This document shows, piece by piece, positions 1 to 64,000 of a stretch of DNA of 64,000 nucleotides. Under the pieces are notes generated by a model. The model had not been told where the DNA came from. It did not search any database and was given only the letters and a program-made list of their open reading frames with translations. The position numbers were made by a program, and so were the translations under genes. Source of the stretch: Planctomycetota bacterium (GTDB lineage Bacteria > Planctomycetota > GCA-002687715 > CAIWVZ01); contig JBGANV010000010.1 of NCBI GenBank assembly GCA_044222185.1, positions 136,554-200,553 of the forward strand. Reading direction: 5' to 3'. How positions within the stretch are numbered: the first letter of the stretch is position 1; every line of letters begins with the position of its first letter.

Positions 1-948
1 CACCGCAATGGAGGTGCCCGCGAACGATGGAACCGGTGGGATCGGCACCTGGAACGTCGGCGAACCCGTGGCCCAGATCGCCGTCGCGAGCGGCTCTGCG
101 CCACTCGCCCCCAACGTCCCGAGCGACAAAGGGTCGAGCCAATGGCTGCACGGGCTCGTCGCTCCGAGCGGCGCACCGCCCAGGTTCGATCCGATGGACC
201 AGAACAGCAGGGCCTGGGCGTTCAGGGGGACGGTGGCGCCAGTGCTGATGCCGAGGGTCAGGGGCACTCCCAGCAGAGGGCGCCCGCCGGTCGCCGCGAA
301 CGGATCCGTGAACGTGAACAGGAGCGGCTGCCACGGCGTTGCGCCGCCGCACGAGGGGCCGCCCGTTCGAAGCTCCGCCAGTCGTGGTGCGCACGCGGTC
401 CCGTTGAACGAGAACTTGAACCCACCGGTGCCGGGACTCAGTGGGTTGGGCGAGCCTCCCGTGTAGGGAAGCTGGGTGCTTCCCGACTGCTGCGAGAGCA
501 GGACGCTCGCAGCCACGACGGGCCCGAACGTGGCGTTGAGGTTCGTGGAGGTCGGCGCGGCTGAGAGCGCGAGGACGTAGGTCGTGCCCGCGACGATCGA
601 CACGGGAGGCGTGAGGGTCTTCACCTGCCACCCGTAGCCTGAGGAGTAGGGACCGCCCGGCGCGCTCGAGAGGGGCGGCACGACCGGGAATCCCGTCAAC
701 GGGTTGATCGCGTGCACGGCGACAGCGGTGGACGCGTTCCAACCCGTGCTCTCGAACACCGAGATCTGATCGACGGTCGCGGTCACCGGGGCCGTGAACC
801 GAATCCGAAGCGGGCTCGCGACCGGGATCAGAAGCTCCCAATCGAACGTGTCAGCGGAGCTGTTGAAGCCGAAGCACTGAGCTGGCGGTGTTTGCGCGAC
901 TGCGCACGATCCGCAGAGCAGGAGGGCGATGAGCACGCGGCGCGACAT
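1..948 (-). CDS. Secreted hypothetical protein, 3' end outside the window (not in ORF track)
   Basis: ATG at 948-946 with GGAGG upstream. Stop-free frame to position 1. Signal-peptide-like N-terminus MSRRVLIALLLCGSCAVAQ, ending ...FQVPIPPVPSFAGTSIAV at the window edge. Confidence 0.85.
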   Translation of the reverse strand, partial: MSRRVLIALLLCGSCAVAQTPPAQCFGFNSSADTFDWELLIPVASPLRIRFTAPVTATVDQISVFESTGWNASTAVAVHAINPLTGFPVVPPLSSAPGGPYSSGYGWQVKTLTPPVSIVAGTTYVLALSAAPTSTNLNATFGPVVAASVLLSQQSGSTQLPYTGGSPNPLSPGTGGFKFSFNGTACAPRLAELRTGGPSCGGATPWQPLLFTFTDPFAATGGRPLLGVPLTLGISTGATVPLNAQALLFWSIGSNLGGAPLGATSPCSHWLDPLSLGTLGASGAEPLATAIWATGSPTFQVPIPPVPSFAGTSIAV

Positions 949-1188
949 GGACACCTCCGGAACGATGCCGTTGCTGGACATCTCGCCGGGGATCGTACCC
1001 GACCGTTTGGCCGGCCGGATGCTCCGCACGGCCGGGCCGGTCGTTACGCCGTGGCTGGGGGCCGGAGGCGAGGAGCCACCACAGGCGCCGAGACGTCGAC
1101 CCTGCGCCGACGGGCGTCCTGTGACCCGCGCTTGGGAAGCCCGGCTACGATGGCGCGCGGCGCAACCGCGCCAGCGAGACTCCCACGG

Positions 1189-2310
1189 ATGCCGCACCTG
1201 TCACGATCGCTCACGCCATCGACACCTGGACGGAATGCGTCGACGGTGGTTCGTCTCATCGCCACCTGCTGTGTCGCGTCTCTCGTTTCGACGTGTGCGG
1301 CTGACAGCGCGCCTGTCGTGACGTTCGATGGCGTCCCTGACATCGATGCGAGCTGTTGGGTCGTGTTTCAGGACAGGAGCGACCACTACTGGTTCGGCAG
1401 CGACGGGCGCGGCCTCTTCCGTTACGACGGAAAGGCCCTGACGCACTTCACGACCGCAGACGGCCTGTGCAACGACCACGTTCGCGGGATCCAGCAACAC
1501 GCATCGGGTGACTTGTTGATCACCACGTTGGGCGGTGTGAGCAGGTTCGACGGACGGCGGTTCGTGACGCTGCCCGTGGCCGAGATGACGAACCCGACCG
1601 ACGGATGGGCGCTCGATCCCGATGACGTCTGGCTTCCGTTCCAACCGATGCAAAAGGGGCCCTACCGCTACGACGGCAAGACGCTCTACCACCTGCGATT
1701 TCCGAAGAGCCCGCGCGAGGACGCCTACTTTGCGAGTTCGCCCAATCTCTCGTGGAGTCCCTACGAGATCTACTGCGTCTACAAGGACCGGCGGGGGTCC
1801 ATGTGGTTCGGGACGGCGAATCTCGGCATCTGCCGCTACGACGGGAAGTCGCACGACTGGATGTACGAGAACCACCTGACGCAGCTCGCCGGCGACCGCA
1901 TGTTCGGCATCCGCTCCATCATCGAGGATGACGACGGTGCGTTCTGGTTCTGCAACACCCGCTACCGGTTTCGGATCGGCCCACGCACCGCATCACGGCC
2001 TGGTCCCGGATCGATCGAGTACACACGCGAGACGGGCATCGACCTCGGCGGCGTGGCCGGGAGTGACCAGGAGATCTACTTCCAGTCCGTCGTCATCGGT
2101 GAGAACGGTCACCTTTGGATGGCGACGTTCGGTTTCGGCGTCTGGGAGTTCGACGGAAAGAAGCTCACGCACCATCGGATCGAAGAAGACGGCAAGACCG
2201 TGCAGATCGTCTCGATCTCCAAGGACAATCACGGCGAGCTCTGGCTCGGAACGCACGCCCACGGCGCCTACCGGTTCGATGGCGCCACGTTCAGGAAATT
2301 CAGACCTTGA
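1189..2310 (+). CDS. Secreted beta-propeller protein (two-component regulator propeller-like repeats)
   Basis: Repeated QDRSDHYWFGSDGRGLFRYDG / KDRRGSMWFGTANLGICRYDG / KDNHGELWLGTHAHGAYRFDG motifs. Start uncertain; the 712 start in the track overlaps the divergent gene. Confidence 0.8.
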   Translation: MPHLSRSLTPSTPGRNASTVVRLIATCCVASLVSTCAADSAPVVTFDGVPDIDASCWVVFQDRSDHYWFGSDGRGLFRYDGKALTHFTTADGLCNDHVRGIQQHASGDLLITTLGGVSRFDGRRFVTLPVAEMTNPTDGWALDPDDVWLPFQPMQKGPYRYDGKTLYHLRFPKSPREDAYFASSPNLSWSPYEIYCVYKDRRGSMWFGTANLGICRYDGKSHDWMYENHLTQLAGDRMFGIRSIIEDDDGAFWFCNTRYRFRIGPRTASRPGPGSIEYTRETGIDLGGVAGSDQEIYFQSVVIGENGHLWMATFGFGVWEFDGKKLTHHRIEEDGKTVQIVSISKDNHGELWLGTHAHGAYRFDGATFRKFRP

Positions 2311-2787
2311 GCGTGCCGGCATGTTGCGGGGCGTCGTTCGCGGCGCCCTCGAGCGCGTCGGATGCAGAGCGCCAGTGCACGGTGTCGGAGGTCATTCCCG
2401 GTTCGATACGGGGATCGTGACGTCCACCGCATGCACGTCGAACTGGTGCGTGATCGAGCCTCCGAGTTTCCAGATCTCCCGGCGCCGGATGCCGCTCGCA
2501 GCCTGAGCGTGTAACAGGTGCCCGTGATCCGGTCGCTCGATCCGATCGCGAGTCTTCCGCGCCTCGAGGATCTGCAGTTGCTGGGGTTTGACCGGCCCGT
2601 CCGAGCGTCGAAGTCCGGGAATTCCTCCGACGCACCGGGTTGAGGGATGCGCGGCCGCCCGATCCCCAGTTCGATGACGGGGGGAACCCGGGAAGCGCTG
2701 CGGAGCCGAACGTCGTGAGACCGTTCCGCGTCGAGGCAAGTCCGTGGATCGCTCGTGCGGGGCAGGCGCGCGGCGCCCGCCGCGGCG

Positions 2788-3351
2788 TCACATCCCCACG
2801 AACATCCGGTGGATCCGATCGTCGCCCGACAGCTCCGGATGAAACGTCGTCGCGAGGATCCGGCCCGATCTCACGGCGATGGGCGTGGCGTCGTGCCAGG
2901 CGAGGACTTGCACGTCCGGACCGACGCGCGCGAACTTCGGCGCGCGGATGAACACGCAGGGAAAGGGCGGGGCGCCGAGGAGTTCGATGGGAGCCTCGGC
3001 CGTGAACGAATCCACCTGGCGGCCATAGGCGTTGCGCGACAACACGGCGTCAAGCAACGCCAGGCGGTTCGGTCGCGTGCCGTCATCGGCACCAAGCAGG
3101 ATCGCTCCCGCGCAGGTGCCGAAGAGTGCCAGCGATCGCTCGCGCCCCCGGCGCGTGATCTCGCTCGTGAGGGCGAAGAGATCGAGCAAGTGGCGGATGG
3201 TCGTGGACTCGCCGCCGGGGAGGATGAGGTGCGTGAGACCCTGCAGGTCCGCCGGCCGCCGCACTTCGCGCACGGGGACGCCGAGCCGCGCCATCACTTC
3301 GACGTGCGGCTCGAACCCGCCCTGGAGCGCCAGCACTCCCGCGCTCGTCAT
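2788..3351 (-). CDS. pdxT: Pyridoxal 5'-phosphate synthase glutaminase subunit
   Basis: GVLALQG, ILPGGEST, FGTCAG, RNAYGRQ, FIRAP and FHPE motifs. ATG overlaps the pdxS stop (TGATG). Confidence 0.95.
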   Translation of the reverse strand: MTSAGVLALQGGFEPHVEVMARLGVPVREVRRPADLQGLTHLILPGGESTTIRHLLDLFALTSEITRRGRERSLALFGTCAGAILLGADDGTRPNRLALLDAVLSRNAYGRQVDSFTAEAPIELLGAPPFPCVFIRAPKFARVGPDVQVLAWHDATPIAVRSGRILATTFHPELSGDDRIHRMFVGM

Positions 3352-4268
3352 CACCAGCCTCGGGATGCGAGACGCTCGCCTTCCGGGATCGTGTTCATGG
3401 AGATGCCGGTCATGGCGGCGCCGGCTTCGCGACACGCCTCGGCCACGATCGCGGCTTCGCGGTAGCGGGCCGTCGCCTTCACGATCGCCTTGGCGGTGGC
3501 GACGGGGTTCGCGGACTTGAAGATGCCCGAGCCGACGAAGACGGCCTCGGCACCGAGCTGCATCACGAGCGCCGCGTCCGCCGGGGTGGCGACGCCGCCA
3601 GCGGCGAAGTTGGGGACCGGCAGCCGGCCGAGCCGCGCCACCTCGCGCACGAGTTCGAACGGCGCGCGAAGCTCCTTCGCCTGGGCCATCAGCTCCTCGG
3701 GGGGCGCCGACGCGATCCGTCGGATCTCGCGGTTGATGAGGCGCAGGTGGCGAACGGCCTCGACGATGTTGCCCGTGCCGGCCTCGCCCTTGGTGCGGAT
3801 CATGGCGGCGCCTTCGCCAATGCGACGCAGCGCTTCACCGAGGCACGTCGCTCCGCAGACGAACGGCACGCGGAAGCCGCTCTTCTCGATGTGATGCTCT
3901 TCGTCCGCCGGCGTGAGCACTTCACTCTCGTCGATGAAGTCGACGCCGAGGTGTTCGAGCACCTGGGCTTCGGCGAAGTGTCCGATGCGCGCCTTCGCCA
4001 TGACCGGGATGGTGACGATCGCCTTGATCTGTTCGATGCGATCGATGGCCGCCATGCGGGCGACGCCGCCATCGCGGCGGATGTCGGAGGGGACGCGTTC
4101 CAGTGCCATGACGGCCGACGCACCCGCCTCCTCCGCGATCCGCGCCTCTTCCTGCGTCGTCACGTCCATGATGACGCCGCCGCACAGCATGCGGGCGAGG
4201 CCCACCTTCACGTCGTAGGCGGGGACCTTCGCCTCCGCGCCGTTCGTCGAGTTCTTGCTTCCTGTCAT
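3351..4268 (-). CDS. pdxS: Pyridoxal 5'-phosphate synthase lyase subunit
   Basis: [59 protein letters not shown]; ends RGW. Confidence 0.97.
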
Positions 4269-4292
4269 GAGTGAGCTCCAGTCGCGCCGCGG

Positions 4293-5462
4293 TCAGACGG
4301 CGGCCAATGCGGAATCGAGATCGGCGACGAGATCGGCGGGATCCTCCACGCCGATCGAGAGCCGCACGAGTTCGTCCGAGATTCCCATGCGCGCGCGCTC
4401 GGCCGGAGCGACCGACCGGTGCGAGGTCATCACGGGACGTGTGATCAACGTTTCGATGCCTCCCAGGCTCGGACCGACGACGGGGACTCGGAGTCGATCG
4501 AGGAACCGCTCGGCCCCATCCGCGCCGCCCGCCACTTCGAACGCGAGCACGCCGCCGCAGCCCGTGAACAACGATCTCGCGAGCGCCGCGAAGCGATTCG
4601 TTTCCAGGCCCGGGTAGTGGACGGAACGTACCTTCGCGTGTCCCGAGAGGAACGTCGCCACCGTGCGCGCCGCGTCGTTCTGGTGCCGCACGCGAAGGCC
4701 CAGCGTCTTCATCCCGCGATAGAGCAGGAAGCACGCGTGTGGATCCAGGGATCCGCCCAACTGCTCGAGCCGCTTCTTGATTGGCGCGACGACGGCGGCC
4801 TTTCCGATGACGGCGCCCGCGACGAGATCGCTGTGACCGTTCAGGTATTTCGTCGCCGAATGCAGGATGACGTCATACCCGAGAGCCGCCGGACGGAAGT
4901 TCACCGGGCTGAGGAACGTGTTGTCGATCATCGACACCAGTCCGCGATCCCTCGCGAACGCCACGACGGCGCGATGGTCGATCAATCGCAGGGTCGGGTT
5001 CGTGAGTCCCTCGGTGTAGATGACCTTCGTGTTCGGCTTGACGGCGCGGGCCCAGCCGGACGGGTCGTCGGCGTCGATGAAATCGTGGGTGACGCCGGCT
5101 GCGCGGAGCCCGTCACCGAGGAAACCGTAGGTGCCTCCATACACCGCGTCCTGGACGAGGACGTGACTGCCCGCCGGCAGGTGAGTGAGGAGCGCCGTCG
5201 TGATCGCCGCCATGCCGCTCGACGTCACGACGGCGGCTTCCGCGTCCTCCAGGTCCGCGAGCTTGCGTGCGAGCACCTCGTGATTCGGCCCGTTGTTGTA
5301 CCGGGAGTAGCGGAGTTCCTCGCCCGCGCGCCCTCGGTACTCGTACACGGTGGATTGGAAGATCGGTACGGATGCCGCACCGCCAATCCGCGGCTCCGGC
5401 TCGCCGGCATGGATCACGCGCGTGTCGAAGCGAAAGCGAGCGGCTGGGTTCGACGGGTTCAT
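4293..5462 (-). CDS. PLP-dependent trans-sulfuration enzyme (cystathionine gamma-synthase/lyase or Met gamma-lyase family)
   Basis: YSRYNN, SSGMAAI, DNTF, HSATKYLNGHSD (PLP lysine), SLGGIETL, LVRLSIGVE. Start set at MNPSN with GGGAGA upstream. Confidence 0.92.
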   Translation of the reverse strand: MNPSNPAARFRFDTRVIHAGEPEPRIGGAASVPIFQSTVYEYRGRAGEELRYSRYNNGPNHEVLARKLADLEDAEAAVVTSSGMAAITTALLTHLPAGSHVLVQDAVYGGTYGFLGDGLRAAGVTHDFIDADDPSGWARAVKPNTKVIYTEGLTNPTLRLIDHRAVVAFARDRGLVSMIDNTFLSPVNFRPAALGYDVILHSATKYLNGHSDLVAGAVIGKAAVVAPIKKRLEQLGGSLDPHACFLLYRGMKTLGLRVRHQNDAARTVATFLSGHAKVRSVHYPGLETNRFAALARSLFTGCGGVLAFEVAGGADGAERFLDRLRVPVVGPSLGGIETLITRPVMTSHRSVAPAERARMGISDELVRLSIGVEDPADLVADLDSALAAV

Positions 5463-5506
5463 CGCGAGTCTCCCAAAAGTGCGACATCTTGCATCGAGAC
5501 AATCGG

Positions 5507-5535
5507 AGACTATGCTCTGACTTGTCACCTATCAA
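5507..5535 (-). promoter_or_regulatory. Putative sigma70 promoter for the trans-sulfuration-pdxST operon
   Basis: Minus strand TTGATA-N17-TAGTCT in an AT-richer divergent intergenic region. Confidence 0.55.
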
Positions 5536-5548
5536 CCGAGTAATTGTC

Positions 5549-6943
5549 ATGATGACACTCTGGCGACCGGATCTTCGCGGACAACATGGCCCCAAGTACT
5601 CCGCCCTGGCGGACGCCATCGCGCTCGACGTGCAGGCGGGGAGGCTCAAACCGGGCACACGCCTGCCGACGCACAGGGACCTGGCCCGCCGGCTCGGCGT
5701 GACGATCGGCACGGTCAGCCGCGGCTACGCGGAAGCCCACCGGCGCGGGCTCGTCATGGGCGAGGTCGGTCGGGGGACGTTCGTGCGAGCCACGCGGCCC
5801 GAACCCGTCGGCTTCGCCCGATCCCACGACCCCGACCCCAACGTCCTCGAACTGAACTTCAACCTTCCGACCCTCGACATCGTTGTCGACCTCATCAGGG
5901 CCGCCCTCGCACGTCTCGCCGAGTCGCCGGATCTGGTCAACGTGCTCCAATATCAGGCGAATGCCGGATCGTTGCGGCATCGCGAGGTGGCGGCGAGGTG
6001 GCTCTCCAGCCGCGGCGTCTCGTGCACGACGGACGAGGTCGTCGTCACGAGCGGCGCTCAGCACGCCATGCTCACGGTGTTCTCGGTCGTCGCCGAACCC
6101 GGGGACATCGTGCTCGCGGAGAGCGTCACGTTCCCCGGCATGAAGGCCGTCGCGCGCCTCCTCCGCCTGAACATGGAGCCCGTCGCCATGGACGACGAGG
6201 GGATCCGTCCCGACGCGCTCGCCGAGGCGTGTCGAAAGCATCGCCCGAAGGCGCTCTATGCGACTCCCACGTTCCAGAATCCCACGGGCCGCGTGATGTC
6301 CGAAGCGCGTCGTCGCGACATCGCGGAGGTCGCCCGCGCCAACCGCCTTCCGATCGTGGAGGACGACATCTATGGCTTCCTGCACAGCGGCGCGCTGACG
6401 CCGCTCGCGGCGTTGTCCGAGGGCTCGGGGTACTACATCACGAGCTTCTCCAAATCCGTGGCGCCGGGGCTTCGCCTGGGCTATCTCGTCGGCCCACGCG
6501 CGGTCGCGCCTCAGCTTGCTGCGTCCGTGATGACGACGACGCAGGTGTCGTCGCCGGTCGCCGCCGAGGTCATCACCGGCCTGATCGAGGACGATACGCT
6601 CGAGACCCTGTTCCGGCGCCACCGCAAGGAGATCGGCGCACGCCAGGCGATCGCCCGCGCGCTGCTCGGGCACCACGTTCCCAAGGACAGCCACGCGGAG
6701 AGTCCCCACGTCTGGGTGAACCTGCCGGATCCCTGGCGCGTCGAGGAGTTCGTGGCGCAGGCGCGCGCGCGGGGCGTGGCCCTCGCGTCAGGCGAGGTCT
6801 TCGCCGTCGGGCGGGGCGCCGTTCCGCACGGTGTACGCGTGAGCCTGGGCGCCGTTCGTGAACGCGCTCAACTCGAACGGGCGCTTCGCACCGTCGCCGA
6901 CATCCTGTCGGAGCAGCCGCGACCCCTCGTCACCGGAATCTGA
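5549..6943 (+). CDS. MocR/GabR-family regulator (GntR wHTH + PLP aminotransferase-like domain)
   Basis: GTRLPTHRDLARRLGVTIGTVSRGY HTH, then TSGAQHA, PTFQNPTG, VEDDIY, SFSKSVAPGLRLG. Confidence 0.93.
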   Translation: MMTLWRPDLRGQHGPKYSALADAIALDVQAGRLKPGTRLPTHRDLARRLGVTIGTVSRGYAEAHRRGLVMGEVGRGTFVRATRPEPVGFARSHDPDPNVLELNFNLPTLDIVVDLIRAALARLAESPDLVNVLQYQANAGSLRHREVAARWLSSRGVSCTTDEVVVTSGAQHAMLTVFSVVAEPGDIVLAESVTFPGMKAVARLLRLNMEPVAMDDEGIRPDALAEACRKHRPKALYATPTFQNPTGRVMSEARRRDIAEVARANRLPIVEDDIYGFLHSGALTPLAALSEGSGYYITSFSKSVAPGLRLGYLVGPRAVAPQLAASVMTTTQVSSPVAAEVITGLIEDDTLETLFRRHRKEIGARQAIARALLGHHVPKDSHAESPHVWVNLPDPWRVEEFVAQARARGVALASGEVFAVGRGAVPHGVRVSLGAVRERAQLERALRTVADILSEQPRPLVTGI

Positions 6944-7064
6944 CCCGGAGCCACGCCGGCCACCGGGCCTGCATCGTTCCGGCCGCGATCAGTTCCGAAC
7001 GTCCACCGTCATTGCGAAGCTCGGAACGCGTCGCGTAAGCTCCCCTCCGTCGGCTGGGGCGACT

Positions 7065-9572
7065 ATGTCCGCGAAACGGATCGGGATCATCTACGCGCTG
7101 ATTGCGCTCGCGTTCTGCGTCCTCATCGGGAGGCTCTTCTACCTCCAGGTCGTGACGGGCGAGCCGGGCAACGTCGACGAACAACTCGACGAGCCGCACG
7201 CGATCGAGATCCCTGCGGCGCGCGGCGCGATCTACGACCGAGACCGGATCGTGCTTCGAGCGTCCCGCGACACCTTCGACGTCGACGTCTTCGCAGGTAC
7301 GTTCCGCGAGACCAACCTGGTGGATGCGTGCGCCGATCTCATGGCGCTGTTGTCGCCGGGACGGCGCGGCGACGGCCTCACGGCTGCCGAGCGGGCCGAC
7401 CTCGTCGCGAAACTCCGCACGGCGGACCTTCCGACGATCGAAGCCGTCCTCGACCTCGACACGACGTCGATCGCGGGGAAGGACCCCGTGGCCATCCGAC
7501 TCGTGCCGCGGATGGAGCGGCTGGTCGAGCCGGAAGGGTCGCTGATCCGCCCACGCTCGTTCGGGTGGAATCGGGTGGTCAGTGCCGTCGTGATCCTCTC
7601 GAATCCGGACGCTCGCGTTCTCCCGCGCGAGCTGCGCGTCCGCCTCCGCCAGCCTGGCGAACGCATCGGCGCATGCGCGGGCGTGGCCGCCGCGGACGTC
7701 GCCGCCCGCATCCGTGAGGAGGAGCGCGCGCTCGGCCTCGTCGCCGACGAATTGGGATTCGGCGACGCGAGGTCCGTGCGTGTCGCCATCGAGCAACTCT
7801 GCGATCGCCACGCTCGCCGGGTCGACGAGGAGATCGAGCGACGCCTCGACGATGCGATCTGCCTGCAGCACTTCGGCTCGTGGAAGCTCGATCCGTCGGT
7901 CGTCGGTGAAACCGAATACGCGCGCATGGTTCGCGACGCAGCGACGCCGTTTCACGCGGACGAGCGCGCGCTGGATGCGCTCGACGCGGTGTCCGCGATC
8001 CTCGCCGGAGCCGTCCCCGGGCGGAAGCGACACGTGCCCGACACCACGCCTGCGGCTCCGAAGGTCGCCGAATCCTGGGGACTCGTGGACTGCGACTCGC
8101 ACGCCGTGCGCACGGCCGTGTGCCGAACGATCCGCGCCGCCGGGTTCGAGCGCGAGCGTTACCTCGACGAGCGGAAGGAGACGCAGGCACGCAACGACCT
8201 GGCGTCCTATCGAAGCGACACGCTCGGCTGGGGCGCAAGCTTCGCATTGGCCGACGTCATCGACGGAGCCGGCGGATTGCGTCGCATGGGATTCCGTCTG
8301 CGGCCAGGCTTCGGCCGCGACCCGACGCGGTTTGCCAGCGGGGAAAGCCTCGCACTCCTGCTTGGTGGCGTGACGAATCAAGGTTCGCCGCTCGGGACCG
8401 GCGTCGAGTTGCGCATGGACGATGTGCTCAGTGGGGACCCGGGCGAGGCCGAGACGACGGCGGACGGCACCGTCACTCTCAAGCGGCCGGCGCAGCATGG
8501 CAACGACGTGCAGTTGACGCTGTCGTATCCGTTGCAGAAGAAGCTCGAGGGGTTCCTGCACCAGCAGGGTGCCATCGCCGTCGTGGACATCGCGACCGGA
8601 GGCATCCTCGCGGCGACCACGTACCCGTTGCCGGTCGACGGGTGGCAACGTGCGATCGCGGAGTACGACGAGCTGAAGGCGAAGAAGGCAGAGCTGGGGC
8701 TGCCGGTCGATGCCGCGAGCCGATCCGTGCTCGATGCGCTGAACGAGCGAATCCTCGGGACTGCGGCGATCAACCGTGCCTATGGTTCGCCGGGGTACGT
8801 GCCGCCCGGTTCGACGATGAAGGCCGTCACGATCCTGGTCGGACTCGAGCGGGGCGTGATCACGCCCGAGTCGACGGTCGATTGCAAGCCGCGCCGCACG
8901 CTCAACTATGGATGTCACGGGCATGGCATCGTCGACCCGCTGATGGCGCTGGAGGCCTCGTGCAACGAGTTCTGCTACCAGACGGCGACGAAGCTCGGGC
9001 ATGCACCGCTCTTCGAGATGTACGACAAGCTCGGGCTGTTCGATCCCATCCCCGGGCTGATCCCCGCATCCGAGGGACAGCGCCAGCGGGAGCAGTTGCA
9101 TGAGCGGCCCGGAGACGTCCGCGCTCTCGCCATCGGTCAGGGAACGCTGAGTTTCTGGCCGATCCGACTGGCCGGTATCGCGGCGTCGATCGCGTCCGGG
9201 CGCGTCGTGCGCCCGCACCTCGTCGTGCCGAAGGACGGCGAGCCGGCGATCGGCCCTGTGTTCGCTTCGGAGAAGAACCTCGCGCTCATCCGGGCGGGGA
9301 TGAAGCGCGTCGTGACCGGATCGCGGGGAACGGCGTATCCGCACCGCAAGGAGCTCATCCCGCTCCAGGTCTCCGGCAAGACGGGGACGGCCGAGTTCAC
9401 GGACAACACGCCCGTCTACGCGGCGTGGTTCGTGGGATTCGCTCCCGACACCAATCCGCGCTACGCCTTCGCCGTGCTCTTCGATCGCACACCCCAGAGC
9501 GGTTTCGCGGCATCGCCGACCGCGGCGAAGGTGATCGAGGCCTGCTACGAGATCCTGGGAGGGCGGCCGTGA
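7065..9572 (+). CDS. mrdA: Class B penicillin-binding protein (PBP2-like transpeptidase) with long insertion
   Basis: N-terminal TM, IPAARGAIYDRD, PGSTMK (SxxK), SCN (SxN), GKTGTAE (KTG), AWFVGFAP; directly upstream of a SEDS gene. Confidence 0.85.
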   Translation: MSAKRIGIIYALIALAFCVLIGRLFYLQVVTGEPGNVDEQLDEPHAIEIPAARGAIYDRDRIVLRASRDTFDVDVFAGTFRETNLVDACADLMALLSPGRRGDGLTAAERADLVAKLRTADLPTIEAVLDLDTTSIAGKDPVAIRLVPRMERLVEPEGSLIRPRSFGWNRVVSAVVILSNPDARVLPRELRVRLRQPGERIGACAGVAAADVAARIREEERALGLVADELGFGDARSVRVAIEQLCDRHARRVDEEIERRLDDAICLQHFGSWKLDPSVVGETEYARMVRDAATPFHADERALDALDAVSAILAGAVPGRKRHVPDTTPAAPKVAESWGLVDCDSHAVRTAVCRTIRAAGFERERYLDERKETQARNDLASYRSDTLGWGASFALADVIDGAGGLRRMGFRLRPGFGRDPTRFASGESLALLLGGVTNQGSPLGTGVELRMDDVLSGDPGEAETTADGTVTLKRPAQHGNDVQLTLSYPLQKKLEGFLHQQGAIAVVDIATGGILAATTYPLPVDGWQRAIAEYDELKAKKAELGLPVDAASRSVLDALNERILGTAAINRAYGSPGYVPPGSTMKAVTILVGLERGVITPESTVDCKPRRTLNYGCHGHGIVDPLMALEASCNEFCYQTATKLGHAPLFEMYDKLGLFDPIPGLIPASEGQRQREQLHERPGDVRALAIGQGTLSFWPIRLAGIAASIASGRVVRPHLVVPKDGEPAIGPVFASEKNLALIRAGMKRVVTGSRGTAYPHRKELIPLQVSGKTGTAEFTDNTPVYAAWFVGFAPDTNPRYAFAVLFDRTPQSGFAASPTAAKVIEACYEILGGRP

Positions 9573-10702
9573 TGAAGCGCGTCATCGGCGAAGCTCTCGC
9601 TCGCATCGATCGTCCGGTCATCTTCCTCGCTGCGGCGCTCGTGCTCTTCGGAATCCTCACGATCGCGTCGGCGACGAACGACGGCGAGGGCGACCTCCCC
9701 ATGCGTCAGGTCCGCGCGCTCGGTGTGGGATTGCTCATCGGCCTTCCGGCGCTCCTCGTGCCCTACCCCAAGCTCTTGAAGGTGGCGCCTTTCGCTTACG
9801 CTGCGCTCGTCGTCGCGCTGGGCCTCGTGCTCGAGATCGGGCCGAATCGCTTCGGCGCCCAACGCTGGCTGGTGCTCGGGGGCTTCCAGATCCAACCGTC
9901 CGAGCCGCTGAAGCTCGTCCTCATCCTCGTATTGGCGCGCGTGCTTCGGTTCGGACGCGAGATCGCGCGCGTTCGCGATTGGCTTCCGCTGCTGCTGCTC
10001 GTGCTCGTTCCGTTCGGGCTCATCGTGAAGCAGCCGGACCTCGGTACGTCGCTGATCTACCTTCCGGTGGGAATGTCGATCCTGTTCGCGGCGGGGATCC
10101 CCGCGCGCACACTCGCCATACTGCTGCTCGGCGGCGTCCTCGTCGGCGCCTTCGCGTTCTTCTTCCTCCTGCACCCCTATCAGAAGGAGCGGATCCGCAG
10201 CACGATCTTCCTCGACCGGCTCGCGCCCTATGAAGCCAATCGCGAAGGGTTTCAGTTGAGGCAGTCGCTCCTCGCCGTGCGGAGCGGGGGAGTGCTGGGA
10301 CGCGGATGGGGAGCGGGGCCGGTCACGCAATCCGGGAAGCTGCCCGAGGCGCACAACGATTTCATCTTCGCCGTCATCTGTGAGGAGTTCGGGTTCCTCG
10401 GAGCGACGGCGGTCCTCCTGGTGTTCCTCCTCCTGATCCTCGCCATCGTCCGCGTCGGGCTTCGAACTCGTGATCCTCCGGGACGGGTGATCTGCATCGG
10501 CACGGCGGCGTTGGTCGCGGCGCAGGCGGGCGTGCAGGCGGGGGTGTCGATCGGCGTCGTTCCGACGACCGGAATGCCCCTGCCCTTCGTGTCCTACGGC
10601 GGATCGGCCATGGTGACGTTCGTCGTCGCCACCTGTCTGGTGCTCAATGTGTCGTGTCACCCGCTCGGTGGGCTCGCGGGCGCTCGTTTCGAGCGCGAGT
10701 GA
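9572..10702 (+). CDS. rodA: SEDS-family peptidoglycan polymerase RodA/FtsW
   Basis: IQPSE, KQPDLGT, LPEAHNDFIFAVICEEFG, PTTGMPLPFVSYGGS; translationally coupled to the PBP gene. Confidence 0.9.
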   Translation: MKRVIGEALARIDRPVIFLAAALVLFGILTIASATNDGEGDLPMRQVRALGVGLLIGLPALLVPYPKLLKVAPFAYAALVVALGLVLEIGPNRFGAQRWLVLGGFQIQPSEPLKLVLILVLARVLRFGREIARVRDWLPLLLLVLVPFGLIVKQPDLGTSLIYLPVGMSILFAAGIPARTLAILLLGGVLVGAFAFFFLLHPYQKERIRSTIFLDRLAPYEANREGFQLRQSLLAVRSGGVLGRGWGAGPVTQSGKLPEAHNDFIFAVICEEFGFLGATAVLLVFLLLILAIVRVGLRTRDPPGRVICIGTAALVAAQAGVQAGVSIGVVPTTGMPLPFVSYGGSAMVTFVVATCLVLNVSCHPLGGLAGARFERE

Positions 10703-11007
10703 TCGCAGCGCCGCGTTTCACGCGGCCGGATGGCAGGGCTCCGCCCTGCCGGAACTCGCGACGAAGCTCGTGCGTGGGGGTGTGTGAGGTGGGGCGGGTA
10801 GCGGGTTGAGGGGGCAGTGGAGGTCAGGCGAGCCCGGAGGTCTCGCCGACCGGCCAGGACCCCTCGTCGGACTCGGGGATCCTGGCGCTCCTCGTATTTG
10901 GTGAGCTCGGGGACCGTCGGGCTTCGGACGGTGAGGCGGGGAGTGAAGGCGCTCTGGGCCGGCGGCGGCGCCGGGCGGGGGTACCCGCGTGTTAGCTTCG
11001 CGGCCCG

Positions 11008-12087
11008 ATGAACGACGCGCGTCCGAACATCAAAGGCCTCACCGTCGAGCAGGTCCGTGACCGGCTCGCCGCGTGCGGCGTTCTGGAAGGCGCAGCGCAG
11101 CTTCCATACGCCCTCTACCACGGCATTCACCGTGATCGGGGCGAGTCCATTCCGGGCATCGCCGACGTGGCGCCGCACAAGTTGCGCCTTGCCGATGCCC
11201 TGTTCAGCACGCACGCACTGGAACTCGTTTCGATGCGGAAGTCGTGGGACCAAAGCGCCCGGTACGCGTTTCGGCTTCATGACGGTCCCGTGATCGAGTC
11301 CGTGCTGATCCCGCACCACGGGCTGTGGACCGTCTGCGTCTCCAGTCAGGCTGGCTGCCCGCTCGCCTGCGGGTTCTGTGCAACAGGCATGCTGGGACTG
11401 CGCCGAAACCTCGAGGCGTGGGAGATCGTCGACCAGGTGCTGCAGGTCGGCAGGCAGGCGCAAGTCCGCATCTCCGACATCGTGTTCATGGGGATGGGCG
11501 AACCGCTGCTCAACACGGACGCGGTCTATCAGGCAGCGGAGATCCTCCGAGCCGAGCACGGACTGCAGATCAGCGCACGACGTCTCACGATCTCGACCGC
11601 GGGGGTGATACCGGCGATCCACGAGTTCATCGACCGGGAGCTGCCCTATCGGCTGGTGTTCTCGCTCGGCTCCGCCGTTCCCGAGAAGCGCCTGCGGCTC
11701 ATGCCGATCCAGGAGCGGTGGGGGTTCGATGCGTTTCTCGACGCCGTGCGCCGTTACGAGCGCTACCGCAAGGGCAAGCACGTCACGCTCGAGTACGTCG
11801 CCATCCGGAACCTGACCATGGGTGACGACGACGTCGAGGCGATGGCGCGCCACCTGGTTGGGTTCAAGTTCATCCTGAACGTGATCCCGCTGAACCCCAT
11901 CGGCAATGAACTGGCGTCGCCAACCATGGAAGAGGTCCGCGAGTGGAGCCGGAAGCTTCGCCCGCTCGGCTTCCCGGTGAAGATCCGGTACAGCGGGGGG
12001 AAGGACCAACTCGGCGGCTGCGGCCAGCTCGGGCGCGAACTTCTCGAATCCGGACGGGCGCAGGCCGTCGGGTATCGCCCGGCCTGA
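11008..12087 (+). CDS. RlmN/Cfr-family radical SAM methyltransferase (divergent)
   Basis: IESVLIP, CVSSQAGCPLACGFCATG (CxxxCxxC), FMGMGEPL, C-terminal GCGQL. Confidence 0.88.
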   Translation: MNDARPNIKGLTVEQVRDRLAACGVLEGAAQLPYALYHGIHRDRGESIPGIADVAPHKLRLADALFSTHALELVSMRKSWDQSARYAFRLHDGPVIESVLIPHHGLWTVCVSSQAGCPLACGFCATGMLGLRRNLEAWEIVDQVLQVGRQAQVRISDIVFMGMGEPLLNTDAVYQAAEILRAEHGLQISARRLTISTAGVIPAIHEFIDRELPYRLVFSLGSAVPEKRLRLMPIQERWGFDAFLDAVRRYERYRKGKHVTLEYVAIRNLTMGDDDVEAMARHLVGFKFILNVIPLNPIGNELASPTMEEVREWSRKLRPLGFPVKIRYSGGKDQLGGCGQLGRELLESGRAQAVGYRPA

Positions 12088-12123
12088 CCAGGCGCGGCAA
12101 CCGGTCGTTGGGTATCGGCGGTC

Positions 12124-12159
12124 GGGCCCCCTGGGTTTACAAGGAAACCCAGGGGACCC
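12124..12159. terminator. Strong hairpin between convergent genes (possible terminator)
   Basis: CCCCTGGGTTT-ACAAGG-AAACCCAGGGG at 12128-12155, extendable by GGG/CCC. No clear U tract. Confidence 0.45.
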
Positions 12160-12364
12160 ATCTGTCACCACCGCCCCGCGGACCCCGAAGGGGATGCGGA
12201 GTCACACGCGCGCTCCCTCGCAACTCAGCGTTTTGACTGATCTGTCGACGGGACGGGCTCCCGTCACAGTCGACACGTACTCCAATGGTCGGATCCGTCA
12301 TTTCGTGACGGAAAGTGGGAGAAAAAATGATCCGCGGGGGACATCGGGGGGAACGGGCCCTCCG

Positions 12365-15300
12365 TTATTTCGAATTTCCGCCCTCCGGACCGTCCTTGAC
12401 CGTGAATCGGAACGACGACGTCGTCCCGGAGATGGCGGGGGCGTACATCGCTTCGCCCCGACCCGGCCGGGCCTTGAGCGTCCCGGGGAGTTCGGCCCGC
12501 AGGCGGTACTTCAGCGTGTGGGTCCCCTGCTGGAGCCACGTCACGAAGAAGGCCGTCTTCGCATCGCGGAACTCCACGTTCGAACAGATGCCTGCGCCGT
12601 ACTGCGGGCCGGATCTGACCTCGAGCGCCTCGAAGCCGGCTGGTTTCAGGTCCTCGAAGAGCAGGTAGTCGTAGTCGTTCTTGGCGTCGATCTTGAACCA
12701 GACCTCGATGACGTCACCCGAGGCTACGGTTGCGCCGTTGGCGAGCGGCTCGAAGCTCTCCTGCGTCGTGACGACCGTCCGTCCGTTCTCCGACCTCTCG
12801 ACGGCCTTCGACGTCACTCTCACGTACGCACGTTCGACGAGCAGGTCCTCGCCAGCGGCGGCGATGTCCGCCTCCTTCGTGAAGAACGTGGCATCGGCCG
12901 AGACGTAGATCCGTCCCTTGCCGTGCGTGCGCACGGTCAGCGTGGCATCCCCGGTCGACAACTCACCGGCACCGAAGGACAGGGTGTTCTGGAATGTGAG
13001 CAGGTTCTCGCGTCCAACGTGAACCGTGTGCGTCCCTCCGCCCTTCAGCGACACGGTGACGTCGAGGTCGGGCTCGAGCTGCCCCGAGGCACGAGCGTAA
13101 CGCACGAGCGCTTCCACGGCCTGCGCCGTGTCACGCGTGTTGAGCCATTGGCCGCCACGTCGATTCGTCACGAGCCATTTCACGAGCGGCTCCACCAACT
13201 CGTGCTTGGGGTCCACGTCGACGAACGCGTTCAGGACGGCGGCGTTCGTCTCCACGAGGTTGTTCCACCACCACCACCAGTCGCGGCTCTCGGATTGCCA
13301 GTGCGCGGTGCCGCCGTCGCGATCGACCTTGGCGAAGTCGGCGAGATTCGAGAGCACCAGTCGCGCGTGTTCGGTGTCCTTGGCGGAAGCGAAGGCGCTC
13401 GCGAGCAGCGCCTTGCCGTAGGGGGTCAGGTCATCCCGGTTGGTGTAGATCCGCGCGAGCAGCGCCGCGTCCGCATGCCGCGCCTTCGCGAGCGCGTACG
13501 CGATGTAGGTTGCCACCACGAGCTTTTGCTCCTTGGGGGCCTGCGCGGCGAGGAACGCCACCGCGCGGTCGATCATCCCCGCGGGAACGGGGAGGTCGGC
13601 CTCTCCCGCAGCGACGAGCCCGCAAAGGACGTACGCCGTGAGGTAGGACGACGACTGGTCTGCGCGCCACCAGCCGAACCCTCCGTCACCGTTCTGCATG
13701 GAGGCAAGCCGCGCCAGTCCATCACGCACGGCCGAGTCGAGTGCGGCTTGAGTGACGATCGGCTTGTGATCCGTGGCGCGGTCACGCATGCCTCGCGTCT
13801 GCCGGGCCTTTGCCACTTCGTCGAGCGTCGTCCCCAGCTCACCCAGCACCCGCGACACGGCGACGGCAGGCATGAAGCGGCTCATGGTCTGCTCGGTGCA
13901 GCCGTAGGGGTAGTCGATCAGGTAGGGGAGGGCGTCGAGGAGCGTCAGCGCGAGGCTCGGGTTCAGCGTGACGTCGAGCCGCGTCGTCTCCTGATGCCGC
14001 TCGGAAGGGATCGTGAAGGTGAGCGCCTGCTCGGCGTCGCCGCTGAGCACGGCGTTCCGGGGGATGCGCTTGTCGTGGCCCCATTCGATTGCGGTGAACT
14101 CCTTCACCATGGCGTCGCTGTCGTTCAGGCCCAGCGCGGTCACGGTGATCTTCGTCCGGCCGGGCTTCTGGACGCCGACGAGCCAGTCGATGCGACGCGC
14201 CTCGCCGGGCGGGACGTCCGTCGCCTGCTCCAGCGCGGATTGTGTCGTCAGCACCTGGCCGTCGAGTTCGATCCGAACGCGAGCCGCCTGCCCGACCGCG
14301 GTGCGATTGTTCACGAGCGCTGTCACGGTGATCTGATCGCCCTCGACGAAGAAGCGAGGTGCGCGGAGGCGGACCAGGAGATCCTTCGTCGTCTTCGTGT
14401 CCGCGGTGATCTCGCCGACCCTGGTGTCGGCCGTCCACGCCCAGACCTTCGCGCGCCAGGTCGTGAGCGACTCGGGGAACGGCACCTTGACGACGGCGCG
14501 GCCGGTCTCGTCCGTCGTCACGTCGGCGGTCCAGAGTGCGGAGTCTCGGAAATCGCTGCGGACCTTGGGCGCCGGCCCCGCCTGGCCGGGCTCGCGGGCG
14601 TTCGAGTCGTCTTCGGAAGAGTCCTGATCCTTCAGCTCGCGGTTGAAATGGTCCGCCTTCTCCTCCGCGCGCGCCGCGCTCGTGGGGGCGGGCGCCGCGG
14701 CCAGGCCGACGGCGGTCGCCTTGTCATCGCCGGCGAACGAGCCCCGGCCACCGCCTCGGTCGCCCTTTTCGCCCGCTGGGCGCCCATCGCGGAGGCGGCC
14801 GCGGATGTGTTCGAACTCGAGTGCGCCGAAACCGACGCCTTCGAGCACGCGGGACGCGATCCCCGGCATGTTCGACCACGCCGGCAGCGCGCCGATGACG
14901 TCGTACCGGCCCCATGCGACGTTCCTCACGAGCTCTCCGTCGAAGGCCGAGCGCGCGGACGAGTTACGCGCGACATCATGCCCGCGGCGCGATCCCCAGA
15001 AGAACCGGCGGATGTCCGGCGTAGTGTCCGATTGGATCTCGAGGATCGACGCGTCGAGCACGGTCACTGCTGCGCGCGCCGACACGGGGTTGCCAGCGTC
15101 ATCCCGAGTCGTGACGACGAGGTCGCCGGATGCCCCCGGCCGATAGTCGGGCCGATCGAACGTCGCCGTCACGTTCAGGAACTGCTCGACGGGCGGCACG
15201 AAGATCTCCACCTCGTCCTCGAAGTACTCGCCCCCACGTACCGAGGCGACGTGCACGTGGAAGTTCGGGACGTGCGTGCGCTCGATGGGGATTTCGATCA

Positions 15301-18292
15301 CTGCGAGCTTCCCGTCGAGCTTGACGACGTCGCACTTCAGCATTCGGCGCCCGCCATCCATCGACAGAAGAAGCGTGCCGTCGGCGAAGTTCGACGTGAC
15401 GAGAACCAGGGCCTTCTCGCCGACCTTGAACGTCCGGCGATTGGGAATCAGCTCCACATTCTTCATGGCGAAGTCACGGGCACCGAAGCCCGGCTTGTGG
15501 ACCCACAGTCGGCTCTCCCCGGTGACGAGCTGCTCGAAGCGATCGAGCGCTTCGAAGGCGATCGCGAAGTTTCCGGGCGCGTCGGCCACCCAACGGAAGA
15601 AGGCGCGGCCTTCGTCGTCCGTCTTGACGGCCGTCTCGTGGACTACCGTCCGGGCCTCGTTGAGACCGCCCTTTTCGTCGAGTGATGCGTCGATGCGGTA
15701 GACCCGCACCTTGCCCTCCACGGCGACGGGCGTTCCCGCGGGCAGGCGGCTGTGGATCTCGCACTCGACGTTCTCGCCCGCGAGATAGAAGTTCTGTTTC
15801 GGTGTGACGTCGAGAGAAAGCGCGCGCTTCGTCACCAGCAGCGACCCGGACCCGTCCAGCGTCCGGCGCGACTCGTCGGTGACTTGCGCTTCGATCAGGA
15901 AGCGCGATCCGTCGCCGGGGTTCGCGGCTTCCGTCCCCGTTTCGAATCCGATCGGCAGCTTGCCGCTTCCATCGAGGACTCCAGATCCCGAAGCCACGAG
16001 TTCGCGTCCCGACTGTTCATGTCGGGGGCGGATCCAGGCGTCGGACCCAAACAGGTAGTCGTATTCACCGCGGCGACCGAACCATGGCCACCACCCCGTG
16101 CGGAACACCTTCCACTCGACGCGCCCGCCCGCGACGGCACCACCGAAGAAGTACTGGGCTTCGACGGTCGCGTTGACGCGCGTCCCGAATCGCACCTGCT
16201 CGGTGGGCAGGCCGACCGTCACTTTGAACTCGGGTTTGAGGTACTCCTCGACCCGGAAATGGCCCTGCGCCACGTACTCGTTGCCGCGTTGGACCTGCAC
16301 CACGTAGACGCCGAGCGGTGGCTCCTTGCCGAGGACCAACTCCTGCTTGAACGCGCCGGATTCATCCGTCCGGAGCTCCTGCTCCATCACATGCTGCCCG
16401 TTGGGGGCGTGCACGCTGACCTTGAAGCGCGTGTCTGCGATCGCCGTGTATTCGTTCCCGTGGCGAGTGCGGATGATCGACGCGAACCGGATCGGATCCT
16501 CGGGCCGATACACCGGCCGGTCCGTCATGACGTACGCCGTCGTCGTGTCCGCGGCTTCGTTCTGCCGGTAGGCGTAGTTCCGGTGAGTGAACGCGCAGCG
16601 CTCGCCATCGGCGGCGAACACCTCGATCTGGAACGACTCCCCGGGACCGACGGAATGTGCGCGCTCGAAGATCCCGCGCTCGTCCGTAGTGCCCTTCGAG
16701 TACCGGACCTTCCATCCGCTGCCAAAGAGTCCACGGCTGTAGTACCGCTCGCGCACCGCCACGTCGGCGCCGCGGAGCGGGGAACCGGTGACCCGGTCGA
16801 CGACGAACACGATCGTCCGGTCGTTGTCCTGCTTCGTGATGATCCCGACGTCGGAAACCTGGACGAGCGTGTTCCACTGAAGCCCCTCGCCGCGCGCCTC
16901 GAGCACGTAGCAGCCCGCGGGCAATCCTGCGATCGCAAGGGCGGTCTCGCGATCGACGTGACGCCCGTCGTCGCGTGTATCCGCAGTCAGCGTGACCGCT
17001 GGGGTCGTGGCCTCGAAGCCGGAAGGGAGCCCCTTGATCACTCCTGACGTGGTGCCAAGCCAAAGGTCGTCATCCGACAGGAAACCGTCCGAGAGGTAGA
17101 TCGACGGCAACTTCACGGGTCGGAGCGTGACGGCAATCGCCTTCATGTTGCGCGAGTGCGCCGTGAGCTCGAACGGCTTTCCGGGGAGCCTTGGCTCGCC
17201 GGCTGCAATCGAGAGCCGCGGGAACGTGATCTGCTCGATGGCCGACTTCGCATCTCCGATCCACGGCGACTTGGGGAAGTCGGCGACGAGCTTGCGGTAC
17301 GACGCCACCGCATCGACGAGGAGGCCGAGCGTCTCCTGGGCCTTCGCGAGGCTGACGAGGATCTCGTCGCCGAGCGCGGACGTCGCGCAGCGCGCGAACG
17401 CCTCCGATAGGACCTTCACCGGGTTGCGATCCGCGGGGACCGCGACCGTCGGCTTGTCGCCGCCGAGCGGCGCGACGAGAATTTCATCGGCAGAGCGGAC
17501 GTCGCGCGCGGTGGACCGCGTGAACATGCGCAGGCACGCGGCGCCTTTCATGTATCGCGCGAGTGCTTCCCCGTCCTGGTTGGCGACGGCGACCTGGTGA
17601 CTGATGGCTCCATCGAACGCGCCGACGATGCGATCGTTCCAAGCGGTTTCGAGTTTCTGATCCTGCTGGACATCGCCGCTGACGTTGAAGGCGAGTCCGT
17701 GGTCCCGGAACGCCTCGAGGACGGAACCCAGCTCGAGGTGAGCGCGGAGGTGCTCGGCCGAGAGCCCCTTGTCCGTGGCATTCGGAGTCGGAGTGGCATT
17801 CGCGACCTGCGCGGCGAAGATCGCAGTCGAGGCCTCCAGATCCGTACGAGCGAGGGTCATGTCGTCCGTGACCGCCCACACGTAGGTGCCACCCTGGATG
17901 TAGGTTCCCCGCGAGCGCTGCCCGTCCTTCTCGTAGAAATAGTGCGGCATCGTCGCCGCGATCACGCCCCGCTCGAGCCGCGCGCGGGCCTCGGCGAGAG
18001 GTGCCGGCCGCTGCTCGACGAATGCCTTCAGGTGCGCGATTGCCTCGTCGAACTTCGAAAGGCGCGCGAGACAGACCCCGATGCGGACCTCGACCCGGGG
18101 GCGTTCCGCGGCGAACTGCGAATCCTTCGCCGCGCTCCGGTAGTTCTCGAGCGCCTTCTGGTACTCGTGGTCGCTGAAGGCCTTGTCCGCGACCTTCAAA
18201 GGATCGTCCCTGCGGTCGAAGTGCTGGTGTGCTGCCGTGAGAAGTCCGAGAACGGACGCCAGGACGGCGCCGACGACGAGTTTGCCGAGCAT
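12365..18292 (-). CDS. Bacterial alpha-2-macroglobulin with N-terminal TPR-like region
   Basis: TDRPVYRP (MG2), VEEYLKPEF, VRSDFRDSALW, FPESLTTW, APRFFVEGD, thioester motif YPYGCTEQ (13889-13900), QNGDGGFGWW, EAMYAP. Confidence 0.93.
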   Translation of the reverse strand: MLGKLVVGAVLASVLGLLTAAHQHFDRRDDPLKVADKAFSDHEYQKALENYRSAAKDSQFAAERPRVEVRIGVCLARLSKFDEAIAHLKAFVEQRPAPLAEARARLERGVIAATMPHYFYEKDGQRSRGTYIQGGTYVWAVTDDMTLARTDLEASTAIFAAQVANATPTPNATDKGLSAEHLRAHLELGSVLEAFRDHGLAFNVSGDVQQDQKLETAWNDRIVGAFDGAISHQVAVANQDGEALARYMKGAACLRMFTRSTARDVRSADEILVAPLGGDKPTVAVPADRNPVKVLSEAFARCATSALGDEILVSLAKAQETLGLLVDAVASYRKLVADFPKSPWIGDAKSAIEQITFPRLSIAAGEPRLPGKPFELTAHSRNMKAIAVTLRPVKLPSIYLSDGFLSDDDLWLGTTSGVIKGLPSGFEATTPAVTLTADTRDDGRHVDRETALAIAGLPAGCYVLEARGEGLQWNTLVQVSDVGIITKQDNDRTIVFVVDRVTGSPLRGADVAVRERYYSRGLFGSGWKVRYSKGTTDERGIFERAHSVGPGESFQIEVFAADGERCAFTHRNYAYRQNEAADTTTAYVMTDRPVYRPEDPIRFASIIRTRHGNEYTAIADTRFKVSVHAPNGQHVMEQELRTDESGAFKQELVLGKEPPLGVYVVQVQRGNEYVAQGHFRVEEYLKPEFKVTVGLPTEQVRFGTRVNATVEAQYFFGGAVAGGRVEWKVFRTGWWPWFGRRGEYDYLFGSDAWIRPRHEQSGRELVASGSGVLDGSGKLPIGFETGTEAANPGDGSRFLIEAQVTDESRRTLDGSGSLLVTKRALSLDVTPKQNFYLAGENVECEIHSRLPAGTPVAVEGKVRVYRIDASLDEKGGLNEARTVVHETAVKTDDEGRAFFRWVADAPGNFAIAFEALDRFEQLVTGESRLWVHKPGFGARDFAMKNVELIPNRRTFKVGEKALVLVTSNFADGTLLLSMDGGRRMLKCDVVKLDGKLAVIEIPIERTHVPNFHVHVASVRGGEYFEDEVEIFVPPVEQFLNVTATFDRPDYRPGASGDLVVTTRDDAGNPVSARAAVTVLDASILEIQSDTTPDIRRFFWGSRRGHDVARNSSARSAFDGELVRNVAWGRYDVIGALPAWSNMPGIASRVLEGVGFGALEFEHIRGRLRDGRPAGEKGDRGGGRGSFAGDDKATAVGLAAAPAPTSAARAEEKADHFNRELKDQDSSEDDSNAREPGQAGPAPKVRSDFRDSALWTADVTTDETGRAVVKVPFPESLTTWRAKVWAWTADTRVGEITADTKTTKDLLVRLRAPRFFVEGDQITVTALVNNRTAVGQAARVRIELDGQVLTTQSALEQATDVPPGEARRIDWLVGVQKPGRTKITVTALGLNDSDAMVKEFTAIEWGHDKRIPRNAVLSGDAEQALTFTIPSERHQETTRLDVTLNPSLALTLLDALPYLIDYPYGCTEQTMSRFMPAVAVSRVLGELGTTLDEVAKARQTRGMRDRATDHKPIVTQAALDSAVRDGLARLASMQNGDGGFGWWRADQSSSYLTAYVLCGLVAAGEADLPVPAGMIDRAVAFLAAQAPKEQKLVVATYIAYALAKARHADAALLARIYTNRDDLTPYGKALLASAFASAKDTEHARLVLSNLADFAKVDRDGGTAHWQSESRDWWWWWNNLVETNAAVLNAFVDVDPKHELVEPLVKWLVTNRRGGQWLNTRDTAQAVEALVRYARASGQLEPDLDVTVSLKGGGTHTVHVGRENLLTFQNTLSFGAGELSTGDATLTVRTHGKGRIYVSADATFFTKEADIAAAGEDLLVERAYVRVTSKAVERSENGRTVVTTQESFEPLANGATVASGDVIEVWFKIDAKNDYDYLLFEDLKPAGFEALEVRSGPQYGAGICSNVEFRDAKTAFFVTWLQQGTHTLKYRLRAELPGTLKARPGRGEAMYAPAISGTTSSFRFTVKDGPEGGNSK

Positions 18293-18368
18293 GTTGACTC
18301 CGAGGGCGTGTGAGACGACGGGGTTGGACGCCGCCGACGAACCCGGAGTTCCGCCGGCGGGGCGCCCC

Positions 18369-18809
18369 TCAAGCGAGCGTCTTCAGGAGTGCGTCGGCCT
18401 GGCCGGCCGGGTCCTTCGTTTCGACCGCGGACTCGATCTTCCCGTCGGGTCCGACGACGTAGGTGATGCGTTTGGCGTAGGTTGCCGTCGCGTCATCGCA
18501 GGCTTCGTAGGCGAGTCCCACCTTGCGGTCCGGATCGCAAAGAAGCGGGTAGGCGAAGCTGAACTTCTCCGCGAAGGCCTTGTTCGCGGCGACGCCGTCG
18601 AACGAGACACCGAAGATCAGCACGTTCTTCGAGGTGAATTCGGGGGTTCTGTCACGGAACCCGCAGCCCTGGCGCGTTCAACCCGGGGTGTCGGCCTTGG
18701 GGTAGAACCAAAGCACGAATCGCCTGCCCTTCAGGTCGGCGAGGCGGACCCGTTTTCCCGTGTGATCCTGAACGTCGAACGCGGGGGCGGTCGTACCCGG
18801 TTTCAGCAT
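18369..18809 (-). CDS. bcp: BCP/PrxQ peroxiredoxin, selenoprotein (Sec44)
   Basis: Reading from ATG 18809 (CAGGAGA upstream): MLKPGTTAPAFDVQDHTGKRVRLADLKGRRFVLWFYPKADTPG-TGA-TRQGCGFRD...GVSFD...YPLLCDPD...KRITYVVGPDGKI. The TGA (18680-18678) sits exactly at the peroxidatic Cys. Confidence 0.9.
18644..18662 (-). promoter_or_regulatory. Putative bacterial SECIS element
   Basis: Minus strand GGGTTC-CGTGACA-GAACCC hairpin starting 15 nt after the UGA, with a GU near the 5' side of the apical loop. Confidence 0.7.
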
Positions 18810-18916
18810 GGCGCCATCTCTCCTGTGACGTGTTCCAGCGGTCGATTGGGGGGCGCTGCTCTACGCCACGAAGCGTGCGCGTCGCAAGCATCCGGCGTCG
18901 CGCCCCTGAACTTCAA

Positions 18917-18944
18917 TTGCCGCATCGCCGACGCCTGGTAGAAT
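18917..18944 (+). promoter_or_regulatory. Putative sigma70 promoter of the BMC operon
   Basis: TTGCCG-N16-TAGAAT with extended -10 TGn, about 40 nt before the ALDH start. Confidence 0.55.
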
Positions 18945-18985
18945 CCGGGCCGTTTCCCGAGCCCCAGCCGCCATGCGGCATCTCC

Positions 18986-20608
18986 ATGATGGATCAGGAC
19001 TTAGCCTCAATCGCCGAGGCTCGCGCGCTGCTTCGGCGCACCCGCCAGGCATTCAACCAGTACCGGTCGTTCGACCAGGCTCGGGTCGACCGCATCGTCT
19101 ACGCGGCGGTCGAAGCCGGCTATCGGGCGTCTGAACGCCTCGCGCAGGTCGCCGTCGAGGAGACGGGCATCGGCCGTGTCGACGGCAAGACGGCGAAGAA
19201 CCGCTTCGCGACGCGAGGACTCTGGGCCGCGATCCGCGAACTCCGAACCTGCGGAATCCTGAACGAGGATTCCGAGCGAGGCGTCACCGAGGTGGCAGAC
19301 CCGTTCGGGATCGTCGCCGCGATCATCCCCACGACGAACCCCACGTCGACCGCGATGTTCAAGGCTCTCATCTGCCTGAAGTCGCGTAATGGAATGGTGG
19401 CCTCGCCACACCCGCGGTCCGTTCGGTGCGTGAACGAATCCGTTCGCGTGATTCACGAGGCCGCCGTCGAGGCAGGCGCGCCCCGCGACATCGTCGCGTG
19501 CATGACGAACGTCAGTCTCGAGGGAACCCAGGCGCTCATGCGCCACGAAGAGACCGACCTCATCCTCGCCACGGGTGGCTCGGGGCTCGTACGGGAAGCC
19601 TATTCGTCCGGCAAGCCGGCGTTCGGCGTGGGCCCCGGGAACGTGCCCGTCTACGTGGACCGTTCCGCCGACATCGCCTATTCGGCGCGCTGCTTCGTCG
19701 AGAGTCAGACGTTCGACAACGGCACGATCTGTTCTTCCGAGCAGGCGATCGTGTGCGACCGGCCCGTGAGCGACCGGCTCCTGGCAGAGCTTCGCGCACG
19801 AAAGTGTCACGTCTGCACTCCTGAAGAGGTCAAGCGGCTCGAAGCCATCGCGTTGAAGGGCAAGACGATGAACCCCGACATCGTGGGTCTTCACGCGAAC
19901 AAGGTCGCGGAAAAGGCCGGGTTCACCGTGCCCGGCGACACGACGGTGCTGATCGCCCCGACGTCCGGCGTCGGCTTCGCCCATCCGCTCTCACACGAGA
20001 AGCTCTGCCCCATGCTGGCCTTCTACGTCGTGGATGGTTGGGAGCAGGGCTGCCACCTCTGCCTGGACATCCTGGGATTCGGCGGATTGGGACACTCGAT
20101 CGGCCTTCACTGCGAGGACGAGTCGATCATCCGGCGGTTTGCCCTGGAGAAGCCCGTCAACCGCATCATTCTGAACAGCCCCACGTCGCAGGGCGCCGTC
20201 GGGTTCACGACGCGACTGTTCCCGTCCATGACGCTCGGATGCGGGTCCTTCGGGGGCAACATCACGTCGGACAACATCGGCCCTCAGCACCTCTTGAACA
20301 TCAAGCGGCTGGCGCGCGTTCGTCCCGAGTATCGCGACGGAACGATGACCGCCGAGTTCCCGCACCTGCCTCCGACTGGCGCGGCGGACCCCGTGACGAG
20401 TCCCTGGGACCCCGCCGATCGATTGGTCTCGCGGCCGGAGCCCGACCCCGCCGCGCCTCCCCGGCCGGCCCTCGCGAATCCGGCTCGCCCCTTTTCGCGC
20501 GACGTGCTTGCGGGCATCATTTCCGGACATTTGCGGGAGCGGGGGAGTCAGTTGGAGGGACGGGTCGATGGTCGTGATCCGCCCCGAAAGGGTCACGGCG
20601 GATGTTGA
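18986..20608 (+). CDS. Acylating aldehyde dehydrogenase (EutE/PduP/AdhE-N type) with C-terminal encapsulation-peptide-like extension
   Basis: IIPTTNPTST, ILATGG, GVGPGNVP, FDNGTICSSEQ (catalytic Cys), HEKLCP, SMTLGCGSFGGNITSDN; Pro-rich linker then helix FSRDVLAGIISGHLRER. Confidence 0.93.
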   Translation: MMDQDLASIAEARALLRRTRQAFNQYRSFDQARVDRIVYAAVEAGYRASERLAQVAVEETGIGRVDGKTAKNRFATRGLWAAIRELRTCGILNEDSERGVTEVADPFGIVAAIIPTTNPTSTAMFKALICLKSRNGMVASPHPRSVRCVNESVRVIHEAAVEAGAPRDIVACMTNVSLEGTQALMRHEETDLILATGGSGLVREAYSSGKPAFGVGPGNVPVYVDRSADIAYSARCFVESQTFDNGTICSSEQAIVCDRPVSDRLLAELRARKCHVCTPEEVKRLEAIALKGKTMNPDIVGLHANKVAEKAGFTVPGDTTVLIAPTSGVGFAHPLSHEKLCPMLAFYVVDGWEQGCHLCLDILGFGGLGHSIGLHCEDESIIRRFALEKPVNRIILNSPTSQGAVGFTTRLFPSMTLGCGSFGGNITSDNIGPQHLLNIKRLARVRPEYRDGTMTAEFPHLPPTGAADPVTSPWDPADRLVSRPEPDPAAPPRPALANPARPFSRDVLAGIISGHLRERGSQLEGRVDGRDPPRKGHGGC

Positions 20609-20651
20609 TCGTCGTGCAGACCGGAAGGTTCGAACCGAGGACTGAAGTTCT

Positions 20652-20945
20652 ATGAGCATGATTGCGCTTGGCATGGTCGAGACCCGCGGTCTCGTGGGTG
20701 CCGTCGAAGCCGCGGACGCCATGGTGAAGGCCGCCCAGGTCACGCTGATCGGCAAGGAGAAGATCGGTGGCGGTTTCGTCACGGTGATGGTTCGCGGCGA
20801 GGTCGGAGCCGTGAAGGCGGCGACCGATGCGGGCGCAGCTGCCGCGAAGCGTGTCGGCGAGCTCGTTTCGGTCCACGTCATTCCCCGTCCGCACGACCAG
20901 GTCGAATCGATCCTTCCGTCCGCGCCGGCCCGCGACGAAGGCTGA
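20652..20945 (+). CDS. Microcompartment shell hexamer BMC-H (EutM/PduA-like)
   Basis: [24 protein letters not shown]...[15 protein letters not shown]...VHVIPRPH. Confidence 0.97.
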
Positions 20946-20989
20946 TGGGAGCGCAGGCACTCCTGCCCGCGCACCCGAGTCACTGAATC

Positions 20990-21616
20990 ATGGCCGACAT
21001 CGAACTCCGCACGTTCGTCTTCCTCGACAGCATGCAGCCGCAGTTCGCGTCGTTCGTAGGCACGACGTCGCGTGGCTATCTGCCGGTCGAATATCAAGCT
21101 GCCTTGTTCGTCGAGATCGCCCCCGGCATCGCGATCAACAAGGTGACTGACGTCGCACTGAAGAAGAACGACGTGCAGCCCGGCGTCCAGGTCGTCGAGC
21201 GGGCCTATGGTCTGCTCGAGGTCCACGCCGACAGTCAAGCCGAGGTCATCTCGGCCGGCGAGAACATCCTCCAATCGCTTGGACTCAAGCGCGAGGATCG
21301 TTTGAAGCCCAAGGTGATGTCGTCGCAGATCATCACCAACATCGATCCTTACCAGGCGCAGCTCATCAACCGCATTCGCTTCGGCAACATGATCCTCGGA
21401 GGGGACACGCTGTACATCCTCGAGGTTCATCCCGCTGGATACGCGACGGTGGCTGCGAACGAAGCCGAGAAGGCTTCACCCATCAGCCTCATCGAGATGC
21501 AGATGTTCGGCGCCTACGGCCGCCTGTATCTCGGGGGGACCGAGGCTGAGATCGAGGAGGCGGCAGCCGCCGTCCTCCACGCCCTCGATTCGATCGACGG
21601 GCGTCCCAACAAGTGA
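20990..21616 (+). CDS. Shell trimer BMC-T, stacked double-layer type (CcmP / Haliangium BMC-T2-like)
   Basis: ELRTFVFLDSMQPQFA, EIAPGIAIN, QVVERAYGLLEVH, RLKPKV, PAGYATVAANEAEKA, GAYGRLYL. Confidence 0.92.
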   Translation: MADIELRTFVFLDSMQPQFASFVGTTSRGYLPVEYQAALFVEIAPGIAINKVTDVALKKNDVQPGVQVVERAYGLLEVHADSQAEVISAGENILQSLGLKREDRLKPKVMSSQIITNIDPYQAQLINRIRFGNMILGGDTLYILEVHPAGYATVAANEAEKASPISLIEMQMFGAYGRLYLGGTEAEIEEAAAAVLHALDSIDGRPNK

Positions 21617-21628
21617 AGGGACGAGAAC

Positions 21629-23152
21629 GTGTTTGTCGGAACAGTCAGATGTGAGATCGAAGTCGGAAAGGCCTCCCAGGCGTTCCGCGGCTTCCGGCTC
21701 CTCCTCGTGGAGCCCGAGCACAAGGTCGATTGGGATGGACCCGTGGTCGCGGTTGATACGGTGCAGGCCAACGTCGGCGACATGGTCGTCGTCGCGCTCG
21801 CACCATTCGGCACGGGCCTCAACATCCCCGCGGATCTTCCGGTCGAGGCCGCGACGGTCGCGATCGTGAAGTCACTGTCGGGTACGCCGGCCGCTGCGCC
21901 GGCCCAGCGTCACGGCACGCCTCCGCCCGCGGCGCCCGCCCGTTCGCCGGACGGACCGCCGCGTCCGGAGCGCGCACCGGACGCGCCCCGGGGTGAGCGC
22001 GAGCCCGCGTTGCCGAGCCACATTCGGGACCTGATGGAAACCGCTCGGCCCGCCGCGCCACGCGATGCGGACGAGGGCGGTGCGCGGTTCGCCGACGAGG
22101 GACCGGGTGGTCCCCGTCGTCGCCGCCGCCGTCGCGGAGGTCGTGGGGGTCGCGGCCACGAGGACGGGTTCGAAGGCGGGCCCGAGTCCGAGGGCCAGGA
22201 CGACGTGGCGTTCGCCGAGCCCGCCGACGAGCCGCGGAGCGGCGACGTACGCGAGCCCGTGGATGCACCGCCGGCCGCATTGCCGCCGCGCGACGATCGC
22301 GGTCACGGTCGTCGTGACGACCGCAGGCCACGCGATGATCGCGGCCCTCGCGAAGACCGTCCGATGCGCGACGATCGCGGCCCGCGTGAAGATCGCCCCA
22401 TGCGTGAGGATCGCCCGGCACGCGACGAACGCCCCATGCGTGACGAACGCCCCATGCGTGACGAACGCCCCATGCGTGACGAACGCCCCATGCGTGACGA
22501 ACGCCCCCCGCGTGACGAACGCCCCCCGCGTGACGAACGCCCCGCGCGTGAGGAACGCCCCGCGCGTGAGGAACGCCCCGCGCGTGAGGAACGCCCCGCG
22601 CGTGAGGAACGCCCCGCGCGTGAGGAGCGCGGCCCGCGCGACGATCGCCCCATGCGGGACGACCGTCCAGCGCGCGACGACCGTCATCAAAGGGACGATC
22701 GCACGCGGGATGAACCCCGTGGTCCGCGCGAGGATCGCCCGCAACGCGACGAGCGCGGACCTCGAGAAGACCGGGGCCCGCGCGGCGAGGATCGGCCCCG
22801 CCGTGACGACGGTCACCGCCATCACGGCGGACAAGATCGCGGCCCCCATGGCGAACCCCGTCCGCCCCGCGAGCCTCGCGAGCCGCTGCGCCCCGAGCGT
22901 CGCGAGCCGGCGTCGCCGGTGAGCGAGGCGAAGGCCATCGAGGGTTTCGACGCGCCCGCCGAACGCAAGCCAGCTCGCCAGGAGCCGTCGGGCGATCGTG
23001 GTGCGCGCCGGCCTGCGGGCGAGTCTTCCGCCGTGGTGTGGGACGCGTCGCCCGGTCCCGTCGGCGGCTTCGAGATCGCCGAGGACGTCGCGCTGACGTC
23101 GACCTCCGGCATCAAACGCCCCGTGAAGCGTCGCGGAGGCCTGCGTAAGTGA
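21629..23152 (+). CDS. Divergent BMC-P (EutN/CcmL) vertex protein fused to a ~420-aa low-complexity tail
   Basis: First ~85 aa follow the EutN pattern (MFVGTV...FRLLLVEP...VVAVDTVQANVGDMVVV...PVEAATVAIV). The rest is R/D/E/P/G-rich. Lies between two BMC-T genes. Confidence 0.8.
   Translation: MFVGTVRCEIEVGKASQAFRGFRLLLVEPEHKVDWDGPVVAVDTVQANVGDMVVVALAPFGTGLNIPADLPVEAATVAIVKSLSGTPAAAPAQRHGTPPPAAPARSPDGPPRPERAPDAPRGEREPALPSHIRDLMETARPAAPRDADEGGARFADEGPGGPRRRRRRRGGRGGRGHEDGFEGGPESEGQDDVAFAEPADEPRSGDVREPVDAPPAALPPRDDRGHGRRDDRRPRDDRGPREDRPMRDDRGPREDRPMREDRPARDERPMRDERPMRDERPMRDERPMRDERPPRDERPPRDERPAREERPAREERPAREERPAREERPAREERGPRDDRPMRDDRPARDDRHQRDDRTRDEPRGPREDRPQRDERGPREDRGPRGEDRPRRDDGHRHHGGQDRGPHGEPRPPREPREPLRPERREPASPVSEAKAIEGFDAPAERKPARQEPSGDRGARRPAGESSAVVWDASPGPVGGFEIAEDVALTSTSGIKRPVKRRGGLRK
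22421..22654 (+). repeat. In-frame 18-bp tandem repeat (R[DE]ERP[MPA]), 11 near-perfect units plus degenerate flanking units
   Basis: cgtgacgaacgccccatg / ...ccg / cgtgaggaacgccccgcg units. Degenerate units extend over about 22310-22810. Confidence 0.95.
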
Positions 23153-23751
23153 GATCGGCGACGGGCAGCGGATCGAGCCCACTCGGCGCCGTCGAGTGGG
23201 ACAGCGTGGCGCGCGGGATCCAATCCGCCGATGCCCTGCTGAAGGCCGCGCCCGTCACGCCCCTTCTCATGCGACCGATCACGCCTGGGCGCTACCTGGC
23301 GCTCTTCACCGGCGAGGTCGAGGCCGTGCGTGCGTCCGTGGCGCGCGCCCTCGAGACCGGTGGCGAAAGCGTGATCGACCACCTCGTCCTGCCGAATCCG
23401 CACTCCGGGTTGTGGCTCGCGCTCGGTGCCCGCGGGCAGGATGGCGCGTTGTCGGCCGTCGGCGTGATCGAAACGCTCACGGTCTGCTCGCTGATCCTCG
23501 CCGCCGACACCGCGGCGAAGACCGGCGAGGTTCGCCTCCATGAAATCCGCCTCGCCATGGGCCTGGGCGGCAAGGCCTTCGTCGTGCTCACCGGCGAGGT
23601 CTCCAACGTCGAGGCGGCCGTTCAGCGCGGGGCCGACCTCGCGCGAGCGCGAGGATTCCTGTTGAGCTCGGTCGTGATTCCCAATCCGGATCCCACGACC
23701 GTCGACTTCCTGTCTCGGCCGCCGTCACCCTTCCGTGACTTCGTGGTCTGA
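23149..23751 (+). CDS. Shell trimer BMC-T, single-layer type (PduT / Haliangium BMC-T1-like)
   Basis: LGAVEWDSVARGIQSADALLKAA...PGRYL...AVGVIET...AADTAAK...IRLAMGLGGKAFVVLTGEVSNVEAAV...VIPNP. Confidence 0.92.
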   Translation: MRSATGSGSSPLGAVEWDSVARGIQSADALLKAAPVTPLLMRPITPGRYLALFTGEVEAVRASVARALETGGESVIDHLVLPNPHSGLWLALGARGQDGALSAVGVIETLTVCSLILAADTAAKTGEVRLHEIRLAMGLGGKAFVVLTGEVSNVEAAVQRGADLARARGFLLSSVVIPNPDPTTVDFLSRPPSPFRDFVV

Positions 23752-23785
23752 GCCAAACGAAACCACCATCGCAGAGGGTCAACGC

Positions 23786-24082
23786 ATGCCGCGCGGCTTC
23801 GACATCTTCAAGAAACCCGAGACGCCGAAGGAAGTGCCCGAGTCGGCTCCGAAGGAGACCTACTCCTGGTTCGGGCCGCCCGACACGACGGAACGGTTCC
23901 GATTCGCGATCGTTCGCGAGTCAGGCGACCAGGTCTCCCTGCAACCGGGGATGGTCAAGTTCAAGAAGGGCCTGACCTGCCTCCGCTGGAGCGCGGCCGA
24001 GGCCGGCGAGTCCGAGCTCTACATGGTCTTGAAGACGACGCCGACGCGCATCGACCTCCAGCGCGCGAAGAAGAAGGCCTGA
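23786..24082 (+). CDS. Hypothetical protein at the end of the BMC operon
   Basis: GAGG then ATG at 23786; typical codon usage; no family recognised. Confidence 0.75.
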   Translation: MPRGFDIFKKPETPKEVPESAPKETYSWFGPPDTTERFRFAIVRESGDQVSLQPGMVKFKKGLTCLRWSAAEAGESELYMVLKTTPTRIDLQRAKKKA

Positions 24083-24116
24083 TCGCGCGTGCGGCGCGCC
24101 GCCTGCGCGCCGCCGC

Positions 24117-24542
24117 TCAGAGCGCCGCCCGCACCTGGTCGTAGCTCTTTCCGTCGCGTGCGATCGGCAGATCGCACTGCGCCCAGCCCTTGGCCACGCC
24201 GAAGGGGCCGCGCATTCCGTTGAAGCCACCGGCGACGTTCGACAGGTCCGTGAAACCCTCGGCGGCGAGGATGGTGCACGCCTGCCGGCTCCGTCCGCCG
24301 GACGCGCAACCCACGACGAGCTTCTGCGCCTTCGCGAACACTCGCGTGATGACCGGCACGAAATCCGGATTGGGGGCCATCCGCCCCATGGCGTCGAACT
24401 CGGCCAGGGGGACGTTGACGGCTCGCGGTGGGTGTCCCTGGGCGAATTCCGCCGAGCTGCGGACATCCAGGTAGATGGCGGTCGGATCGTCGGTGAGCAG
24501 CGCGTGCGCCTCCGGCGGCGTCAGGTCCTTCGGTGCTTGCAT
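24117..24542 (-). CDS. Single-domain rhodanese-like protein
   Basis: YLDVRSSAEFAQGHP..AVNVP, active loop GCASGGRS, NVAGGF. Confidence 0.9.
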   Translation of the reverse strand: MQAPKDLTPPEAHALLTDDPTAIYLDVRSSAEFAQGHPPRAVNVPLAEFDAMGRMAPNPDFVPVITRVFAKAQKLVVGCASGGRSRQACTILAAEGFTDLSNVAGGFNGMRGPFGVAKGWAQCDLPIARDGKSYDQVRAAL

Positions 24543-24720
24543 GGTCGCGAATCCTTGGGAGGCCGGATGATACGCGCACGTACCCAGGATCACAGCGCGG
24601 CGTTGGCGCGGGCTGCGTCCGGCGGTGCTGCGGTAGAGTCGCTGACTCCCAAGGATTTGCGACACGGGACGTGGAACTCGGGAACGCACGTGCGGAACCC
24701 GCGTCCAAGGAGCCGTCAGA

Positions 24721-25326
24721 GTGTCTTCTTCTGAGCCGAAAACCGACTGGCAACTGATCAAACGGGTCGTCGATGACGGTGATCTCACCGCCTTCGACGC
24801 ACTGGTCGATCGTTACCAGGACCGGATCTTCGGTGTGATCTCGAGGCTCGTCTCCGACGTGGAGCGAGGGCGGGATCTCACGCAGGAGACATTCCTCAAG
24901 GCATTCAGAGGTTTGCGGGGCTTCACGGGAGACGCTGCCTTCTATACCTGGCTCTATCGCATCGCTCGGAACGTCGTCACCTCGGCCGGCCGATACGATC
25001 GTGCTCGCCCGGTGGTGGCCGTCTCCCTGGATGCGCCCACATCGAGCGGACGTGAAGACAGCGCCCGGATCGACCCGCCCGCGACCGGAGGCGACCCGGT
25101 GGAGAGACTGCTCGAAGACGAACGACGCGCGATGGTCCTGGCGGCCGTGGCCGAACTCCAGCTCGACTTTCGCGAGGTGCTGGTCCTGCGTGACTTCGAA
25201 GACCGCTCATACGAGGAGATCGCCGAGCTGCTCGAGATCCCGGTGGGGACCGTGCGCTCGAGGCTCCACCGCGCACGCGCCGACCTGAAGGAGCGACTGC
25301 GTCCGCTGCTTGCAAACCCACGATGA
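24721..25326 (+). CDS. ECF sigma factor (RpoE/SigW-like)
   Basis: AFDALVDRYQ, DLTQETFLKA, FYTWLYRIARN, SYEEIAELLEIPVGTVRSRLHRAR. Confidence 0.93.
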   Translation: MSSSEPKTDWQLIKRVVDDGDLTAFDALVDRYQDRIFGVISRLVSDVERGRDLTQETFLKAFRGLRGFTGDAAFYTWLYRIARNVVTSAGRYDRARPVVAVSLDAPTSSGREDSARIDPPATGGDPVERLLEDERRAMVLAAVAELQLDFREVLVLRDFEDRSYEEIAELLEIPVGTVRSRLHRARADLKERLRPLLANPR

Positions 25327-27113
25327 CGTTCATGACACACGACTGCACAAGAATTCGCGAGTGCTTGCAAGACGCGCTCGACGACCGCCTCGACCGCGAA
25401 GCGCGCGCCGACTTCGAGCGGCACGTCGCACATTGCGTCGGGTGTGCGAGCGAGTGGGATGGGTTCCGCTCCATGCGTGCCACCATGCGCGCGCTCGGCC
25501 TGCCGAAAGCGCCCGCGGGTCTGCGCGAATCGATCGCGTCCGCCGTGCGAGCGGAGATCTCGGGTGATCTACCGCGACCCCGGCAGTCGGCGAAAGTCCA
25601 CCGATTCCTTCAGTGGTCGCGTCACTTCGCGGTCGCAGCGTCGGTGATCCTCGTCGTCACACTCGGTTGGATCGCCGTCGAGCAGCGTCGGCAGGAGGCG
25701 ACGGGTCCGGCTGCGACGAGCGAAGGGCTGGCGGTCGCCGAGAAGTCTGTCGCCCCAATCGACAAGTCGAAAGCAAGGAGCCTCGAGGCCAAGCCAGACG
25801 AGGAATTGCGTAAGGCACCCGCGAAACCGAGCGCGCCGGTGGTCGATGCCGGACCGGCCGCAACACCGACCGCTCAGCCGAAACGAGGCGAGCCCGAGGG
25901 CGAAGCAGTCCTGGTACTCAAGAATCCGAATGGCTCGGGCGTGGAGGACCGCCTCGGCGCAAAGGACAAGTCGGCGGCCGGCGACACTTCCTCCGGTGAG
26001 TTCAACGCTCCTGCGGCGGAAGGCGCCGCACCGCCGGCCCAGGTCCTCTCCGGACGCGACCCGTGGAGGGACGTGTCGGGGGGCGATCTTCCGAATCTGG
26101 CGGGTCTCCATTTCGACCGAAAAGAAGATGCGTCGGTCGCGATGTTCCTCACGAGCCTGGACCTGAACGTGCACGAGTTCGCCGTCCAGGTCCCGCTCAA
26201 CGTTCAGACGACGGTCGACGCGTTCACGGTCGACCTGGACGAAGCGCTCGACCACCTGAGCGATCACGTCTCCGCCGCCGCGCCCGCGGAGCGCGCGAAG
26301 ACTCGGGGCTCGACTTCCGGCCCTGGCGGCGAAGTCGTGCGCCGCAGCCCGGCGGAGCCCCGCAGTGCCCCGGGCGTGGGCGGACCCGAGGGCAAGTCGC
26401 CGTCGAAGGGAGACAAAGGCGTCGGCTCTCCGCGTGGCCTCGCACCCGGCGCTGCAGCGCCGGGTGGTGGCGGCGGCACCGCCAAGTCCAATCCGTCTCC
26501 GTCGCGCGGCGGCCGTGCGTCCCCGCAGGCGGGTGGCGCGAGGAACGAGCCGCAGCCGGACCCCAAGCCTGATGCGGATCGGTCCGTCGTCACGGCTGGC
26601 CTGGCTCCGAGCCGCGACGACGGCATGACGCCGGGCCCCGAGATTGCGCCGGCGTTCTACCTCGTCACGGGCGCTCAGGCGATCGCCAAGGTCGGCCGCC
26701 TCCTCGAGCGGAACGGCTTCCGCGCTCGCGAGATCCAACTCCGAACGATCGACGGTGGGGCACCGTCTGCCGAGTCGAGAATGAAGAAGTCGAGCGAGGT
26801 CGGATTCCAGGTCGTGCGTGCGGCCGATGCGGCGGGGTTGGCGCCCGGGAAGAAGTACCGCGTGGTCGAGCTCGATCTACAGCGGTCGCAGGTGAATCCG
26901 TTCATCGGGGACCTGGAATCCGTTGAAGGGATCCGCCTCGCGCCCGTGGGACGTCGTGTCGACCCCGCCGCGCCGACGGACCCGGAGCCCACCGACGCTC
27001 GCCGCGCTGCTCCGGATGCGGCGCGCCACGCGAAGGCCGACGATCCTGAACGCACCGCCACTCAGGCGACACCCGCCACGACGACGCTTCGGCTGGTCAT
27101 TCTCGAGCCCTGA
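25323..27113 (+). CDS. Zinc-binding (ZAS/zf-HC2) membrane anti-sigma factor with long low-complexity extracytoplasmic part
   Basis: HDC...HVAHCVGC (HxxxCxxC), one TM helix, ATGA-coupled to the sigma gene. Confidence 0.85.
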   Translation: MTFMTHDCTRIRECLQDALDDRLDREARADFERHVAHCVGCASEWDGFRSMRATMRALGLPKAPAGLRESIASAVRAEISGDLPRPRQSAKVHRFLQWSRHFAVAASVILVVTLGWIAVEQRRQEATGPAATSEGLAVAEKSVAPIDKSKARSLEAKPDEELRKAPAKPSAPVVDAGPAATPTAQPKRGEPEGEAVLVLKNPNGSGVEDRLGAKDKSAAGDTSSGEFNAPAAEGAAPPAQVLSGRDPWRDVSGGDLPNLAGLHFDRKEDASVAMFLTSLDLNVHEFAVQVPLNVQTTVDAFTVDLDEALDHLSDHVSAAAPAERAKTRGSTSGPGGEVVRRSPAEPRSAPGVGGPEGKSPSKGDKGVGSPRGLAPGAAAPGGGGGTAKSNPSPSRGGRASPQAGGARNEPQPDPKPDADRSVVTAGLAPSRDDGMTPGPEIAPAFYLVTGAQAIAKVGRLLERNGFRAREIQLRTIDGGAPSAESRMKKSSEVGFQVVRAADAAGLAPGKKYRVVELDLQRSQVNPFIGDLESVEGIRLAPVGRRVDPAAPTDPEPTDARRAAPDAARHAKADDPERTATQATPATTTLRLVILEP

Positions 27114-27364
27114 CGGCGCCCTCCGTTGCGTGAAGGGGTTCGGCCCGCACCCCTCGGGGCTATCATCCGCCCGTGTCTCCGTACCCGTCGAAGGCAGTTC
27201 GGCAGAAAAGTTCTCAGGCCGGCGGGGCTCTTTGCCGAAATGAAACGGTGCATTCGGGAAAAGGGGCCCCCGCCGAGGCGCCGGACCGGTCGCGTGTCGA
27301 TCGGGAGGCGCACACGGTGACTGGGCCGTGCCACCGTGCCGCCCGTCAACCGAGGACATAGGCG

Positions 27365-28006
27365 ATGAAACGAAGTCCAGCCGACGAAACCCAAACCCAG
27401 ACCGAACCGATCCTCGAGACCCGTACGATCACCGAAGAAATCGGTGCGGACGCGCGTGCTCTCATCCGTCAGCGCCGAGGCGCGGAAGTCCGACGCAAGT
27501 ACGACTTCTCGGTGATCCGCACTCTTCGCCATCAGAAGGGCCTGACCATCGAGAAGTTCGCGAAGGTCTGCGGGTTGTCCTACGCGCCGATCTCGCGCAT
27601 CGAGACCAACCTGATCAAGCCCAACCTCGACACGCTCGACAAGATCGCCGAGGGCCTTGGGATCACGACCCACAGCCTGGTCGCGCTTGCCGAGAAGCGA
27701 GAGGCCGAGCTTCAGCGCACGGCTGAGCGCAGGGTCGGCGGATTTACCTTCCGCACCGTGTCCTACGAGGGCATCGAGATCCAACACGCCTCGGCGAAGA
27801 AGGGCACGGCGACGGTCGACACGGAGTTCCAGGGGCAGAACGTCGCCTCGGTCGTCGTGAAGTCCGGCCTCCTTCAGATCCGCCTGAACGACAAGCAATA
27901 CAAGCTTGCCGCCGGCGAGTCGCTGCACTTCGAGGGGTCGTGCAACCACCGCCTCACCGCGCTCGAGGACGTCGAGCTCATGTTCGTCCTCCACCCGCGC
28001 CGGTGA
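27365..28006 (+). CDS. XRE-family HTH regulator with C-terminal cupin
   Basis: IRTLRHQKGLTIEKFA...ISRIETNLIKPNLDTLDKIAEGLG; cupin LAAGESLHFEGSCNH. Confidence 0.88.
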   Translation: MKRSPADETQTQTEPILETRTITEEIGADARALIRQRRGAEVRRKYDFSVIRTLRHQKGLTIEKFAKVCGLSYAPISRIETNLIKPNLDTLDKIAEGLGITTHSLVALAEKREAELQRTAERRVGGFTFRTVSYEGIEIQHASAKKGTATVDTEFQGQNVASVVVKSGLLQIRLNDKQYKLAAGESLHFEGSCNHRLTALEDVELMFVLHPRR

Positions 28007-28039
28007 TCCCGATCGGAGCCGCCGCCCGCGGCTCCGGCG

Positions 28040-29407
28040 TCACTTCTTCGCCGGCGGGGCGACGTCCATCGCCAGGCGGAAGCCGACGTCGCGCGAGCGT
28101 TCGAACAGCCCGCGCTTGAACCAGACCCAGCCGTTCGACACGTCTTCCTTGGCGCTGACGAACGAGCCGCCGCGGACCACGATGCCGTGGTCGTCGATCT
28201 TCGCCGGGTCGACGTCCTTGCCCTGGTCGTACGTCGCAGCGTATTCGGCGACGTTGCCCGCCAGATCGAGGTGTCCGAACGGCCCTCGCCCCGAAGGGAA
28301 GCTGCCGACCGGCACCGCATCGCCGACCTTGCGTTCGACGTCGTTGCACGCGTCCGCCTGCCACGCGTCGCCCCACGGGTAGGGCTTGCCTTCCTTGCCC
28401 CCGGCGGCGGCGCACCACTCGGCTTCCGTGGGGATCCGCGCGCCCTTCGACTCGGCGAACGCAAATGCCGACACGAGAGTCACGCAGCAGATCGGCTTGC
28501 GTGCCATCTCCTCCGGAAGCTCGTTGCCCACGGCGGGATCCTTCACAGGCCATAGCGGCTGGTTGGTTGCCGTGTCGAGCGGCAGGTGTTTCTTCTTGCC
28601 GGCCTCGTCCAGCGTCTTCCACCACTCGAAATACTCTGCGTGCGTGACTTCACGGAGTCCGATGTACACGTCCTTTGGAAGCGTCGTCGCGCGTCGGCCC
28701 TTGCGGCGCTGTTCCGTCCCGAACCCGGCGGTACCGAGCATCCAGTAGGCTCCGGCCGGGACCCGAGCGAACCCGGGGGGAGCGCCTCGCTGGTATTGCA
28801 TCACCGGGTCTTTCGCGATCGCGAGATCCCAGCGCGCCCGGTCGAGCCCGTCCCACGCCTTGCGGAACGTTTCGGCGGCGGGGAAGAGATCCGCCAGCGT
28901 GGCATTCCAGATTTCATGAACGGGCTTCTCGCTGCCGAGCTCGCCCAGGACGGCCTGCGCCAGGGGCTTGGGCTCGAGCGCCGCGGCCTCCAGCGCGACC
29001 TCGTTCGCGACGGTCGCGAGCCGGGTCGTGAGGTAGGGCTCGAGGAGCTGCAGCTCCGGGTTCTCGATCTTCTTGAACGCGACCGGGCCGTCCTTCTTGA
29101 GCGCGGCAGCCAGTTGCTGGCGCACCGTCGGACCCTTCTTTTGGATCGCGACCTTCGCCGGGCCGGAAACCGGTTCGAGAACGCGCGCGAGTTCCGCCGT
29201 CCAGACCTGAGTCTGATCGGCGCGCGCCTCGGCGACGATCTTCTCGACTTTCGTGTAGAGGCTTCGCGCGTCGCGCTGCGCGTCGTCGAATGCCTTCGTC
29301 GCCGCGTCCAGTGCCGCCTGCTTCTGCGCGACGTTGTCCCCAGGCTTCTGGGACAGCGCAGGAATTGCGAGTGCGGCCACGAACGTCCAGATCGCCAGTT
29401 GTCGCAT
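28040..29407 (-). CDS. Secreted FGE-sulfatase/SUMF1-domain protein
   Basis: Signal peptide; EVTHAEY, RIPTEAEW, YPWG, GPFGHLDLAGNVAEY, VRGGSF, VGFR. Confidence 0.88.
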   Translation of the reverse strand: MRQLAIWTFVAALAIPALSQKPGDNVAQKQAALDAATKAFDDAQRDARSLYTKVEKIVAEARADQTQVWTAELARVLEPVSGPAKVAIQKKGPTVRQQLAAALKKDGPVAFKKIENPELQLLEPYLTTRLATVANEVALEAAALEPKPLAQAVLGELGSEKPVHEIWNATLADLFPAAETFRKAWDGLDRARWDLAIAKDPVMQYQRGAPPGFARVPAGAYWMLGTAGFGTEQRRKGRRATTLPKDVYIGLREVTHAEYFEWWKTLDEAGKKKHLPLDTATNQPLWPVKDPAVGNELPEEMARKPICCVTLVSAFAFAESKGARIPTEAEWCAAAGGKEGKPYPWGDAWQADACNDVERKVGDAVPVGSFPSGRGPFGHLDLAGNVAEYAATYDQGKDVDPAKIDDHGIVVRGGSFVSAKEDVSNGWVWFKRGLFERSRDVGFRLAMDVAPPAKK

Positions 29408-29503
29408 GAAGTTCCCCGTCGTGGCCGGGATGCTACCACGGAGGCCCCGATCTCCGGCCTCGCCGGGTTGAACGATCGCGCGCTGGCGCGGATCCTGCCG
29501 GCC

Positions 29504-29749
29504 ATGGGGAAACCGAAACGCCCGGCGCCAGCGCCCGACGCGCCGCGCTTTACGGGCAAGGATCTCATCGGTGAGATGCTCGACCGGGATCCGCGCGTCG
29601 AAGCGGTCCTCCTGGAGTACGGACTTCCGTGCCAGTCATGCGTCGTCAAGGACTACGAAACGCTGGAGCAGGGGTGCATCCCGCTGGGGCTCAAGGCCCC
29701 GGAGATCCTGGCACGTCTGAACGCGCTGCCAGCGAGCCCCACGGGCTGA
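29504..29749 (+). CDS. Small DUF1858-like CxxC protein
   Basis: IGEMLDRDPRVEAVLLEYGLPCQSC...ETLEQGC...EILARLN; the C-terminal part of track ORF 28586..29749. Confidence 0.8.
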   Translation: MGKPKRPAPAPDAPRFTGKDLIGEMLDRDPRVEAVLLEYGLPCQSCVVKDYETLEQGCIPLGLKAPEILARLNALPASPTG

Positions 29750-31797
29750 CCTCGGCCTTCCTCCGGCCGATCGCGGATGTGCGCGGCGTGGGCCCCGCTC
29801 GCCTCGAGCGACTGACCTCCCGCGGAATCGTCACCGTCCTGGACCTGCTCCTCCACGCGCCGACGCGATATCGCACGGCCCCTCGGCTTTGGAATGGCGA
29901 ACCGTTCGAGGCCGGCGTCGAGTGGACGATTCGCGGTCTCGTCGCCTCGGCCCGTCGCGTGCGCCAGCGTCGCGGCGGCACGTTCCTCGACCTGCGACTG
30001 AAGACCGACCACGGTCTCGTTCGCGCCTGCTTCTACAACCGCGGCTGGTTGAAGCACCGTGTCGGCGCGGGCGATTCCGCGATGGTCGCCGGACGTCTCA
30101 CGTCGGGAGAAGCGCCCATGCTCGCCGGCACCGACCTGTGGGTTGGCATCCCCGATGCGGACGTGCCCTCGGTGCTCGCCGAACTCCGCCCCGTTCATCC
30201 GTCGGTACCGGGCGTCCCAGAGGGCACGATCCAGAACCTCGTGAGCGAGGCGCTGGGGCTGATCGCAGGCGAGCGCGATCCCGTCGACGGACTCGGGGCA
30301 CTCGACCTCGATCTGCCCGGCCTCGAGGCTGCGCTGCGGGCCGTGCATCAGCCGGCGACGCGCGAGGATGCCGAGAGGGGAGGGGCGCGTCTTCTGTTCG
30401 ACCGGCTCCTCGCGACGACCCTCTCGGCTCGGACCGCATTTGCCGCGCGCCCCGCGGCGTCGCCGATTCGCGCCGAACCTCGAATACGCGCGCGCATCCA
30501 GGGTCGATTTCCATTCCGCTTGACGCCCGAGCAGCAGACCGCCCTCGACGAGATCCTCGCCGACATGGAGAAACCGATCGCCATGCGGAGGCTTCTTCTC
30601 GGTGACGTCGGCAGCGGCAAGACGGCCGTCGCGACCGGTGCACTTCTCGCGGCGATCGCAGCGGGATTCCAGGGGTTGCTCGTAGCGCCGACCGAGCTCC
30701 TGGCGTCGCAGCATCACGCCACGCTCACGGCGTGGCTGGCCGGCTCTCGTGTCCGCCTCGGGTTCCTGTCGGCGCGCGATGGTCGGCCGGCGATGCGCGC
30801 GGTGAAGGAGCGGATTCGTCGTGGGGACGTGGACCTCGTGATCGGCACGCACGCGGCGCTTGCCGCCGACGTCGAATTCCCGAGGCTCGGCCTGGGTGTC
30901 GTCGACGAGCAGCATCGATTCGGGGTGATGCAGCGTCTCGCGGCGCGGCGCAAGGGCGCCGAACCGCACCTCCTCGCCATGAGCGCGACACCGATCCCGC
31001 GATCCCTCTGCCTCGCGCTTTTCGGCGAGCTCGCGATCACGAGGATCGGTGCCCGGCCGGCCGGCCGGCAGACGCCGCCGACGTTCGTCAGCGAACGCGG
31101 GGACGCGTACGCGGACCTTCGGAGTGCGATCGCTCGCGGAGAGCGGGCCTTCGTGGTGTTCCCCTCGATTGCATCCAAGGACATACCGGCGGTCGAGCGG
31201 GCGGGGCGCGCGCTGCTCCGACCGGGCGCGCCCTTGTCCGGGCTCCGGGTCGCCTTCCTTCATGGGGGGATGGATGCGGCCGCGCAGCTCTCCGAATTCG
31301 GTCGATTTCAACGCGGCGACGCGCACGTCCTGGTCGCGACGGTGATCGTGGAGGTCGGCGTCGACGTTCCCGAAGCAACCATCATGATCGTCGAGGGCGC
31401 CGACTCCTTCGGGCTCGCGAGCCTCCACCAGCTTCGGGGGCGCGTCGGTCGCGGAGCCATGCCAGCACGCGTGCATCTTCTTCCGTCGAAGCGCACCGAC
31501 GCGACGTCACCGACCGCGGCACGGCTCTCGATGCTGGCGCGCGAGAAGGATGGCTTCCGGATCGCCGAGGCGGACCTCCTCATGCGCGGCCCGGGGGATT
31601 GGTGCGGCCTGCGCCAGCACGGATTCGGGGGAGAGCTGCCGCTGGCGGCAGGTCGCGATGCGGGAATCCTCGACGCGGTCGCGCGCGCGGCCGGAGCCAT
31701 GATTGCGAGAGGGTATGATCCCGCCGGCCACCCGTATCTGTCGGCGCTCGCGTCCGCCATCGGCGGATTGCGATTCGAGCCGCGCGACGCGGTGTGA
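29746..31797 (+). CDS. recG: ATP-dependent DNA helicase RecG
   Basis: GVGP N-terminus, LLGDVGSGKT, APTELLA, VDEQHRFGV, MSATPIPRS, EVGVDVP, LHQLRGRVGRG, DGFRIAEADL.RGPG. Start uncertain (CTG 29746 or GTG 29779). Confidence 0.93.
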   Translation: MTSAFLRPIADVRGVGPARLERLTSRGIVTVLDLLLHAPTRYRTAPRLWNGEPFEAGVEWTIRGLVASARRVRQRRGGTFLDLRLKTDHGLVRACFYNRGWLKHRVGAGDSAMVAGRLTSGEAPMLAGTDLWVGIPDADVPSVLAELRPVHPSVPGVPEGTIQNLVSEALGLIAGERDPVDGLGALDLDLPGLEAALRAVHQPATREDAERGGARLLFDRLLATTLSARTAFAARPAASPIRAEPRIRARIQGRFPFRLTPEQQTALDEILADMEKPIAMRRLLLGDVGSGKTAVATGALLAAIAAGFQGLLVAPTELLASQHHATLTAWLAGSRVRLGFLSARDGRPAMRAVKERIRRGDVDLVIGTHAALAADVEFPRLGLGVVDEQHRFGVMQRLAARRKGAEPHLLAMSATPIPRSLCLALFGELAITRIGARPAGRQTPPTFVSERGDAYADLRSAIARGERAFVVFPSIASKDIPAVERAGRALLRPGAPLSGLRVAFLHGGMDAAAQLSEFGRFQRGDAHVLVATVIVEVGVDVPEATIMIVEGADSFGLASLHQLRGRVGRGAMPARVHLLPSKRTDATSPTAARLSMLAREKDGFRIAEADLLMRGPGDWCGLRQHGFGGELPLAAGRDAGILDAVARAAGAMIARGYDPAGHPYLSALASAIGGLRFEPRDAV

Positions 31798-32315
31798 TGG
31801 AGATCTCCGTGATCAAGAGTGTCAGCCTTGCAGCCGCCGTCGCCGCGGTCGTCGCGTCCGCGTTTCTCGCAGGGTGCTCGGACGAGCCACCTTCGCTCGT
31901 CAGCCGGGAGGACGTGATCTCCAAGGCTCGCGCGTTCAACGACGCCTGGGTTCGCGGTGACGTGACGGCGCTCATTCCGCAGTGCCGCCTGCCATTCCGC
32001 TACAAAGACAAGAAGCGGGTCTGGGCCTCGGAGGACGACCTGAAACTGAACCTGCAGAAGGAAGTCGTGCGGACGCAGCACCTCCTGAAGGGGTTGGATC
32101 AGTTCGAGGCGTTCTCGCGCCAGGACCTGATGGACGGCAAATGGCCACGAGCGCGCGAGATCGACGCGGCGAAGCGCGAGACCGAGATCCGGGAGATCGG
32201 CGTGGAAGTGGGCGGGTGGATCGTGCGCGTCTTCGCCGAGGGCAAGCCGGGTTACACGATCGTCTTCAACGCGGACGGGGTGTCACAGGTTCGGGCCCAG
32301 GTCGTCGACATTTGA
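31794..32315 (+). CDS. Putative lipoprotein
   Basis: Hydrophobic signal ending in lipobox FLAGC; overlaps the recG stop. Confidence 0.8.
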   Translation: MMEISVIKSVSLAAAVAAVVASAFLAGCSDEPPSLVSREDVISKARAFNDAWVRGDVTALIPQCRLPFRYKDKKRVWASEDDLKLNLQKEVVRTQHLLKGLDQFEAFSRQDLMDGKWPRAREIDAAKRETEIREIGVEVGGWIVRVFAEGKPGYTIVFNADGVSQVRAQVVDI

Positions 32316-32750
32316 GGGACCGCGGGATTCGCGACCGTTGGCGTCAGTGCGGTCTGCCCGCTCGCGCCGCGTCGTGCGATGCCGCAGGGTGGGTCGCGAC
32401 GCGGCGTTCGGATGGCTTCCGCAGATCGAATTTGGACCGGCCGCTCGTCCCGCGCTGCGAACCCCTGATGCTGTCGCGGTGCGCCCCGTCTTGATGCCCT
32501 GCAGTACGAGCGACGCGCCCTGGAGTGAGCGCTTGCATACGCGCGCGATCACCGATGGTGCGAGCGTCGCCGACGACACACGGAGTTGTTGAACCCGAAG
32601 GTTCGGCTCGCGATCGGTCGACCGCAGCGAGCCGGGCTCTGGCCCTCCGCGACGCGACGTCGCCGGAGTGCGGATGAAACCGCCCACTGGGGAACGGCTC
32701 GCCCTCCCGCGAAGCGCCGCAGACGCGACGGCTGGCGGAGACGACGATGC

Positions 32751-32789
32751 AAAAAAAGAGCGCGTGACCCTTTGCAGGACCACGCGCCC
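32751..32789 (-). terminator. Intrinsic terminator of the Clp-like ATPase gene
   Basis: Minus strand GGGCGCGTGGTCC-TGCAAA-GGGTCACGCGCTC followed by T7. Confidence 0.85.
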
Positions 32790-32875
32790 ACCTCCGTCCT
32801 GGAGTTCTTGCTCCGACCGCGGTCTCCCACGGTCGGTTTTCTCGCCGGAGGCCTGAAACTCCGGCGCGAATGCGT

Positions 32876-34243
32876 TCACGGATTCGTCGCGGGGACGACC
32901 TCCTCGACTTCCGCGTTGACCGGCGTTGCGCACGGTTCGAAGGAGAATTCCTTGTTCTTCGAACGGACGCGCACGGACATGCCTTCGTTGACTCGACGCT
33001 CGAGAAGTAGGTCCGTCAGCGGGGTCTCGATCTCGCGCTTGATGGTGCGCTTCAGCTCGCGACCGCCGCACTCCTTCTTCCAGCCGAGGTCGACGATGGC
33101 GCGCTTGACGTTCTGGTCGTAGATGACCTCGATGCCCGCGCGCTTTGCGATCTGGGCCAGATCCTTCAGCATGAGGTCCGCGATGCGGATGCTGTCATTT
33201 CGTGAGAGCGTGTTGAACACGAGGACGTCGTCGAGGCGGTTCAGGAACTCCGGCCGGAACGCCTTCTTCAGCGCTTCGTGGATCTCCTGCGTCATCTGCT
33301 CGAAGGGCACCTCTTCACGCTTGAGTGAATCGAACCCGATCGCGCCGCGTGCCTGCTCGACCTCGCGTACGCCCAGGTTGCTCGTCATGAGGACCAGTGC
33401 GTTGCGGAACGAAACCTTGAAGCCCTTCGAGTCGGTCACCGTGCCTTCGTCCAGGAGCTGGAGAAGGATGTGGTGCATCTTCGTGTGAGCTTTCTCGATC
33501 TCGTCGAAGAGAACGATGAACTCGTCGAGCTCCTTGGCGGCCTCCGTCAGGTATCCGCCCTCGTTGTGACCGATGTACCCCGGCGGGGCGCCGATGAGTT
33601 TCGCGTACTCGTGCGGCAGCGCGTACTCCGAGCAGTCCACTCGGATGAGGCGCGACTGAGACCCGTAGAGGTACTCCGCCATCGCCTTCGCCAGCTCGGT
33701 CTTCCCCACGCCCACGTGCCCGACGAAGAGGAATGCACCGACGGGGCGGCGCGGATCGCGGAGGCCGACGCCCGCCTTCTTCACCGCCCGCGAGACGATG
33801 TCGATGGCGTGCTCCTGCCCGATCACGCGCTTCTTCAGCTCGTTGTCGAGCGTCATGAGCTTGTCGAGCTGCTCCTCCGTCAGTCTCGGTCGCGGCGGGA
33901 GCTGGCTTCCGGCTTCCGTCTTGCCGTTGCCGGCTCCGGGAACCGGCACCGAGACCTGGTGGATCTCGAATGCCGGGTTCACCTCGACGCAGAGAAGGTA
34001 GAGGAGTTCGACGAGGTCCTGTCCCGTTGCAGATCGGGATGGGCGGTCGACCCGCCCTTCGAGGTCAGGGTTGTGCTCGAGCACTGCCACCCGCACCACG
34101 TGCCGCTGAAACGCGGCCTTGTTGGACATCGTCGCGTTCTCGAGGACCCGCTTGGCTTCCTCATCCGCGAAGACTCGGATCCGGACGAACTCGTCCAGAG
34201 CCTCGCAATACTTCAATACGAGGTTGAATTCGGCACGCATCAT
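32876..34243 (-). CDS. Single-AAA+ Clp ATPase (ClpA/B/C D2-like) with unrecognised N-terminal domain
   Basis: RVIGQEHA, FLFVGHVGVGKTELAK, RVDCSEY, GAPPGYIG, LFDEIEKAH, MTSNLG, FRPEFLNRLD. Only ~130 aa precede this module. Confidence 0.88.
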   Translation of the reverse strand: MMRAEFNLVLKYCEALDEFVRIRVFADEEAKRVLENATMSNKAAFQRHVVRVAVLEHNPDLEGRVDRPSRSATGQDLVELLYLLCVEVNPAFEIHQVSVPVPGAGNGKTEAGSQLPPRPRLTEEQLDKLMTLDNELKKRVIGQEHAIDIVSRAVKKAGVGLRDPRRPVGAFLFVGHVGVGKTELAKAMAEYLYGSQSRLIRVDCSEYALPHEYAKLIGAPPGYIGHNEGGYLTEAAKELDEFIVLFDEIEKAHTKMHHILLQLLDEGTVTDSKGFKVSFRNALVLMTSNLGVREVEQARGAIGFDSLKREEVPFEQMTQEIHEALKKAFRPEFLNRLDDVLVFNTLSRNDSIRIADLMLKDLAQIAKRAGIEVIYDQNVKRAIVDLGWKKECGGRELKRTIKREIETPLTDLLLERRVNEGMSVRVRSKNKEFSFEPCATPVNAEVEEVVPATNP

Positions 34244-34504
34244 CGTCGTGACCGCCCCCCAACGCCTGGCTTCGAACTGTTTCCACTCCGCGACGACCGG
34301 GACTTCCGACGACCGGTCCCGCGGACGCTTCTTTCTTTCGGCCGTTTCCGGCCCGGACAAAAGACGGCCGCCGTGATTCACGCCAGACCGTCGGCTTCCG
34401 CGACAGGGCATGGGAGCTTCGTTCCTGACGCCTCGCAGTTTGACTCCGTGCGTGCGGAGCGCGTACGATCGCGCCTCGATCGAATGCCATGAATCTCCCC
34501 ACGC

Positions 34505-35629
34505 ATGCTGCAACCAGGTAGTCCTGACGACGTTCGCTTCGCGGCGCGGATGGTCGTCGACGGCATCCTCCCGGAAGAGACGATCCGCGCCGTGCTGGCG
34601 AAGCAGAAAGAGCTCCGCGAGCGCGGGAAACCGCTTTCGGTCCCGGAGATCTGCCTCCGAAAGGGTTGGCTCACGCCTTCGGAAGTCAGGTGGTTCGCAT
34701 CCGGCGACGTAGTGCCCGCTGATCTACTGCCGGGCCTTCAGCTCGGTGAGCGCCTCGGCATCGGCGGCATGAGTTCCGTCTTTCGAGCGATCGACACCAC
34801 CTCGCGGGCGCCGGTCGCGGTGAAGATCCTCCTCCCGCGGCTCGCGCGCGATCCGAATGCCCGCAAGCGCTTCGAGATGGAGGCCGACATGCTGTGTCGC
34901 CTCCGACATCCGAACCTCGTTCAGGGCTTCTATCGGTACTCACACGAGAATCTTCACTACCTCGTGATGGAACTCGTCGACGGCGGAACGGCCCTCGACC
35001 GCCTCGACAAATCGGGCCCCTTCGGCGAATCGGATGCGCTCGCGTTGATCCGTCAGGCGGCGCAGGCGTTGCAGTACATGCACCAGCAGGGCCTCGTCCA
35101 TCGGGACGTCAAGCCAGGCAACGTCCTGCTCGGGCCGGGCGGCGTCGCGAAGCTGTGCGACCTCGGAGTGGCGGTGGCCGCAGGCGACGTCGCGGATTCG
35201 TCGACGACCTCTGGGACCGTGCACTACCTTGCGCCGGAACAGGCGAGCGGCGAAGCGACGCTCGATACTCGCGCGGATATCTACGCGCTCGGCGTGACGT
35301 TGTTCCAGCTCACGATGGGGAAGCTGCCCTTCGAGGGGAATTCAGACGAGGAACAGCTCTCCAAGCGTGTGTTCGAGGAGCTCCGGGCGAAGGAACTGAA
35401 AGGGCTCGGGGTCTCGCATCACCTGCACTACTTCATCAAGAAGATGATGGCTCGAGAGCGTGAGTTCCGGTACCAGACTCCGGGCGAACTCATCGCGGAC
35501 ATCGAGGAGACGATTGCTGGCCACGACACCGTTCGGGGCCCGGCACCATCCCGTCCGCGGATCACGTCCAAGTCCGGCGGGCCGGGTCCGGCAAACGGGC
35601 GGCCGTCCGGCGACCGCCGACGCGGTTGA
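34505..35629 (+). CDS. Hanks-type Ser/Thr protein kinase
   Basis: LGIGGMSSV, VAVK, HRDVKPGN, DLG, GTVHYLAPEQ, DIYALG. Confidence 0.92.
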   Translation: MLQPGSPDDVRFAARMVVDGILPEETIRAVLAKQKELRERGKPLSVPEICLRKGWLTPSEVRWFASGDVVPADLLPGLQLGERLGIGGMSSVFRAIDTTSRAPVAVKILLPRLARDPNARKRFEMEADMLCRLRHPNLVQGFYRYSHENLHYLVMELVDGGTALDRLDKSGPFGESDALALIRQAAQALQYMHQQGLVHRDVKPGNVLLGPGGVAKLCDLGVAVAAGDVADSSTTSGTVHYLAPEQASGEATLDTRADIYALGVTLFQLTMGKLPFEGNSDEEQLSKRVFEELRAKELKGLGVSHHLHYFIKKMMAREREFRYQTPGELIADIEETIAGHDTVRGPAPSRPRITSKSGGPGPANGRPSGDRRRG

Positions 35630-35643
35630 GGAGGGGATTCACT

Positions 35644-36891
35644 GTGTCGACCTCGATGCTCGCGCGCGCCTGCGGATTGGCCGTTCTCCTTCTCGCGTCC
35701 CTGGCGCTTCGTGGCCAGGAGAGCCGACCGGTCGACCAGAACGATGCCGCCGCGCTTCATGCGGAGGGTGTTCGCAAGGCCGAAGCGGGTGAGATCGACG
35801 CGGCGCTCGGGATCCTCGAACGCGCGCGATCGCTGGACCCGAAGAGCCGCGAAACGACGTTGAGCCTCGCTCGTGTCATCGCCCGCCGCGGCCAGATCCG
35901 TTTCGAACAGGCCGACTACGCCGGAGCCCAGGCAGATCTCGAGCGATCGCTCGGATTGGTGCCCGCCGAAGCCGTGACTCGTGTCCAGCTCGCCATCGTG
36001 CTTCGCGCCAAGGGTGACATCATCCACGCGCGCAGGGAGATCGAGCGCGCCATCGCCGATGGCCCTGCGCTGCCCTCCGGCTTCGAGGAATTGGGTCGGA
36101 TCGCGTACGAGGACGACGAGCTCGGTGAGTCCCTCGACTCACTCGACACGGCGCTGAAGCTCGACACCAGGCCAACCTCGGCATTGAAGGAGTTCCGCGC
36201 GAAGGTGAGCCGCGAGTGGGAGGTCGAGAAGAACTTTTTTCGCACCGAGCGGGGCGCGTTCATCGTCAAGTTCGACGACCAGACCTTCAAGCAGATTGGC
36301 GATGCGGTGCTCGACCTGCTCGATGCCGCGGAGATGAAGGCTCGTCAGACGCTCGGGCACGTCCCGCCCCGGCGAGTCTCCCTCGTCCTCTACACCGGCG
36401 GAGACTTCGCGTCCGTGACCGGCGCCCACCAATGGACCGCGGGCCTGTTCGACGGCAAGATCCGCCTTCCCGTCCGGAACTTCTCCGCCGCACGCGAACA
36501 GATCGGCCGCACGCTCGTCCACGAGTACACGCACCTCGTCGTTCGCGACCTGACGCGGCACTGTCCGGTCTGGCTGAACGAGGGGCTCGCCCAGGTCGCG
36601 GAAGGGCGCGAGGTGCCTGTCGTCAAACCCATGCTGAAGGCGGCCCGGGATCTCCCACACGTGGCCGAGCTGCCGGCCAGCTGGATGAGCATCCGCGAGG
36701 TCGACCGTGTGCATCTGCTCTACGCGCACGCGCTGGGCTTCACGTCGTACCTCGTCGAGCGGTACGGCTACCGGACCATCCGTGCCGTCTTGGAGAAGCT
36801 CCAGGGGAAGGCGTCGTTCGGCGACGTCTTCGCTGGCGAGTTCGGCAAGTCCCTCGTCGAGGTCGAGGACGACTGGCGGCGCGACCTCTGA
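35644..36891 (+). CDS. TPR + gluzincin (peptidase MA-like) metallopeptidase, secreted
   Basis: Signal peptide, TPR-like helices, HEYTH...PVWLNEGLAQ. Confidence 0.85.
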   Translation: MSTSMLARACGLAVLLLASLALRGQESRPVDQNDAAALHAEGVRKAEAGEIDAALGILERARSLDPKSRETTLSLARVIARRGQIRFEQADYAGAQADLERSLGLVPAEAVTRVQLAIVLRAKGDIIHARREIERAIADGPALPSGFEELGRIAYEDDELGESLDSLDTALKLDTRPTSALKEFRAKVSREWEVEKNFFRTERGAFIVKFDDQTFKQIGDAVLDLLDAAEMKARQTLGHVPPRRVSLVLYTGGDFASVTGAHQWTAGLFDGKIRLPVRNFSAAREQIGRTLVHEYTHLVVRDLTRHCPVWLNEGLAQVAEGREVPVVKPMLKAARDLPHVAELPASWMSIREVDRVHLLYAHALGFTSYLVERYGYRTIRAVLEKLQGKASFGDVFAGEFGKSLVEVEDDWRRDL

Positions 36892-36944
36892 CTCTCGGGC
36901 TGCGCGCGCGGTAGCATGTCGCGGCCTCGACCGGCCGCACCCCC

Positions 36945-38216
36945 ATGCCCATTCGTCGCGACCTTTGGACTCTGGCGCTCGTCGGACTCGTGTTGTTCGC
37001 TGCTGCCGTCGTCATGCGGAGCGGCGGCGGTGCCGCGGTCACCCAGAAGCCGGATGGCGTCCGGGAGACACGCGGTGATCGCCCAGTCGAAGCGCTGCCC
37101 GCGGACCCGCGACGCCCGTCCGATCTCCCGCGTCACCGGCCGTTCGAGGCGCGCGCGAACCCGCCGCCGAGCTCGGCTGATGCGGGCATCGCCGAGGGCA
37201 TCGCCGTGCGCGTCGTGGACTCGACCGACAATCCACGCGCTGCAACCACCATCGAGCTGCGTGCCGCCGCGCCTGGCGGCGGCGCCGGCGCGATCATCGG
37301 TGATCCCGTCGTCACCGATTCTCGGGGCCTCGCATCCGTCCTGATTCCTCTGCCGAGTCGGAAGCGGGAACTCGTGCTCACGACGGGCCTGCTGCTCGAG
37401 GAGCCGCTCGCGATCGCCGTCTCACCGTCGGCGGCGCAGCCGATCCTCCTTCGCACGCCCGAGGTCGGCGCGGTCGAGATCCGATTGGTCGACGAGAACG
37501 GTGCCGTATTCGCCGCGAACGCCGAGGCGTGGATCCTGCTCGGGACGAACGATCCTCCGGCGGATCCGGTGGTGCGACAGCGCCACCGCCGGCCGTTCAT
37601 TGCAGGCGTAGCGCGTTTCGAGGGAGTCGAGGCGGGTACCGTCGTCCTCGTCGAGGCTCGTTTCGACGACGCGGCGCTGGTCACGATCCCGCGCCTCATC
37701 GAGGGACCGTCGGCCGAAGGAGCCACTTCGACAGTCACGCTGGCTGCACGCCGCCGTGACATGGCTGCGGCCTCGGGACACTCGGTGGCCGACGATGGCG
37801 GCGTGTCGCGACCGGGCATCAAGCGCCATTCCGCCGTTCAGGGCCCGGCCGCGGCGGGAGGCTCGGCCCCGGCCGCCGCGTCGGCCCTCGCCGTCACCCT
37901 GAAGCCATACGAGGCCCTGCCACACTGGCCGCTCTCGATCCAGTTGGAACTCACCACTCCCACGGGCGGTGCCGTGGTGGACGCACGCGTGGATGCGAAG
38001 GGGAAGGCCGCGCTCGTCGCGCCCGCCGGGCGGTACGAGATCCGGATGCGTTTGTTCAGGGCGGCACCGGATGGTTGGACCTCCGTCGAGCTTCGGGGCG
38101 AGAGTGCCGCGCCGCTGCGCACGGAGATTCGCAGCGGCACGGTTGCGAGTCAGGTCATCGACCTGGACTCTGACGCGATCGCAGCCGCAGTGGCGCGGCT
38201 GGTGACCGACGGGTGA
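36945..38216 (+). CDS. Membrane-anchored hypothetical protein (prealbumin/carboxypeptidase-regulatory-like beta domains possible)
   Basis: N-terminal TM; VRVVDS, VTDSRGLA, IRLVDENG, PAGRYEI motifs. Confidence 0.65.
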   Translation: MPIRRDLWTLALVGLVLFAAAVVMRSGGGAAVTQKPDGVRETRGDRPVEALPADPRRPSDLPRHRPFEARANPPPSSADAGIAEGIAVRVVDSTDNPRAATTIELRAAAPGGGAGAIIGDPVVTDSRGLASVLIPLPSRKRELVLTTGLLLEEPLAIAVSPSAAQPILLRTPEVGAVEIRLVDENGAVFAANAEAWILLGTNDPPADPVVRQRHRRPFIAGVARFEGVEAGTVVLVEARFDDAALVTIPRLIEGPSAEGATSTVTLAARRRDMAAASGHSVADDGGVSRPGIKRHSAVQGPAAAGGSAPAAASALAVTLKPYEALPHWPLSIQLELTTPTGGAVVDARVDAKGKAALVAPAGRYEIRMRLFRAAPDGWTSVELRGESAAPLRTEIRSGTVASQVIDLDSDAIAAAVARLVTDG

Positions 38217-38249
38217 GCAAGGCTCCGTCCGTCGATCCGCTGTCGCGGT

Positions 38250-38495
38250 TCAGTTGGGCACGGTCTGGGTGGTGCTCCAGATGAGCGTGTCTCCGCAGTA
38301 TGCGTAGATGTAGACCTTCGACCCGTAGTCCATGGGTTCTGCCGTGAAGTCCTCACTCCCGGGCACGGTGGCGAATCTCGTTGTGGTCGCCGAGTACATC
38401 ACGACGACGAGCTTGACCGGGTTGCAATCCGCCGAAGTGACCGACACCGTCATCGTGTGCGCGTTCCAAGTGACGTTGATTACTGGATTCGCCAT
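38250..38495 (-). CDS. Small hypothetical protein (81 aa)
   Basis: Strong AGGAGGT RBS; beta-rich composition unlike GC shadow ORFs; two Cys. Confidence 0.75.
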   Translation of the reverse strand: MANPVINVTWNAHTMTVSVTSADCNPVKLVVVMYSATTTRFATVPGSEDFTAEPMDYGSKVYIYAYCGDTLIWSTTQTVPN

Positions 38496-38756
38496 CCCGC
38501 ACCTCCTGTCCAGGAGGATCGATGAGGCTCACTCCAATCTGATGCACCGGATTCCGATACCGAGCGCCTGACAGGGTAGAGGACGGGGCCTGCGGGTCTG
38601 TTACGCACTGAGCTGAACGCGCCGCTGCTACGCCCGAACGCGAGTCGACAGGATGCGAGTGAGGGTGTTTCGATCCCCCTTCGCCGACGAGAATAGGCGA
38701 CTTCCCCGGCGACTGTCAACACACGAGCACGATCGGCGGGGCTGGCCCCGCCAGCC

Positions 38757-40193
38757 TCATTGGATCCGGAATGCCGTCGGTGCGGACAAGCCGAACGTAG
38801 GCCCGAGCTGGATCGCCTGGGCGTATATCGTCATGGCCGCGGTACTCGCGGGGATCACGAACGGCGTCGTATTCGCCGTGCCATTTGCGTCCGAAGCTCC
38901 GGTGCGGAGTAGCGTTGCGAACGGCTCTTGGAGTGTCACGAGAAGCAGCGCGTCGAACGGGCTGATGATCAAGTTGTTGTATCCACCCGTTCCAACGACA
39001 TATCCGGTGCCACCAGAGAGCGTCGTTCCGAAGAGGACCCCGGCGTAACGGTTCGAGCCTCCCGACAAGTTGCGCACGGAGAATGACAGGCTCTGGCCCT
39101 GGTTGATGATGCCCGTCGACGCGTTCGGACCGTTGGCATCGACCGTGATCGCCGAGCCCGTCGGAAGTGTTGCGGTCGATATCGCCAACGCGTCCATGGC
39201 TACCTGGTTGGCGGAGTTTCCGGCCGTCGTGAGCTTGCCGCAGGTGGTGCACGTACCCTGCACGGCGGCCCAGACGTAGGTATTTCCAGCCGGGTTGGAC
39301 GCCGGGTGCGTGCACAGGACGTTCTCGTCCGAGTACGCATGGAAGACGATGTGCGGCCGGAATCCGCCGTTCCAGACGTGCAGCGGGTCCCAGTTGTTGA
39401 CGGCCGGCGGCGAACCCGGTTGGAGGTCGAAATCACGAACCTCCGTCAGCGTGTAGCCCGTGAACACGGCATTCGTGACGACGGAGAGGTCCGATGCCCG
39501 GTACACGAGGACGGCCGGGATTGCGCCATAGGGCTGGCGGATTGCGAAGATGTCCGCGCCGTTCCAGCCGCCCGCGAGAGTGCCGGGACCGCCGGTCAGC
39601 GGGTTGATCACGTTCGTCGCCGTGCCCGTGCCGAAGAAGCTCACGAGCGCCGTTCCGTCGGGCATCTCGGCATAGCCGTCCACGTTCAACGCCTGCCCGG
39701 ATGCGCCCATGGCCTGCTGTAGTTGGGCCCGCGAGAGCACGGTCGTCCACGTTCCCTGCCCCGTGAGCCGGATGACGTCGCCACTCGTGATGACGGCCTG
39801 GCTGAATTGGTTCAGGAGGTCGTAGGCCAGAGAGATCCGGAAGTCGAACGGCGTCGGCGCGAGTTGCGTGTTCGTCCACACGAGGTGCATCGCGTCGATG
39901 TTCACCCAGTCGTTCGGCACCAGATCGCCGTCGCGGTCCCCCAGGATGGCGCCGAACGCCTCGGCGCTGTACAGCGACTTGATGCCGTTCGACCAGCCCT
40001 GCGTGTACGTGAGGATTTCGCCCGTCGTCAGTGCGGGGTTCCCGGGGCAACCGATGGAGGTCACTCCCGTGTTCTGGAGGGCGTCGAGGGACTGGAAGAT
40101 CGTCCCGCCTGCGTACTGCGCCGATGCGACTGGATCTACGCAAGCGATGGCGAGAATGAGCAGAGCGATGCGAGCAGCGGTGTTGGTTGTCAT
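38757..40193 (-). CDS. Secreted hypothetical protein
   Basis: GAGGTG RBS, signal peptide MTTNTAARIALLILAIACVDPVASAQ, T/G/N-rich body. Confidence 0.85.
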   Translation of the reverse strand: MTTNTAARIALLILAIACVDPVASAQYAGGTIFQSLDALQNTGVTSIGCPGNPALTTGEILTYTQGWSNGIKSLYSAEAFGAILGDRDGDLVPNDWVNIDAMHLVWTNTQLAPTPFDFRISLAYDLLNQFSQAVITSGDVIRLTGQGTWTTVLSRAQLQQAMGASGQALNVDGYAEMPDGTALVSFFGTGTATNVINPLTGGPGTLAGGWNGADIFAIRQPYGAIPAVLVYRASDLSVVTNAVFTGYTLTEVRDFDLQPGSPPAVNNWDPLHVWNGGFRPHIVFHAYSDENVLCTHPASNPAGNTYVWAAVQGTCTTCGKLTTAGNSANQVAMDALAISTATLPTGSAITVDANGPNASTGIINQGQSLSFSVRNLSGGSNRYAGVLFGTTLSGGTGYVVGTGGYNNLIISPFDALLLVTLQEPFATLLRTGASDANGTANTTPFVIPASTAAMTIYAQAIQLGPTFGLSAPTAFRIQ

Positions 40194-40381
40194 TCGATCA
40201 CCTCGAGCCCGGGTCCTGGTCAGCCGCTCGGGGGCCGGCGCCGAGGGAAGGGCAGTCCGGCCGGGCGGGACAGGCGGCGAGCATAACGATCGCGTCGAAG
40301 TGGACCAAAGCCGCCTGCGGCCGCGGCAGCGCGCGCTTGTGCCGCATTCGTCCGGCGGCGATCCTTGCGCTCCCATGGGAT

Positions 40382-41599
40382 TTGCAGAGATCTCGTGACG
40401 CCGCCCGTCGCAAGATCCAGTGCCCCCAGAGCCTTTCGGGAGATTCCACCACGAAACGAAAAGTCGCATTCATCACGGATACGACGACTCACGCTGGACC
40501 GGATCGCCAGGTCCTGCACCTCGTCCGGCGCATGGACCTGGATCGGTTCGCCCCGCTGGTGGCCTGTCTCCACGACCCCGGTCCGATCGCGGAGAAGATC
40601 CAGCACGCCGGTACGACCGTCATCGGATTGGACCTTCCGTCGGATGCCGGAGGCCAGGGCCGCGTCGCACGCTTCCTGGCGTTCAACCGGCTGCTGCGAC
40701 TCCTGCGACGGTTCGCCCCCGACATCGTCGTCGTCGCGGGCGAGGCGTTTCAGGCCCTGGGACGGGTGGCGGCACGAATCGCCGGAGTTCCCATCATCGT
40801 CGGGACGCACCGTCGCCATCGAGGCGGTGCCTGGCGACCCGGATTCCTGGACCGCCACGGAGCGAAAGCCGTCGACGCGATCGTCGCGCCCACGCGGGCG
40901 CTCGCGGACGAGGCGGTGAGGCTCGAAGGTGTCTCGGTCGATCGTGTCCACGTGATCCCAAACGTGGTCGAGTTCGCCGAGGTGCGGGGCAAGGAGCGAG
41001 CCGAGGATCTTCTCGAGCCCAAGTTCCGGGCTGCGGTGCTCACGCGGCTCGAGGCGGGGCGTGGCATCGACACGATCATCGAGGCGGCCGCGTTCGTCCG
41101 CGACCAGGTCCCGGAACTCGAGTGGATCGTCTGCGGCACCGGAGCCGACCCGATTCCGTTCCTGCGGGCGGCGCAGCGTCGCGGCGTCGAGGCACAGGTC
41201 AAGTTTCCCGGCGAGCGCGACCACATCGGGGAATTCCTCGCGGGGATCGACCTCCTGGTCGCGCCCGCGGACTGCGGCGGGCAGAGCGTCGCCGTCCTGG
41301 AGGCGTTGGCCGCGGGCGTGCCGGTCCTCGCTGCCAGGAACCCGAGTCTGGCGGAGACGGTCGACGCCGATGCAATCGCGTACTTCGAACCTGGCGACGC
41401 GAAGGGCCTCGCAGCTGAAGCCACGCGGCTGTTCACCGATCATGCGGCCCGCGCGCGACTTGCGGCGGCGGGACGACGGACATCCGCGAGGTTTCGCCTG
41501 GAGGCTTCCGTGATCGCCTGGCACGACCTGTTCGCGGCCCTCGCATCTGCCGCGCTGGCGCGCGCGGGCCTTGGGAGCGAATCGACGGGGCGCACGTAA
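40382..41599 (+). CDS. Glycosyltransferase family 4 (GT-B)
   Basis: KVAFIT, VHVIPN, VKFPGER, VLEALAAGVPVLA, FEPGD. Start uncertain (TTG 40382 chosen). Confidence 0.85.
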   Translation: MQRSRDAARRKIQCPQSLSGDSTTKRKVAFITDTTTHAGPDRQVLHLVRRMDLDRFAPLVACLHDPGPIAEKIQHAGTTVIGLDLPSDAGGQGRVARFLAFNRLLRLLRRFAPDIVVVAGEAFQALGRVAARIAGVPIIVGTHRRHRGGAWRPGFLDRHGAKAVDAIVAPTRALADEAVRLEGVSVDRVHVIPNVVEFAEVRGKERAEDLLEPKFRAAVLTRLEAGRGIDTIIEAAAFVRDQVPELEWIVCGTGADPIPFLRAAQRRGVEAQVKFPGERDHIGEFLAGIDLLVAPADCGGQSVAVLEALAAGVPVLAARNPSLAETVDADAIAYFEPGDAKGLAAEATRLFTDHAARARLAAAGRRTSARFRLEASVIAWHDLFAALASAALARAGLGSESTGRT

Positions 41600-41623
41600 C
41601 GGATGGCTGCGAGGATTCAGCCC

Positions 41624-42823
41624 ATGACCAAACCCACGATGAGTGCGCTGGTGCTCTCCGCGTTCTTCGCTTTGGCCTTCGCGTCGGTGGCCCAGGACAC
41701 CACGGCCCCGACGCCCACCGCCCAACGACCGGTTCTCGGCGTCGAAATCGTGTCGGGCGAGGGCGACGGAGTGGTCGTCGAAGTGGTCCGCCCGGGAACG
41801 CCCGCGGAAAAGGCGGGCGTGAAGTCCGGTGACCACATCGTGAAGTTCGGTGACGTGGCCGTCGACTCGGACGACGCACTCATCACGGCGTTGACGCACA
41901 CCAAGCCCGGCGCCACCGTCAAGCTCGGCATCGAGCGGGACGGCAAGCCGCTCACGCTCGGGGTGACGTTCCCCGGAGGCGACTCGGCTGCGCTGGGTGG
42001 CACGAAGATCGGCGAAGCTCGCACGGCGAAGACCCCCGAGCATTCATTTACCTGGGTCACCCCGGAAGACGGCGCGACGGGCGCCAAGCCGGCCGAGCGC
42101 ACGTTCAAGTTGCTGACCCCGAGCGACGGCCCGGCCGTCGTCGTGAAGTCCGACGACGAGAGTCTGCGCAAGGCCGTGGACTCGCTCGAGAAGGCGCTCG
42201 CGATCCTGGACGGAAAGGGTGGCCCTGCGCAGGTCGCGAAGGCGCGCGAGGTCGTCTCGCAAGCGCTCGACTCGGTCCGCGCGGCGCGCAAGGCTATGAC
42301 CACGTTCGGGCCTGGCCAGGTCGTGCACGTCTCACCGTCGGGCCCGGCCGCCCCTCCGGTGCCCGCCACGCCGCCGTCACGTCACGGCGACGTCCGCGTC
42401 CACGACGATGACGACGACGATGGCGATACGGAAGTGGATCCGTCGAAGGTCGACGCGAAGGTCAGAAGCCTGATCGAGCACGGCAAGTCCGCGGCCGACG
42501 TGGAGGCAGAACTCCGCAAGATGTTCCCGGGTGCGAAGGTCAAGGTGGCGGTCGACGGGTCGAGCGACCACGCGGAGGCGCACGATTCGCACTCCTCGTC
42601 GGATTCGTCGTCGTCGAGCTCGCACGAGGAGTCCTCGTCCAAGTCGCCCAAGCCCCGCAAGGCCAAGCTCAAGATCGCGACGCCCGCGCCGCCTGCGGCC
42701 GATCCAGCCACGCCGGTCGCGCCGGATGCGCCGCCGACCCCGGCTCCCTCCGCGCCGAAGCCCGCGAAGGCCGCGACGACCATCGAGAAGGTCATGAAGC
42801 CGAGCGAGAAAGAGGACGGCTGA
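41624..42823 (+). CDS. Secreted PDZ-domain protein with low-complexity C-terminus
   Basis: Signal peptide; VLGVEI...VVVEVVRPGTPAEKAGVKSGDHIVKF...IERDGK. Confidence 0.85.
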   Translation: MTKPTMSALVLSAFFALAFASVAQDTTAPTPTAQRPVLGVEIVSGEGDGVVVEVVRPGTPAEKAGVKSGDHIVKFGDVAVDSDDALITALTHTKPGATVKLGIERDGKPLTLGVTFPGGDSAALGGTKIGEARTAKTPEHSFTWVTPEDGATGAKPAERTFKLLTPSDGPAVVVKSDDESLRKAVDSLEKALAILDGKGGPAQVAKAREVVSQALDSVRAARKAMTTFGPGQVVHVSPSGPAAPPVPATPPSRHGDVRVHDDDDDDGDTEVDPSKVDAKVRSLIEHGKSAADVEAELRKMFPGAKVKVAVDGSSDHAEAHDSHSSSDSSSSSSHEESSSKSPKPRKAKLKIATPAPPAADPATPVAPDAPPTPAPSAPKPAKAATTIEKVMKPSEKEDG

Positions 42824-42868
42824 CACGCCGCTCGGGCGCGCATCCAACTGATAGGATCGCGCGCCCCA

Positions 42869-45800
42869 ATGAAACCCGCGCGCGATGGAAGTCGATCGAC
42901 CTGGCGGCTCCGGGTCGACACGGGCGGCACCTTCACCGACTGCCTCGCGGTGGCGCCCGACGGAACGGTGCGCCGCGCCAAGGTGCTCAGCAGTGCCACT
43001 CTTCGAGCCTCCGTCACCCGCGTCGACGGCTGTGACCTCGACGTCGCCGTCGATCCTGAATTGCCGGACGGCTTCTTCGTCGGCGCCCGCATTCGCGCGC
43101 TGGGCACTCCCGCCGGGGACGTTCCGGCCCCGCGCGTAATCGCCTATGACGCGGCGCGCCGGCGGCTTCGGCTCGATCGCACGCTCGGCGTCTCGTCGAC
43201 CGATGCCATCGTCGAGATCGCCTCGGACGAGGAGGCCCCCGTCCTCGCGGCCCGTGTGGTCACCAGGACGCCGATGGGCGACCCACTGCCGCGCCTCGAG
43301 ATGCGGCTCGCGACGACGCGCGGAACGAACGCGTTGCTCGAACACCGCGTCGCGAAGACGGTCCTCTTCGTCACGCGCGGGTTTCGCGACCTCTTGCGCA
43401 TCGGTACGCAGCAGCGCCCCGACCTGTTCGTGCTCGACATCAGGCGACCGGAGCCGCTGACCGAGTCCATCGCCGAGGTCGACGAGCGGGTGGATGCCGC
43501 AGGGACGATCCTGCAGCCGTTGGATGTGGCGACGATCGATCCCGCCGCACGCGCCGCACTCGCGCGCGGCGTCCGGGTCGCCGCGGTTGCTCTGCTCCAC
43601 GCCTGGATCAACCCCGAGCACGAGCGCCGGCTCGCAGAACGTCTGCGCGGGCTCGGATTCACGCACGTGTCCGTCTCGCACGAGCTCGCGCCATTCATCC
43701 AGTTGCTGCCGCGGGCACAGACGACGGTGGTCGACGCCTGCCTGAATCCGATCGTGCGCGACTACCTGGAGAGCATCCGGTTCTCGCTTGGCGACTCGAA
43801 CCTCCTCGTCATGACGAGCGCGGGCGGCCTCGTGAGCGCGGGCGCGTTTGCGCCAAAGGACAGCCTCCTGTCGGGGCCGGCCGGCGGGGTCGTCGGTGCG
43901 CGAGCGGCGGGGCGAGCGGCCGGGTTCGAGCGGATCATCGGATTCGACATGGGCGGCACGAGTACGGACGTCGCGCGCATCGACGGCGACTTCGAGTATC
44001 AATTCGAGCATTCCGTTGCGGGGATCACGCTCGTCGCGCCAGCGCTCGCCATCGAGAGCGTGGCGGCGGGCGGTGGTTCCATTTGCGACGTGCAAGAGGG
44101 GCGCCTCGTCGTCGGACCTCGAAGCGCGGGCGCATCACCCGGCCCGGCCTGCTATGGCGCTGGCGGCCCGTTGACAGTCACCGACGTCAACCTGCTGCTC
44201 GGACGACTGGACCCCGCGAGCTTCTCCGTGCCCGTCGATCGGATCGCCGCCGAGGAGGCGGCTCGTGGCGCCGCGGGGCGATTCGCCAGTGAATTCGGCC
44301 GACCGACCGAGGCGGACGTCCTTCTCGAGGGGTTCCTGGAAATCGCGAACGAGCGGATGGCCGAAGCGATCCGCGACGTTTCACTCCGGCGGGGATACGA
44401 CCCACGAGGCTACGCTCTGCTCGCGTTCGGAGGAGCGGGCGGCCAGCATGCCTGCGCCGTGGCGGAGCGACTCGGGATCGCGACCGTGGTCGTGCCGCCG
44501 GATGCGGGGCTCCTCAGCGCCCGAGGCCTGGGTCAGGCCGCCATCGAGAGATTCGCCGAACGCCAGGTGCTGCGGCGCCTCGACGAACTGGGCGATGCGC
44601 TCACGGGCCTGCTCGATTCGCTCGCAAGCGAAGCTCTCACGGCACTGGGGAACGAGACCGTGCGCGGCCCCTTGCCGACGATCCGGCGTCGAGTCGCCGA
44701 GTTGCGATTCGCGGGCCAGGACTCCGTCGTCGCCGTCGAGATGGGCGAACCCGCGCGACTGCGCGCCGAGTTCGAGGAGCGCCATCAGACACTCTTCGGC
44801 CACTGCCCCCGTGATCGCGCCGTGGAACTGGTGTCGCTCCGCGTCGTGGCTTCCGCCGAGCCGAGCGACGAGGTCGGAGACGCGGCTTCGGTGACCGGCG
44901 GTGTGCGCGCCGGAAAAACGGTCCGTCTGCGCGCCCGCGGTGCGTGGGTGGATGCGTCCGTGCATGCGCGTGATGCTCTGCGCGCTGGCGACGTCGTCGC
45001 CGGTCCGGCCGTCGTGAGCGAGGCCCACGGTGCGACCGTCGTCGAGCCTGGGTGGCGACTACGCGTGGTCGCGTCCGGCGCGCTCGTCGTCGAGGCCGTC
45101 GGCGCGACCGTGAGACTCGACCCGGCGATCAGGGATCAGGCCATCGAGCGCGAGCTCTTCACGAGCCGGTTTCGCGCCATCGCCCTCGAGATGGGGGAGA
45201 CGCTGCGCCGCACGGCGGTGTCGACGAACATCAAGGAGCGGCTGGACTTCTCCTGCGCGGTTCTCGATCCGGCCGGCAGGCTCGTCGTCAACGCGCCGCA
45301 CATCCCCGTGCACCTGGGTGCGCTCGGCCTCTGCGTGCGCGAGTTGATGCGGACGCGTCCGATCGAGCCGGGTGACGTGTGGGTGACCAACCACCCTGGT
45401 TTCGGTGGATCCCATCTGCCCGACGTGACCGTCATCACTCCCGTGCATTCCGGCGACGGGAATCTCGCAGGCTTCGTCGCCAGCCGGGCGCACCACGCCG
45501 AGATCGGCGGTGCGACCCCGGGCTCCATGCCTCCCGAGGCTCGCCGGCTCGTGGACGAAGCCGTCGTCCTGGCGCCCGTCCGGATCGTCCGTGCCGGTCG
45601 GTGGTGCGGTGACGACGTTCGTGCACTGCTCTCGGCCGCGCCCCACCCTTCGCGGTGTGTGGACGACAACATGGCGGACCTGGACGCGGCCGTGGCTGCG
45701 AATCGTCGCGGTGCCGCGCAGCTCATCGGCCTCGTCGAAGCGCACGGGCTGTCTCGGGTCCACGGGCAGATGGCAGCGCTTGCGGACTACGCGGCCGATC

Positions 45801-46699
45801 GCGTGCGTGCCGCGCTGCGACGCCGCGGCCCGGGTCGATTCGAAGCCCTCGAACGGCTCGACGACGGCTGGGTGATTCGTGTGGCGATCACCATCGGCGA
45901 CGGTGACGCGACGGTCGACTTCACGGGAACGTCGCCCGTGCATCCCGGCAACCTCAACGCCACGCCCGCGATCGTCCAGAGCTGCGTGGTCTACGTCGTC
46001 CGTCTGCTCGTTGCCGAGCCGCTTCCGCTGAATGAAGGGCTGCTGAGGCCGATCACGATCGTCCTGCCGGAGTGCTTCTTGAACCCGGCGTTCCCGACGG
46101 ATCCTGCGTCGGCCCCGGCCGTCGTCGGAGGCAACACGGAGACGAGCCAGAGGGTCGTCGATGCGCTGCTCTCAGCCCTCGGACTTTGCGCCGGGAGCCA
46201 GGGGACGATGAACAACGTGACGTTCGGCACGGCGTCCCGCAGCTATTACGAGACGGTGTGCGGGGGTGCCGGCGCCGGCCCCGGGTTCGCGGGTGAGAGC
46301 GGGGTCCACACGCACATGACGAACACTCGCATCACGGATCCCGAGACTCTCGAGCACCGGTATCCGGTGCGGATCGACGAATTCTCGCTGCGCCGGGGCT
46401 CCGGGGGGCGCGGAACGTGGCGCGGTGGCGACGGTGTGCGCCGCGCGTATCGGTTCCTCGACCGGATGATGCTCTCGATCGTCAGCCAGCACCGGACGGC
46501 CGGTCCGAGCGGGCTCGAGGGAGGGGAGGCCGGTGCACCGGGCCGGCAGTGTGTCATCCGCGTCGACGGCAGATCCTTCGACCTTCCGGCCATCGGCGGG
46601 TGTGAAGTCGGGCCCGGTGACCGCCTGGTCCTCGAGACGCCGGGCGGCGGCGGATTCGGAACCCCTGCGTCGTCGACTTCGTTTTTGGCCGCGCGCTGA
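42869..46699 (+). CDS. Fused hydantoinase A/B / 5-oxoprolinase (ATP-hydrolysing)
   Basis: VDTGGTFTD, TTRGTNALLE, SGPAGG, FDMGGTSTDV, AFGGAGGQHA, STNIKERLDFSC, HIPVHLG, SQGTMNN, HTHMTNTRITDPE, ETPGGGGFG. Confidence 0.95.
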   Translation: MKPARDGSRSTWRLRVDTGGTFTDCLAVAPDGTVRRAKVLSSATLRASVTRVDGCDLDVAVDPELPDGFFVGARIRALGTPAGDVPAPRVIAYDAARRRLRLDRTLGVSSTDAIVEIASDEEAPVLAARVVTRTPMGDPLPRLEMRLATTRGTNALLEHRVAKTVLFVTRGFRDLLRIGTQQRPDLFVLDIRRPEPLTESIAEVDERVDAAGTILQPLDVATIDPAARAALARGVRVAAVALLHAWINPEHERRLAERLRGLGFTHVSVSHELAPFIQLLPRAQTTVVDACLNPIVRDYLESIRFSLGDSNLLVMTSAGGLVSAGAFAPKDSLLSGPAGGVVGARAAGRAAGFERIIGFDMGGTSTDVARIDGDFEYQFEHSVAGITLVAPALAIESVAAGGGSICDVQEGRLVVGPRSAGASPGPACYGAGGPLTVTDVNLLLGRLDPASFSVPVDRIAAEEAARGAAGRFASEFGRPTEADVLLEGFLEIANERMAEAIRDVSLRRGYDPRGYALLAFGGAGGQHACAVAERLGIATVVVPPDAGLLSARGLGQAAIERFAERQVLRRLDELGDALTGLLDSLASEALTALGNETVRGPLPTIRRRVAELRFAGQDSVVAVEMGEPARLRAEFEERHQTLFGHCPRDRAVELVSLRVVASAEPSDEVGDAASVTGGVRAGKTVRLRARGAWVDASVHARDALRAGDVVAGPAVVSEAHGATVVEPGWRLRVVASGALVVEAVGATVRLDPAIRDQAIERELFTSRFRAIALEMGETLRRTAVSTNIKERLDFSCAVLDPAGRLVVNAPHIPVHLGALGLCVRELMRTRPIEPGDVWVTNHPGFGGSHLPDVTVITPVHSGDGNLAGFVASRAHHAEIGGATPGSMPPEARRLVDEAVVLAPVRIVRAGRWCGDDVRALLSAAPHPSRCVDDNMADLDAAVAANRRGAAQLIGLVEAHGLSRVHGQMAALADYAADRVRAALRRRGPGRFEALERLDDGWVIRVAITIGDGDATVDFTGTSPVHPGNLNATPAIVQSCVVYVVRLLVAEPLPLNEGLLRPITIVLPECFLNPAFPTDPASAPAVVGGNTETSQRVVDALLSALGLCAGSQGTMNNVTFGTASRSYYETVCGGAGAGPGFAGESGVHTHMTNTRITDPETLEHRYPVRIDEFSLRRGSGGRGTWRGGDGVRRAYRFLDRMMLSIVSQHRTAGPSGLEGGEAGAPGRQCVIRVDGRSFDLPAIGGCEVGPGDRLVLETPGGGGFGTPASSTSFLAAR

Positions 46700-46856
46700 C
46701 ACCTTCGCCGCGTTTCCGGCCGGTGGGGCTCACCCTGGGCGGGCGAAGGGGATAAGCTCCCGCCGGCAGGGCGACCCGTCCCCAATCGGGTGCCCTCCGA
46801 CGAAGTAGGTGAGACGCGACGCCCAAGCCCGGTGGCGTCGGGAGTTTGCCGTGCCC

Positions 46857-49544
46857 ATGTCCAAGTCCGACCGCCTGATCCTCCTGTTCTCCGAAGTCGA
46901 CCGTCACGACGCCGCCATCGTCGGTGGAAAAGGCGCCTCCCTCGGCGAGATGTACCGCCAGCTCGTCCCGAAGGGCGTCCGCATCCCCAACGGGTTCGTG
47001 ACCACGGCCCGCGCCTTTCGCGAGTTCGTGAACGGGACGGTGCCCTCGGGAGCATGGACCGAGATCCGCGACCTGGAAGCCGTTCCCGGATTGCGCTCCC
47101 GGGCCGCCCGGGCCGAGACGCTCGCCGAAGCGTTGCGCGTCTGCTTCAAGGACGCCTCCGGCGACGACCAGGTCGAGATGCACGCGCGCACGGCCCTCGC
47201 ACGGACGTTCGTGATGACGGCGCCGATCCCCGCCGAGATTCGCGAGTCGATCGAGGATGCCTACGGCGCGTTGTGCACCGAGTATCAGAAGCGCGACATC
47301 GACGTCGCCGTGCGATCGTCCGCCACCTGCGAGGATTCGGAGGACGCGTCATTCGCCGGGCAGTGCGAGTCCTACCTGAACATCCATGGCGCCGACCAGG
47401 TCACGGCGCATTGGAAGAAGTGCGTCGCGAGCCTCTTCACGGAACGCGCCGTCGGGTACCAGTTGAAGAAGGGGCTGGATCCGTTGGGCTCGGCCCTCTC
47501 CGTCGTCGTCATGAAGATGGTGCGTTCGGACCTCGCGACGTCCGGCGTGATGTTCACGCTCGATCCGGATTCGGGACACCGCGGCGTGATCCACTTGAGC
47601 TCGTCCTACGGGCTCGGGGAACTCGTCGTACAGGGCAGCGTCTCGCCCGACACGTTCGTCATCTGGAAGCACGGGCTCCGCCACGGCAAGTCGTCCGTCG
47701 TCCATCGCACGATCGGTGCGAAGGACCGGAAGATGGTCTACTCCATGCAGGGTGGAACCACGACGGAGAGCGTCAACGTGCAGGCGAGCCGGCGGCGCAC
47801 GCTCTCCCTCACTCGCGACGAGGTGCTCGACCTGGGCCGCATGGCCCTGGCCATCGAGGAACACTACGGCCAGCCCATGGACATCGAATGGGCCAAGGAT
47901 GGCCGGACGGGCGACCTCTTCATCGTCCAGGCTCGCCCCGAGACGGTTCACGTCAAGCGTCGGCAGAACAGCCTCGAGCGATACGTCATCGACCAACCGA
48001 TGGCGGCCGCGCTGAAGGTCCAGAAGAAGGTGTTGTGCACGGGTCAGGCCGTCGGAACCCGCGTCGGCAGCGGGCGCGTGCGCCTCTACCGCTCGTACGA
48101 AGAGGTCATCCTCAAGAAGCGCGCGCTCCGCAACATGCTCGCCGAAGGTCGCAGCCTGGAGGACATCGAGCCTGAACAACGCGTGTTCGACCCGGGCGAC
48201 GTGCTCGTCACCGAGATGACGACGCCGGACTGGGAGCCCATGATGAAGGAGGCATCCCTCATCGTGACGGAGAAGGGCGGACGGACGTCCCACGCGGCGA
48301 TCATCGCCCGCGAGTTCGGCATCCCCGCGATCGTCGCCTGCGAAGGCGCGACGAAGGTGCTGAAGCCCCTCAGCGAAGTGACGGGCTCGTGCGCCGAGGG
48401 CGACATGGCGTTCGTCTACCCGGGCATCATCCCGCACAAGGTCGAGACGGTGGAATTCGACGACTCCGCCGCGTTGAAGACGAAGGTCAAATTGAACGTC
48501 GGGTTCCCGTCGAAGGCGCTCATCGACGCCATGCTGCCGTCGGATGGCGTGGGCCTCGCGCGCATCGAATTCATCCTCACGTCCGAGGTCGGCATCCACC
48601 CGCTCGCGCTCCTCTACCGAGACGAGCTCCGCGACTTCGCCGAGACGGGGAACGTGGCGCAAGAGCTGCTGCCGTTCGCCGACCGGATCCGCAAGGAGCC
48701 GCATGAGGAGCTGATCGGCCTCATCGGCGCCATCGACCGTCGCACGGGCGGCTACGCGGACAAACGCCACTTCTTCGTCGACGGCCTGAAGTACGGCGTG
48801 GGCCTGATCTGCGCCGCCTTCCACCCGCGTCCCGTTCTCGTGCGACTCTCGGACCTGAAGTCGAACGAATATCGCGAGCTGCTCGGCGGCCGACTCTTCG
48901 AGCCGCACGAGGAAAACCCCATGATCGCCTGGCGCGGCGCCTCGCGTTACGTCGATCCGCGGTTCCTGCCCGCCTTCGAGATGGAGTGCGACGCGCTGCG
49001 CGCCGTGCGGCGCGAGATGGGCCTCGACAACCTGCAGATCATGGTGCCGTTCTGCCGGACGCCCGAGGAAGGCAAGGCCGTGCGCCAGCTCCTCGACGAT
49101 CGCGGGCTCGCCGCGGAGACGGGCGTGCCGCTCTACCTCATGGTCGAGCTGCCGTCGAACGTCATCGAGGCCGACCGCTTCATCGACGAGATGCATCTGA
49201 ACGGCGGATCCATCGGATCGAACGACCTCGTCCAGACCGTCTACGCCGTGTCACGCGACGACCTCGAGCATTACTCGCACCCGGTCGATGCGCGTTCATC
49301 GGCCGTGAAGTCGATGATCCGGATGGCGGTGAAGGCGTTCAAAGACAAGGGACTCGAGATCGGCATCTGCGGACAGGCGCCCTCCGACTTCCCCGACGAG
49401 GTTCCGGCGTTCCTCGTGGATTGCGGGATCACGTCCATGTCGGTGACGCCCGACACGGTGATTCGCGTGCGCGCCGCCGTGGCGAAGGCCGAGGCTCTGC
49501 TCGGGCGCAAGACCGAACAGCCGGCTGCGACCCGGGCGCGCTGA
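46857..49544 (+). CDS. ppsA: Phosphoenolpyruvate synthase (pyruvate,water dikinase)
   Basis: VGGKGASLGEM, VAVRSSATCED...SFAGQ, MDIEWAKDG, VQARPETV, GGRTSHAAI (phospho-His), DGVGLARIEF, GICGQAPSD. Confidence 0.95.
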   Translation: MSKSDRLILLFSEVDRHDAAIVGGKGASLGEMYRQLVPKGVRIPNGFVTTARAFREFVNGTVPSGAWTEIRDLEAVPGLRSRAARAETLAEALRVCFKDASGDDQVEMHARTALARTFVMTAPIPAEIRESIEDAYGALCTEYQKRDIDVAVRSSATCEDSEDASFAGQCESYLNIHGADQVTAHWKKCVASLFTERAVGYQLKKGLDPLGSALSVVVMKMVRSDLATSGVMFTLDPDSGHRGVIHLSSSYGLGELVVQGSVSPDTFVIWKHGLRHGKSSVVHRTIGAKDRKMVYSMQGGTTTESVNVQASRRRTLSLTRDEVLDLGRMALAIEEHYGQPMDIEWAKDGRTGDLFIVQARPETVHVKRRQNSLERYVIDQPMAAALKVQKKVLCTGQAVGTRVGSGRVRLYRSYEEVILKKRALRNMLAEGRSLEDIEPEQRVFDPGDVLVTEMTTPDWEPMMKEASLIVTEKGGRTSHAAIIAREFGIPAIVACEGATKVLKPLSEVTGSCAEGDMAFVYPGIIPHKVETVEFDDSAALKTKVKLNVGFPSKALIDAMLPSDGVGLARIEFILTSEVGIHPLALLYRDELRDFAETGNVAQELLPFADRIRKEPHEELIGLIGAIDRRTGGYADKRHFFVDGLKYGVGLICAAFHPRPVLVRLSDLKSNEYRELLGGRLFEPHEENPMIAWRGASRYVDPRFLPAFEMECDALRAVRREMGLDNLQIMVPFCRTPEEGKAVRQLLDDRGLAAETGVPLYLMVELPSNVIEADRFIDEMHLNGGSIGSNDLVQTVYAVSRDDLEHYSHPVDARSSAVKSMIRMAVKAFKDKGLEIGICGQAPSDFPDEVPAFLVDCGITSMSVTPDTVIRVRAAVAKAEALLGRKTEQPAATRAR

Positions 49545-49550
49545 CCGCGC

Positions 49551-50050
49551 GGGCGTCGATTGGTGGCCGGTGCGCGATCACGGGGGCGCGGCTGATCATC
49601 GAAAGGTCCGTGGCGTTGCGACGCACGCCGGACCGGACTCCTCGGCTGCGCCTCGGTAGTCCGGCGATCCTGCCGGTCGCGTTCGAGCTTCGCTCGAAGT
49701 CGACGCGGCGCTCCTCGCCCGCGATCGCGCGTCTACGGCGTTCCGATCAGCGTTCGAGCGGGGCTGCGCGTCGGAGCGCCGATTCTCCGACGTCTCGTCG
49801 GGAATCGGCCGGATCGCCGCGCGTCCCGCGCGGTCCGGGGCGTGTCGATGGGGGCGGGGCATTCGAGGACTGATGTCGGCATGATCTTCGAACGCGCCGG
49901 GGCGAGGGATGTCGGCCGGACCGGACTCCTCGGCTTCGCCGCGGTAGTCCGGCGATCCTGCCGGTCGCGTTCGAGCTTCGCTCGAAGTCGACGCGGCGCT
50001 CCGGGGCGACTTCGACGGAGATTTGCCGATCACCGGTCCTCGGCTGATCA
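49551..50050. repeat. Intergenic array of degenerate ~288-bp structured elements
   Basis: 88-bp direct repeat at 49627-49714 and 49915-50002 (2 mismatches); clear homology to the units at 56573-57410. Confidence 0.9.
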
Positions 50051-50091
50051 GAACCGGAGTCTTCTTGGGGAGGGGCCGATAGCTCCGCCCC

Positions 50092-52593
50092 GTGGAGATT
50101 CTCGTGGGACGTCTCAGTCTGGTCCTGATCGTCGCGTTCGCGGCAGCGTTCTCGTCCAATTCGCAAGTCACGCTCACTCCGAACGTGCCGGTCGCTGTCG
50201 CACCGACGACCGGGACGTCGACGGCTGCATTCCAATTCACGCCGGTCACGGGCGTGTTCAACGTGATCGGTCTGGCGAGCTCCGCCGGCAGCGGCCTGTC
50301 TCTGCAGTCCGGCATCACCTTCGTGGGGAACTCCGCCCCGGCTCCCTTGACGAATTTCCTCATCGCGCCTCCTTTTGCCTCACCGTCCCTCGCGGCCAAT
50401 CTCACCGTGACGGCCACGGGCGGTGGCACAGCCGAGCACGCCACCCCGCAGGCCGGTTCGATCAACTCGATCGTCCAGGCGACGCTCGGGGCTGGGTACG
50501 CGCTGAAGCTCGTGAACTTCGGCCTGAGCTCGGGCCAGGCCGGGCTCTACGAGATCGTCGTGGCCGGAGACTCCTCCCTGCGGTGGTACCTCTTCAGCTT
50601 CGCTTCGCTCGGGGCTTGGGGCGTTCCCTCACAAGCCACGGCGACCGGAACCGGCACCGCCGGCGCCGGGCCGATCGCGCTCGCAAACGGCAGCTACGTC
50701 ATGGTCGTCACGAGGGACGGTGGGGCGCCAGCGACGGACCTGCCATTCGCAATGCGCGTGGCGACGACCTCCACGCACCTGACGCTGAGTGGCCCCGGCG
50801 CGTCGCTCTCCGGCCTCCTCAACGCGAACTATGAATTCACGTCGAACCCGACGGTGAACCGGTGGAACGCCGTCGGCGTCGACGGCGCCCTCCAGAACGT
50901 CAACACGCTCTACGCTGGCCCCGCGGTTTCCGCGTCCGGCGTGTCCTTCGCCTACGTCGTGGCGAACGGTCACCAGGCGACCATCCTGCCGACGGAGGGC
51001 CTGCTCGAGCACAGCGGCACGTCGGGCGGGACGCTGAAGCAGGCCACGATCCAGACGGTGACCGTGGGGACACCCGTCTCGTCGTCGGCCAACTCCCAGA
51101 CGTTCCACGTCTTCGAGTTCCAGGTCGCGAGCGCCGGTTTCTTCAACGTGGGTGTCACGGGCCCGGGCAGCCTGGGCTGGGCCCTCTTCCCGGCCAATGG
51201 CAGCGCGGCCTGGCGCCCGAAGAGCTCGTCGCTCGGGTCGGGGTTCCTCGGGACGACGATGAACTCCGTTTCGCTGGCGGCCGGATGGCATGCGATCGTC
51301 GTCTCGGGCACCGGCAGCGTAGTCCTCCCAGGCACGATGACGTGTTCGATCACGCAGGTCCCGAACAACCCGGTCCCGACGCTCGGCTCGATTTCGCCCA
51401 CCTCCGCGACGGCCGGCGGCTCGGCGTTCACGCTCACCGCCAACGGCACGCAGTTCGTCAGCGGCGCCTCCGAGGTCCGCTGGAACGGGACCGCCCTCGC
51501 GACGACGTTCGTCAGCGCGACTCAACTGACGGCAGCCGTTCCGGCGTCGCTGATCGCGCAAGGCGGCACGGCGAGCGTGACGGTCGTGACGGCCGTGCCC
51601 GGCGGCGGGACCTCGAGCGCGAAGTCCTTCGCGGTGATGAACGTGGTGCCCTCGCTGACGTCGATCTCGCCGTCGTCCGTGATCGCCGGCAACGCGGGGT
51701 TCACGCTGACGATCAACGGCACGGGCTTCGGGGCCAACGCGTCGGCGTTCGTCGAGGCGACGGCCCTCGCGACGACCGTCGTGAGCCCGACCCAGATCAC
51801 CGCACTCGTGCCGTCGACGGCGATCCGGTCCGCGGGCACGGCGCAGGTGCGCGTGTCGAATCCGGCGCCCGGCGGCGGGACTTCCGCGCCCTTGACGATG
51901 ACGATTCGTCCGCCCGTCATCACGCAGCTCGGCACGTCGAGCATCCCCGTGCTCAGCGCGACGTCGGCGCCGATCAACGTCCTCGTCAACGGCACGGACT
52001 TCCTGCCGAACCTGCACGTCTATGCCGACGCGACCATCCTGCCGAGGTCGTTCCTCAGCAGTTCGCTCGTTCAGGTGACGATCGGTCCGTCGGTCGCGGG
52101 CGCGCTGCGCCGCGGAGGACTGGCGATCACCATCGAGAACGGCCACTTCGCGGTTTCCAACGCCATGCCGATCTCCGTCGGCGGAGGAAGCAACGTCGGC
52201 ACGATCGTGCGGCATCCGTTGATCCCCCTCACAAACGAGCCGTTCACGATCGCGCTCGAAGGCGGGGCCGCGAACGCGCCCCTCGTCCTCATCGTCGACC
52301 TGCAGACGCCGGCGCCCATCTACCCGTTCCCGGACGCGACGGGCAACCTCGTGCTTTCCGTGAGGCCTTTCGCGGTCGGACAACCCGGGTGGGTTCCGCT
52401 CGTCGACAGCATCGGACTGTTCGGCGCGCCCCAAGGACCAACCTATGACGCGTCCGGGCGGCTCGACTTCGCCGGGCTCGCGGCGCCACCGATTCCGTTC
52501 GGCGTGACGTTCACGGTGCAGGCGGGCTACCTCGATCCTGCGGCGCCGCTGGGCTTCCGCACGACCTGGCCGAGCTACCCGCTGCAGCTCTGA
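50092..52593 (+). CDS. Secreted IPT/TIG-domain protein
   Basis: Signal peptide; two or three PTLGSISPTS..AG...FTLT.NGT.F...V.NP.PGGGTS repeats. Confidence 0.88.
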   Translation: MEILVGRLSLVLIVAFAAAFSSNSQVTLTPNVPVAVAPTTGTSTAAFQFTPVTGVFNVIGLASSAGSGLSLQSGITFVGNSAPAPLTNFLIAPPFASPSLAANLTVTATGGGTAEHATPQAGSINSIVQATLGAGYALKLVNFGLSSGQAGLYEIVVAGDSSLRWYLFSFASLGAWGVPSQATATGTGTAGAGPIALANGSYVMVVTRDGGAPATDLPFAMRVATTSTHLTLSGPGASLSGLLNANYEFTSNPTVNRWNAVGVDGALQNVNTLYAGPAVSASGVSFAYVVANGHQATILPTEGLLEHSGTSGGTLKQATIQTVTVGTPVSSSANSQTFHVFEFQVASAGFFNVGVTGPGSLGWALFPANGSAAWRPKSSSLGSGFLGTTMNSVSLAAGWHAIVVSGTGSVVLPGTMTCSITQVPNNPVPTLGSISPTSATAGGSAFTLTANGTQFVSGASEVRWNGTALATTFVSATQLTAAVPASLIAQGGTASVTVVTAVPGGGTSSAKSFAVMNVVPSLTSISPSSVIAGNAGFTLTINGTGFGANASAFVEATALATTVVSPTQITALVPSTAIRSAGTAQVRVSNPAPGGGTSAPLTMTIRPPVITQLGTSSIPVLSATSAPINVLVNGTDFLPNLHVYADATILPRSFLSSSLVQVTIGPSVAGALRRGGLAITIENGHFAVSNAMPISVGGGSNVGTIVRHPLIPLTNEPFTIALEGGAANAPLVLIVDLQTPAPIYPFPDATGNLVLSVRPFAVGQPGWVPLVDSIGLFGAPQGPTYDASGRLDFAGLAAPPIPFGVTFTVQAGYLDPAAPLGFRTTWPSYPLQL

Positions 52594-52657
52594 CCCGCGA
52601 CGAGCCCCGCGAGTACGATGGGCGTGCGTCGCCCGGATCGGTCGGTGCAGGAACTCG

Positions 52658-53308
52658 ATGAACTCTCCCACATCGGATGATTCGAAGGTCATGGCGGCGC
52701 TGTTCACGCGCGCTGCCGCGGGGGAGAAGTCCGCCACGGCGCACCTCCTCGAGATGCACCGCGAGCGCCTGCGCCGCATGGTCGAGATCCGCCTCGACCG
52801 CAGGTTGCGGGCACGAGTCGATGCGTCCGACGTCCTGCAGGACGTGAGTCTCGAGGCGACGCGCCGACTGCCGCGCTACCTGGAGGAACGGCCCATGCCG
52901 CTCTTCCTCTGGCTGCGATTCCTCACCGGGCAGCGGCTCGCGAAGCTCCATCGCGACCATTTGCGGACCGGGCGGCGCGACCCTCGACGGGAAGCCTCGC
53001 ACGTGCCCTGGTTCGCGCCTTCGTCCGTCGACTGCCTCGCGGCGAGCCTCGCGGCCGGCGGCGAGAGCCCGAGCCAGGCGGCGGCGCACGAGGAACAGCG
53101 GCGACTCGTGGAGCGCGGGCTCGAGCAGCTCGACCCTCAAGATCGCGAGATCATCAGCCTGCGGCATTACGAGCAGCTCTCGAACGTCGAAGTCGCCCGC
53201 GAGCTCGGCCTGGAGACGTCGGCCGCGAGCAAGCGCTACCTGCGGGCGATCCGGCGCCTGCGCGAGATCCTGGACGGCGGCTCCACGCACGGGGGCGCCA
53301 CGCCGTGA
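52658..53308 (+). CDS. ECF sigma factor, planctomycete kinase-linked type
   Basis: RERLRRMVEIRLDRRLRARVDASDVLQD, WLR, ESPSQ, DREIISLRHYEQLSNVEVA...KRYLRA. Confidence 0.92.
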   Translation: MNSPTSDDSKVMAALFTRAAAGEKSATAHLLEMHRERLRRMVEIRLDRRLRARVDASDVLQDVSLEATRRLPRYLEERPMPLFLWLRFLTGQRLAKLHRDHLRTGRRDPRREASHVPWFAPSSVDCLAASLAAGGESPSQAAAHEEQRRLVERGLEQLDPQDREIISLRHYEQLSNVEVARELGLETSAASKRYLRAIRRLREILDGGSTHGGATP

Positions 53309-56300
53309 GCGAAGAGGTCGACGACTCCGAGCTCGACACGATCGTGGAGTCGTTCGTCGCGTGCTGCCGCCGCGGCGAAAACCCCGAGCCATCCGCGTGG
53401 GTCGAACGGTTCCCGCGGTTCGCCGACGAGTTGCGGGGGATTCTCGCGACGATCCATCAGATCGAGACCGGCGGTCCGAAGCGGACGCCGGACCCGGCGG
53501 ACGTCGCGTCCGACCTGGCTCCCATGCCCGATCGCATCGGCGACTTCCAGATCGTGCGTCAGATCGGACGCGGCGGCATGGGCGTCGTCTTCGAGGCGAT
53601 CGAGGATCCCATCGGTCGTCGGGTGGCGCTCAAGGTCCTTCCGGCCCTGAGCCTCGGAACGCCCAACCAACGTGCGCGATTCAACCGAGAGGCCGAGGTG
53701 GCGTCGCGCCTCGAGCACCCGGGGATCTGCGCCGTGTACCGCGCGGGAATCCACGACGGGATTCCGTTCCTCGCCATGCGCTTCGTCGAGGGCGAGACTC
53801 TGGCGCACGTGCTGCATCGGGCGCGCGCGGGCGGGCGCAAGCCCACGACCGGCGACGAACTATCCGCCATCTTCATCATGATCGAGCGGGTCGCGCGCGC
53901 TCTGTCGCACGCGCACGATGCGGGCGTCGTCCACCGCGACGTGAAGCCGTCGAACATCATGATCGATCCGCGCGTCGGGCCCGTCGTCCTCGACTTCGGC
54001 CTCGCGCGCGCCGCATCCGGCGACGTGACGCTGACGGACACGGGCGGGCTGTGCGGCACGCCGCACTACCTCGCGCCCGAGGTCTTGCGCGCGGGCCGGT
54101 CGGGAGCCGACCCCTCGCTCGACGTCTATGGCCTCGGCGCCGTGCTCTTCGAGTGTCTCACACTCCGCTGCCCGTTCGACGCTCCGACGCCGCACGCGCT
54201 CTACCGTTCGATCCTCGAAGACGAGACGCCCGATCCCCGCGCGCTCAATCCGGCCATCGGTCGCGATGCCATGGCGGTCACCTCGACGGCGCTCGAGAAA
54301 GAGCCCTCGCGACGCTACCGGAGCGCGGCGGCATTCGCCGACGACCTGCGCGCTCTCGCCGAGCACAGGCCCGTGGCCGTGCAACCGCCGTCGCGCCTCG
54401 GGCGCATCGCGCGGTGGATGCGCCGAGAGCCGGTGAAGGCGGCGCTCGTCGCGGCACTCGCCGTCGCGGGACTCGCGCTCGCGGGTGTGGGCGGGTTCCT
54501 CCTCGCCAATGCATCGGAGATCCGCCGCGCCAAGGACATCGGCGCCCGCGAGCGCGTCGAAGCGGCACTCGTCGCCGGGTTCATGGATCTCGGACGGGAA
54601 GGCGGCGGGTCCGCAGTCGGTTTCGGTCGGGCGCTCGCCGAGGATCCGTCGTGTGCGGAGGCCGTCGCCGGGCTCGCGCTCGACGACCTGTACGACAAGC
54701 GCCCTGCGGATGCCATCGCGGAGCTGGAGCGGCATCCGGAACTGCAAGCGGCGCGTCCCGTGCTCGGGCTCATCCGCAGCACGGCGCTGCGGCGCCTCGG
54801 GCGCGCGGACGAGGCCACACGCGTCGCCGAGGCCGTGCCCGCGCCGACGTCCGTCTTCGATTGGTTCGTTCGCGGACTCCAGGAGATGGACGCCGGCATG
54901 AACGGTGACCGCGATGCGTTCGTGCACGCACGCGACAGCCTCCGTCGCGCGGTGCTGATGAGTCCGACCGCGCGGCCGTTCCAGCTGGGCGTCCTCGCGC
55001 AGGCTGCGATGTATTGCGGCGACGGCGTCGTCGCAGCCGATGCGTCGGCGGCGCTCGTCGACCTCTGGCCGCAGGAGGCTGCCTCCTGGGTGTGGCGCGC
55101 GATCGCGCTTCAGCAGACTGACGTGGTCGAGGCCGAGTCGGCGTGCCGCAGGGCGTTGCAGATGGACCCCGCGCTCGATCGCCCGCGCGAACTCCTCGTC
55201 GAACTGCTGGGTCGCCGGGAGGCGTGGGACGAGGCCGCGAAGGTCGTTCGTGAGAGACCGGGCGCGCAGCCGAGCCCGTCGATCGAGGCGAGCGCCGCGT
55301 TCTTCGAGGGCGCCGCGTTGTGGGCCAAGGGCGATTTCGACGGCGCGCGCGAGCGCTTCGTCACGGCGACGACGCGCATGCCCGGTGATGCGCGCAACTG
55401 GGTGTGGCTCGGGGACTCCTACAACCGACTGCGGCGCTTCCGCGACGCGGAGAGCGCGCATCGCACGGCGATCGCGTGCGACCGCACCCTCGCTCGCGCG
55501 CATGAGGGGCTGGGGCTCGCGCGCTGGCGGCTCGGGGATGCGGGTGGGGCTCTCGATCCGCTCCGCGAAGCCGCGCGCCTGGATCCCAAGCGGGCCAACA
55601 CGTTCAACGTCCTCGGCGCCGTGCTGAACGAGCTCGGGCGTCGTGCGGACGCTCTCGCGGCGGTGCGCGAGGCGTTCAGGCTCGACCCGTCGAATGCGGT
55701 CACGTGGTCGAATCTCCATGCGCTGCTCGATCGCGAGGGGCGGTTCGACGAGGTGCTGGAAGCCGCAGGCCAAAGGGCCGCGGCGCTCCCACTGGATCCT
55801 TCGGTCGCCGACGATCTGGGTTCGGCGCACCTCGCCGTGAACCGCTTCGACGACGCGCTCGCTGCATTCGACCATGCGCTGCAGCTCGCTCCCGATCTCG
55901 CGTCGGTGCGCATCCATCGCGCCGACGCCCTGCGCCAGCTCGGCAGATTCCGCGAGGCCGTGGCGACGCTTCGCGATGGGCGCGACGTGGCGGCGTCGAG
56001 GCCGGCGGCGCCGCCCGGGATTCCGTGGGACGAGCGCATTCGCGTGTGCGAGGCGGATCTGGCCCGGTCCGATCTCGTGCGCCGCGCGGCCGTTCACGCG
56101 GACGACGTCGAGGATTCGCCCGTATCGCGCGTCGAGCTGGCCTGGACGGCGCTCGTGACCGGGGAGCCTCACCTTGCGCGACGATGGTGTGCGGAGGTCG
56201 TTGCAACGGACCGGGAATCGGCGTCGCCTGCGGCGTTGTTCGGCGCGCTGGCGTCGATCTCGCTGGCGAGTGGCGGGGCCGAGTCTCGCTCGACTGGCGG

Positions 56301-56553
56301 CGCGGCGCCTGCGGACGCACGCGAGCGGCGCTTCGAAGCATTCCGCTACTTCCGCGCTCGCCTCGATGCCGATCGTTCGCCGCTTGGCGCCGCCGTGTCC
56401 CGCGAGGTTCGTGTTCGATGGCTGCAGCATCTCCACGACCCTCGCCTCGCCCCCGTGCGCGATCCCGCCGCCCTCTCGACCCTCCCCGACGACGAACGTC
56501 GCGCGTGGCTCCTCCTGTGGGACGACGCCCGCCGGTTCCTGGGAACGGGGTGA
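53305..56553 (+). CDS. Membrane Ser/Thr kinase with C-terminal TPR repeats
   Basis: IGRGGMGVV, VALK, HRDVKPSN, DFG, GTPHYLAPE, TM helix, multiple TPRs; GTGA-coupled to the sigma gene. Confidence 0.93.
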   Translation: MSEEVDDSELDTIVESFVACCRRGENPEPSAWVERFPRFADELRGILATIHQIETGGPKRTPDPADVASDLAPMPDRIGDFQIVRQIGRGGMGVVFEAIEDPIGRRVALKVLPALSLGTPNQRARFNREAEVASRLEHPGICAVYRAGIHDGIPFLAMRFVEGETLAHVLHRARAGGRKPTTGDELSAIFIMIERVARALSHAHDAGVVHRDVKPSNIMIDPRVGPVVLDFGLARAASGDVTLTDTGGLCGTPHYLAPEVLRAGRSGADPSLDVYGLGAVLFECLTLRCPFDAPTPHALYRSILEDETPDPRALNPAIGRDAMAVTSTALEKEPSRRYRSAAAFADDLRALAEHRPVAVQPPSRLGRIARWMRREPVKAALVAALAVAGLALAGVGGFLLANASEIRRAKDIGARERVEAALVAGFMDLGREGGGSAVGFGRALAEDPSCAEAVAGLALDDLYDKRPADAIAELERHPELQAARPVLGLIRSTALRRLGRADEATRVAEAVPAPTSVFDWFVRGLQEMDAGMNGDRDAFVHARDSLRRAVLMSPTARPFQLGVLAQAAMYCGDGVVAADASAALVDLWPQEAASWVWRAIALQQTDVVEAESACRRALQMDPALDRPRELLVELLGRREAWDEAAKVVRERPGAQPSPSIEASAAFFEGAALWAKGDFDGARERFVTATTRMPGDARNWVWLGDSYNRLRRFRDAESAHRTAIACDRTLARAHEGLGLARWRLGDAGGALDPLREAARLDPKRANTFNVLGAVLNELGRRADALAAVREAFRLDPSNAVTWSNLHALLDREGRFDEVLEAAGQRAAALPLDPSVADDLGSAHLAVNRFDDALAAFDHALQLAPDLASVRIHRADALRQLGRFREAVATLRDGRDVAASRPAAPPGIPWDERIRVCEADLARSDLVRRAAVHADDVEDSPVSRVELAWTALVTGEPHLARRWCAEVVATDRESASPAALFGALASISLASGGAESRSTGGAAPADARERRFEAFRYFRARLDADRSPLGAAVSREVRVRWLQHLHDPRLAPVRDPAALSTLPDDERRAWLLLWDDARRFLGTG

Positions 56554-56572
56554 TGATCGTTTCTCCTCTCTA

Positions 56573-57410
56573 GACCCCGGAGCGCCACGTCCACCGCCGT
56601 CTCGGAGGGGACTGGCCGGATCGCCGCGCGTCCCGCGCGGTCCAACCGGCGTTGATTGCGGCCCGGTGCCCGATCACCCACGTCTGCCTGATCCTCGCAT
56701 GCGCCACGGCGTGTCGACGCCCGCCGGCCCGGACGCCTCGGCTGCGCCTAGGTCGTCCGGCGATCCTGCCAGTCGCACCGCCGCGTGCGCGGCGGGTCGA
56801 CTGGCGCTCCGTCGCGCGGGGATTCGCGCGCTCGACGACGATTCGACGCGAGGACTGACGTGGTTCGCGAGAGAGACGGAAGTACGCGAGACCCGGGAGC
56901 GCCAGGTCCACCGCCGTCTCGGAGGGGACTGGCCGGATCGCCGCGCGTCCCGCGCGGTCCAACCGGCGTTGATTGCGGCCCGGTGCCCGATCACCCACGT
57001 CTGCCTGATCCTCGCATGCGCCACGGCGTGTCGACGCCCGCCGGCCCGGACGCCTCGGCTGCGCCTCGGACGTCCGGCGATCCTGCCAGTCGCACCGCCG
57101 CATTCGCGGCGGGTCGACTGGCGCCCCGTCGCGCGGGGATTCGCGCGCTCAACGGCGATTCGATGCGAGGACTGACGTGGTTCGCGAGAGAGACGGAAGT
57201 ACGCGAGACCCCGGAGCGCCAGGTCCACCGCCGTCTCGGCGGGGACTGGCCGGATCGCCGCGCGTCCCGCGCGGTCCAACCGGCGTTGATTGCGGCCCGG
57301 TGCCCGATCACTCACGTCTGCCTGATCCTCGCATGCGCCACGGCGTGTCGACGCCCGTGGGCCCGAACTCCTCGCCTTCGCCTCGGTAATTCGGCTATGC
57401 TGCCCGTCGC
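56573..57410. repeat. Tandem array of 317-bp non-coding units (2 full + ~0.6)
   Basis: Units start at 56573, 56890 and 57207 and are nearly identical. The period is not a multiple of 3. Many internal hairpins. Confidence 0.95.
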
Positions 57411-57583
57411 GCAGCCGCTCCCGCTCCGGCTCGACGTGCGCATCAGTTCGGCATCTTTTTGTGCAAGTGCCGTTCCGAGTTGATCTCGTCGATCCTTACG
57501 CCCGGATGCGGCTACGCGGCGCGAAGCGCGTCGAGTGGCGACGAGGCACTTGTCCGGTCGGCGGGCAAGACTGGAGGCGATCG

Positions 57584-59146
57584 ATGAATGCGACGACCGG
57601 GATCGTGTTCGCGCTCTGCGTGGCCAACGCGATGGCACAGTCCGCGCGCGGGGTCTCCGACACGCGCCCCGTGACCCGCTCGGACGCGATCCTCGTCTTC
57701 GAGTCAAGAGCGGGAACGCTGCGGCCTTGCAGCTATCGACTGCAGGTGACGCGCGACGGGGTGGTGTACGGACGTGACTCCATTGCGCCAGCTTTCGTGC
57801 CATCGCAGCTCCGGACGTTCGTGTGTGGGAATGCTGCACCGATGAAGGCGCCACCGCCTGCAACCGGCTGACGTCTTTCAGAGTCGCGCCGCGAGCGGCT
57901 CCTGGAACTCATCGGGTCTCCGCCTCGCTCCACCGATGAAGATGCGGTCGGTTCCAGCAGCGGCCTCGGTTCCTTCGTCGTGACGGCAGGCCAGGGACGG
58001 ACCGAGTCTCGGGTCGTCTGGGAGTCCCTCGATCGTTCTCGCCCGCATGCAGCGATCGAGTGGGCAAGGACCATCGAGCGAACGCTCGGCCCTCGTCCGT
58101 CTTCGTTCGGTGACCTGGATCTCGGTGCTGCCCTCGCACCGTGGAGTTGGGCCCATCGAGCGCCTGACGGTCGTTGGCACGCCGTCGACTTTCCGCTCGA
58201 ATGTCTCGACGACCGGGGCTCGTCCTGTAGGGGTGCGGGTTCAGCGCATTGGGACCTGGGTGTGACCGCGCTCAATCTCCTGGCGCTCGTGGGTTCCGAT
58301 CGGGCGTTCGACGGCAGGGAACGGTCGTCGGAATTCGGGAGTGCGGTCGCGATCTGTTTCGATCCGCTCACGGCGCTGCAGCGCGACGACGGCTCCTGGG
58401 ACGTGCCCGAAGCGAGTGATCCGTCCCTGATGCAGGCATGGGCGTGCCTCGCGTTCGCGGAGCTCGTCGCATGCGGCCCGCCCGAACGGTACAAGGCCGC
58501 GGCTGCGGCAGCCCTCACGGCGTTGGTGCGCATGCAGCAGGCCGACGGCTCGTGGCGAATGGCAGCCGGATGCGCAATCGACCACGCGACGGTGACGGGG
58601 TGGGCAGCGCTTGCGTTGATGTCGGCGACCGATTCTGGGCTCCCAGTCGACGCCCGCGCACTCGGGCGGGCTATCGGCTTCCTGCGGAGCCCTCTGGACT
58701 CGGCTGTTCGCGCGGACACGACGGATCGCGTTCGACTCGCCGCGATACGCTGCGCGGTCGTCGGCGCTCACCAACGCATGTTGATGCGGCTGGGTCCGAT
58801 CCCGACTGGGTTGGGTGTCGACGAGGAGACGAGGCGGTGCCTCATCGACAACCCGCCGACCATCGCCGAAGACGCGACGCGCGTCGACCTGAACGCGTGG
58901 CTCTTAGGCTTCATCGGCGCTTGGAATGACCTCGAGACGGATAGCCGGATCTGGGATGCATGGCATCCGACGATCGCCACTTGCGTCGTCCATGCGCCTG
59001 CGGCGGGGTGCGTCCGCGGGTCGTTCGATCCCGTCGGACCGTGGAGCAAGGAGGGCGGCCGGTGTTGGTCGACCGTGATGGCACAACTCGTGTTGCTCCA
59101 CTACTATCGCTTCCCGCGAGCATTCGGCGCGAGGCGTGGTTGGTGA
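57584..59146 (+). pseudogene. Secreted prenyltransferase/squalene-cyclase-repeat protein interrupted by an in-frame TGA
   Basis: GGAGG + ATG 57584. TGA at 57869-57871 is in frame with the downstream ORF to 59146. Both parts align to the next gene, where the TGA position is Trp. Confidence 0.75.
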
Positions 59147-60678
59147 ATGCTGCAACGTGCATTGCGTTCGCGTATTGCGTGGCGAGCGCCGCCGCGCAGT
59201 CTGGGAGCATTGCCTCCGACACGCGCCCCGTGACCCGCCCGGACGCGGTCCTCGTTTTCGAGTCGAGAGCGGGGACGCAACGGCCCTACAGCTATCGGCT
59301 GCAGGTGACGCGCGACGGGGTCGTCGACGCCGGTGCGGGCATGGATTCCCGCGTCTACGGCTCTTCGTTCGCCTGCGATGATGATTCGACCTCGACGGAG
59401 AGTCGGCCGGCGCGCGCGTCGATCCAATGGATGTTGTCGTCGGTGCGCCGGGCCCGCCTCGACGAATTGATTCGCACTGCGCCTGGGGCCACGGACCTTT
59501 CCGCCGTTCGGCCGCCGTCGACCGCCGGCGCACTGGCGGCGCTCGTCATTCCCACGGCTTCGCAGCGCACTGTCGTCTACGAGTTCGGTGATCCGGCCGC
59601 GCCACCTGAGCGCGTCCGCTGGCTTCTCGAGGTCGAGCGGACGTTGGGCGTATCGAAACAGGTCTTGGGGTCAGTCTCGAGTTGGCTCGCGCTCCACCAA
59701 GCTCCGGACGGCTTCTGGCACACCCGCGACTTCGACCGCGATTGCCGTGACCTCGGCGACACGCGCTGTAAGGGACTTGGTGCCGTCGACTGGGACGCAG
59801 GCGTTACGGCGCTGAACGTCCTGAACTTGATCGGGATGGGGTACCTGCCCAGCCTAGCCCAAAGGCAGAACGGACTCGAATACGCGGCAGGCGAGGGCGT
59901 TCGCGCGCTGCAGAGGCTTCAGCGTGCCGACGGCACCTGCGGGCCCGAAACCGCGCCGGAGAAAGTCGTCACGCAGGCGTGGATCTCGCTTGCGTTCAGC
60001 GAACTCGCCGTACGTCGCCCGACTTCGTCCAATCGCGACACCGCTCGACGCGCGCTGCGCGCGCTCACTGCGATGCAGCGATCGGATGGAGCCTGGACGC
60101 TGGCGGGCGGCTCGGCAGCCGACGACGTGACGGTCACGGCTTGGGCACTTCTCGCATGTTTCTCTGGAGTCGCCGGCCAACTTGACGTGGAAGCATCGAG
60201 CCTCGATCTCGGGATGCGCGTCCTCCGACGCGACGTCTCGGCACAGCTACGACCGGGGTCGACGGACGCGCTGCGTGTCGCCGCGGCGCGATGCGCCGTG
60301 ATCGGACGTCGAGCGAACCTCCTCGGTGGTCCCGATCCGTCCGCCACGAACCTGGCGCTGCTCGACGCCGCCGTCGGGACTCTGCTGCGTGAGCCACCAA
60401 GCGCAAATGGCGCCGCCGCGCGAATCGACCTCAATGCGTGGGTGTTGGGCTCGGTCGGCGCCCAGGCCATCGGCGGTGACCTTCAATCCGCGTGGGAGTC
60501 GGCGTTGTCGAGCCACATGCACGCGGGGACGGAGCTTGGCGGTTGCGGCAGCGAGGAACCGTTCGCCCCGATCGGCCCGTGGGCCGATCGGGGAGGGCGC
60601 GCCTGGTCGACCGCGATGTGGTGGCTGGCCCTGGTGCATGCCTCTCGCTACCCGAACGCGTTCGGCGCGAGCCGTTGA
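59143..60678 (+). CDS. Secreted prenyltransferase/squalene-cyclase-repeat (alpha/alpha toroid) protein, paralog of the upstream gene
   Basis: WLALHQAPDGFW, LQRADG, MQRSDGAW, PIGPWADRGGRAWSTAM; GTGA overlap start. Confidence 0.8.
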   Translation: MNAATCIAFAYCVASAAAQSGSIASDTRPVTRPDAVLVFESRAGTQRPYSYRLQVTRDGVVDAGAGMDSRVYGSSFACDDDSTSTESRPARASIQWMLSSVRRARLDELIRTAPGATDLSAVRPPSTAGALAALVIPTASQRTVVYEFGDPAAPPERVRWLLEVERTLGVSKQVLGSVSSWLALHQAPDGFWHTRDFDRDCRDLGDTRCKGLGAVDWDAGVTALNVLNLIGMGYLPSLAQRQNGLEYAAGEGVRALQRLQRADGTCGPETAPEKVVTQAWISLAFSELAVRRPTSSNRDTARRALRALTAMQRSDGAWTLAGGSAADDVTVTAWALLACFSGVAGQLDVEASSLDLGMRVLRRDVSAQLRPGSTDALRVAAARCAVIGRRANLLGGPDPSATNLALLDAAVGTLLREPPSANGAAARIDLNAWVLGSVGAQAIGGDLQSAWESALSSHMHAGTELGGCGSEEPFAPIGPWADRGGRAWSTAMWWLALVHASRYPNAFGASR

Positions 60679-60691
60679 TCGCGCGTGACGA

Positions 60692-62389
60692 TCACGGCAC
60701 GTCGACCGGCACTCGCATCGGCGACGTGCCGACGACGAGCGACGTGGCGCGTGCCTCGGTGCGATCGGCGTAGACGCGAACGGTGTAGCTTCCCGGGACG
60801 AGGTTGAGCGTCCAACCGAAGTTGCCGTTCGTCACCGAGTAGATTCGCCGGCCCGTGACGAAGGCGCCGCGGGAGTCTTCGATCACGATCGACGATGCCA
60901 CGATCGATTGAGGGTTGGGGCGAACGTCGAGGATGACCCGAGTCGCGCCGACGAGTTGCAACCGAGCGCCGGTGACCGGGCCGGCGCTCGTGTCCACGAT
61001 CGTCGATGCGACGGCTTCGCCCGACGACCCGCGCGAGCGGATGAGATACCGCCCGCGGCCCACGCGCGAGATCTTGAACTTGCCGTCGGCTTCGGTGGCG
61101 AAGGATTCGTTGGTTTCGAAATCGAGCGTGGGATCGCGGCGATCGAGGGAGAGGACGGTCAGGTTGCCGGAGACCGGCTTCTCCGACTTGTCGATCAGCG
61201 TGCCCTCGATCGTGACAGCCTTGTTCAGGCGCAGGACGCCCAAGTCGACGGTCTCGCCTGGAGCGAACCGGATCGTCTGGATGACGCGTTCGAACCCCGC
61301 CTCGGACGGCCCGTCGATGGACATCCGCAGGAGTCCCGGCCGGACGTTCTCGATCTGCACGCTGCCGTTCGCATCCACCTTCTGGCCGGGGCCGCCCGTC
61401 TGCCGGTCGTTGAGACCCACCAGCGCGCTCGTGATCGGGCTCCCGGATTCGGCGTCGACGAGCTTCACCTTGAACGTGCACAGGCGCTGCTTCACGGCGT
61501 CGACTGACACGTGAAACGTGATCTCGTCCACGGGCGCCGAAACCTCCTGCGTCGCGAGGATCGCGTTTCGAACGACCGCGCTCACGAACACCGGCGGGTC
61601 GCACCGAAGCTCGATCGTTCCGAGATACTCCTTCGGGAGTCGCGGGGGCGCTCCAAACCCGCCTTCCGTGATCCCACCGACGGAAAGCTCGGCGGCCTCA
61701 CGCTGATCCGTCGCGGGGAGATCCTGCGTGGGACGCGTTCGCGTCGCGATGACGGTCACGCCGACTCCCCACGGCATCTTCTCCGCGCGGAGGGCGTCGG
61801 CGATCGGCGTCCCGTCGGGCGTGAGGACCTTCACCTTGATGCGAACCGCCGCGTCGAGCGTCGCATCGAGTCGTTGCCGCACCGGCGTGGGCTCGATCGT
61901 CAGCGGCTGATCGAGGGATCGGAACCCCGCCGCACGCACCGTGAACTTGCACGGCCCAGGTTTCAGCCCGGAGATCGCGTAGCCCTGCCGCTTCCCGACG
62001 TCGGCGTTCAGATACTCGCCCGTGTCTTCGTCGAGGATCGTGACGCGCGCCTCGCTCACCGGTTGGCCGTTCCTCGCGCGGATCGCTCCGAAGAGAACGA
62101 TGCCCAGCGGGTCATCGGCCGCGTACTCCTGCTCGGGCGACTCGGAATAGGGAGTGGCGACGAGACGGCTCTCCGTCGTGGGCGCTGCGGACGCGGTGGC
62201 GCGCCGCCCACGGGCGGGCCGCGATGCGACCGCGACGCCATCGCTCTCCGACTCCGCGACTCCGCCGCCAGGGCTCGGCGATGGCGCCGCCGGACCTGTC
62301 GCGGCCGGTCGATCGAGGAACACGAGCGCCGCAAGCACCACGATGACGATGCCCTCGACGATCACGAGGGCGATCAATCCCTTGTTCAT
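60692..62389 (-). CDS. Membrane-anchored carboxypeptidase-regulatory-like domain protein
   Basis: GGAGG RBS, N-terminal TM; repeated G...NGQPVSEARV, GLKPG...VRAAGF, TEADGKFKI..VGRGRY motifs. Confidence 0.85.
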   Translation of the reverse strand: MNKGLIALVIVEGIVIVVLAALVFLDRPAATGPAAPSPSPGGGVAESESDGVAVASRPARGRRATASAAPTTESRLVATPYSESPEQEYAADDPLGIVLFGAIRARNGQPVSEARVTILDEDTGEYLNADVGKRQGYAISGLKPGPCKFTVRAAGFRSLDQPLTIEPTPVRQRLDATLDAAVRIKVKVLTPDGTPIADALRAEKMPWGVGVTVIATRTRPTQDLPATDQREAAELSVGGITEGGFGAPPRLPKEYLGTIELRCDPPVFVSAVVRNAILATQEVSAPVDEITFHVSVDAVKQRLCTFKVKLVDAESGSPITSALVGLNDRQTGGPGQKVDANGSVQIENVRPGLLRMSIDGPSEAGFERVIQTIRFAPGETVDLGVLRLNKAVTIEGTLIDKSEKPVSGNLTVLSLDRRDPTLDFETNESFATEADGKFKISRVGRGRYLIRSRGSSGEAVASTIVDTSAGPVTGARLQLVGATRVILDVRPNPQSIVASSIVIEDSRGAFVTGRRIYSVTNGNFGWTLNLVPGSYTVRVYADRTEARATSLVVGTSPMRVPVDVP

Positions 62390-62496
62390 CGGTTCTTCCT
62401 CCGGTCTCAGCGTCACTGCGCCGCCGCAGCTTACTCGGAGTGTGCGGGGCGCGCGCGTGTCGCGCATTCACGACGACGTCGTGGTACGCTCGGCCC

Positions 62497-63801
62497 ATGC
62501 TTTCAGCGCATCGTCCTGCGGTGCTTGGCGTACTCGTGATTCTCGCCGGGACGCTCGTTGCTCAGACCCCCGCGTCGAAGCCCTCGAAACCGCGAGGCGC
62601 CGAGTCCAAGCCCGCACCCTCCCGGTTCACCGATCCTCCGGACGATCGCTACGTGAAAGTCCTCGCGGGCAAGTCGCTCGAGGAGGGGAAGGGATTTCCG
62701 GGCGTCGTCGTGGTGGGACCAAGCAGTCGAATCGACGTGGAGAAGATCGGCTTCGGCCGCGAGGACTTCTCGTGGCCGTTCTGGTACTTCTACGAAAAGG
62801 GCCCGTGGCAGCTGACGGTGGCGACCGTCATGCACTCCGACATGTCAGGCGCCACGACGCAGGCGGTCATCGTCGCTGGCGCGGCCGCGCCGGGGACGAA
62901 GAAGGGGCTCAAGATCGGTGACCCCATCTCCAAGGCGAAGCAGATCTACGGCGAGCCCGGACCGTTCGACGGCGCGCTCGTCGGGCTCGAGAATCTGGGG
63001 CGCAAGCGGACGCGCTACGGCTTCGGCAAGTCGGCGCCCGAGGAGCAGGTGATCTCCGATCCGCCCGAGTTCGCTGGCGCGCTCTTCTTCCCGGCGGAGC
63101 GGCTGCTCGTCGCCGTCGAGAACGACAAGGTCAAGAAGCTCGCGATCGTGTTCAAGGAAGATCCGTTGCCAGCGTTCCTTCGACCTGCGGAGTCGGTGAC
63201 GCCGAATCGCGACGTGGTCATCGATGCGACGGTCAAGGTTCCCAAGGCGGTGCCCGCCGACCCCGCGGCTCCCGAGAAGAGTGGCCTGAAGTTCCTGGTG
63301 CCGCCGCTTCCTCCGATGGAGACGGTGAAGATGCCGCACTTCACCGCGAGCGTGCCGAAGACCTGGACTCAAGGCGAAGACGGATTCTGGAAGGACCCCG
63401 AGAGCAACGAGTCCGTGGGGATCCAGGTGATGGAGGGAAATTCGGAGGACACGCCGGAGCGCATCCTCTCGATGATCAACGAGTCCGTGGACATGCCGAA
63501 CCTCGTCGCTCCGTTCCGCAGGCACCTCCCTGCCGACTTCTGCAAGCGGGCCGGCGTCACGAACGGCTATTGCGCGCTCGTCCGTGCTCCCGGTCGAGGC
63601 AAGGACGAACTCGACCTGCTCATGTACCAGATGATGCTGGCGAAGGGCACGCATCGGTACCTCGTGATGGTGACGCGGACGGCGCACCCGACGAAGATCA
63701 AACTGCCGAAGGGCGGGACTTCGCACCACGCGTTCATGGGCAGCCCCGACGGCGACGCGCTCGCGCGCGCCGTCATGACGAGCCTGCGCATTCTCGATTG
63801 A
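62497..63801 (+). CDS. Secreted hypothetical protein
   Basis: Signal peptide; GLKIGDPISKAKQIYGEP; typical codon usage; no family recognised. Confidence 0.8.
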   Translation: MLSAHRPAVLGVLVILAGTLVAQTPASKPSKPRGAESKPAPSRFTDPPDDRYVKVLAGKSLEEGKGFPGVVVVGPSSRIDVEKIGFGREDFSWPFWYFYEKGPWQLTVATVMHSDMSGATTQAVIVAGAAAPGTKKGLKIGDPISKAKQIYGEPGPFDGALVGLENLGRKRTRYGFGKSAPEEQVISDPPEFAGALFFPAERLLVAVENDKVKKLAIVFKEDPLPAFLRPAESVTPNRDVVIDATVKVPKAVPADPAAPEKSGLKFLVPPLPPMETVKMPHFTASVPKTWTQGEDGFWKDPESNESVGIQVMEGNSEDTPERILSMINESVDMPNLVAPFRRHLPADFCKRAGVTNGYCALVRAPGRGKDELDLLMYQMMLAKGTHRYLVMVTRTAHPTKIKLPKGGTSHHAFMGSPDGDALARAVMTSLRILD

Positions 63802-63871
63802 GATTCGGACCGAGCGTGACGCACCGGTCGTGCTGGCCACGCGTCCGATCGAAACCGCCCCCCGCCACTCC

Positions 63872-64000
63872 TCACACCGCCTCCCGCCACCGTAGTCCGA
63901 ACGGCAAGGTCGGCGGACCGAACACGAAGTGGAGCACGCGGCGGAGGCTCGTCCCCGTCGCCTTCGACGAGGCGTGCAGCAGAAGTGGGCGCATGAGGAG
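63872..64000 (-). CDS. C-terminus of a phytanoyl-CoA dioxygenase (PhyH)-like 2OG-Fe(II) oxygenase, 5' end outside the window
   Basis: Minus-strand translation LLMRPLLLHASSKATGTSLRRVLHFVFGPPTLPFGLRWREAV*. Confidence 0.7.
   Translation of the reverse strand, partial: LLMRPLLLHASSKATGTSLRRVLHFVFGPPTLPFGLRWREAV

What the first reader, a model, noticed from the sequence alone, without database searches (positions are those of the whole stretch)
21629..23152. Microcompartment vertex protein fused to a ~420-aa mixed-charge disordered tail
Seen: an ~85-aa EutN/CcmL-like domain with non-canonical motifs (DTVQANVGD for DxVGAGxGE, APFGT for GSSAR). It is followed by a Pro-rich linker, a RRRRRRGGRGGRG patch, an acidic stretch, many R[DE][DE]RP-type hexapeptides and a short hydrophobic/basic end (VVWD...GGFEI...KRPVKRRGGLRK). 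Known: BMC-P proteins are normally ~90-100 aa and cap 12 vertices. Arg-rich blocky-charge tails like this occur in RNase E, Rho and DEAD-box helicases, where they bind RNA and promote condensates. Inference: each vertex could display five long tails that tether the shell to nucleic acid or condensates, or that nucleate cargo. I do not know of such a BMC architecture.
Basis: partly seen in the sequence, partly recalled or inferred. Interest (0 to 1): 0.8.

Follow-up and report, generated by a model that had tools for sequence, protein, structure and literature searches.

The report
Microcompartment vertex protein with long tail
A Planctomycetota bacterium encodes a corner protein of a protein-shelled organelle that carries a roughly 420-residue floppy charged tail ending in a small conserved motif, an architecture so far reported only for archaeal microcompartments.

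Summary
ORF 21629-23152 (+) is a real 507-aa gene. Residues 1-85 are a divergent BMC-P (EutN/CcmL) domain: Pfam 28.1 bits against a cut-off of 25, AF2 pLDDT 90.5, and every Foldseek match down to rank 46 is a BMC-P. The remaining ~420 aa are disordered.

The tail is conserved in frame, with conserved gene order, across one order of Planctomycetota. Tail dN/dS is 0.15-0.30. Tail sequence and length vary (92-419 aa). Only a Trp-acidic motif ([IV]VW[DE]) and a basic C-terminal end are invariant.

The gene is a fourth BMC-P, additional to a canonical triplet. It sits in the shell operon of a split sugar-phosphate-utilisation (SPU) metabolosome.

My best reading (about 45%) is an outward-facing tether whose basic patches bind nucleic acid.

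The closest precedent is a 2025 preprint on Asgard microcompartment pentamers with DNA/RNA-binding K/R-rich tails. That preprint states the feature is "not observed in BMCs". The Trp motif resembles the shell-docking motif of McdB, but I found no McdA partner.

I class it as a new variant of a known kind. The scan had already noted the archaeal version on other DNA (e1-5443949).

The parts
21617..21621 (+). Shine-Dalgarno-like AGGGA, 7 nt before the GTG start
   Evidence: Read from the sequence. All orthologs start at the equivalent MF(V/I)G.
21629..21883 (+). BMC-P (EutN/CcmL) domain, aa 1-85. Divergent: DTVQANVGD in place of D.VGAG.GE, and a shortened APFGT pore loop.
   Evidence: PF03319 28.1 bits, cut-off 25. 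AF2 on A2 gives pLDDT 90.5 and pTM 0.78. Foldseek against PDB: all listed matches down to rank 46 are BMC-P, TM about 0.7-0.8. Alignment A2.
21884..22111 (+). Pro/Ala-rich linker, aa 86-161, holding a short predicted helix SHIRDLMET (aa 130-138, nt 22016-22042) that is kept only in the closest family
   Evidence: Translation. It is the only tail element predicted as a helix (aa 130-138); the 10-residue blocks around it average pLDDT 61 and 70. Counterparts EHVRAIIDI in P0004 and L011, and RHIRSLMEE in P0021.
22112..22156 (+). Basic Arg/Gly patch PRRRRRRRGGRGGRG, aa 162-176
   Evidence: Net +9 in 15 aa, the maximum of the tail. A comparable internal patch (>= +6) is present in 13 of 20 family members examined.
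22157..22234 (+). Acidic patch, aa 177-202
   Evidence: Net -7 in 15 aa.
22286..22816 (+). Alternating-charge polyampholyte spacer, aa 220-396 (R[DE][DE]RP-type hexapeptides). Its core is an 18-bp tandem array at 22383-22656.
   Evidence: TRF. 26 R[DE][DE]R units. Charge mixing 0.06 against 3.84 in shuffles. Copy number is not bridged by short-read contigs.
23024..23089 (+). Conserved Trp-acidic motif region SSAVVWDAS...GGFEIAEDV, aa 466-487. V470 and W471 are invariant.
   Evidence: Alignment A1 of 12 full-length members. The only invariant tail columns are V470, W471, R501 and R502. The motif is seen in all complete orthologs.
23114..23152 (+). Basic C-terminal end KRPVKRRGGLRK (aa 496-507) plus stop. 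The stop overlaps the start of the next gene.
   Evidence: The last 15 aa carry net +5 to +8 in 18 of 20 members. GTGA overlap.
18830..20608 (+). Aldehyde dehydrogenase, first gene of the operon
   Evidence: PF00171 77.4 bits. Syntenic in relatives.
20652..20945 (+). BMC-H hexamer shell protein
   Evidence: PF00936 100.8 bits. 86-93% identical in most relatives.
20990..21616 (+). BMC-T of the double-stacking (CsoS1D/CcmP/HO-5816) type
   Evidence: phmmer against PDB: 5v76 E 3.7e-76, HO-5816, CcmP, CsoS1D. Pfam scores it below cut-off, 22.4 against 24.5.
23149..23751 (+). Tandem-domain BMC-T (PduT-like)
   Evidence: PF00936 139.1 bits over two stretches. 3nwg E 2.7e-46.
23735..24082 (+). Small conserved gene of unknown function (orf115; the likely start is the Met at codon 18)
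   Evidence: No Pfam hit. Syntenic in families f1 and f3, not found in f2 or f4 loci.
24721..27113 (+). ECF sigma factor (24721-25326) and zf-HC2 anti-sigma-like gene (25323-27113) downstream of the shell operon
   Evidence: Pfam. The ECF gene keeps this position in f1-f4 loci.

Best explanation
Shown: this is a genuine gene for a fourth, divergent BMC-P paralog. It lies in the shell operon (AldDH, BMC-H, BMC-T, BMC-P-tail, BMC-T) of a sugar-phosphate-utilisation (SPU)-type metabolosome. The signature enzymes (DeoC aldolase and RpiB, both with N-terminal extensions, plus a nucleoside phosphorylase) and the canonical BMC-P triplet lie on another contig. Residues 1-85 fold as a BMC-P. The remaining ~420 residues are disordered, translated in this frame and under purifying selection.

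Inferred: the BMC-P domain sits in or on the shell at five-fold positions. Because the BMC-P C-terminus is on the outer face in the model shell, each pentamer would project five flexible arms into the cytoplasm.
- The alternating R/D/E/P repeats act as an expanded, non-sticky spacer. Its length drifts by repeat gain and loss.
- The functional parts are the local basic patches (R7GGRGGRG and the terminal KRPVKRRGGLRK) and the invariant Trp-acidic motif.
- I think the basic patches bind a polyanion, most likely DNA or RNA. That would tie the organelle to nucleic acid or the nucleoid, either for positioning and inheritance or to keep a nucleic-acid-sugar-catabolising organelle near its substrate source, as proposed for the K/R-rich pentamer tails of Hodarchaeales compartments.
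- The Trp-acidic motif probably docks on a protein surface, as the (V/I)WPD motif of alpha-McdB docks on carboxysomes. Its partner is unknown.

My odds: real BMC-P-IDR fusion gene about 0.95; tail external about 0.7; nucleic-acid tether as the main function about 0.45.
For: Gene reality:
- Of the 10 closest orthologous loci, 7 are complete and all 7 continue in frame for 145-267 further residues and end in the same motif. The other 3 are cut by contig ends. None has a stop near codon 90.
- Of 14 database relatives at E <= 1e-18, 10 carry the full tail and motif.
- dN/dS of the tail is 0.15, 0.21 and 0.30 in three ortholog pairs, against 0.05-0.09 for the domain.
- The gene is translationally coupled to the next gene.
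- An independent study's contigs (run X2) match 21600-22288 with 3 differences, and 22680-22915 and 23022-23200 with none.

Fold.

Context:
- All PF00936 hits of the genome lie in this operon.
- The BMC-P triplet, DeoC, RpiB and PNP lie at C1:1.529 Mb.
- The domain offsets of DeoC (77) and RpiB (143) fit the N-terminal extensions described for SPU enzymes (PMC11585597 passages).
- Gene order is conserved in 20+ loci.
- 14 of 23 genomes of the order have exactly four PF03319 matches: three clustered plus this one.

Outward orientation: C-terminal Strep tag on HO BMC-P.

Basic ends: the last 15 aa carry +5 to +8 in 18 of 20 members. The two exceptions have an internal K-rich +9 patch instead.

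Precedent: IDR-fused pentamers of SPU-type archaeal compartments bind DNA and RNA, and a truncation lacking the IDR does not (PMC12747264 passages).

Trp motifs: invariant W docking of McdB (alpha consensus R(V/I)WPD) and of CipG on carboxysome exteriors (PMC11321042, PMC8359340 and PMC13506006 passages).
Against: - The tail as a whole is net neutral (net charge per residue +0.007), and the repeat region should not bind nucleic acid by charge.
- The closest relatives (P0004, L011) have no strong internal basic patch (maximum +3). Only the short terminal patch is general there.
- The f2-family forms end in an acidic Trp motif with no basic terminus. A basic free end is therefore not universal.
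- The BMC-P domain has lost the canonical pore-loop GS motif and altered the GAG.GE motif. Its Pfam score has fallen to 26-40 bits in f1 and f3, against 70-83 bits for the f2 forms. Vertex incorporation is assumed, not shown.
- Two short database relatives may be natural forms with no tail or a short one: P0007 (85 aa) and P0008 (130 aa, ending in a different, helix-like tail).
- Outward orientation is transferred from one model shell.
- No binding experiment or transcript evidence exists. One 178-nt contig of an RNA library matches 22685-22859, which does not prove transcription.
Confidence: 0.45

Rival explanations
1. Built-in McdB-like positioning adaptor. The tail is the functional equivalent of McdB fused to the shell. 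Its Trp-acidic motif and basic end engage a ParA/McdA-type ATPase on the nucleoid, so that the organelles are spaced and inherited by a Brownian-ratchet mechanism.
For: - Like alpha-McdB, the tail is almost wholly disordered, repetitive and of low hydrophobicity.
- It carries an invariant Trp in a [VI]-W-acidic context near the C-terminus. Alpha-McdB has V(I)WPD (PMC8359340 and PMC11321042 passages).
- The f2 forms end ...DDVDxIWGDD... only 11 residues from the C-terminus, much as McdB does.
- Some members carry two such motifs.
- Partners of ParA-type ATPases use a charged terminal peptide.
Against: - No ParA-like gene lies in the 64-kb window or in the fetched relatives' loci.
- The genome's ParA-like genes lie far from both BMC loci.
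- The one orphan ParA-like gene matched in only 4 of 41 related genomes including the window's own: f1 0 of 4, f3 1 of 8. It does not track the tailed protein.
- In McdB the Trp motif attaches the adaptor to the shell, which a covalent BMC-P fusion would make redundant.
Confidence: 0.15
2. Surface brush or shell-contact element. The neutral polyampholyte arms act mainly as entropic bristles that keep shells apart, or that set shell size. The Trp-acidic/basic end docks back onto shell tiles of the same or a neighbouring shell.
For: - What is conserved in the spacer is its composition, not its sequence. The fraction of charged residues is 0.37-0.55 and absolute net charge per residue is <= 0.13 in all 20 members. 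Both R-based and K-based versions exist, and length ranges from 92 to 419 aa.
- Trp-dependent docking on shell exteriors is documented for McdB and CipG.
- BMC-H, a possible docking surface, is 86-93% identical in most relatives.
Against: - No docking site is known.
- A pure spacer role does not explain the invariant terminal motif.
- Basic patches are unnecessary for a brush.
Confidence: 0.2
3. Lumen-facing scaffold. The tail points inward and organises cargo, in the manner of the disordered repetitive CsoS2 of alpha-carboxysomes.
For: - The tail is long, repetitive and disordered like known carboxysome scaffolds (this comparison is recalled, not from a call).
- A short amphipathic-looking helix (aa 130-138) resembles an encapsulation peptide.
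Against: - The BMC-P C-terminus is accessible from outside in the HO shell.
- The cargo enzymes DeoC and RpiB carry their own N-terminal extensions.
- The helix is kept only in the closest family.
- Sixty arms of 420 residues per shell would crowd a small lumen (inference).
Confidence: 0.07
4. Artefact. The frame stays open by chance in GC-rich repetitive DNA, or through misassembly, and the real product is a ~90-aa BMC-P.
For: - Two other long frames overlap the region: 436 aa on the minus strand and 285 aa on the plus strand.
- Third-position GC of the repeat part is only 0.66.
- Short-read contigs do not bridge 22453-22597.
Against: - The C-terminal motif is conserved in frame across several genera.
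- dN/dS is below 0.3.
- The alternative frames give low-complexity peptides.
- The 18-bp unit preserves the frame.
- The stop is coupled to the next start.
Confidence: 0.03

Closest known systems
AMC-P2 pentamers with K/R-rich disordered regions in Hodarchaeales (Asgard) microcompartments (bioRxiv preprint, PMC12747264; passages read)
   Same: - A PF03319 pentamer protein fused to a disordered region.
- One paralog among several pentamer genes.
- A compartment of the sugar-phosphate-utilisation type (DeoC aldolase plus aldehyde dehydrogenase).
- Basic patches present.
   Different: - The archaeal IDRs are 36-137 aa and net positive. This tail is 419 aa, net neutral and alternating-charge, with only local basic patches and a conserved Trp-acidic plus basic terminal motif that the passages do not describe.
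- This one is bacterial (Planctomycetota). [quoted passage not shown]
- My domain search found no archaeal-looking relatives: only 20 hits at E <= 1e-3. The two fusions are therefore probably independent, which is an inference.
- DNA/RNA binding is shown there and untested here.
alpha-McdB, the carboxysome positioning adaptor (PMC8359340, PMC11321042; passages read)
   Same: - Nearly fully disordered, repetitive and of low hydrophobicity.
- An invariant Trp in a (V/I)-W-acidic context near the C-terminus.
- Associated with the outside of a microcompartment.
   Different: - McdB is a small free protein, usually encoded next to McdA. This is a covalent fusion to a shell protein with no McdA-like neighbour.
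- In most members the Trp lies 20-37 residues from the end and is followed by a poly-Arg terminus.
Canonical BMC-P vertex pentamers (HO BMC-P 5v74, GrpN 4i7a, CcmL 4jvz/4jw0/2qw7, EutN 2hd3)
   Same: - Same fold: TM about 0.7-0.8, 17-28% identity.
- Same Pfam family.
- Encoded among BMC-H and BMC-T genes.
   Different: - Canonical forms are about 85-110 aa.
- This domain lacks the GS pore-loop motif (PMC6971018 passages; alignment).
- Alone, it scores only E 0.02 against the best PDB sequence.
- It is 507 aa long.
BMC-H shell proteins with C-terminal extensions of up to 200 residues (Sutter et al. 2021, PMC8217296; passages read)
   Same: A shell-tile domain with a long appended extension that clusters phylogenetically.
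   Different: - The tile class differs (hexamer, not pentamer).
- The main-text passages I read mention no extended BMC-P.
'Triplet plus one' BMC-P sets in SPU and other loci (Sutter 2021; Dwyer 2024, PMC11585597; earlier scan note e1-3950828)
   Same: Three canonical BMC-P paralogs plus an extra copy: 14 of 23 genomes of this order have four.
   Different: Here the extra copy lies apart from the triplet, inside the shell operon, and carries the tail.

Membership tests
BMC-P (PF03319, EutN/CcmL vertex pentamer) | Match to the family HMM above the curated cut-off | tested here: met
   28.1 bits against 25, aa 6-80. 32.1 bits in the genome scan. The margin is small. Intermediate relatives bridge to canonical forms.
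BMC-P (PF03319, EutN/CcmL vertex pentamer) | Five-stranded beta-barrel fold of solved BMC-P subunits | tested here: met
   AF2 pLDDT 90.5 with five strands. Foldseek: every listed match down to rank 46 is a BMC-P chain, and the first non-BMC-P is at rank 48 with E 0.055. Caveat: alignment A2 includes canonical BMC-Ps.
BMC-P (PF03319, EutN/CcmL vertex pentamer) | Canonical pore-loop (GS-type, G-S-S-A-R) and D.VGAG.GE motifs | tested here: not met
   APFGT with a ~5-residue deletion, and DTVQANVGD. The GS pore motif is described as typical in PMC6971018. The role of GAG.GE at the pentamer-hexamer interface is partly recalled.
BMC-P (PF03319, EutN/CcmL vertex pentamer) | Forms pentamers and occupies shell vertices | not testable with these tools
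No experiment is available.
BMC-P (PF03319, EutN/CcmL vertex pentamer) | Encoded with BMC-H/BMC-T shell genes | tested here: met
   Flanked by BMC-H, BMC-T (double-stacking type) and tandem BMC-T. The order is conserved.
SPU-type metabolosome | DeoC-family aldolase (PF01791) and RpiB (PF02502), with N-terminal extensions | tested here: met
   L029: DeoC domain at aa 77-281 of 286, RpiB at aa 143-280 of 283. Criteria from PMC8217296 and PMC11585597.
SPU-type metabolosome | Aldehyde dehydrogenase and a BMC-P triplet | tested here: met
   AldDH at 18830-20608. Three canonical PF03319 genes at C1:1529655-1531366.
SPU-type metabolosome | Phosphotransacylase (PduL/PTAC, PF06130) | tested here: not met
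   No PF06130 match in the genome, which is 93.8% complete.
McdB (carboxysome positioning adaptor) | Intrinsically disordered, biased and repetitive composition | tested here: met
   394 of 507 residues have pLDDT below 50 in the full-length model. Composition.
McdB (carboxysome positioning adaptor) | Invariant Trp within the last few residues, in an acidic context | tested here: inconclusive
   W471 is invariant and followed by D/E. It lies 37 residues from the end here, 20-34 in the other members with a basic C-terminal end and 11 in the f2 forms.
McdB (carboxysome positioning adaptor) | Cognate McdA (ParA-type ATPase), usually adjacent | tested here: not met
   None in the window or the relatives' loci. 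Genome ParA-like genes lie elsewhere. The orphan ParA does not co-occur.
McdB (carboxysome positioning adaptor) | Free-standing small protein | tested here: not met
   Fused to a BMC-P domain.
IDR-fused pentamer of Hodarchaeales type (AMC-P2) | PF03319 domain fused to a disordered region, in an SPU-type compartment | tested here: met
   Definition from PMC12747264.
IDR-fused pentamer of Hodarchaeales type (AMC-P2) | IDR net positive (K/R-rich), 36-137 aa | tested here: not met
   419 aa with net charge per residue +0.007. Only local basic patches.
IDR-fused pentamer of Hodarchaeales type (AMC-P2) | IDR binds DNA and RNA | not testable with these tools
   Needs EMSA or pull-down.

The most novel reading that the evidence does not exclude
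An order of Planctomycetota has fused the organelle's anchoring system into its shell. A specialised fourth vertex pentamer carries five long neutral spacer arms. Each ends in a McdB-like Trp-acidic docking motif and a poly-Arg nucleic-acid anchor, giving a ParA-independent, self-contained tether of a catabolic microcompartment to the nucleoid or to nucleic-acid substrate. This would be the first bacterial case of an IDR-bearing vertex. It would also give one answer to why BMC loci keep several BMC-P paralogs.
Probability: 0.3. Interest if true: 0.8.

Novelty: new variant of a known kind. Interest (0 to 1): 0.6.

Why it matters
- **The role of extra BMC-P paralogs.** Only 12 pentamers cap a shell, and the catalog and SPU papers both state that the reason for extra BMC-P paralogs is unknown. 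A conserved paralog with an external arm gives a concrete, testable role.
- **Positioning of catabolic microcompartments.** How they are positioned or connected to the rest of the cell is largely unknown outside carboxysomes.
- **Evolutionary scope.** A recent preprint presents IDR-fused pentamers as an archaeal innovation 'not observed in BMCs'. This clade shows that bacteria have them too, in the same organelle type but with a different tail design. That bears on the evolutionary argument and suggests convergence on surface tails in nucleic-acid-sugar metabolosomes.
- **Engineering.** For shell engineering, it is a natural precedent for displaying very long payloads from the vertex C-terminus.

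Tried and rejected
- **Full-length AF2 on alignment A1 (12 rows).** It gave a poor model (mean pLDDT 45.4, N-domain 27-53). I did not use it for fold search and re-ran on the domain alone.
- **Complex prediction of three BMC-H copies with tail residues 455-507.** The result was 'no answer': score 0.00 against a mark of 0.32, and controls were not run. It says nothing either way. The job was also unlike the tool's calibration, being a partial hexamer with a short disordered partner.
- **orf115 as the obligate partner of the poly-Arg end.** Rejected. The f4 genome G007 has a 372-aa protein with a poly-Arg end but no detectable orf115.
- **A dedicated ParA.** None is near, and the orphan ParA does not co-occur.
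- **The terminal motif on other proteins.**
  - In this genome, 45,997 frames of >= 80 aa gave only this ORF, plus one frame with low third-position GC that I take to be non-coding. The first, stricter pattern found nothing because this protein has RR rather than RRR.
  - In the 5.8-billion-protein set, the C-terminal 54 aa of P0013 found only itself among 5 candidates. That is weak evidence, because the search is word-based.
- **Other long BMC-P forms.** A canonical paralog queried for longer relatives gave 11 proteins. Six carry a second Pfam domain. The five PF03319-only ones that I read (P0029, P0031, P0032, P0033, P0036) look like read-through or frame errors: Arg/Cys-rich nonsense or several BMC-P genes run together. 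Ten of the 11 have a single member sequence and P0026 has six. That judgement is mine, by eye.
- **Reads.**
  - The short Logan contigs leave 22453-22597 unbridged in X1 and uncovered in X2 and X5. This is no evidence of anything.
  - Joints 21851>22293 (X2, side 23) and 22085>22998 (X1, side 24) have short sides and lie in repeats, so I disregard them.
  - Habitat labels of runs with small shares are not used.
- **Papers not held.** I could not obtain the 2017 HO shell structure paper by a PMC id I recalled, nor by a DOI I recalled. Statements about pentamer-hexamer interface motifs are therefore partly recalled.
- **Literature searches for an extended or disordered BMC-P.** Searches found no bacterial case. 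The archaeal preprint surfaced.
- **Supplements.** Supplements of PMC8217296, PMC11585597 and PMC12747264 were closed and may list members of this clade.
- **First submission.** I added it and changed nothing else.


Full report
**1. What is in the sequence**

Window 21629..23152 (+) is one uninterrupted frame of 507 codons starting with GTG. The preceding gene stops at 21614-21616. An AGGGA box follows it, and the GTG lies 7 nt further on. The stop codon overlaps the GTG start of the next gene as GTGA at 23149-23152.

Two other long frames overlap the region: 436 aa on the minus strand and 285 aa on the plus strand. This is expected in 68-72% GC repetitive DNA. Their translations are low-complexity strings.

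An 18-bp tandem array (22383-22656, 15.2 copies, 88% matches; also read with periods of 36 and 54 bp) encodes the hexapeptide repeats.

**2. The N-terminal domain is a BMC-P**

- Pfam places PF03319 EutN_CcmL on aa 6-80 at 28.1 bits, cut-off 25.
- On its own, the domain finds the Haliangium shell pentamer in the PDB only at E 0.02. A profile that includes canonical relatives finds it at 5.4e-22. The domain is therefore divergent.
- AlphaFold2 on a 25-sequence domain alignment (A2) gives pLDDT 90.5 and pTM 0.78, with five strands.
- In the Foldseek search of the PDB, every listed match down to rank 46 is a BMC-P chain (GrpN, CcmL, EutN, HO BMC-P, CsoS4; TM about 0.6-0.8). The first unrelated fold is at rank 48, E 0.055.
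Canonical D.VGAG.GE and the G(S/R)xAR pore loop are replaced in this clade by DTV.A.VGD and a shorter APFG/APLG loop. The GS pore motif is described as typical in PMC6971018 (passages).

**3. The tail is translated and conserved as an architecture**

Orthologs in related genomes:
- A search of 41 related genomes with the domain found matches at E <= 1e-3 in 22. Family f1 gave 4 of 4, f3 6 of 8 and f2 6 of 9.
- Of the ten closest orthologous loci, seven are complete. All seven run on in frame for 145-267 residues beyond the domain. Three are cut by contig ends. None stops near codon 90.

Orthologs in the protein databases:
- In 1.84 billion representative proteins, the domain finds only 20 at E <= 1e-3 and 14 at E <= 1e-10.
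- Of the 14 at E <= 1e-18, ten are full length (203-355 aa) and four are short: 67, 85, 102 and 130 aa.
- The 102-aa one equals a contig-end fragment. The 85-aa P0007 and the 130-aa P0008 could be genuine forms with no tail or a short one.

What is conserved in the tail:
- In the alignment of 12 full-length members (A1), the only invariant tail columns are V470, W471, R501 and R502.
- The motif reads roughly DDGGF[DG][IV]VW[DE], then 10-30 residues, then K.[KR].PRRRR at the C-terminus.
- Several members carry a second copy of the Trp motif.

Selection and independent sequence support:
- Nei-Gojobori counts in three ortholog pairs give tail dN/dS of 0.15, 0.21 and 0.30, against 0.06, 0.09 and 0.05 for the domain. 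Synonymous sites are near saturation and the alignments were guided by protein, so these are rough values. They still show coding constraint in this frame.
- Contigs from an independent study (run X2) match 21600-22288 with three differences, and 22680-22915 and 23022-23200 with none. Run X5 matches 22644-23010 with one difference.
- No contig bridges 22453-22597, so the repeat number is unverified. An 18-bp unit cannot shift the frame.

**4. Physical character of the tail**

- Composition: of 419 residues, 98 are R, 50 D, 50 E, 69 P, 42 G and 5 K. The fraction of charged residues is 0.48 and net charge per residue is +0.007.
- Charge mixing: charges are mixed more evenly than chance, at 1.65 against 2.85 +/- 0.34 in 500 shuffles. 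In the repeat part it is 0.06 against 3.84 +/- 0.76.
- Local features: a basic patch at aa 162-176 (+9 in 15), an acidic patch at aa 177-202, and a basic end (+7 in the last 15).
- Across the 20 family members examined: charged fraction 0.37-0.55, absolute net charge per residue <= 0.13, and tail length 92-419 aa. Some tails are Lys-based with KKAA-type repeats and others use GNEQRP-type repeats.
- Basic patches across the family: 18 of 20 end with a +5 to +8 terminus. The two f2 forms end acidic but carry an internal K-rich +9 patch. Thirteen of 20 have an internal patch of +6 or more. The closest relatives of this protein do not, reaching only +3.
- Structure prediction: the full-length AF2 model has 394 of 507 residues below pLDDT 50. 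The only tail element predicted as a helix is aa 130-138 (SHIRDLMET; its 10-residue blocks average pLDDT 61 and 70), which is conserved only in family f1.

**5. Genomic setting**

The shell operon reads as follows:
- Aldehyde dehydrogenase, 18830-20608.
- BMC-H, 20652-20945.
- A BMC-T of the double-stacking CsoS1D/CcmP/HO-5816 type, 20990-21616 (PDB 5v76, E 3.7e-76). Pfam misses it at 22.4 bits against a cut-off of 24.5.
- The tailed BMC-P.
- A PduT-like tandem BMC-T, 23149-23751.
- A small unknown gene, 23735-24082.
- An ECF sigma and anti-sigma pair.

All four PF00936 matches of the 7.08-Mb genome lie in this operon. Three canonical BMC-P genes (102, 88 and 76 bits) lie on contig C1. They are interleaved with RpiB (domain at aa 143-280 of 283), followed by DeoC aldolase (domain at aa 77-281 of 286) and a nucleoside phosphorylase, with a bifunctional-nuclease-domain gene nearby.

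DeoC plus RpiB with N-terminal extensions, AldDH and a BMC-P triplet define the SPU type (PMC8217296 and PMC11585597, passages). No PduL/PTAC was found. An earlier first-reader note on this operon (e1-6376548) called it enzyme-less. The enzymes are simply on another contig.

The gene order is conserved in more than 20 fetched loci from families f1-f4. Record titles of the six loci found in the named genome collection are Planctomycetota or planctomycete MAGs, plus one 'uncultured bacterium'.

In 23 genomes of the order, 21 have PF03319 matches and 14 have exactly four: three clustered plus this one. This is therefore a fourth paralog, not one of the triplet.

In f2 genomes the fourth paralog still scores 70-83 bits. 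It has canonical motifs and a 92-110-aa tail made of a K-rich patch, an acidic stretch and a ...DDVDxIWGDD... end. In f1 and f3 the domain has decayed to 26-40 bits and the tail has grown.

At phylum scale, 16 of 401 sampled genomes match at E <= 1e-8. They fall in f1, f3 and f2 plus four genomes of another family, whose proteins stop at about 97 aa. The long tail is thus confined to one order among those searched.

**6. Mechanism**

In the Haliangium model shell, a Strep tag on the C-terminus of BMC-P is used to pull down assembled shells (PMC10853475 and PMC6056538, passages). A C-terminal extension should therefore be cytoplasmic.

I read the protein as a shell-anchored pentamer with five long, expanded, non-sticky arms whose business ends are the basic patches and the Trp-acidic motif.

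Two bodies of work bear on this:
- A 2025 preprint reports that Hodarchaeales SPU-type compartments have a pentamer paralog fused to K/R-rich IDRs of 36-137 aa. The full-length protein and the IDR alone bind DNA and RNA, and the truncation does not. [quoted passage not shown]
- McdB adaptors are disordered, repetitive proteins that dock on carboxysome exteriors through an invariant C-terminal Trp. The alpha-type consensus is R(V/I)WPD. CipG also uses Trp residues (PMC11321042, PMC8359340 and PMC13506006, passages).

The present motif [IV]VW[DE] resembles the alpha-McdB motif. McdB membership nevertheless fails on two points: the protein is fused, and no McdA is nearby or co-occurring.

I therefore favour a nucleic-acid or nucleoid tether (about 0.45). 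The rivals are a ParA-dependent adaptor (0.15), a surface brush or shell-contact role (0.2), a lumen scaffold (0.07) and artefact (0.03).

The main weaknesses are these:
- The tail has net neutrality.
- The closest relatives lack an internal basic patch.
- The f2 forms end acidic.
- Vertex occupancy by so divergent a domain is unproven.

**7. Novelty and verdict**

Full-text searches found no bacterial BMC-P with a long disordered tail. The catalog's main text mentions extensions only for BMC-H, and the SPU paper mentions none for BMC-P. Supplements were closed.

Other long PF03319 proteins in the 5.8-billion set looked like read-through errors.

The archaeal precedent makes this a new variant of a known kind rather than a new category. 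It differs from that precedent in four ways:
- It occurs in a different domain of life.
- It has a different charge design.
- It is three to ten times as long.
- It carries a conserved terminal motif.

The scan had noted the archaeal version before, on other DNA (e1-5443949).

Interest is 0.6.

Noticed in passing
G000 contig C1:1519000-1538900 (locus L029), outside the window: This is the enzyme half of the microcompartment. It holds BMC-P, RpiB with a 142-aa N-terminal extension, two more BMC-P genes, DeoC aldolase with a 76-aa extension and a PNP-family phosphorylase. A bifunctional-nuclease-domain gene and an L,D-transpeptidase lie beside it. No BMC-H is present there, so the organelle is encoded in two distant loci.
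   Followed up: partly
window 23735-24082 (+): A small gene of unknown function (about 98 aa from the likely Met at codon 18) with no Pfam match. It directly follows the tandem BMC-T. It is syntenic in families f1 and f3 at 40-62% identity, and was not found in f2 or f4 loci.
   Followed up: partly
window 24721-27113 (+): An ECF sigma factor and a zf-HC2 anti-sigma-like gene (22.1 bits against a cut-off of 22.2) sit just downstream of the shell operon. The sigma gene keeps this position in all four families of the order, which hints at ECF control of the organelle.
   Followed up: partly
window 20990-21616 (+): Pfam scores this clear double-stacking BMC-T below its gathering cut-off (22.4 against 24.5), although it matches HO BMC-T structures at E 1e-73 to 1e-76. 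HMM-only annotation would miss a shell gene here.
   Followed up: yes
window 24117-24788 (-): A rhodanese-domain gene on the opposite strand, between the shell operon and the ECF sigma gene. A homolog keeps a similar position in locus L030.
   Followed up: no
window 12365-18292 (-): A 1975-aa bacterial alpha-2-macroglobulin (MG2, bait region, thioester domain, MG10) lies just upstream. In relative G002 (L031) a homolog lies 1.7 kb from the tailed BMC-P with no AldDH, BMC-H or BMC-T detected between them. That is either a rearrangement or a MAG assembly problem.
   Followed up: no
whole genome G000: No PduL/PTAC (PF06130) was found in a genome that is 93.8% complete, although SPU loci usually have one.
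   Followed up: partly
window 22453-22597: Short-read contigs of all four runs laid break or vanish inside the 18-bp array. The copy number in the assembly rests on the assembler alone.
   Followed up: partly
G000 C1:1073254-1074282 (locus L044 5255-6286, -): An orphan ParA-like ATPase with a long C-terminal extension. It is rare among relatives, matching in 4 of 41 genomes including its own. Its cargo is unknown.
   Followed up: partly
alignment A1/A2, N-domain columns: The tailed clade has its own invariant residues that canonical BMC-Ps lack: C8, E9 and H31, and H16 in all but this protein, which has Ser. Their meaning is unknown; a metal or redox site cannot be excluded.
   Followed up: no
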